Assembly: GCF_004376175.1 (NCBI RefSeq)
Contig: NZ_SNUY01000082.1
Coordinates: 1 to 14,081 of the forward strand
Direction of reading: 5' to 3'
Source of the DNA: Halalkalibacterium halodurans
GTDB lineage: Bacteria; Bacillota; Bacilli; Bacillales; Bacillaceae_D
DNA length: 14,081 nucleotides
Numbering within the stretch: the stretch's first letter is position 1; every line of letters starts with the position of its first letter. Shown piece after piece: positions 1 through 14,081 of this stretch. The translations under genes were made by a program, and so were the position numbers. Under the pieces are notes generated by a model, which saw nothing but the letters and a program-made list of their open reading frames with translations, was not told where the DNA came from and did no database searches.

Positions 1-135
1 TGTTCCCTTCGCCCTTGATTGACCTCTGAATAAACCATTGGTGTGTTTGTCAAGAGCGATAGCGTGGCATTTCCACCTAATAAATGGTAGGTAGTATGAA
101 CCGTGCTAGTTTTTCATAGAACTTTTGACACTACC
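1..135. repeat. Left arm of the inverted repeat flanking the window (partner 13956..14081). It continues beyond the left edge.
   Basis: Bases 11..90 match the reverse complement of 14002..14081 with 3 mismatches in 80 (positions 42, 65, 69). A divergent patch of about 20 nt with a 1-nt indel follows at 91..110. Bases 111..135 match again with 1 mismatch in 25. Similarity stops abruptly after ...TTTTGACACTACC at 135. Confidence 0.9.
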
Positions 136-255
136 CCATTCATTCCATATCGGTGATGGATCTCCTGCTTTTACTCGTAACTCACCGATTGATAATTCTT
201 CTTTTCCGAAATGAATTTAAAAAAGGGTTTACCGCCAAATATTAATAGACGAATG

Positions 256-290
256 TAAAAAGGAAGCCCCCTTCACTTAGGGAGCTTCCT
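256..290 (-). terminator. Rho-independent terminator downstream of the yugI-like gene
   Basis: AGGAAGCCCC (261-270) pairs with GGGAGCTTCCT (280-290) with one bulge. On the minus strand the stem is followed by TTTT. It lies directly after the stop codon at 301. Confidence 0.75.
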
Positions 291-300
291 TTGATCGTTA

Positions 301-717
301 CTATTTTTTGGCACGTTTGTTTAGGTCTGCTTGAATTTCGTTTGATTGCTTTAACCATTCTTTTAGTTTATCTTCTAATGTATTAAAGCCTTGTCCTTGG
401 CTTTGCCCTTTTTGTGGTTTACGTCCACCACCACCAGCTGGGCGTGGTTTTGGCGCGCGAGCTGGACGCTCAGGAGCCTCTTGTGTTGCACGGATGGAAA
501 GAGAAATTTTTCCACTTTCTTCGTCTACAGATAAAATTTTCACCTTCACTTCGTCACCTACGGAAAGAACATCATTGATGTCTTTCACAAAACCATGCGC
601 TACTTCAGAAATGTGAACCAATCCTTGCTTCTGATCGTCGATCGCAACGAATGCACCGAAGGGCTTGATTCCTGTGACTTTTCCTTCTACAATGCTGCCT
701 ACTTCATAATTTGACAT
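301..717 (-). CDS. yugI: S1 RNA-binding domain protein (YugI / general stress protein 13 family)
   Basis: The N-terminus YEVGSIVEGKVTGIKPFGAFVAI...GLVHISEVAHGFVKDINDVLSVGDEVKVKILSVDEESGKISLSIR is a canonical S1 OB-fold and closely resembles B. subtilis YugI. The tail is basic and low-complexity. RBS AGGAGA lies upstream of the ATG. Confidence 0.9.
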   Translation of the reverse strand: MSNYEVGSIVEGKVTGIKPFGAFVAIDDQKQGLVHISEVAHGFVKDINDVLSVGDEVKVKILSVDEESGKISLSIRATQEAPERPARAPKPRPAGGGGRKPQKGQSQGQGFNTLEDKLKEWLKQSNEIQADLNKRAKK

Positions 718-752
718 CCAAAAACATCTCCTAACTATTTATTAACTTGTTA

Positions 753-781
753 ATTTTAACACAGGTTGTCGTAATACGCAA
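753..781 (-). promoter_or_regulatory. Candidate sigma-A promoter for the yugI-like gene
   Basis: The minus strand reads TTGCGT-17 nt-TAAAAT, with a TGn extended -10 (TGT) immediately upstream of the -10 hexamer. Confidence 0.5.
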
Positions 782-815
782 AGCACATTTCGACTAGAAG
801 GAGATGGTGATGTTG

Positions 816-1985
816 TCATTTTTTCCTTTTGTTATGCCCTTTTAAACCATTATTCTTAGCATGGAGTTTACCATGGGACAGTACTCGCTCTTCAAAGGAA
901 AGATTTAGGCCTTTTTCGATTTTTTCCAGCTTATACATTTCCCGTTCACTCGTTAATGTGATCACGGTCCCTTCTTTACCCATTCGTCCAGTTCGTCCTG
1001 CGCGATGAACGTACGCTTCACTCGTCGTAGGTGGCTCCAGTTGGATCACATGGCTGACATCATCCACATCAAGACCGCGAGCTGCTACATCGGAAGCAAT
1101 GAGCACTTGCGCTTCACTTGTTTTCAATTGGTGCAATGCTCGCTCTCTTTCCTGTTTTGTTTGGTCAGATGACAAGGCGACTGCTTTAATTCCTTTGAAT
1201 TGTAACTTGGCTGTTGTTTCAGCTACATGTTCTAAACGGTTCACAAACACAATGCCGCGCTGAATGTTCTCATGGTGAATCAGCTTTCGTACCACATCCA
1301 TACGCTCTCGTTTTTCACAGCGAATGAACCAATGGTTTACTGCCTGCTGAACAGTGTTTCCTTGGGCTGACACCGTTTCTATAAAAGGGACATACGGAGC
1401 AACAAGCTCGGTAAACCGAGAAGCAAAGGTAGCAGAAACAAACAGATATTGCGCTTCATTCCCGATCCGTTTTGCCACATTCTCAAAGGCGTTCCATGCG
1501 CTCGTTTCTTCCATCATTCGGTCTGCCTCATCGACTACGATCATTTTGACATGGGTCACTTTTAGCTTTTTCATCTCCATTAATTCGAGAATACGTCCGG
1601 GTGTCCCAACCGCCACATGAGGTTTTTTCTTTTTTAATTTCTCGACCTGACGTTTTATATTTGCTCCACCGATGAGCGGGAGCACCGTGATTGAAGTGGT
1701 AGCGGTTAGTTGTTTTGCCACCTCGACGATTTGCATGGCGAGCTCCTGTGTCGGTGCCAATATAAGTGCTTGCGTCTGCTCTGGTAGTTCTTCCGTTTTC
1801 GTTAGCAACGGAAGCAAATACGCTAACGTTTTCCCTGTCCCTGTTTGTGAATGGACGATTAGATTTTGCCCATCCAATGCTTCCGGAATTACTTGTTGCT
1901 GAATTTCCGTAGGTTCTGTAATCCCTTGGTTTGTAAGAGCCTCTAGAAATGGTTCTCCAATTGGCCACTGCTGAAACTGATTCAT
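816..1985 (-). CDS. DEAD-box ATP-dependent RNA helicase (short, YfmL-like size)
   Basis: All core motifs are visible: Q-motif region, SQTGTGKT (motif I), PTQELA (Ia), TPGR, DEAD (II), SAT (III), HRAGRTGR (VI). RBS AGGAGA lies upstream. The start is only 20 nt after the thiM stop. Confidence 0.92.
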   Translation of the reverse strand: MNQFQQWPIGEPFLEALTNQGITEPTEIQQQVIPEALDGQNLIVHSQTGTGKTLAYLLPLLTKTEELPEQTQALILAPTQELAMQIVEVAKQLTATTSITVLPLIGGANIKRQVEKLKKKKPHVAVGTPGRILELMEMKKLKVTHVKMIVVDEADRMMEETSAWNAFENVAKRIGNEAQYLFVSATFASRFTELVAPYVPFIETVSAQGNTVQQAVNHWFIRCEKRERMDVVRKLIHHENIQRGIVFVNRLEHVAETTAKLQFKGIKAVALSSDQTKQERERALHQLKTSEAQVLIASDVAARGLDVDDVSHVIQLEPPTTSEAYVHRAGRTGRMGKEGTVITLTSEREMYKLEKIEKGLNLSFEERVLSHGKLHAKNNGLKGHNKRKK

Positions 1986-2005
1986 TTCGTCGTTTCTCCT
2001 ATCTT

Positions 2006-2791
2006 TTATGATCGTTCAAAGCGTCCATGCTGTTTTACATCTTCATCGGTCAAACGACCTAGCTGATTGAGAAAAGCCGTTTGGAACGATCCGTATCCTT
2101 TGGCTTTCGTCTCTTCATAAGCTTTTTCGGCTGCGACCCCATAAGCGACGAGCCCATAACCGATCACTTCCAAAAGGTCATCCGTTTTTAGGCTAGCAAA
2201 CGCCGCGACGATTGCCCCAGATAAGCAGCCTGTACCGACGACTTTCGTTAGCCATGGATGGCCATTGTAGCCACGAACCGTTCCCGTACCATCGGTAACA
2301 ACATCCACTTCGCCGGTTACAACAACTGCGCTATTCAGTACGTTTGCCGCATGCTTTGCCAATTCAACTGGGTCTGAATCAATGGAACCGTCGACCCCTT
2401 TGACCGTTCCTGCTTGATCGGATAGAGCTGCAATTTCGCCCCCGTTTCCCCGTACGATCGTAACGTCTACTTCCTTCAAGATTCGCTTACAACTCTCGGT
2501 ACGAAACGCTGTTGCCCCTGCCCCTACAGGATCTAACACGACAGGAGTACCAGCTTTATTAGCTGCTTTTCCTGCGATAATCATATTGTCAATGCTTTCT
2601 GCCGATAGTGTGCCTATGTTCAGAAGGAGTGCATTTGCTACCTTCGCCATGTCCGCTACTTCTTCTTTCGCATAAGCCATGACTGGAGACGCGCCAACGG
2701 CAAGTAGTCCGTTCGCTGTAAAATTTGTTACGACCACATTCGTCATACAATGAATGAGAGGATTACTTTTGCGTAGCATCTCAATGCTCAT
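2006..2791 (-). CDS. thiM: Hydroxyethylthiazole kinase
   Basis: 261 aa. NPLIHCMTNVVVTNFTANGLLAVGASPVMA, LLNIGTL and the C-terminal GTGCLSGAIVAAF are typical of the ThiM/ThiK family. A G-rich RBS lies upstream. Confidence 0.9.
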   Translation of the reverse strand: MSIEMLRKSNPLIHCMTNVVVTNFTANGLLAVGASPVMAYAKEEVADMAKVANALLLNIGTLSAESIDNMIIAGKAANKAGTPVVLDPVGAGATAFRTESCKRILKEVDVTIVRGNGGEIAALSDQAGTVKGVDGSIDSDPVELAKHAANVLNSAVVVTGEVDVVTDGTGTVRGYNGHPWLTKVVGTGCLSGAIVAAFASLKTDDLLEVIGYGLVAYGVAAEKAYEETKAKGYGSFQTAFLNQLGRLTDEDVKQHGRFERS

Positions 2792-2939
2792 TCAATCACC
2801 GATCCTTTCCTCACCCTTCATTTGTTGAAAATTTTACTCGTTTTTTCTTCGAATGACAAACGTCACTTTTTTCAGAAAGTTATGTATAGCTTTAGAACAA
2901 CTTGGGCATTCTATTGGTAGATGTATTCCCCCTTTTTTA

Positions 2940-2976
2940 ATCAACGTAGCATTAGCTGCGTTGATTTTTTTATTTT
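2940..2976 (+). terminator. Strong plus-strand rho-independent terminator with no plus-strand gene upstream
   Basis: An 11-bp stem, ATCAACGTAGC (2940-2950) with GCTGCGTTGAT (2955-2965), has loop ATTA and is followed by TTTTTTTATTTT. On the minus strand the stem is followed by TTAAAAAA, so it acts only on the plus strand. Confidence 0.7.
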
Positions 2977-2994
2977 AGTCACCAAACGTTTTCA

Positions 2995-3019
2995 TAAAAA
3001 AGCGCTTGGGACAAAGCAC
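2995..3019 (-). terminator. Weak candidate minus-strand terminator downstream of the nested hairpin
   Basis: The minus strand reads GTGCTT-TGTCCC-AAGCGC followed by TTTTTT. The stem is 6 bp and includes one G-U pair that forms only on the minus strand. Confidence 0.35.
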
Positions 3020-3048
3020 AGTACGGAGTTGATTGTTTCAAAAACTTG

Positions 3049-3118
3049 CTGCGGGCAAGGCTTCAGCTAGTCGGGGAAAATCGCCCCGATGGCTTTTCAG
3101 CCCTTGCTTTCCCCGCAG
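3049..3118. other. 70-nt nested, three-tier hairpin of unknown function
   Basis: CTGCGGG (3049-3055) pairs with CCCGCAG (3112-3118). CAAGG (3056-3060) pairs with CCTTG (3102-3106). TCGGGG (3071-3076) pairs with CCCCGA (3084-3089). The internal loop carries a direct repeat, GGCTTCAGC and GGCTTTTCAGC. Confidence 0.6.
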
Positions 3119-3320
3119 GCGTCTCGTGATTTTGACAATTTGCTTGGAAACGTCCGTCTAGTTATGCGTATGAAAGGGGGACGTATACTACCTGAAGGCT
3201 CATTTACGTTTTACTCGACTGCCGTAAGGGGTAACGAGAATACCAGAAATGAATGAGGATTTGCCTTCATGACTGTGAACTTACGAAAATCAAACAACAG
3301 ACGCCCCCATGAATCACCAG

Positions 3321-3366
3321 AAAAAAGGTTCGGATCCTTTTATTTTGATGGTCCGAACCTTTTTAT
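3321..3366. terminator. Bidirectional rho-independent terminator (ends alaT on the minus strand and can also stop plus-strand transcription)
   Basis: AAAAA-AGGTTCGGATC (3326-3336) pairs with GGTCCGAACCT (3350-3360), followed by TTTTTATT. The A-run before and T-run after make it functional in both orientations. Confidence 0.8.
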
Positions 3367-3392
3367 TACGTTGGGCTAGTTTTTCCCAGCCT

Positions 3393-4574
3393 CTATTGTT
3401 TGCATTTTTGCACAAAACGGCCAATTCGTTCGAGTGCCGTTTCTAAATGTTCCATAGATGTGGCATATGAACAACGGATGTGCCCTTCGCCACCTTCTCC
3501 GAACACATTCCCCGGAACAACCGCCACATGCTCCTCCATGAGAAGTCGTTCCGCAAATTCCTCAGAGGTAAGTCCGGTTTCTTTAACAGACGGAAACGCA
3601 TAGAAAGCTCCGCCAGGCATTGGACAAGTTAAGCCAATTTCGGTGAATGTTTTGACGACAAAATTGCGTCGTTGTCTGTAGGATTGAACCATGCGATGCA
3701 CATCGTCCATTCCTGTTTCTAATGCTTCCAACGCACCGTGCTGCGCCATTGTCGGTGCACACATAAGGCTGTATTGATGGATTTTTAGCATCGCGCTCAA
3801 AATATCATCTGGTGCACAGACATACCCAAGCCGCCAACCCGTCATCGCAAAAGCCTTCGAAAAACCAGAGATAAGAACGGTTCGTTCTCGCATTCCGTCC
3901 ATCGAAGCTAATGAAACATGGGTCCCATCATACGTAAGTTCTGCATAGATTTCATCCGAAAACACAATGAGGTCGTTTCCAGAAATCACCTTAGCCACTG
4001 CCTCTAACTCTTCTTTCCCCATAATCGACCCCGTCGGATTATTTGGAAAACAAAGAATAATCGCTTTTGTTCTTGGGGTAATCGCAGCCTCTATTTGCGC
4101 CGGTGTTACTTGGAAATCGGTATCGATATGCGTACCAACCGGAACCGGGACGCCTCCTGCCATCGTAACAAGTGGCGCATACGAAACAAAGCTTGGTTCG
4201 ACAACGATCACTTCATCCCCTTCGTCGATGATCGCGCGCATCCCGATGTCAATCGCTTCACTCGCACCAACCGTCACAAGAATTTCCGATTCAGGATCGT
4301 AACCTATGTGAAACCGCTCGTACAAATAACGGGAGATCGCTTCCCGAAGCTCAATGATTCCAGCATTTGCTGAATACGCAGTAAAACCACGCTCCATCGA
4401 AGAGATGCTCGCTTCCCTGACATTCCACGGCGTGACAAAATCAGGTTCACCAACACCAAGAGAAATAATATTTTCCATTTTTGAAGCGAGATCAAAAAAA
4501 CGGCGAATACCCGAAGGTTGAATCGATTGTACTCTCGTCGATAACCGTGTCCGTTGAGATGTAGAAGAAGTCAT
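3393..4574 (-). CDS. alaT: Class I/II pyridoxal-phosphate aminotransferase, alanine transaminase AlaT (YugH)-like
   Basis: 393 aa. It has IQPSGIRRFFDLA, LGVGEPDF, NPTG and the PLP-lysine motif SGFSKAFAMTGWRLGY. It sits immediately downstream of an Lrp/AsnC regulator with a 1-nt TAATG overlap, as in B. subtilis alaR-alaT (yugG-yugH). Confidence 0.85.
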   Translation of the reverse strand: MTSSTSQRTRLSTRVQSIQPSGIRRFFDLASKMENIISLGVGEPDFVTPWNVREASISSMERGFTAYSANAGIIELREAISRYLYERFHIGYDPESEILVTVGASEAIDIGMRAIIDEGDEVIVVEPSFVSYAPLVTMAGGVPVPVGTHIDTDFQVTPAQIEAAITPRTKAIILCFPNNPTGSIMGKEELEAVAKVISGNDLIVFSDEIYAELTYDGTHVSLASMDGMRERTVLISGFSKAFAMTGWRLGYVCAPDDILSAMLKIHQYSLMCAPTMAQHGALEALETGMDDVHRMVQSYRQRRNFVVKTFTEIGLTCPMPGGAFYAFPSVKETGLTSEEFAERLLMEEHVAVVPGNVFGEGGEGHIRCSYATSMEHLETALERIGRFVQKCKQ

Positions 4575-5068
4575 TATGGCGTCACCACAATTCGTTTATC
4601 GTCTTCGTCCTTTTTAAAAACAACCCCATCATGCTTATATTTTTTTAGTTGAAAGTGGGTCGTTGTTGAAAGAACCGTATCAATCGTTGATAGTTTTTCT
4701 GAGACAAACCGAGCGACCTCCGACATGGTCTTCCCTTCAATGACGACGGAGAGGTCATAAGCCCCCGACATTAAATAAAGCGCTTTTACTTCTGGGAAGC
4801 GGTAAATACGTTCAGCTACCTCATCAAAGCCAACCCCGCGCTGTGGCGTAACTTTAACATCAATCATGGCAGTTACCGTCTCGACTTCCTTCACTTTGCT
4901 CCAGTCAATCACCGCTGAGTAGGATAAAATCACATGGTCATTTTCAAGCTTTTTAATGATCGCTGTCACTTCTTCTTCAGTGGCATCAATCATTTTTGCT
5001 AAAGTCGGTATTGGCACACGGCCGTTTTCCTCAAGAATGTGCAGCACATCAAGCTCTTTTCTCTCCAC
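4574..5068 (-). CDS. alaR: Lrp/AsnC-family transcriptional regulator (AlaR/YugG-like)
   Basis: The HTH region is ELDVLHILEENGRVPIPTLAKMIDATEEEVTAIIKKLENDHVI, followed by a RAM/AsnC_trans_reg domain. The ORF stays open up to a GTG at 5170, but a GTG at 5068 is preceded by AAAGGGGAAG and gives the family-typical length of about 164 aa. Confidence 0.8.
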   Translation of the reverse strand: MERKELDVLHILEENGRVPIPTLAKMIDATEEEVTAIIKKLENDHVILSYSAVIDWSKVKEVETVTAMIDVKVTPQRGVGFDEVAERIYRFPEVKALYLMSGAYDLSVVIEGKTMSEVARFVSEKLSTIDTVLSTTTHFQLKKYKHDGVVFKKDEDDKRIVVTP

Positions 5069-5325
5069 GATGTGTCTTCCCCTTTCGTCAACAAAACCAT
5101 CAAATTCGTTTCGTATATCATACCACAATCCACTGTCCCTTTCCGTGAAAAATGTTACTTTTTTATTCACGAAAATGACCTGTTCTGTTCATTGCTTTTC
5201 CCAGTAAAAGATTGATACAATTCATGGTAATACTAAACGACGAGCCTCTTCATTTAATGGAATCGGTTCTTAAAGCATCGACTAGTCTAGCTGCGCAAAT
5301 AACATGAGAGAAAGGGTCGATTACG

Positions 5326-5766
5326 TTGGAAAAACCTACTGTTGATGATTACCTCAAAAAAGGAATTTACGGTCAGAAGGAAATTAATCCAGAAGAAAAG
5401 CGAACATTCCTTGGAACGTTTCGAGAACGGATCATTGTCGCCCTTACCCAATCACAAGTAAGAGAACAAGGAACGTACAAAGAAGTGGAGGAGCTTATGA
5501 GTCGTAATCGGGAGGCCAAGCTCTATTTAAACGGCTCCCTCGATTTTAAATATTTACGGGATTACATTCAAATAGCAGACCAACTCTCCATTGATTATCT
5601 TGTGGTCTCAAATCAAGAGAAAGAGACAGATATTGGTCTCGTTCTTGCCCATGATCATGCGATCGACAAAGAGGATATTTTTATCGAGGAACACACGGAG
5701 AAAGACGATTTGGAAAAAGATGAGAAGGGGCTGTCCGCATTCTTGAACCGTCTGTTTCGTCCATAG
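5326..5766 (+). CDS. DUF1694 (YueI-like) protein
   Basis: 146 aa with a TTG start preceded by AGAAAGGG. GIYGQKEINPEEKRTFLGTFRERIIVALT resembles the YueI/DUF1694 family as I recall it. Confidence 0.7.
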   Translation: MEKPTVDDYLKKGIYGQKEINPEEKRTFLGTFRERIIVALTQSQVREQGTYKEVEELMSRNREAKLYLNGSLDFKYLRDYIQIADQLSIDYLVVSNQEKETDIGLVLAHDHAIDKEDIFIEEHTEKDDLEKDEKGLSAFLNRLFRP

Positions 5767-5805
5767 CCATCGTTTCACCTCAGTCTTGTATTTCCATCGA
5801 AAATG

Positions 5806-5836
5806 TAAAAAGCGAGCTGGATCACTCGCTTTTTTT
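5806..5836. terminator. Bidirectional terminator between the convergent DUF1694 gene and luxS
   Basis: AAAAA-AGCGAG (5811-5816) pairs with CTCGCT (5825-5830), followed by TTTTTTT. Confidence 0.75.
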
Positions 5837-6311
5837 ACGATTCAAATACTTTTGTTAACGAATCTTTCTCATGAGACAACCAGTAGGTCATGAGTTTTTT
5901 TGCGCCGTCTAAATCGTGGAGGTTTGCTTGCCCACACTGCTTCTCGTTAGCAGCCGGTACTTCCTCTAGCTCAAGAGAATACTTCATCGTTTGTTCGAGA
6001 ACATCGATGATTTCCTCCACCGTTGGCTTACCGCTCATAATTAAATAAAAGCCTGTTTGGCATCCCATCGGGGAAAGATCAATGACATCAAAGTGATCAT
6101 ATGCTTCAGCAAATTTGCGAATATTCAAGGCAAGTAAATGCTCTAGTGTATGAATCACATCAGGCTTCATCGCCTGTTTATTTGGTTGAAAAAAACGAAT
6201 GTCAAACTTGTTCACCTCTCCGTTAGTCCCGACTTTATGTGTACCACACGGACGGACGAATGGCGCTTTTACAATCGTATGGTCAAGCTCAAAGCTTTCA
6301 ACTGTTGGCAT
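5835..6311 (-). CDS. luxS: S-ribosylhomocysteine lyase
   Basis: [20 protein letters not shown]..., the metal-binding HTLEHL motif and the conserved C-terminal half are present. RBS GGAGGAGGAAG lies upstream. Confidence 0.95.
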
Positions 6312-6370
6312 ACTACTTCCTCCTCCTCTTTCCTTTTGTCCTTTCAGTATAAAGGAACAATCGTGCTCTG

Positions 6371-6811
6371 TTAAGATTCATCTTCTTTTTTGATTGAAGA
6401 TGGCTCATAATGGTTAAGATGTTTAATCAAGATCTCCTGCCTCTCGGCGAATGCATACAGATCTTCATGAAACGATTCGGGTTGAAAGCGACTGAACTTC
6501 AAACGAAACCCTTTTTTTAAGAAAAACACGACCACATGACTACGAGTTGTTTTGATGAAATACGCTTCTTTTATTTGTTCGGCTCTTATCTCACGAGATA
6601 ACAACTGAGCAGAAGAGAGGGAAATCGTAAATGAAATCACATCCCCTTTGATCTGAAACCGATAACGGATAAAAGAGAGCAATACAAACAGCAAAAACGG
6701 AAGATACAGGAGGAACGTCCACCTTCCTTCCAGAATGATACTATTTAAAAGTGTCAGCAAAGCGAGAGCTAGCCAAATCATCTTTCCTTCCGATGCAGTA
6801 TATACGTTCAT
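6371..6811 (-). CDS. Hypothetical small membrane protein (two N-terminal TM helices plus a soluble domain of about 90 aa; the layout resembles bacterial PH-domain proteins)
   Basis: Hydrophobic segments [18 protein letters not shown] and [16 protein letters not shown] are followed by a charged domain. I recognise no motif with confidence. Confidence 0.55.
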
Positions 6812-6966
6812 TGATCAATCGTCCCTTTCCATATGCTAGCCTACCGTCCTATAGGAAGCGTGCCTGTGGACAAAAGCATCTACACCCTTGGCAATCAACT
6901 ACCATTATACACAAGTTTAACGGCTTGTTGGACCAAAAACTTGTGGAAAGGAAGGGAGAAGCACAC

Positions 6967-7785
6967 ATGGGCAAAAACACATTTTTCTATCAATTCTTTA
7001 AACAATTGAAAACCGATCCAATCCCGGACTGGTCAGCAACCCTTGCGTACTATTTTATGCTATCCATCTTTCCACTCATCATTTTTATCCTAGCGCTCAT
7101 TCCATATTTTTCAATTGATCAACAGTACCTCTACCAAATCATTGTCGATTATTTGCCTGAGGATTTGGCAGACGTCTTTACCTCAGTGATTTTAGATGTT
7201 GTAAGCAGACCTCAAGGTGGCCTAGTATCATTCGGTGCTCTTGCCGCCATATGGACGGCTTCTAACGGCATGAATGCCCTCATTCGAGCCGTAAATCGTT
7301 GCTATGCGGTCGAAGAAACGCGAAGTCTTTATAATTTGCGGTTTCTTTCCATCATGTTAACAATCGGCATGATGCTCGTTTTTGTTACAACGCTGTTACT
7401 CCCTGTTTTCGGACATTTAATCATCCAATTGCTAGATTGGTTATTTATTGTTCCTGAAGGGACCGCTTCGGTGCTAAATGCCTTGCGCTGGATCGTTGGT
7501 ATTTGTTTAATGACCATTATCCTCATTGTTATCTATCTCCTCGCACCGAACACGTCTTTAAAATTAAAAGATGTCGTAACAGGTGCGGTTGTCGCAACAA
7601 TTGGCTGGCAGCTTATTTCATACGGCTTCTCTGCTTATGTAAGCAACTTCGGGAATTTCTCTGCCACGTATGGAAGTCTAGGAGGGGTGATCGTGCTCAT
7701 GCTTTGGTTTTTTCTCAGCAGCCTTATGCTCATCATTGGTGGTGAGGTCAACGCGGCCACCTATCGATTGAAGCAGCAACAGTAA
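6967..7785 (+). CDS. YihY/virulence factor BrkB family membrane protein
   Basis: FFKQLKTDPIPDWSATLAYYFMLSIFPLIIFILALIPYF and the multi-TM body are typical of the YihY/BrkB family. The real start is the ATG at 6967, preceded by AAGGAAGGGAGAAG. The 6751 start in the ORF track is an upstream read-through. Confidence 0.85.
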   Translation: MGKNTFFYQFFKQLKTDPIPDWSATLAYYFMLSIFPLIIFILALIPYFSIDQQYLYQIIVDYLPEDLADVFTSVILDVVSRPQGGLVSFGALAAIWTASNGMNALIRAVNRCYAVEETRSLYNLRFLSIMLTIGMMLVFVTTLLLPVFGHLIIQLLDWLFIVPEGTASVLNALRWIVGICLMTIILIVIYLLAPNTSLKLKDVVTGAVVATIGWQLISYGFSAYVSNFGNFSATYGSLGGVIVLMLWFFLSSLMLIIGGEVNAATYRLKQQQ

Positions 7786-7961
7786 AGATAGAAAACTTGA
7801 AGTTTTAATAATCGAAACAATCGATTTCTTACATTTTGATTCTTTCTAGTGGATAAACGTCTAAAAGTGCAAAAATTCTCCGCTTTCTGTGTATAAACTT
7901 AATAAAACTGGCAATGATGGTACCAGCACTCGTAAAACATGCGAGATTAGGAGGAGTAAAC

Positions 7962-8234
7962 ATGAATAAAACAGAACTTATCCATCAAGTGGCAGAACGT
8001 ACACAGATGTCAAAAAAAGATGCTGGTGAAGTTGTTAACACTGTATTTGATGTCATTGCTGAATCCCTTGCCCAAGGTGACTCTGTACAACTGATCGGGT
8101 TCGGAAACTTTGAAGTGCGTGAACGTGCCGCACGAAAAGGTAGAAACCCACAGACTGGAGAGGAAATTGACATTGCCGCAACAAAAACACCAGCGTTCAA
8201 AGCGGGAAAGCAGCTAAAAGATGCAGTGAAGTAA
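7962..8234 (+). CDS. hup: HU family DNA-binding protein
   Basis: 90 aa: [99 protein letters not shown] lies 7 nt upstream of the ATG at 7962. Confidence 0.95.
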
Positions 8235-8236
8235 CA

Positions 8237-8270
8237 GAAAAAACGCCCCTTTATAGGAGGCGTTTTTTCT
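8237..8270. terminator. Terminator after the HU gene (A-run before and T-run after, so possibly shared with the convergent RDD gene)
   Basis: AAAAAACGCCCC-TTTATA-GGAGGCGTTTTTT. Confidence 0.8.
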
Positions 8271-8315
8271 TGGTCTACGAGTAGGATCAATGAAATAAGT
8301 TCTGTCTTCTTTAAC

Positions 8316-8744
8316 CTATTCAGCCTCAGGTGTTTGCCCTGGTGCGTCATACGTAACATAGGTTCCAGCAATTAAATCATGCAAGCTTCTCTTGTCTTCG
8401 CGCAATCCAACCATAAAGGCGCTGACAATGACGGCAATACCAAAAGTAATAAGATAAACAAAACCTGCCACAATCGTTCGCAGCAACATTGTTCCGATCC
8501 CTACATTTTCTCCGTCCATTTTTACAATTCGTACACCACAAATCTTTTTTCCAATCGTGTAGCCTAGCCATAAAACAGGCAGTAATAATCCATAGACTAG
8601 GTTGACCCCGCCTTGAAAAATAGAAGTCATCGGCTCTTCCAAACCTAAAATAAGCGTAATAATCGCGAGAGGAATACCTATAATGATGCCATCTAGAAGA
8701 CCAGCGCCTAGGCGAATCCAAAATCCTGCTGGGTTACTAACCAC
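8316..8744 (-). CDS. RDD family membrane protein
   Basis: NPAGFWIRLGAGLLDGIIIG, three TM segments and the C-terminal RSLHDLIAGTYV are typical of RDD/YckC-like proteins. Confidence 0.8.
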   Translation of the reverse strand: MVSNPAGFWIRLGAGLLDGIIIGIPLAIITLILGLEEPMTSIFQGGVNLVYGLLLPVLWLGYTIGKKICGVRIVKMDGENVGIGTMLLRTIVAGFVYLITFGIAVIVSAFMVGLREDKRSLHDLIAGTYVTYDAPGQTPEAE

Positions 8745-8900
8745 TTTTGATCATCCTTTCTTGGTTTTACGTTCATTCCCATTTTAGTGTTTAATCATGC
8801 AATCGACAATCTTTTTTATTGAAAGCACCTTTTCTACTACTTAATTATCGATTGAAGACGAAAAGAGTTTTCACAGACTCATGCCTTTTGACTCTTATTA

Positions 8901-8929
8901 TGTCAACATATTTATGTAGACAGTTGACA
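8901..8929. promoter_or_regulatory. BirA (biotin repressor) operator
   Basis: A perfect inverted repeat, TGTCAAC-N15-GTTGACA, matches the Firmicutes BirA-box layout TGTnAAC-N15-GTTnACA. It overlaps the -35 of the bioY promoter. Confidence 0.8.
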
Positions 8930-8952
8930 AAGTCACCTCATTTGCTTACGAT
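8924..8952 (+). promoter_or_regulatory. Sigma-A promoter of bioY
   Basis: TTGACA-17 nt-TACGAT lies 35 nt upstream of the bioY ATG. The -35 hexamer sits inside the right half-site of the BirA box. Confidence 0.6.
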
Positions 8953-8986
8953 TATGTTAACTAATTCACTTCGGAGGTAAACATTC

Positions 8987-9580
8987 ATGGCAACAAAATC
9001 GTTTCGCACCATAGATCTTGTGTTAGTACCAATGTTTGCAGCCTTGATGGGCATCGGTGCTAACGTTACATCTTTTCTTGTCATTGGCGGCGTACCCATC
9101 ACCCTACAAACGCTGTTTTCCATCCTCGCAGGCGCACTTCTAGGAAGTCGACTTGGCGCGTTTGCTATGTCCCTCTATTTACTTGTCGGGCTCGTTGGCT
9201 TTCCAGTCTTTGCCCAATTCAAGGGAGGCTTGAGCACATTTGTTAGCCCAACATTCGGGTTCCTAATTTCCTTCATTCTCGTTGCGTATGTGACAGGGAA
9301 AATCATCGAAAAGAGTGAAAGTAAATCTTTCTTCACATTCGTTATTGCATGCTTTATCGGACTTATTATTAACTATGTCGTTGGGACGAATTATATGTAT
9401 TTTGCTTATATCACCATTGCAGAAGCCCCTGAAGGCTTCACCTATTCAATGGCCTGGGCTTGGATGATCGCGCCTTTCATAAAGGATGTCATCGTCACAA
9501 TCGCTGCTGCGGTAGTTGCCCACCGTATTTACGGCACTGTCCGGAAACACCGACCGAATCATTTACAGCAAGCAAGTTAA
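8987..9580 (+). CDS. bioY: Biotin transporter BioY (ECF-type S component)
   Basis: 197 aa and multi-TM. VPITLQTLFSILAGALLG and GLVGFPVFA...GGLSTFVSPTFGFLISFI are typical BioY motifs. RBS GGAGG and a BirA box lie upstream. Confidence 0.92.
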   Translation: MATKSFRTIDLVLVPMFAALMGIGANVTSFLVIGGVPITLQTLFSILAGALLGSRLGAFAMSLYLLVGLVGFPVFAQFKGGLSTFVSPTFGFLISFILVAYVTGKIIEKSESKSFFTFVIACFIGLIINYVVGTNYMYFAYITIAEAPEGFTYSMAWAWMIAPFIKDVIVTIAAAVVAHRIYGTVRKHRPNHLQQAS

Positions 9581-9595
9581 TCCTTTATGCAAGAA

Positions 9596-9635
9596 AAAGG
9601 TCTGCTCTCTAATGGAGAAGCGACCTTTTATTTTT
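9596..9635. terminator. Bidirectional terminator after bioY
   Basis: AAAGGTCTGCTCTCT pairs with AGAGAAGCGACCTTT (two bulges), followed by TTTTATTTTT, with an A-run upstream. Confidence 0.6.
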
Positions 9636-9904
9636 CATTGAAAGATGGTCCTGATTGGGTTAGAGGGGTGTAACATAAAATCGACTTCTGCCTTTTCTTC
9701 ACCGTTAACGATAATGGTCAGTTTATGCATTCCAGGATAGAGAGTTCTTGCTGATAAATGGTTAAACGTATGTTTACGGACGAATTGTATCGTACCTTTA
9801 GAACAAGTTTTCTCAGATAAGTAAAAGACTTTGCGATTTTGTCGTCCATTCGCTTTCACGAAATAAATCCCGTATTCGATCCTTACCTTAGGAGGTAATG
9901 TTTT
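9635..9904 (-). pseudogene. C-terminal remnant (about 85 codons) of a DNA alkylation repair protein (YhaZ/COG4335-like)
   Basis: The open frame reads ...VRIEYGIYFVKANGRQNRKVFYLSEKTCSKGTIQFVRKHTFNHLSARTLYPGMHKLTIIVNGEEKAEVDFML. This matches my recollection of the C-terminal module of DNA alkylation repair proteins of about 370 aa (motif ...F.KANG...KVFKL...H.F...TR.YY.G.H.L.I.ING...F.L). The frame opens just after a TGA at 9905-9907, directly beside the upstream gene's terminator. There is no convincing RBS and the only start is a GTG. Confidence 0.55.
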
Positions 9905-9910
9905 TCAAGC

Positions 9911-9940
9911 AAAAAAAGAACGAGGACTCGCTCCTCGTTC
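9911..9940 (-). terminator. Rho-independent terminator of the yuiF-like transporter gene
   Basis: A 9-bp stem, GAACGAGGA (9918-9926) with TCCTCGTTC (9932-9940), has loop CTCGC and is followed on the minus strand by TTTTTTT. Confidence 0.85.
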
Positions 9941-9951
9941 GATCATTTTAT

Positions 9952-11274
9952 TTACAGCATCATCGCCGCAATCCAACCAAAAAGTAAGAGTGGAATATTA
10001 AAGTGAAGAAAGGTCGGCACACATGTATCCCAAATGTGATTATGTTGACCATCGGCGTTCAATCCTGCCGTCGGCCCAAGCGTACTGTCTGAAGCGGGAG
10101 CTCCGGCATCCCCTAACGCTCCAGCAGTTCCAATTAGGACGATAATCGCCATTGGACTAAAACCAACAGCCAACCCTAACGGAACGAACAATGTAGCGAT
10201 AATCGGAATCGTCGAAAAGGACGAGCCGATCCCCATCGTAATAAACAAGCCAACGACGAGCATGAGCATAGCCGCCAGCCCTCGTTGCTGCCCAATGACA
10301 GCGGCCACTTGTTCAACAAGTAGCTCCACATGACCCGTTTCACGGATGACGGCGGCAAAGCCTGCAGCTGTGAGCATGACAAAGCCGATGAACGCCATCA
10401 TCTTCATCCCTTCTGTCACCGCTTGATCCGCTTCCCTACGATTAAAAGATCCTGACAAAAATAAAATCATCAACCCGGCCAAACCAGCAATAATCATCGA
10501 TTCAGAATAATATTGTACGACCAATGTGACAACAATGGCCACTACGGCACAGGCGATGGTCCAGTTCGAATAGCTGATCTCTTCCTGCTTAAATTCTGCA
10601 CTAATTTCACGATTTTCATAGCTTCTTGGTCCCCGGTATGTTACAAATACGGCAAAAAGCAACCCTACGACTAAGCCTATCGTTGGCAGTGCCATCGCCG
10701 TCGGAATCTCTGCCATCGTCACCTCAAGACCATTATCGGCAATGTTCGACTGAATAATCCCGTGGAAGATTTGCCCGAACCCATATGGCAAGAAAATGTA
10801 AGGCGCTGTTAAGCCAAACGTTAAAATCGTCGCGATTAACCGACGATCCACTTCTAATTCATTTAAAATTTTTAAAATCGGTGGAATTAAAATTGGGATA
10901 AACGCAATGTGAATGGGAATTACATTTTGAGAAAAACAAGAAATGATGAGAATAACGAAAAATAATAATGCCTTTGATAACGTTTTTCTTCGATCTTCCC
11001 CTTCTTTCCCTACTAGCCGAAGCACGACATTCACCATGACATCCGGCAACCCCGTCTTTGAAATCGCCACCGCAAAGGCACCGAGCAACGCATAGCTCAA
11101 TGCAACAGTCGCATTCCCTCCAAGCCCTTCACTGAACACTTCGATCGTCTCTAAAAACCCGAGACCGCCTACTACTCCACCGACGATAGCCCCAATCGAA
11201 AGGGCAAGGACAACGTGAACACGAAGTAAGCTTAAAACTAACATAACAATGACCGCAAGCAAGACGGCATTCAT
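9952..11274 (-). CDS. yuiF: Na+/H+ antiporter family (NhaC-superfamily) transporter, YuiF-like putative amino-acid transporter
   Basis: Polytopic, about 440 aa. MNAVLLAVIVMLVLSLLRVHVVLALSIGAIVGG...GLGGNATVALSYALLGAFAVAISKTGLPD resembles B. subtilis YuiF. As I recall, yuiF also neighbours a bioY paralog (yuiG) in B. subtilis. The ATG at 11274 sits 9 nt after GGAGAGG. The upstream GTG and ATG codons overlap that RBS. Confidence 0.8.
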   Translation of the reverse strand: MNAVLLAVIVMLVLSLLRVHVVLALSIGAIVGGVVGGLGFLETIEVFSEGLGGNATVALSYALLGAFAVAISKTGLPDVMVNVVLRLVGKEGEDRRKTLSKALLFFVILIISCFSQNVIPIHIAFIPILIPPILKILNELEVDRRLIATILTFGLTAPYIFLPYGFGQIFHGIIQSNIADNGLEVTMAEIPTAMALPTIGLVVGLLFAVFVTYRGPRSYENREISAEFKQEEISYSNWTIACAVVAIVVTLVVQYYSESMIIAGLAGLMILFLSGSFNRREADQAVTEGMKMMAFIGFVMLTAAGFAAVIRETGHVELLVEQVAAVIGQQRGLAAMLMLVVGLFITMGIGSSFSTIPIIATLFVPLGLAVGFSPMAIIVLIGTAGALGDAGAPASDSTLGPTAGLNADGQHNHIWDTCVPTFLHFNIPLLLFGWIAAMML

Positions 11275-11450
11275 AAAAAACATCCTCTCCACGACAACAA
11301 ATACTTTAGTTTATTAAATCACTAATATACTAAAATATGAAACTCCGGTTGTCAAGGTAACCGATGTCAGGTAAAAAACACCATCGGACATGCTGCTTTT
11401 CGAGCTTCTCTTATCCTTTAATCATTTAGTGAAGTTAACTTTCCTAGAAT

Positions 11451-11489
11451 GCAAAACGAGTCGCACCTTAGCAACTAAAGGTGCGACTC
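11451..11489 (-). terminator. Terminator of the sigma/PadR-like/SEDS-like operon
   Basis: An 11-bp stem, GAGTCGCACCT (11458-11468) with AGGTGCGACTC (11479-11489), is followed on the minus strand by GTTTTGCATTC. The stop codon of the SEDS-like gene (11475-11477) lies in the loop. Confidence 0.65.
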
Positions 11490-12770
11490 CTTCAAACCAC
11501 GATCGATCACAACATATTGATGGCGATAAACATTTAAAATGATCCCTATTAATCCACTGTAATACATTTGCTGTCCTATACCGAAGCTCAGTATTGGTAC
11601 GGAATGTTCGATAATGGGGAGCCAGCCAATGTTCATAAATACACCCATTATGAGCGGCACTACTATGAGTGTCGTTGCCCCGATCACAAGAACGCTTCCT
11701 TTCAGGTCAGGGGTTCGGCGGCTTGTGCGAACAAAGCGAACGATAGCATAGACAAACAGAGCTAAAATGCTCAATGCAGGAACCCAACCAATTTCATGTA
11801 TCAAAAACAAAAGCACTAAATCCGTATTGTAGCGAAGCTCTACCATCGTTTGTGCAAATTGTGAGCTTCCTCTCCCGAAAAATACCGAATGCTGTAGCAA
11901 ATCTTGATTGATGAACGGTATATAACCAAAGCTAGAAGAATATTGCTCGGGTCGAAGCCAACCGAGAACCCGGTCAATCTGATGCTGCGGCGCTATCGAG
12001 ATGTAAAACGTTACCGCGATTACGAGGAGACAGACATTCACCAAAAGAAAGGTTATTTTTTCCCTCTGTTTACTGCTTTTCAAAAAATACGTAAAAAGAC
12101 TTAATGAAAAATACGCAAATGCAGCAATATAATGTGTTAAAAACGTTAAAAACATGACAGGAAGCCATACGAGTAGGATTGTCAACGAAAGAGGCTTTCG
12201 TTTTGCAATCAATAAGTAGCCAATCCAGCCGAGTAAGAGAAGAAAGTTGACGACCATCATATCCATCGTTCCACCTAGTGGAGAAAAATACACTTTCCCG
12301 TTAACTGTTAGCGAAAATATCGGCATTAACGTGAGTAGCAATATCCCCATTCCCATTGCCAGCCATATTTTCCACCATGAAAGCAGTTTTTCATAAGGAA
12401 AGAGCATGCATCCAACGAGAACAATACTAGAAGCAAATAAAGATAGCCATTGGTATGTCATGATTCCTCCGATTTCGTTCTTTACGAGAAACACCGGTAG
12501 CATACTAATGGCTAGCAGCAGCCCAGCAACGATCAAAAGTGGCCAATCCATCACAGGACGGTGCAAGCGGTTCATTTTCAATCCTAAATCGTCAGGATCC
12601 CCCATGTCTTGGACCGCTTTTGCACTCGCCTCTTCCTCCGTATAACCTGCTTTTTTATAGGCTTTCGAGCTCTCATTCAGATGATGACGAAGCTCTTTTT
12701 CCACTAGTTCTCGCCCTGCTTTTGATTTCATTTGACCTAAAACCCTTGCAAGAAAGTCATCCATTTTCAA
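11475..12770 (-). CDS. Divergent SEDS (FtsW/RodA/SpoVE)-like polytopic membrane protein with an N-terminal DUF1700/permease-prefix-like cytoplasmic helical domain
   Basis: The N-terminal 70 aa (MDDFLARVLGQMKSKAGRELVEKELRHHLNESSKAYKKAGYTEEEASAKAVQDMGDPDDLG) have the DUF1700/permease-prefix pattern seen in partners of PadR regulators. About 10 TM segments follow. The C-terminal third aligns by eye with SEDS: LGWLRPE...FGYIP...FFGRG...YNTDLVLLFLIHEIGW...NIGWLPIIEHSVPILSFGIGQQ corresponds to SEDS ...HTDFIF..GEELG...G.LP.TG.PLPF.SYGGS. A TTG start at 12770 lies 7 nt after GGGGTG. An ATG follows two codons later. Confidence 0.7.
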   Translation of the reverse strand: MKMDDFLARVLGQMKSKAGRELVEKELRHHLNESSKAYKKAGYTEEEASAKAVQDMGDPDDLGLKMNRLHRPVMDWPLLIVAGLLLAISMLPVFLVKNEIGGIMTYQWLSLFASSIVLVGCMLFPYEKLLSWWKIWLAMGMGILLLTLMPIFSLTVNGKVYFSPLGGTMDMMVVNFLLLLGWIGYLLIAKRKPLSLTILLVWLPVMFLTFLTHYIAAFAYFSLSLFTYFLKSSKQREKITFLLVNVCLLVIAVTFYISIAPQHQIDRVLGWLRPEQYSSSFGYIPFINQDLLQHSVFFGRGSSQFAQTMVELRYNTDLVLLFLIHEIGWVPALSILALFVYAIVRFVRTSRRTPDLKGSVLVIGATTLIVVPLIMGVFMNIGWLPIIEHSVPILSFGIGQQMYYSGLIGIILNVYRHQYVVIDRGLKESHL

Positions 12771-13185
12771 AGCCCAACACCCCCTTAAACGTTAGCTTCG
12801 CCTCTTGTTCTACTGTTCTTGTTAGTACATCCCGCCCCTTGGATGTTGTTTGATAAATCTTTACTTCTTCTCCATCCCTCATCACCCACCGACTTTTCAC
12901 AAAACATTCCATTTCTAGCCTGTGTAAGTATGGATAAAGAACTCCCTCCTGACCATAAAAGGTATGACACCCTTTTTGCTCTAGGTTCGTGAGCAATTGA
13001 TATCCCGTCTTTTCTTCATGCTGCAAAGAGGCCAGGATCTCGAGCAAGTCATTTGGTCGCACGAGCGTTTGCAGCATTAGCTTTTTACGGACAGCGTCCT
13101 GTCCACGTTCTGTGAAAGACCAGTTTTGAAACATCGATGTATCGAGTGACTGTTTCATTTTTTTCCGAAGCTCATCGTCCATCAT
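12757..13185 (-). CDS. PadR-like winged-helix protein with an N-terminal extension of about 45 aa (sits in the anti-sigma position)
   Basis: LLEILASLQHEEKTGYQLLTNLEQKG...GVLYPYLHRLEMECFVKSRWVMRDGEEVKIYQTTSKGRDVL follows the PadR wHTH pattern (GY.I...L, G.LYP.L.RLE..G.I, K.Y.LT..G). Its start overlaps the sigma stop (ATGA) and its stop overlaps the downstream start. Confidence 0.7.
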   Translation of the reverse strand: MMDDELRKKMKQSLDTSMFQNWSFTERGQDAVRKKLMLQTLVRPNDLLEILASLQHEEKTGYQLLTNLEQKGCHTFYGQEGVLYPYLHRLEMECFVKSRWVMRDGEEVKIYQTTSKGRDVLTRTVEQEAKLTFKGVLGFENG

Positions 13186-13733
13186 GTTTCGTCCTCCTTT
13201 TCGAGCAAATTTTTCAAAAGCAACCGTCCTTTTCTTAACCGTGTCTTAACTGTATTTTCGTTAAGTCCTGTAAAGCTTGCCACTTCCTTAACCGACAGTT
13301 CCTCGTAATAGTAGAAATAAATGACTTCTCGGTACGAAAGGGGCAACGAAAAAACAGCAGCTGCTAATCGCTCTTCATCACTTTTCAACAAAACTTCGTA
13401 TTCTGGTGTTTGTTCTGTTGTTTCGATTTCCTCCGCCACTTCCGACGGATAAACATGCTTTGCGTGCCAGCTTTTCAAAAAGTCCTTACCTCGATTAATG
13501 GCGATTCGGTACAGCCACGCTTTGGCAGAGGATCGCGTTTGATATGTATGGTAAGACTGAAACGCTCTAACAAAAACCTCTTGCGTTAAGTCTTCCGCTA
13601 TTTGTTTATCTTTAACGTAAGAATAAACAACACGGAGAATCGCTGTGCCGTACTCTTCCATCCAAGCAATTAGTTGATGTTCCCGCATTTCTGCCGTTTC
13701 GATTTCTCCTATTTTCCCTGGTAACGACTCCAC
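13182..13733 (-). CDS. ECF-type RNA polymerase sigma-70 family factor
   Basis: Region 2 is DLTQEVFVRAFQSYHTYQTRSSAKAWLYRIAINRGKDFLK. Region 4 is REVIYFYYYEELSVKEVASFTGLNENTVKTRLRKGRLLLK. The GTG start lies 7 nt after AGGAGG. Confidence 0.9.
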   Translation of the reverse strand: MESLPGKIGEIETAEMREHQLIAWMEEYGTAILRVVYSYVKDKQIAEDLTQEVFVRAFQSYHTYQTRSSAKAWLYRIAINRGKDFLKSWHAKHVYPSEVAEEIETTEQTPEYEVLLKSDEERLAAAVFSLPLSYREVIYFYYYEELSVKEVASFTGLNENTVKTRLRKGRLLLKNLLEKEDET

Positions 13734-13753
13734 ATCTTCACCTCCTTACTTTA

Positions 13754-13782
13754 TAAACGATGCACACACGAAAATGGTTTTC
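13754..13782 (-). promoter_or_regulatory. Candidate ECF-type autoregulatory promoter
   Basis: The minus strand reads GAAAAC-17 nt-CGTTTA (an AAC-type -35 and a CGT-type -10), directly upstream of the sigma gene's RBS. Confidence 0.35.
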
Positions 13783-13955
13783 TTTTTTCGCTTTATCTTT
13801 ATTGAAAGATCTCGATCACCAAAAATGTACCAAATGAACATCGTTTACATAATGTATAAAGACTTTTGCGGAAATCACAAACATCCAAACGGCCACATTT
13901 GGAACAAAAATGATTGACAACGTATAGGATAATTTAGCATCTTCTCTATCGTCCA

Positions 13956-14081
13956 GGTAGTGTCAAAACTTCTATGAAAACCTTATTTGGATCTAACACT
14001 ACTACCATTTATTAGGTGGAAAGGCCGCGCTATCGCTCTTGACAAACACGCCAATGGTTTATTCAGAGGTCAATCAAGGGC
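13956..14081. repeat. Right arm of the inverted repeat flanking the window (partner 11..135). It continues beyond the right edge.
   Basis: It starts abruptly at GGTAGTGTCAAAACTTCTATGAAAA and runs to the last base of the window. Its reverse complement matches 11..135, as detailed for the left arm. Confidence 0.9.

Follow-up and report, generated by a model that had tools for sequence, protein, structure and literature searches.

The two inverted arms that close the window, which is an entire 14,081-nt whole-genome shotgun contig of Halalkalibacterium halodurans, are best explained as the right ends of two copies of a multicopy insertion sequence (IS) that were inserted independently, each by simple insertion, with the contig stopping within them. 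We place the probability of this reading at about 90%. The inverted repeat as such matters little and is what is usually seen when a short-read contig runs out in a multicopy IS. What is noteworthy is the strict insertion rule that the copies appear to follow, in a long IS6-like group without reported experimental data.

Bases 1–135 and 13956–14081 are inverted copies of each other, with 112 identical positions in the 127 columns of a global alignment. A repeat search splits them into two pairs, 11–90 with 14002–14081 (80 nt, 96% identity) and 108–135 with 13956–13983 (28 nt, 93%), which are separated by a divergent patch of 17 or 18 nt that contains a 1-nt length difference. The longest exact inverted match between the arms is 31 nt, compared with a mean of 14.8 nt and a maximum of 24 nt in 30 shuffles. 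The inverted repeat that had been noted at the ends of the window is thereby borne out. The coordinates and mismatch counts in the preliminary description are also essentially right, except that it starts the left arm at base 11 instead of base 1. Bases 1–10 also match the full-length element of Halalkalibacter oceani, and the left arm is therefore IS-derived from its first base; it seems to begin at base 11 because the right arm ends after 126 nt. The inner boundaries of the arms are exact, as the alignment of IS-free relatives is confined to 136–13955. With the hypervariable patch included, the arms differ by ∼12% (88% identity) and hence represent two IS variants rather than identical copies.

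The identity of the repeat follows from a search in which a 23-mer of the arm was scanned against one genome per species. It produced a single match, in H. oceani P106. In that genome a non-coding stretch of 247 nt directly follows a 478-codon transposase ORF; the arm is its final part and ends at an abrupt boundary (...TTTTGAGACTACC|). The arms thus belong to a transposase-bearing repeat, which was one of the options that had been offered for them, and the suspicion that the true repeat is longer than 125 bp proves correct, the element being ∼1.82 kb long.

Bases 1–135 (plus strand) correspond to the terminal 135 nt of the right end of copy A. They are non-coding and 96.3% identical over 135 nt to the region 3′ of the transposase ORF in H. 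oceani (L011), and the transposase gene of this copy is placed beyond the left window edge on the plus strand. Bases 13956–14081 (minus strand) correspond to the terminal, likewise non-coding, 126 nt of the right end of copy B, with its terminal repeat (IRR) at 13956–13969 and its transposase gene beyond the right edge on the minus strand; their identity to the right end of the H. oceani IS is 89%. Each arm is laid out, from the inside outwards, as a 14-nt IRR with an outward TTGACA, a variable patch of ∼20 nt and the conserved 3′ half of a stem-loop. The IRR of copy A occupies bases 122–135 of the plus strand (CTTTTGACACTACC, reverse complement GGTAGTGTCAAAAG), matches the left terminal repeat (IRL, CGTATTGTCAAAAC) and shows both a GG tip and TGT..CAAA motifs, as is typical of IS6-family ends. 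The hypervariable patch is located at 91–107 (plus strand) in copy A and at 13984–14001 in copy B. Its sequence is not the same in the two arms and changes with every IS variant compared, whereas the blocks on either side are conserved. The 3′ strands of a three-helix stem-loop, predicted with RNAalifold from seven family members, are found at 11–57 (plus strand) and 14025–14071 and are the best-conserved part of both arms; the 5′ strands fall beyond the window.

The complete element measures 1824 bp in H. oceani and 1828–1845 bp elsewhere. Its ends are 14 nt long, with CGTATTGTCAAAAC as IRL and GGTAGTGTCAAAAG (reverse complement) as IRR, and IRL variants are seen in Geobacillus (GGTATTGTCAAAAG) and L. 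brevis (GGTACTGTCAAACG). As in the IS6/IS26 family, the terminal inverted repeats are short and show a GG tip and cTGTt/caaa motifs; the IRL tip of the Bacillaceae copies is CG rather than GG. The non-coding ends are long, with 140 nt on the left and 247 nt on the right, the latter containing the structured element. The H. oceani transposase matches the Pfam family PF13610 (DDE_Tnp_IS240) with 38 bits against a cutoff of 27, and the same domain is found in 120 of 120 transposase homologues among the matches listed. The NCBIfam IS6 model NF033587 covers positions 7–201 of 202 and scores 77.7 bits, below its cutoff of 125, in agreement with the view of Harmer & Hall (PMC6807381) that the long group is distant, with ∼26% identity to Tnp26. 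The protein has 477–478 residues and contains an E-x6-K motif (IIERLNRTFK). Two CxxC...CxxC motifs are located at approximately residues 96–170 and are preceded by an extension of ∼95 amino acids with a hydrophobic N-terminus. Among the matches listed, homologues of ∼477 amino acids with 71–99% identity are widespread in Bacillaceae, usually on contigs of 1.6–1.9 kb, which is the signature of a collapsed multicopy IS. Closed genomes with the family include those of Ureibacillus sp. FSL W8-0352, Sutcliffiella cohnii, Anaerobacillus isosaccharinicus, Amphibacillus xylanus and Heyndrickxia sporothermodurans. A blastn search of PLSDB with the arm returned no plasmid-borne match.

An 8-bp direct target duplication, which is an IS6/IS26 trait, is found at both window sites, in a Ureibacillus genome and on plasmids. 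All four copies in the Ureibacillus genome are full-length elements with 8-bp duplications, and so are the elements on plasmids of Geobacillus, L. brevis and C. estertheticum (CATAATTA, CTAGTGGC and TTTAATTC). The H. oceani copy (L011 5750–5760 and 7583–7595) and four metagenomic copies (L043, L044, L045 and L049) are without matching 8-bp duplications. For the metagenomic copies the most likely explanation is that the assemblies join the flanks of different copies, and metagenome contigs were left out of the duplication statistics. For the H. oceani copy, an IS-mediated rearrangement or recombination between copies may be the reason. On three contigs (L030 1790–1850; L039 and L040 ∼200–250) an IRR is joined to an IRL through an 8-bp spacer (CATTGAAT, TTTTCAAG and GATAAATT). 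These could be tandem copies that share one 8-bp duplication, or circular forms, and they recall the arrays and translocatable units of IS26. The IS6/IS26 family is characterized by transposition solely via cointegrates, whether replicative or targeted conservative.

The junctions at both sites of the window argue for two separate events. The inner junctions read GAATGAATGG|GGTAGTG and CTCTATCGTCCA|GGTAGTG, and the left one is identical in GCA_036219485.1 and SRR23886953, which are two independent assemblies of one strain. The inner 8-bp duplication of copy A is located at 136–143 (plus strand, CCATTCAT, which equals ATGAATGG on the other strand) and that of copy B at 13948–13955 (plus strand, ATCGTCCA). 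The outer junctions and duplications were read in other H. halodurans strains or samples that have the same insertion sites, and not in the strain of the window. For copy A the outer junction in sample ERR14657484 is ...TTTTGACAATACG|ATGAATGG|ATAGGGGGGAGATAGATG, leading into BH3346, and the empty site in L001 contains a single ATGAATGG. For copy B the outer junction in SRR23886953 is ...TTTTGACAATACG|ATCGTCCA|CAAGGGGGTGAAAACATG, leading into rmlA, and the empty site in L019 and L022 contains a single ATCGTCCA. The insertion points of both copies would thus be 23 nt ahead of a start codon, that of BH3346 (left of the window) for copy A and that of rmlA (BH3363; right of the window) for copy B. 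Taking the inner junctions of the window together with the outer junctions of the other strains, each copy is flanked by a direct 8-bp duplication of its own and adjoins its ancestral outer neighbour; we therefore interpret the two as independent simple insertions.

The 13.8 kb between the inner duplications (144–13947) form a core-chromosome block. Judged by its ORFs and their Pfam matches, it encodes an S1/GSP13 protein, a DEAD-box helicase, ThiM, an aminotransferase, an Lrp/AsnC protein, a DUF1694 protein, LuxS, a BrkB-like protein and HU, in addition to RDD, BioY, Na+/H+ antiporter, FtsW/RodA-like and PadR proteins and an ECF sigma factor (TES48612.1). IS-free strains such as GCA_034259345.1 are colinear with window 136–13955 at 99.4–99.5% identity, with no internal rearrangement. 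In these strains the S1/GSP13 gene is directly followed by BH3346, a sugar-phosphate isomerase gene, and rmlA directly precedes the ECF sigma-factor gene. The preliminary description had noted housekeeping genes in the block and regarded it as no typical accessory island, and this agrees with its orthology to BH3347–BH3362 and with the colinearity. In the assembly of the window the BH3346 homologue is TES53749.1, and a partial rmlA (WP_243855030.1) may belong to the same assembly.

That the repeat runs off both edges of the window reflects an assembly break inside a multicopy IS: it does so because a short-read assembler stopped within the multicopy repeat. At least 12 further annotated transposase copies or fragments are present in the same assembly, comprising at least 4 + 3 C-terminal fragments at the ends of contigs, TES53930.1 and TES49005.1, as well as at least three copies of a second subfamily (84% identical). 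With these other copies present and the contig broken in the repeat, a special pairing of the two arms is not supported.

Two inverted copies of a 1.8-kb repeat at a distance of 13.8 kb could also have allowed homologous recombination between them to invert the block, either in the strain or in part of its population. Such an inversion leaves all four IS–flank junctions unchanged, so that short-read contigs cannot tell the two arrangements apart. We nevertheless consider it improbable. It would turn HU, luxS and further genes around with respect to their flanks, the arm variants are 88% identical, which lowers the efficiency of recombination, and all relatives examined are colinear with the block in the ancestral order.

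A second copy and an inverted block could in principle arise in one step through intramolecular replicative transposition, a course of events that had been suggested for this locus. IS6-family elements transpose replicatively, and their intramolecular events give inverted copies together with an inverted segment (PMC7986276). This pathway would, however, split the original duplication and place the new 8-bp duplication, inverted, on different copies. Here each copy has a matching direct 8-bp duplication and an ancestral outer neighbour, as read from the junctions in other strains, and both sites independently obey the normal target rule described below, which makes the one-step inversion very unlikely. 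The probability is slightly lower again for a composite transposon in which the two IS copies and the block together are able to move 13.8 kb of housekeeping genes. The block does have a copy of one and the same IS family on either side. In IS6-family pseudo-compound transposons, however, the IS copies occur 'invariably as flanking direct repeats', owing to the cointegrate mechanism (PMC7986276), while the copies described here are inverted, each has its own duplication and the block is found at its ancestral chromosomal position with its ancestral neighbours. Finally, the arms might represent a duplicated regulatory RNA or a duplicated operon leader (a riboswitch, T-box or rRNA-operon leader, the riboswitch and operon-leader options having been raised earlier), or else an assembly artefact, an idea that can be set aside almost completely. 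The arms are non-coding and hold half of a conserved, covarying stem-loop, but they are without an Rfam match at gathering score or E ≤ 10, no tRNA genes are present, every full sequence seen joins them directly to a transposase gene, their junctions recur in independent assemblies, and they are absent at both sites in close relatives. An rRNA-operon or promoter leader was dropped once comparison with relatives identified the arms as insertions.

Several other features of the locus were observed. In CP040441.1 (L022 8300–12500 and L003 1–2400) the block is interrupted by an LXG-toxin cassette (YwqH-like, DUF5344 and LXG) after the FtsW-like gene, and DDE_Tnp_1 transposases are located on both sides of the RDD gene beside HU. 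The block is therefore not invariant across strains. The 180-bp intergenic region between the S1 gene and BH3346 (window 144–300) is a hotspot for IS elements: ISL3-family elements are found in it at different positions in CP040441.1 (L003 10480–11870, duplication ATTAATAT) and GCA_001274915.2 (L026 1–70). The ISL3 element beside the S1 gene in CP040441.1 was considered as the source of the arm and rejected, being a different IS at a different site with its own duplication. In GCA_036219485.1 and SRR23886953 another sequence, AAGCTCGGCGAATGCCGAGAGTC, abuts at a contig break 26 nt upstream of the start of the sigma-factor gene (L009 1–25 and L010 1–15; window ∼13757–13782), and it probably represents the terminus of a further repeated element. 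Within the block, a gap of 600 nt without a convincing ORF is present upstream of thiM (hydroxyethylthiazole kinase) at 2792–3392. It contains terminator-like hairpins at 2939–2966, 3002–3019 and 3045–3059, and a search of 2792–3392 for a TPP riboswitch or another Rfam family gave no match even at E ≤ 10.

Returning to the two independently inserted IS copies, their target sites are closely similar. On the IRL side, the site of copy A reads IRL|ATGAATGG ATA GGGGGG AGATAG ATG and that of copy B reads IRL|ATCGTCCA CAA GGGGG TGAAAAC ATG. We extended this comparison to 23 independent IRL flanks (window 136–143 and 13948–13955, L027 1–50, L029 1–55, L031–L038 and L041–L053). An ATG at exactly +24 together with a G-rich run at +11 to +18 is present in 17 of them, versus 0.19% of background positions (binomial P ∼ 5e-42), and most of the remaining flanks are off by one or two bases. 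An ATG at +24 puts the IRL tip 23 nt upstream of the start codon, a distance made up of the 8-bp duplication and ∼15 nt, with the Shine–Dalgarno sequence in between. The orientation relative to the target gene is the same in 23 of 23 cases.

The same arrangement recurs in more and less related elements. Eight further insertions with transposases that are at least 90% identical all have their IRL 22–23 nt upstream of an ATG, and in seven the distance is exactly 23 nt. Four of these eight come from the closed Ureibacillus genome, where the 8-bp duplication is perfect in every case, and the other four from other samples. Most of nine metagenomic contigs agree, as do relatives with 45–67% identity on plasmids of Geobacillus, Pediococcus, L. 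brevis and C. estertheticum. The position of the Shine–Dalgarno sequence varies from +8 to +13. Because the position of the ATG is more constant, the aligned flanks suggest that the whole initiation region is recognized, and not GGAGG alone.

A wider proposal is that the long IS6-like group as a whole is site- and orientation-specific and targets translation-initiation regions, landing between the promoter and the Shine–Dalgarno sequence with its transposase gene divergent from the target gene, and that this holds from Bacillaceae to Lactobacillaceae and Clostridium over 45–99% identity. We give this generalization even odds. To recognize the start region, the transposase would most likely read the DNA directly, with its additional N-terminal and zinc-finger domains, at the IRL side of the transpososome. 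The geometry of the window is explained by the same arrangement: the copies are inverted with their IRR ends facing inwards because the IRL always adjoins the start of the target gene, and BH3346 and rmlA point away from the block. Targeting of start codons, Shine–Dalgarno sequences or ribosome-binding sites by an IS is not mentioned in PMC7986276, in PMC6807381 or in the results of a full-text search, and the notes in ISfinder might record such targeting.

If the rule is true and new, it means that a DDE transposase can read translation-initiation regions at the level of DNA. The rule would account for the presence of IS copies in 5′ leaders without loss of coding sequence, and it would predict that the genes downstream of the copies have their expression systematically rewired. 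Orientation-dependent IS pairs, which are potential substrates for inversion, would be predictable from gene orientation alone. Under the target rule, every copy meets the transcription of the displaced host promoter at its IRR and parts the host gene from its promoter at its IRL, and two features of the element bear on this situation.

The first is the right-end stem-loop. RNAalifold predicts three helices with 35 pairs, 11 of which show compensatory double changes; these changes occur in the Geobacillus or L. plantarum relatives. Helix 1 (TTGACAAAC/GTTTGTCAA) is similar to the core of the terminal repeat. The complete stem-loop is present in H. oceani (L011 5830–5975, minus strand) and in L030 (∼1600–1745), L050 and L054. 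Approximately 110 nt of the right-end non-coding region are 100% identical between two subfamilies that are ∼77% identical elsewhere. The stem-loop would insulate the element by blocking incoming transcription.

The second is an outward, antisense σ70-like motif (TTTATA or TTGATT, a spacer of 17–18 nt and TATAAT or AATAAT) that overlaps the first codons of the transposase gene at IS coordinates ∼150–190 (for example L031 713–741, minus strand). In seven of the eight relatives scanned, one of them at 45% identity, its −10 element ends 152–162 nt from the IRL tip; in the eighth, the L. brevis copy, the promoter-like motif was not found. Judged by its sequence, the motif could drive the host gene downstream of the IRL. 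Such an antisense promoter would restrain translation of the transposase and re-express the target gene. The stem-loop and the outward promoter-like motif may together be adaptations to landing between a promoter and its gene. A hybrid promoter at the IRL junction was also considered and discarded, as the outward TTGACA cannot pair with a −10 element there, that position being occupied by the Shine–Dalgarno sequence.

The IS6 group with long transposases is small and corresponds to clade i of Varani et al. (2021; PMC7986276) and to clade VIII of Harmer & Hall (2019; PMC6807381). Its members are ISHahy6 (1713 bp, 453 amino acids), ISHco2 (1727 bp, 453 amino acids) and ISTet2 (1761 bp, 454 amino acids), and they have a zinc finger and a further N-terminal extension of ∼100 amino acids; 8-bp duplications are recorded for ISHahy6 and ISTet2 (PMC7986276, PMC6807381). 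Both experimental data and target specificity are unreported for this group in the two papers. The element described here resembles it in its length of ∼1.7–1.8 kb, in a transposase of ∼450–480 amino acids with an IS240/IS6-type DDE core behind CxxC zinc fingers and an extension of ∼100 amino acids, in its 8-bp duplications and in terminal repeats of ∼14 nt with TGT and CAAA motifs. It differs in the CG tip of the IRL in the Bacillaceae copies, in its long non-coding ends (140 and 247 nt) and in an NCBIfam IS6 score below the cutoff. The described members of clade i/VIII come from Clostridia, whereas the present group comes from Bacillaceae, Lactobacillaceae and Clostridium. On its architecture, duplication length and type of ends, compared with the published descriptions, we file the element beside ISHahy6, ISHco2 and ISTet2 as a putative new member of the clade i/VIII kind.

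As in the IS26 and IS257 systems, a chromosomal segment is bracketed by two IS6-type copies, and an outward TTGACA is present at both IS ends, as it is as a −35 element in the ends of IS26 and IS257. In contrast to IS26/IS257 pseudo-compound transposons and to IS26-mediated inversions, the copies are inverted, each comes with a separate direct 8-bp duplication, and the segment is core genome in its ancestral context, with no sign that the unit moves or has been inverted. The closest parallel in targeting is with known elements that target a host recombination site, which likewise insert at a constant distance from, and with a constant orientation to, a short functional host motif that occurs many times per genome. 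Those elements have a transposase of another family, and the target here consists of the Shine–Dalgarno sequence and the ATG of ordinary genes.

Follow-up and report, generated by a model that had tools for sequence, protein, structure and literature searches.

The closest counterpart of the operon described here is the Listeria monocytogenes sigC (lmo0423)-lstR (lmo0422)-lmo0421 operon, which has been dissected genetically (Hauf 2019, PMC6624303). Deletion of lstR derepresses lmo0421 145-fold, lmo0423 139-fold and PsigC-lacZ 77-fold, and a strain lacking sigC has no PsigC activity; an lstR allele with a triple substitution in the DNA-recognition region releases PsigC to the same extent as the deletion. 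Sigma C and LstR have one clear target, lmo0421, and none of nine antibiotics, dyes or disinfectants elicited a PsigC response. Overproduced Lmo0421 cannot take the place of FtsW1 or RodA1-3 and leaves sensitivity to cell-wall antibiotics (moenomycin, beta-lactams) unchanged; a spontaneous lmo0421 mutation is also reported in a stable L-form strain.

Two further bodies of work are relevant. A predicted signalling dyad of HAAS and PadR has been published, in which the HAAS domain, described as a three-helix unit whose last helix is kinked at a GxP motif, is proposed to signal to PadR (Ravi 2024, PMC11237479). That work is a computational prediction, the dyads of which mostly have HAAS with PspC, LiaF-type, Toastrack or FtsX-like domains, but it also cites an FtsW/RodA/SpoVE fusion to HAAS, with the Listeria study as the example. 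Separately, the Firmicutes group ECF265 (Casas-Pastor et al. 2021), which includes sigma P/RsiP of Bacillus thuringiensis, is listed as lacking a cognate anti-sigma factor and as having conserved PadR repressors in its neighbourhood (PMC8999054); about half of ECF265 sigma factors have a single-pass anti-sigma factor in the slot after sigma. In the case of sigma P, control is by regulated proteolysis of such a single-pass factor, which is absent from the operon described here.

The window, i.e. the whole 14,081-nucleotide stretch of Halalkalibacterium halodurans DNA analysed, contains an operon with the same gene order and composition as that of Listeria (PMC6624303; PMC6686043). It comprises, all on the minus strand, an ECF sigma gene (13182..13733; 183 aa, GTG start), a PadR-family repressor gene (12757..13185; 142 aa) and a membrane protein gene (11475..12770; 431 aa, TTG start). 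As judged from its genes, this trio is the form that the sigma C / LstR / Lmo0421-type module takes in H. halodurans, with orthology to the Listeria proteins based on curated family models and shared architecture. A preliminary description of the locus had presented the trio as an undescribed module with no characterised counterpart; this claim fails, because a characterised system has exactly the same composition.

The gene calls and translational coupling of the preliminary description are borne out, the reading frames overlapping by 4 and 14 nt: the sigma stop and PadR start share an ATGA (13185-13182), and the PadR stop overlaps the membrane protein start by 14 nt, or by 8 nt if an ATG at 12764 is the real start. 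These overlaps suggest coupled, roughly stoichiometric synthesis of the PadR protein and its membrane partner. A ribosome-binding site, AAGGAGG, lies 9 nt 5' of the sigma gene start, and the operon has one promoter motif and, as proposed earlier, one terminator (11458..11489, minus strand), with a 12-bp stem containing 7 G-C pairs, an 8-nt loop and then GTTTTGCATT; the stem overlaps the stop codon of the membrane protein gene. The next gene after the terminator (11292..9952), of a Na+/H+ antiporter family, has its own sigma-70-like promoter (11355..11327). Searches of the window for Rfam families and tRNAs found none, and no mention of BH3360, BH3361 or BH3362 was found in the literature searched.

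The sigma factor has Pfam Sigma70_r2 (aa 25-88) and r4_2 (aa 122-172) domains and scores 247.7 bits (cut-off 198) against the NCBIfam model NF006930, 'RNA polymerase factor sigma C', with aa 10-180 aligning to positions 7-178 of 179. The conserved PadR neighbours of ECF265 may, by analogy, tie it to that group. Upstream lies a candidate sigma-C-type ECF autoregulatory promoter (13754..13781, minus strand), with a -35 element AAAAC(C), a -10 element CGTTTA and 17 nt from AAAAC to the -10. It is the sole match to AAAACY-N16-CGTYTA in the window, where 0.01 would be expected by chance; in 33 related loci the sigma gene is preceded by the same motif, compared with one match in a control set of 78 canonical SEDS loci. 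The ECF-type promoter suspected in the preliminary description is, in these terms, both unique and conserved. Its function is inferred by analogy with Listeria, where PsigC is inactive without sigma C. No LstR operator in the form of an inverted repeat with a 6-nt seed was found in the window's promoter region. An inverted repeat bracketing the -10 element in related loci was also considered and rejected, the mean longest match being 4.53 compared with 4.49 in shuffled controls.

The slot after sigma does not hold a classical anti-sigma partner: as the preliminary description had noted, an anti-sigma gene is missing, with the product of gene 2 having neither a transmembrane segment nor an anti-sigma domain match and matching PadR models only. 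It is a soluble PadR-type winged-helix protein, the helix-turn-helix core of which (aa 50-122; 12820..13038, minus strand) aligns to positions 1-74 of 75 of PF03551 (51.4 bits, E = 1.1e-13). This placement leaves an N-terminal extension of approximately 45 residues, corresponding to the extra segment remarked on earlier (aa 1-45; 13051..13185, minus strand), which has two predicted helices and invariant residues F19 and F24. Against the NCBIfam equivalog NF006931 (PRK09416), which we take to be the model corresponding to the name lstR, the protein scores 169.6 bits (cut-off 112), extension included, with aa 4-138 aligning to positions 2-134 of 135; it is in this sense LstR-type.

The extension is conserved in all sigma-linked loci, with the consensus MEDRLKxLKKxMDxTxFxxLxFxExHxxxVxEKI, and every sigma-linked PadR protein examined has it, namely that of the window, those of five genomic contexts and those of 42 metagenome loci. 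Searched alone, it matches NF006931 positions 1-42/43 (E = 2.9e-10), the only NCBIfam family besides one chance-level match (E = 0.056); it has no match in Pfam and nothing meaningful in the PDB (best E = 1.6). An anti-sigma ancestry of the extension was considered on this basis and rejected, since it is without similarity to any anti-sigma domain in Pfam, NCBIfam or the PDB. A single-sequence structure model of the PadR protein was unusable (pLDDT 42.9).

The AlphaFold2 model of the membrane protein is of high confidence (pLDDT 92.9, pTM 0.91). The protein is 99% identical to BH3360 of H. halodurans C-125 over 100% coverage, and full-length alignments, N-terminal domain included, are obtained with 150 or more clusters at 50% identity. 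Its N terminus, predicted to be cytoplasmic, carries a HAAS/permease-prefix domain (aa 1-72; 12555..12770, minus strand), matching perm_prefix_1 (NF038403) at aa 17-63 with 41.1 bits (cut-off 30). The domain had earlier been described as DUF1700/permease-prefix-like; the permease-prefix part of this assignment stands, whereas Pfam DUF1700 gave no match to the membrane protein at E ≤ 0.1. The model has helices at residues 3-12, 17-40, 45-56 and 59-70, with a break at G57-D58-P59, so that 17-40, 45-56 and 59-70 match the published description, in which three helices follow one another and the last bends at GxP; MGxP or MGxA is present in 142 of 153 family proteins. The small helical domain of the third gene is thus the published HAAS domain, and the idea that it passes a membrane signal on to PadR is already the published HAAS-PadR hypothesis (PMC11237479).

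The remainder of the protein is a 10-helix core of SEDS fold (aa 76-418; 11517..12545, minus strand). PF01098 (FTSW_RODA_SPOVE) matches at aa 78-418 with 49.8 bits (cut-off 26.4), Foldseek aligns the model with FtsW (8p1u, 8bh1) and RodA (6pl5, 8tj3) with target-normalised TM-scores of 0.76-0.82 (E = 3e-10 to 5e-8), and a profile of the HAAS-SEDS family matches RodA with E = 5e-51. The fusion of a helical domain to a SEDS-like 10-TM core, as read earlier, therefore stands, with PF01098, NF038403 and Foldseek in agreement; profile searches with all three proteins match the expected families (Sigma70_r2/r4_2, PF03551, NF038403 and PF01098). The protein falls far below the curated RodA/FtsW/SpoVE score levels, however, with 59.8 for TIGR02210 (RodA equivalog; cut-off 336.7), 50.4 for TIGR02614 (FtsW equivalog; 337.5) and 30.8 for TIGR02615 (448.8).

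Its active site is degenerate. The positions of W102, Q111, E114, K117, D159 and D262 of Escherichia coli RodA are occupied by Y161, D170, M172, N175, T212 and D317, i.e. only one of six key SEDS residues is kept, and the earlier proposal that the protein is not a polymerase is probably correct on this basis. The same holds across the family, which lacks W102 and the QPxE..K motif (E114-K117) and, as a rule, D159, with QP[SAT]E..K occurring in none of 140 HAAS-SEDS proteins compared with 65 of 70 canonical SEDS proteins, which keep 5-6 of the key residues compared with 0-3. Loss of this motif favours a sensor or pseudo-enzyme. The exception is the aspartate equivalent to the catalytic D262/D280 (D280 of Bacillus subtilis RodA is described as catalytic, PMC12457691), which is D317 in the window protein and is kept in 90 of 140 family members (approximately 65%), with Glu in 27 more. 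Because this aspartate is retained and a stretch LPExHTDF is conserved in the HAAS-SEDS family, some substrate binding or residual chemistry is possible.

The neighbourhood survey proposed in the preliminary description bears out co-conservation of the three genes. Of 43 metagenome loci with at least 1 kb of upstream DNA, 42 carry sigma, PadR and HAAS-SEDS genes on the same strand, and five genomic contexts, from Bacillaceae or metagenomes, also have the trio: a Solibacillus MAG, Sutcliffiella cohnii and three contigs, one of which encodes the Alkalihalophilus pseudofirmus protein (A. pseudofirmus OF4 is represented in its cluster). The genes keep their order, strand and overlaps in these 42 loci and in several Bacillaceae genomes, and an AAAAC-N17-CGTC promoter is common to the trio loci of both sets. 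The one remaining metagenome locus (L118) has decayed, with sigma and PadR deleted and the SEDS-like gene broken; otherwise, a standalone PadR gene adjoins the HAAS-SEDS gene in the window and wherever a related locus extends far enough upstream. Four PadR plus HAAS-SEDS pairs, including those in Clostridium and Paenibacillus, occur without sigma, which indicates that the PadR-HAAS dyad is the conserved core; in all four the PadR extension is absent. With respect to scope, word-indexed homologue searches with the membrane protein, PadR and the family profile returned almost only self-matches or canonical SEDS proteins, and a genome contig scan with the pattern LPFISYG drew canonical SEDS proteins and recovered two HAAS-SEDS family loci.

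These observations can be assembled into a working model, which we regard as moderately probable as a whole. The ECF sigma factor, having no anti-sigma factor, would read its own promoter (AAAAC-N17-CGT), so forming a positive feedback loop, which a dimer of the LstR-type PadR protein, bound near that promoter, would hold off; since the repressor is made from the same transcript, its repression constitutes a negative feedback loop. The third protein, which spans the membrane with a SEDS fold, retains little of the SEDS active-site signature and has a cytoplasmic N-terminal HAAS domain, would most likely be a membrane sensor for an envelope or lipid-linked signal. On receipt of the signal, the HAAS domain would bind or reconfigure PadR, so that repression is relieved and the sigma loop fires. 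The HAAS-PadR contact, the sensor role of the SEDS-like domain and the nature of the signal are all inferred.

The main alternative, that of Hauf et al., is that the SEDS-like protein is the output and not the sensor, namely a reserve peptidoglycan polymerase, either resistant to a natural SEDS inhibitor or working on a modified lipid II, with PadR sensing a small molecule directly, as do classical PadR and LmrR-type repressors. The membrane protein is indeed the only non-regulatory gene product of the operon and, in Listeria, the one clear target that sigma C and LstR have; its full SEDS fold, the retained D317 and the lmo0421 mutation in an L-form strain point the same way. The loss of W102, QPxE..K and usually D159 throughout the HAAS-SEDS family does not, and nor do the reported failure of overproduced Lmo0421 to rescue loss of FtsW1 or of all RodA proteins or to alter moenomycin or beta-lactam sensitivity, or the finding that no class B PBP gene is present in the window. 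An output role also leaves the constant presence of the PadR-associated HAAS domain unexplained, and we consider it unlikely. Chance adjacency of three genes without joint function is scarcely credible, being refuted by the conservation of order, strand and overlaps described above and by the decay of the SEDS-like gene in the lone locus without sigma and PadR.

It may be instead that LstR is bifunctional, with its extension acting as a short sigma-binding, anti-sigma-like module and HAAS-SEDS releasing both activities. The distribution of the extension, which tracks sigma, is consistent with this proposal, as is the position of gene 2 directly after sigma with an ATGA overlap, the usual anti-sigma position and the slot in which about half of ECF265 sigma factors place a single-pass anti-sigma factor. 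However, the sigma-linked loci may all belong to a single clade, in which case one evolutionary event could account for the correlation, and the extension resembles no known anti-sigma domain. Further, full derepression by the LstR DNA-recognition mutant, as reported in the Listeria study, implies that an intact extension alone does not hold sigma C back, provided that the mutant protein is stable. The same result weakly contradicts one half of an earlier suggestion, that PadR controls sigma itself or its promoter; the other half, promoter repression, has been shown in Listeria. A bifunctional LstR is thus decidedly unlikely. More doubtful again is the most elaborate form of the proposal, in which the extension would be a minimal sigma-binding module, gene 2 both repressor and anti-sigma factor, and the degenerate SEDS domain a receptor for lipid II or an undecaprenyl-linked precursor that releases both via HAAS; if true, an inactive polymerase would have been turned into part of a three-component envelope sensor.

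The window operon reveals no new kind of sigma/anti-sigma system. It resembles the Listeria operon in that its sigma factor and PadR protein score above the NF006930 and NF006931 cut-offs and a conserved ECF-type promoter lies upstream; it differs in its host, which is an alkaliphile of the Bacillaceae and not a member of Listeria lineage II, and in the length of its membrane protein (431 aa, compared with 416 aa in Listeria, PMC6686043). In addition, three upstream promoters are reported in Listeria (PMC6624303), whereas the ECF-type one alone was identified here. As in the HAAS-PadR dyads, an N-terminal three-helix domain with a GxP kink, of the type that DUF1700 and permease-prefix models overlap, precedes a multi-pass membrane domain in one polypeptide, with a standalone PadR protein encoded alongside; by contrast, the ECF sigma layer, PadR extension and SEDS motif loss go undiscussed in that account (PMC11237479). 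The membrane protein shares with RodA, FtsW and SpoVE the 10-helix fold, PF01098 match and catalytic Asp equivalent, but differs in its lost W102, QPxE..K and D159, its extra cytoplasmic HAAS domain and the lack of a nearby class B PBP gene. Its Listeria homologue Lmo0421 also fails to replace RodA or FtsW (PMC6624303), and this negative complementation fits the loss of invariant SEDS motifs. The useful question is therefore which signal the SEDS-fold protein detects and how it communicates with PadR, rather than which polymerase it backs up. The operon architecture, from Listeria, and the HAAS-PadR pairing, including FtsW/RodA fusions, are already known; new here are the recurrence of the trio, the shared promoter motif, the absence of the extension from sigma-less pairs and the family-wide loss of QPxE..K. 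With the module present in many Bacillaceae, and its sigma-less core in Clostridium and Paenibacillus, it is a general Firmicute device and not a Listeria oddity.

The region 11475-13733 of the window is filled by three minus-strand ORFs, encoding in turn an ECF sigma factor (13733..13182; 183 residues, GTG start, with AAGGAGG 9 nt upstream), a PadR protein (13185..12757; 142 residues) and a membrane protein (12770..11475; 431 residues, TTG start). The sigma stop and the PadR start share ATGA, and the PadR stop overlaps the membrane-protein start by 14 nt (8 nt if the true start is the ATG at 12764), so the coupled three-gene arrangement reported in the preliminary description is borne out. 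The operon boundaries are clear: a terminator with a 12-bp stem lies at 11489..11458 (minus strand), and the next gene beyond it, of the Na+/H+ antiporter family, has its own sigma-70-like promoter. The genes elsewhere in the window (301-11292) are of ordinary housekeeping type and show no obvious connection with the operon; they encode e.g. an S1-domain protein, a DEAD-box helicase, DUF1694, LuxS, a BrkB/YihY-family protein, BioY and a Na+/H+ antiporter family protein, together with a class I/II aminotransferase and an AsnC-type regulator whose genes overlap by 1 nt. A 600-bp gap (2792-3392) between the hydroxyethylthiazole kinase gene (2006-2791, minus strand) and the aminotransferase gene (3393-4574, minus strand) has no ORF of at least 60 residues and no Rfam match, including no TPP riboswitch at the gathering threshold.

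Profile searches support every domain call made beforehand. Sigma70_r2 and r4_2 were matched by the sigma factor and FTSW_RODA_SPOVE by residues 78-418 of the membrane protein; the PadR match (PF03551) is confined to residues 50-122, so that the PadR protein carries about 45 extra N-terminal residues. For the proposed DUF1700/permease-prefix-like domain of the membrane protein, the match is to NCBIfam 'permease prefix domain 1' (residues 17-63), with Pfam DUF1700 itself giving none. The sigma factor scores 247.7 against NF006930, 'RNA polymerase factor sigma C' (curated cut-off 198), and the PadR protein 169.6 against the equivalog NF006931 (cut-off 112), the latter aligning end to end, including the N-terminal extension; both scores point to the sigC operon of Listeria monocytogenes. 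Across its entire length the membrane protein shares 99% identity with BH3360 of Halalkalibacterium (Bacillus) halodurans C-125, and no mention of BH3360-BH3362 was found in the literature searched.

An exhaustive HMMER search with the membrane protein gave 3,843 relatives at E <= 0.001; in the best 150 clusters nearly all are of 400-500 residues, with alignments that begin near residue 4 and so take in the N-terminal helical (HAAS) domain. Either MGxP or MGxA is found in 142 of the 153 proteins examined from this HAAS-SEDS family, and the named members, from Halalkalibacter, Sutcliffiella, Alkalihalophilus, Fictibacillus, Caldalkalibacillus, Priestia, Niallia, Metabacillus and Lysinibacillus, are all annotated merely as FtsW/RodA/SpoVE family. 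An AlphaFold2 model built on a 75-sequence alignment is confident (pLDDT 92.9, pTM 0.91), with predicted N-terminal helices at residues 3-12, 17-40, 45-56 and, after a break at G57-D58-P59, 59-70; ten predicted membrane helices start at residue 76. The modelled core groups with FtsW and RodA structures in Foldseek (target-normalised TM-scores 0.76-0.82), and the family profile matches RodA with E = 5e-51.

The order sigma, PadR, HAAS-SEDS on one strand is strongly conserved. Scanning metagenomes for the stretch where the HAAS domain meets the first membrane helix yielded 67 loci, and the trio is present in 42 of the 43 with at least 1 kb upstream, all of them picked via one motif and many being close relatives (about 36 distinct promoter cores, in about eleven sequence groups as judged by eye). 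The same arrangement occurs in five genomic contexts, i.e. a Solibacillus MAG, Sutcliffiella cohnii, a contig encoding the Alkalihalophilus pseudofirmus family member and two further contigs. In the exception, L118, the locus has decayed, and sigma and PadR have been deleted. There (3400-4761), as in the similar L117, a sigma-C-type promoter, RBS and the first seven sigma codons (in L118, GTG GAA GAA TTG CTG CTT GAG GGG TGA) run directly into the HAAS-SEDS gene, itself broken by an in-frame stop and by a frameshift. PadR and HAAS-SEDS occur without sigma in four contexts (Clostridium grantii, Paenibacillus albiflavus and two metagenome contigs); the PadR/HAAS-SEDS dyad is the core, and sigma an added layer. 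In P. albiflavus (L081, 5463-8120) genes for an ABC ATPase and an FtsX-type permease come after the sigma-less pair, in the same orientation; fusions of HAAS to FtsX-like permeases have also been published.

The sigma genes of related loci are preceded by a conserved element, AAAACTTT - spacer - CGTCTAA, located some 20 nt ahead of the RBS. The pattern AAAACY-N16-CGTYTA has a single match in the window, at 13781..13754, against 0.01 expected; it lies upstream of the sigma gene in 33 family loci, with one match per matching locus. The two decayed loci (L117, L118) match as well, but among 78 control loci with canonical SEDS genes only 1 does. In 38 of 40 related loci the sigma gene begins with GTG, and in two with TTG, which could be a conserved limit on translation of a self-activating sigma factor. 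In the window (GTG, 13731-13733) and in the related loci L083-L151 a strong AGGAGG-type RBS always precedes the sigma start. Classical PadR half-sites are ATGT/ACAT. Two sequences some 70 nt upstream of the -35 element (13830-13860, minus strand) resemble them: a palindrome, TACATTATGTA, perfect over 11 nt, and an element of the form ATGT-N9-ACAT; a similar TTATATGTAA is present at comparable distance in some related loci (L083, L108), but not in others (L096, L110).

The main rival to a sensor role for the SEDS-like protein is the proposal of Hauf et al. that it is a back-up polymerase. An alignment of 140 HAAS-SEDS representatives and the window protein with 70 canonical SEDS proteins from control loci and the RodAs of E. 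coli and T. thermophilus addresses whether it is an enzyme (E. coli RodA numbering). W102 is present in 70/70 canonical proteins and in 15/140 HAAS-SEDS proteins; Q111 (70/70), E114 (70/70) and K117 (67/70) are outside the five commonest HAAS-SEDS residues at their positions; and position 159, Asp in 54 and Asn in 16 of the canonical set, is Asp in 15/140. Position 262, Asp in 70/70, is the best retained (90 Asp, 27 Glu and 10 Asn of 140). The motif QP[SAT]E..K occurs in 65/70 canonical but 0/140 HAAS-SEDS proteins, which retain at most three of the six positions; the window protein retains one, D317. We take the positions other than 262 to be essential from RodA structure papers and from their invariance in the canonical set. 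For the D262 equivalent in B. subtilis RodA, D280, a place in the catalytic site is described (PMC12457691). In the Listeria study, overproduced Lmo0421 did not replace FtsW1 or the RodA proteins, nor did it change sensitivity to six cell-wall antibiotics (PMC6624303). Judged by sequence, the residue pattern is not that of a working polymerase, in agreement with the failed complementation, and the earlier suggestion that the protein may not be a polymerase is probably right; with the Asp retained and an LPExHTDF stretch conserved, it may still bind a ligand.

The PadR extension is common to all sigma-linked PadR proteins (consensus MEDRLKxLKKxMDxTxFxxLxFxExHxxxVxEKI, with two invariant Phe residues); the four sigma-less partners, of 110-116 residues, do not have it. 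Searched alone, it matches only NF006931 within NCBIfam, and nothing in Pfam or the PDB. Its correlation with sigma is suggestive of a sigma-related role, though one evolutionary event may lie behind it. In Listeria, a DNA-binding-dead lstR allele derepresses to the same extent as deletion (PMC6624303), which argues against an independent anti-sigma activity of the extension.

The best-supported model is that the ECF sigma factor would drive a self-amplifying loop, gated by an autoregulated PadR repressor, with a signal entering via the cytoplasmic HAAS domain joined to a membrane domain of SEDS fold whose catalytic site is degenerate. Observed here are the anatomy of the system, its conservation and the loss of the active site, while the regulatory logic was shown in Listeria; that HAAS contacts PadR, that the membrane protein is a sensor, and what it would sense are inferred.

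In L. monocytogenes, lmo0423 (sigC), lmo0422 (lstR, PadR-like) and lmo0421, an FtsW/RodA homologue of non-canonical type, form one tricistronic operon (Hauf et al. 2019, PMC6624303), with the same three components in the same order as in the window. As reported in that study, lstR deletion derepresses lmo0421 145-fold, lmo0423 139-fold and a PsigC-lacZ fusion 77-fold, sigC inactivation abolishes PsigC activity, and none of the compounds tried induced the promoter. A review of non-canonical ECFs (PMC8999054) describes ECF265, a Firmicutes group that also contains sigma P/RsiP, as lacking a cognate anti-sigma factor and having conserved PadR repressors nearby. The HAAS domain, comprising three helices with the third kinked at GxP and overlapping DUF1700, invariably occurs together with a PadR-like winged-helix protein; fusions to FtsW/RodA/SpoVE membrane domains are listed, citing the Listeria study, and HAAS is proposed to pass a signal from the membrane on to its PadR partner (Ravi et al. 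2024, PMC11237479). Thus, both the architecture and the mechanistic inference of the preliminary description, which had considered the system undescribed, were already published; its observation was accurate, its interpretation only partly right and not new. What the signal is, how HAAS and PadR are coupled and what the extension does are genuine questions, which the Listeria and HAAS work had already raised. The module is already known, and what is new here is its unstudied occurrence in this genome.

Follow-up and report, generated by a model that had tools for sequence, protein, structure and literature searches.

The 14,081 nucleotides of Halalkalibacterium halodurans DNA analysed here (the window) raise the question of whether a protein with the fold of a SEDS polymerase is necessarily a polymerase. 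SEDS proteins are prime antibiotic targets and, to our knowledge, have so far been regarded as uniformly catalytic. One open reading frame of the window, starting with TTG and lying exactly where the first-pass annotation had placed it, encodes a SEDS-like membrane protein that shares 99% identity with BH3360 of H. halodurans C-125 and is referred to by that name below (Table 1). The first-pass annotation proposed that this protein has kept the SEDS shape, has lost its catalytic signatures and, being fused to a cytoplasmic signalling domain, would act as a pseudo-enzyme receptor.

Table 1. Features of the window discussed in the text, in order of position.
Feature	Position	Strand	Details
Intrinsic-terminator-like hairpin	11458..11489	-	12 bp, 7 GC pairs; overlaps the BH3360 stop codon
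BH3360, HAAS + SEDS-like membrane protein	11475..12770	-	431 aa
SEDS-fold 10-TM domain, aa 76-418	11517..12545	-	PF01098, Foldseek
P392-I-L-S-F-G-I-G399, degenerate ECL5 P-L-x-S-Y-G-G-S motif	11574..11597	-	alignments
GAT codon, D317	11820..11822	-	equivalent of the catalytic Asp, kept
N157-G-K-V-Y-F162, degenerate ECL2 (K/N)GAxRW motif	12285..12302	-	alignments
HAAS/perm_prefix_1 domain, N-terminal, cytoplasmic, aa 1-72	12555..12770	-	NF038403; helical bundle
PadR-family winged-helix repressor (LstR type)	12757..13185	-	142 aa; NF006931/PRK09416, PF03551
ECF-type sigma factor, 'sigma C' type	13182..13733	-	183 aa; NF006930/PRK09415, Sigma70_r2 + r4_2
Predicted ECF-sigma-dependent promoter of the operon	13754..13780	-	-35 AAACC, 16-nt spacer, -10 CGTTTA; in silico

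The SEDS shape is indeed kept. PF01098 matches residues 78-418 of BH3360 with 49.8 bits (cut-off 26.4), and the AF2 model (pLDDT 94.2, pTM 0.92) has target-normalised Foldseek TM-scores of 0.76-0.83 against 8p1u, 8bh1, 8tj3, 6bar and the Thermus RodA structure 6pl5. BH3360 shares with canonical SEDS proteins (6BAR, 6PL5, 8TJ3, 8BH1, 8P1U) the 10-TM fold, the catalytic Asp, the Arg that binds Und-PP, the P-x-x-S-x-G core and a number of structural Gly and Pro residues. It differs from them in being fast-evolving, with about 30% identity between genera, and in its scores with the RodA, FtsW and SpoVE equivalog models (59.8, 50.4 and 30.8 bits), all of which lie at about one-sixth of the NCBIfam cut-offs (336.7, 337.5 and 448.8 bits) or lower. 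The next structural neighbour after the SEDS proteins in the Foldseek search is a related GT-C enzyme, WaaL. That the protein might be an O-antigen ligase or Wzy was rejected, WaaL being a far weaker structural match (TM-score 0.5) and only one of 95 relatives matching Wzy_C, weakly.

The fused signalling domain is equally real. The NF038403 (perm_prefix_1) model matches residues 17-63 of BH3360 with 41.1 bits (cut-off 30) and is matched by all 95 relatives scanned, while the PF22564 HAAS model is matched by 33 of the 95, with BH3360 itself below the threshold. In the AF2 prediction, the helices of the domain span residues 3-12, 17-40, 45-56 and 59-69, and its GxP motif is G57-D58-P59. Unlike canonical SEDS proteins, BH3360 has an extra N-terminal signalling domain and has no linked class B PBP; no gene for such a PBP lies within the 14-kb window. 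Linkage to a class B PBP is not obligatory for canonical SEDS proteins.

To place the active-site residues, BH3360 was aligned with phmmer, independently, to each of E. coli RodA (8tj3_B), P. aeruginosa FtsW (8p1u) and T. thermophilus RodA (6pl5); these alignments are concordant with two MAFFT alignments and bear out the by-eye register of the first-pass annotation. On the donor side, the main elements are retained. The T-D of the HTDFIF motif survives in Y314-N-T-D317-L-V-L, where every alignment matches D317 to the catalytic Asp of ECL4 (D262 of E. coli RodA, D255 of T. thermophilus RodA, D275 of P. aeruginosa FtsW, D297 of E. coli FtsW). R267 corresponds to the Arg that binds Und-PP/pyrophosphate (R210 of E. 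coli RodA, R246 of E. coli FtsW), a residue found in 29 of 29 canonical sequences and in 93% of the BH3360 family. In ECL5, where PILSFGIG does occupy the place of the PLxSYGGS motif, Pro392, Ser395 and the first Gly (G397) are kept, while the Tyr has become F396, the second Gly I398 and the last Ser G399.

On the acceptor side, the corresponding elements are lost. NGKVYF stands at the place of the ECL2 motif, as had been noted; a one-residue deletion has removed the Arg, and the Trp is replaced by Tyr161 or Phe162, depending on the aligner. This Trp is present in 29 of 29 canonical SEDS sequences versus 17% of the BH3360 family. The invariant ECL2 Gln (Q111 of E. coli RodA), again universal in the 29 canonical sequences and kept in about 4% of 223 relatives, is D170 in BH3360. 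The ECL3 P-D-L-G motif (P196-G199 of E. coli FtsW) reads T212-H213-Y214-I215, and R48 of E. coli RodA is replaced by Y106. Other canonical features have disappeared as well: the E114/K117 pair and the E-E pair are absent, there is no Pro equivalent to P257 of E. coli RodA, and the invariant Gly at G371 of E. coli FtsW is E388. At the four FtsW sites G371, Y379, G380 and G381, BH3360 therefore has E388, F396, G397 and I398, of which one is canonical.

The degeneracy is greater than the first-pass annotation had claimed. Among 31 columns that are each at least 85% conserved in a small set of canonical SEDS proteins (n=29), BH3360 retains 10 (32%), against a canonical median of 97% and minimum of 75%. 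Twelve positions are those whose substitution reduces or abolishes the function of E. coli RodA or FtsW (PMC8765783, PMC10449877). BH3360 is non-canonical at nine of them (R48, R101/R137, W102/W138, Q111/Q147, P196/L198/G199, P257, G371, Y379 and G381) and canonical at three (R210/R246, D262/D297 and G380). The FtsW substitutions Y379A, G380A and G381V/D cause loss of function (PMC8765783), and the Ala mutant of RodA P257 is inactive (PMC10449877). E. coli RodA W102F keeps its activity in vitro (PMC10449877), and a Trp-to-Phe change is thus weak evidence when taken alone. The loss of catalytic signatures therefore applies to many functional residues, but not to the catalytic Asp or the essential Arg, and because D317 and R267 are kept we can only infer that BH3360 itself has lost polymerase activity and is 'catalytically dead'.

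BH3360 belongs to a large family within the Bacillota. This family was recovered solely by an exhaustive search of representative genomes; in species-representative genomes (Firmicutes), at least 569 stretches contain relatives. A word-indexed homologue search with the single BH3360 protein gave only 4 matches, the same type of search with the family profile returned mostly canonical SEDS proteins, and plasmids contained no match. All 223 sampled sequences are full length and carry the N-terminal domain. In these 223 non-identical relatives, the column of the catalytic Asp holds Asp in 66%, Glu in 16%, Asn in 13% and another residue in 6%, so that it is non-Asp in 34% and non-acidic in 18%. 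On a neighbour-joining tree, Fitch parsimony requires at least 23 changes from an acidic to a non-acidic residue or back. The family clade of this tree also takes in two canonical sequences (P0179 and P0197); both carry canonical motifs on inspection, and their placement is thus a rooting artefact. Since 82% have an acidic residue at the catalytic column, selection for a carboxylate persists in most members, while the 18% without one still have the full architecture and the PadR linkage.

The columns of R267, P392, S395, Y396, G397 and G299 are 83-100% kept regardless of the state of the Asp. The SYGG-type motif is likewise conserved (S 90%, Y 86%, first G 93%), and its erosion, which the first-pass annotation read as a sign of degeneracy, is a peculiarity of BH3360 and not a family trait. 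Conservation in the family is strongest in the HAAS domain and on the cytoplasmic face, with family-specific invariant positions in the HAAS domain, in ICL1 and where TM10 ends on the cytoplasmic side. The top conserved HAAS residues (E26, H30, G42, A48, A52, M56, G57, G63, H70 and P72) are all present in BH3360. ECL1-4, in contrast, are less conserved than in canonical SEDS proteins (for example, 0.33 versus 0.80 for ECL3).

The search for related loci was seeded with six closer relatives and kept 80 loci, none of them from Listeria. Across 83 loci, no more than three gene families are recurrent: the SEDS-like gene (83), PadR (78) and the ECF sigma factor (56); no class B PBP or other effector is recurrent. 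PadR lies directly upstream of the SEDS-like gene in 78 of the 83, arranged as sigma-PadR-SEDS in 48 loci and as PadR-SEDS in 30, and the stop codon of one gene usually overlaps the start codon of the next. These observations, together with the repeated loss of the Asp and of the ECL2 and ECL3 motifs, and with conservation that peaks in the HAAS domain and on the cytoplasmic face, favour a non-polymerase, receptor-like role for the family.

In the window, the three genes form an operon that ends at the terminator-like hairpin. The sigma factor scores 247.7 bits with the NF006930/PRK09415 model 'RNA polymerase factor sigma C' (cut-off 198). The stop codon of its gene overlaps the PadR start codon (ATGA), and the 3' end of the PadR gene overlaps the BH3360 reading frame by 14 nt. 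The PadR protein scores 169.6 bits with NF006931/PRK09416 (cut-off 112), matches PF03551 on residues 50-122 and has an N-terminal extension of about 35-40 aa, which is restricted to sigma-linked operons. The predicted promoter begins 26 nt upstream of the start codon of the sigma gene and is the single match to AAAC-N16-18-CGTYTA in the whole window. A -10-type element CGT[CT]TA is found upstream of 35 of 48 sigma-linked operons (the window counted in), and the aligned upstream regions of such operons give the in silico consensus AAAC(C)-N16/17-TCGTCTAA; the -10 element of the window is CGTTTA, not CGTCTA. There is no inverted repeat with a seed of at least 6 upstream of the sigma gene, and ATGT-N9-ACAT at -108, considered as a PadR operator, was dropped as too weak. 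No Rfam family is found in the window.

The closest described system is encountered in Listeria, where the operon sigC-lstR-lmo0421 has the same gene order. Ravi et al. (2024) catalogued lmo0421 as HAAS+FTSW_RODA_SPOVE in the context ECF sigma factor, PadR, HAAS+FtsW/RodA/SpoVE (Table S4, PMC11237479). The claim that the proposed role had not been described for this family was thus overstated; the family-wide active-site decay is new here. Both the sigma factor and the PadR protein of the window exceed the cut-offs of their NCBIfam models (PRK09415 'sigma C' and PRK09416 PadR family), and the third gene of either operon has weak homology to RodA and FtsW. BH3360, from an alkaliphilic member of the Bacillaceae, is 431 aa long and Lmo0421 416 aa. 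Control by both sigma factor and PadR is established for the Listeria operon and is predicted for the window from its ECF-type promoter. Because Lmo0421 was compared by description only, the equivalence rests on architecture, the NCBIfam models and the literature.

Experiments on complementation and on the regulon come from Listeria only. Hauf et al. (2019) termed Lmo0421 an FtsW/RodA homologue that is non-canonical; when overproduced, it was unable to replace FtsW1 or RodA1-3, and antibiotic susceptibility, moenomycin sensitivity, wall ultrastructure and the essentiality of FtsW and RodA were all unchanged (PMC6624303). The LstR regulon comprises essentially no more than the operon itself, and none of penicillin, ampicillin, fosfomycin and cycloserine induces PsigC.

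HAAS-PadR dyads in general combine an N-terminal HAAS domain with the GxP motif on a multi-TM domain, as in BH3360, with a preceding standalone PadR gene, and the FtsW/RodA/SpoVE domain is named among the fusion partners (PMC11237479). The HAAS-fused TM domains were proposed to be sensors, and the dyads an alternative to two-component systems, in which a conformational change of HAAS releases PadR; this proposal was made from genomic context (PMC11237479). Beyond such dyads, the BH3360 system adds the ECF sigma factor and the PadR extension. Experimentally, the best precedent for a HAAS protein that acts on its own PadR is LftR-LftS of Listeria, likewise a PadR repressor in an operon with a HAAS-superfamily protein. 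LftS has a DUF1048 domain, placed in the HAAS superfamily by Ravi et al. (2024; PMC11237479), and is needed for de-repression of LftR upon exposure to aurantimycin. In contrast to BH3360, LftS is small and soluble and has no SEDS domain, and the system works with no sigma factor and with a distal ABC transporter (lieAB) as output.

Given the lost residues, the fused signalling domain and the adjacent PadR gene, BH3360 is most likely a sensor of a known type, of an architecture that is already catalogued, and not a working polymerase. We assign a probability of roughly 55% to the reading that it is the membrane sensor component of a self-contained ECF sigma/PadR/HAAS-SEDS envelope-signalling module, the H. 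halodurans counterpart of sigC-lstR-lmo0421, and no canonical lipid II polymerase. The SEDS-derived 10-TM domain would be the sensory or ligand-binding part. Because the donor-side elements survive while the acceptor-side elements are lost, the likeliest signal would be a wall precursor linked to undecaprenyl pyrophosphate, or a perturbation of such a precursor. The state of the TM domain may be passed to the HAAS domain through two family-specific cytoplasmic motifs, D-Y-R-K-L of ICL1 and the C-terminal S-V-Y-R-R-K. The HAAS domain would then bind or release the PadR repressor, in whichever direction the presumed contact signals, and the release of PadR would de-repress the sigma-dependent promoter, so that the operon might amplify its own expression.

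Several observations weigh against the sensor reading. D317 and the essential Arg are retained, 66% of the family have Asp and 82% an acidic residue at the catalytic column, P-x-x-S-Y-G is strongly conserved, the W102F variant of E. coli RodA is active in vitro, and the four cell-wall antibiotics fail to induce PsigC in Listeria. Much of this also favours a rather unlikely alternative, in which BH3360 is an active, specialised glycosyltransferase, PadR and the sigma factor merely set its expression, and HAAS provides feedback from product or substrate. One version of this is an inducible back-up peptidoglycan polymerase, resistant to a natural SEDS inhibitor; another is an enzyme that uses modified lipid II or a different acceptor. 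The retention of D317, R267 and the P-x-x-S-(Y/F)-G core and the 82% of acidic residues fit an enzyme, and a loss concentrated on the acceptor side (ECL2, ECL3, R48) fits a changed acceptor; the next structural neighbour WaaL is a GT-C enzyme, the gene is the sole non-regulatory product of the regulon in Listeria, and the possibility was discussed by Hauf et al. (PMC6624303). However, BH3360 naturally carries equivalents of FtsW loss-of-function changes (G381 to I, G371 to E, Q147 to D, P196 to T) and has no counterpart of P257, a residue whose change to Ala inactivates RodA, the 18% of the family without a carboxylate keep architecture and PadR linkage intact, none of the 83 loci has a linked cognate class B PBP, and overproduced Lmo0421 alters neither moenomycin sensitivity nor the essentiality of FtsW and RodA.

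A pure sensor would leave the module without an evident output, as the LstR regulon in Listeria is essentially its own operon. This paradox would be resolved if BH3360 were both a sensor and an effector without catalysis, which on induction binds either Und-PP-linked precursors or a class B PBP, shields or titrates them and so modulates wall synthesis under stress, with its occupancy fed back through HAAS to PadR in a 'need-based' manner, as in Bce-type systems. According to PMC8765783, E. coli FtsW variants at the same positions are inactive, yet still bind FtsI and lipid II, and 93% of the family have the donor-site Arg. We nevertheless regard the effector role as distinctly improbable, since overproduction of Lmo0421 leaves antibiotic susceptibility and wall ultrastructure unaltered in Listeria, and it seems quantitatively doubtful that a membrane protein could shield lipid II stoichiometrically.

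BH3360 is very unlikely to be a decaying relic that is losing all function and whose additional substitutions mark the onset of pseudogenisation: it is 12th lowest of 223 in canonical-column retention, departs from the family consensus at eight strongly conserved positions (G114S, D125P, L391V, F393I, Y396F, G398I, S413N and K418Q) and is 26-32% identical to relatives with a 46-54% identical sigma factor (about 36% would be typical), but its 431-codon reading frame is intact, translationally coupled to PadR and followed by a strong terminator, all highly conserved HAAS residues are present, the AF2 model is very confident, and its 90%-identity cluster has 14 member sequences.

The sensor reading of BH3360 can be extended to the family, tentatively. 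HAAS-SEDS proteins may be pseudo-enzyme receptors that use R267 and the P-x-x-S-Y-G loop to read whether the former donor site is occupied by lipid II or Und-PP-linked precursors. The HAAS domain would then free PadR, and in the Bacillales the PadR extension might in addition free the ECF sigma factor.

The family thus presents a large group of Firmicute proteins in which the SEDS fold and the donor-site residues are kept, while the catalytic Asp and the acceptor-side motifs have been lost repeatedly. In practical terms, HAAS-SEDS genes should not be annotated as FtsW, RodA or 'lipid II flippase'. They are a concrete candidate for a receptor of lipid-linked wall precursors, a role that would account for the behaviour of Lmo0421 as a non-functional paralogue in Listeria. 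If this is true, Firmicutes would have a widespread and previously unrecognised means of directly sensing the flux of wall precursors, built from a dead polymerase.

BH3360, the SEDS-like gene (99% identical to BH3360 of Halalkalibacterium (Bacillus) halodurans C-125), closes a compact operon in the order sigma factor, PadR, BH3360, with junction overlaps of 4 and 14 nt and a 12-bp hairpin terminator overlapping its stop codon. The remaining genes of the window are unrelated housekeeping and transport genes, among them those for an NhaC-type antiporter, BioY, LuxS, a DEAD-box helicase and a thiazole kinase; neither a penicillin-binding protein nor an Rfam match was found in the 14-kb window. 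A 146-aa ORF without a Pfam match, which overlaps the 5' end of a BrkB-family gene by about 60 nt, could be an artefact or a small gene missing from the annotation.

Features of the operon and further elements located in the window
Feature	Position	Strand	Remarks
BH3360	11475-12770	-	intact ORF, 431 aa, TTG start; last of three operon genes
TM10-end cytoplasmic motif of BH3360	about 11517-11537		aa 412-418
ICL1 cytoplasmic motif of BH3360	about 12387-12401		aa 124-128
PadR-family repressor	12757-13185	-	PRK09416, 169.6 bits (cut-off 112); N-terminal extension aa 1-45
ECF sigma factor	13182-13733	-	NCBIfam 'sigma C' PRK09415, 247.7 bits (cut-off 198)
Predicted ECF-type promoter	13754-13780	-	AAACC-N16-CGTTTA (variant -10); sole match in 14 kb
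Weak ATGT-N9-ACAT	about 13825-13841
146-aa ORF	6371-6811	-
BrkB-family gene	6751-7785	+

Residues 17-63 of BH3360 match NCBIfam NF038403 'permease prefix domain 1' (41.1 bits, cut-off 30), while residues 78-418 match Pfam PF01098 FTSW_RODA_SPOVE with only 49.8 bits. Against the equivalog models, the scores are 59.8 bits for RodA (cut-off 336.7), 50.4 for FtsW (337.5) and 30.8 for SpoVE (448.8). An AlphaFold2 model based on an alignment of 95 relatives is very confident (mean pLDDT 94.2, pTM 0.92), and its top PDB matches are FtsW and RodA (target-normalised TM-scores 0.76-0.83), with WaaL next and far weaker. Pairwise phmmer alignments to E. coli RodA (8TJ3), P. aeruginosa FtsW (8P1U) and T. 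thermophilus RodA (6PL5) all place N-T-D317-L-V on H-T-D-F-I/V, V-N157-G-K-V-Y-F162 on (K/N)-G-A-x-R-W, and V-P392-I-L-S-F-G-I-G399 on L-P-L-x-S-Y-G-G-S. As a numbering check, the Asp of HTDF is residue 273 of 6PL5_A, which becomes the published D255 once the 18-residue tag offset is subtracted. The SEDS fold is therefore kept, and the motifs that the first-pass annotation had aligned by eye are in the correct register.

Published mutation sites were mapped onto an alignment of BH3360, three structure-derived references, 26 further canonical SEDS proteins and 222 other non-identical relatives; E. coli FtsW numbering was carried via P. aeruginosa FtsW (offset 22), and the residue identities agree. 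Loss-of-function, dominant-negative sites in E. coli FtsW are K133, A135, R137, W138, Q147, P196, L198, G199, Y242, R243, R246, D297, G371, Y379, G380 and G381 (Li et al. 2022, PMC8765783). In E. coli RodA, D262A and P257A are inactive, R48A severely reduces activity, R101A, W102A and Q111A reduce it, and R210A lowers it significantly, R210 being seemingly essential; W102F is tolerated by RodA in vitro but not in B. subtilis SpoVE (Nygaard et al. 2023, PMC10449877).

Functionally defined SEDS sites in BH3360 and their retention among 223 family sequences, for columns invariant or near-invariant in the canonical set
Canonical site	BH3360	State	Kept in family
R48 (RodA)	Y106	lost
A135 (FtsW)	K159	changed
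R101 / R137 (RodA / FtsW)	one-residue deletion	lost
W102 / W138 (RodA / FtsW; ECL2 Trp)	Y161/F162	changed	17%
Q111 / Q147 (RodA / FtsW; ECL2 Gln)	D170	lost	about 4%
P-D-L-G (FtsW P196-G199)	T212-H213-Y214-I215	lost	13% (Asp)
Y242 (FtsW)	H263	changed
R210 / R246 (RodA / FtsW)	R267	kept	93%
P257 (RodA)	no Pro	lost
D262 / D297 (RodA / FtsW)	D317	kept
G371 (FtsW)	E388	lost	33%
Pro before SYGG	P392		100%
Ser of SYGG			90%
Y379 (FtsW; Tyr of SYGG)	F396	changed	86%
G380 (FtsW; first Gly of SYGG)	G397	kept	93%
G381 (FtsW; second Gly of SYGG)	I398	lost	49%

Conservation within the canonical set reaches at least 85% at 31 columns; of these, canonical proteins scored leave-one-out keep a median of 97% (minimum 75%), and BH3360 keeps 10 (32%). 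The motif decay reported from the sequence is thus real and goes further than was claimed. Calling the protein catalytically degenerate captures the many lost signatures but is unproven, since the catalytic Asp (D317) and the pyrophosphate-binding Arg (R267) are retained.

In the family as a whole, acceptor-side and ECL2/ECL3 signatures are gone from the SEDS-fold domain, while the donor-side Arg and the ECL5 loop persist. The catalytic Asp column holds D in 147 sequences, E in 35, N in 28 and other residues in 13, with unambiguous local alignments (HTNF, HTTF, HTEL); the non-acidic members include close relatives in sigma-PadR-SEDS operons, such as that of Halalkalibacter urbisdiaboli (HTTF). 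Fitch parsimony on a neighbour-joining tree gives at least 23 acidic/non-acidic switches, a rough count inflated by error in that tree. The conserved Arg, Pro, Ser, Tyr and Gly stand at 83-100% with or without the Asp, and upkeep of the family is therefore independent of the SEDS catalytic base. The family forms a clade separate from the canonical set; two canonical sequences attached at its base were dismissed as a rooting artefact.

Conservation has shifted inward, to the cytoplasmic face. The top-conserved positions are E26, H30, G42, A48, A52, M56, G57, G63, H70 and P72 of the HAAS domain, W76, ICL1 (D-Y-R-K-L) and the cytoplasmic end of TM10 (L-S-V-Y-R-R-K), whereas ECL1, ECL3 and ECL4 show far weaker conservation than their canonical counterparts. 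The ICL1 and TM10 motifs, from which BH3360 deviates at P125, N413 and Q418, are absent from canonical SEDS and are likely to be a HAAS docking or transmission surface.

BH3360 is an outlier among its relatives. It ranks 12th lowest of 223 in canonical-column retention, departs from the family consensus at eight strongly conserved positions (G114S, D125P, L391V, F393I, Y396F, G398I, S413N and K418Q), and shares 26-32% identity with relatives at 46-54% sigma-factor identity, where about 36% is typical. For this reason, the SYGG erosion is a peculiarity of BH3360, while loss of the ECL2 and ECL3 motifs is a family trait.

Searching 1.84 billion cluster representatives exhaustively with HMMER yielded 3,843 matches. 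Practically all of the best 150 are full-length proteins (~410-490 aa) whose alignments start at residue 1-6, and they therefore include the N-terminal domain. NF038403 is matched by every one of the 95 members scanned, Pfam PF22564 'HAAS' by 33 of them. A metagenome subgroup (P0086, P0162-P0168; 457-515 aa) is 30-80 aa longer and has top scores against the family profile. GTDB species genomes hold at least 569 relatives, from which 80 loci were kept, spanning Bacillaceae of many genera (including the B. cereus group), Sporosarcina, Paenibacillaceae and many Clostridia. Together with five other loci, these contain only three recurring gene families: the SEDS-like gene (83 loci), PadR (directly upstream of it in 78 of 83) and the ECF sigma factor (56 of 83, in 48 directly upstream of PadR); the next commonest neighbour occurs in 4. 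The SEDS-like domain is obligatorily fused to HAAS, and adjacency to PadR is obligatory and often translationally coupled. The sigma-PadR-SEDS arrangement (48 loci) is confined to Bacillales, and PadR-SEDS (30 loci) occurs in Clostridia and Paenibacillus. Among the loci compared, the HAAS-SEDS genes have no linked class B PBP. In Paenibacillus albiflavus (L002, 6463-9120), an ABC ATPase and a 625-aa FtsX-type permease lie 164 nt downstream of PadR-SEDS and could be a Bce-like effector; the pairing does not recur, the ATPase family being found in only 4 of 83 loci.

A conserved, predicted ECF-type promoter precedes the sigma genes. In the 200 nt upstream of these genes in loci L003-L079 and in the window, the consensus is AAAC(C)-N16/17-TCGTCTAA, about 29-31 nt before the start codon, and a -10-type element is present in 35 of 48 regions. 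By analogy with Listeria PsigC, positive autoregulation is predicted, and the consensus could serve as a genome query for the sigma regulon. In the window and across loci L003-L079, PadR of sigma-linked operons is lengthened at its N terminus by a conserved stretch of ~35-40 aa (median protein length 137 aa, n=48), and PadR of sigma-less loci begins with the winged helix itself (median 112 aa, n=30); presence of the extension follows that of the sigma factor closely, with overlapping length ranges. Because no conventional anti-sigma gene is present in the sigma-linked operons, this extension is a candidate sigma-binding (anti-sigma-like) element. In ten sigma-less Clostridia loci (L049, L051, L053, L061, L063, L066, L068, L069, L070 and L074), a near-identical palindrome, ATGTATAAAAATACAT (ATGTACAAAAATACAT in one), lies 37-58 nt upstream of padR; its form, ATGT-N8-ACAT, is that of the classical PadR operator. 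Among sigma-linked loci, the pattern appears only far upstream in two (L034 and L050) and, weakly, in the window.

The same architecture is found in sigC-lstR-lmo0421 of Listeria monocytogenes. Lmo0421 was set aside as the weakest FtsW/RodA homologue (Rismondo et al. 2019). When de-repressed, it cannot replace FtsW1 or any RodA, and neither wall ultrastructure nor sensitivity to penicillin, vancomycin, moenomycin, bacitracin, fosfomycin or cycloserine changes; the promoter is repressed by LstR, whose regulon is essentially its own operon, and activated by sigma C, and a search for inducers found none (Hauf et al. 2019, PMC6624303). The HAAS domain and the HAAS–PadR dyad have been defined and proposed as an alternative to two-component systems, with FtsW/RodA/SpoVE among the multi-TM domains fused to HAAS (Ravi et al. 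2024, PMC11237479). The statement that such a role had never been described was therefore too strong: the locus is an unusually eroded example of the catalogued HAAS–PadR(–sigma) module with a SEDS-type TM domain. Among HAAS-superfamily proteins, LftS (DUF1048) provides an experimental precedent for action on the partner PadR: it is required for aurantimycin-dependent de-repression by LftR. Our literature search found no paper analysing catalytic residues of HAAS-linked SEDS-like domains.

The proposal of a pseudo-enzyme receptor is reasonable, although loss of catalysis is unproven for a protein bearing D317 and R267; we put the probability that BH3360 is a non-polymerase sensor at about 0.55. 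The TM domain would bind an Und-PP-linked precursor, or sense membrane or wall perturbation, and the conserved cytoplasmic motifs would relay the signal to HAAS, which would sequester or release PadR; once PadR is released, sigma would drive the promoter and the operon would amplify itself. The main weakness is that the module has no obvious output beyond the SEDS-like protein itself, so that a dual sensor/effector or a residual specialised catalytic role is possible. A specialised active enzyme seems unlikely, and a non-catalytic effector that is also a sensor somewhat more so. A decaying relic is very unlikely; every conserved HAAS residue is intact, which argues against simple pseudogenisation. 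What appears to be new is the family-wide evidence, drawn from sequence comparison, for repeated loss of the catalytic Asp, wholesale loss of acceptor-side motifs and constraint moved to the cytoplasmic face. This evidence replaces the loose label 'non-canonical homologue' with a specific pseudo-enzyme hypothesis that can be tested.
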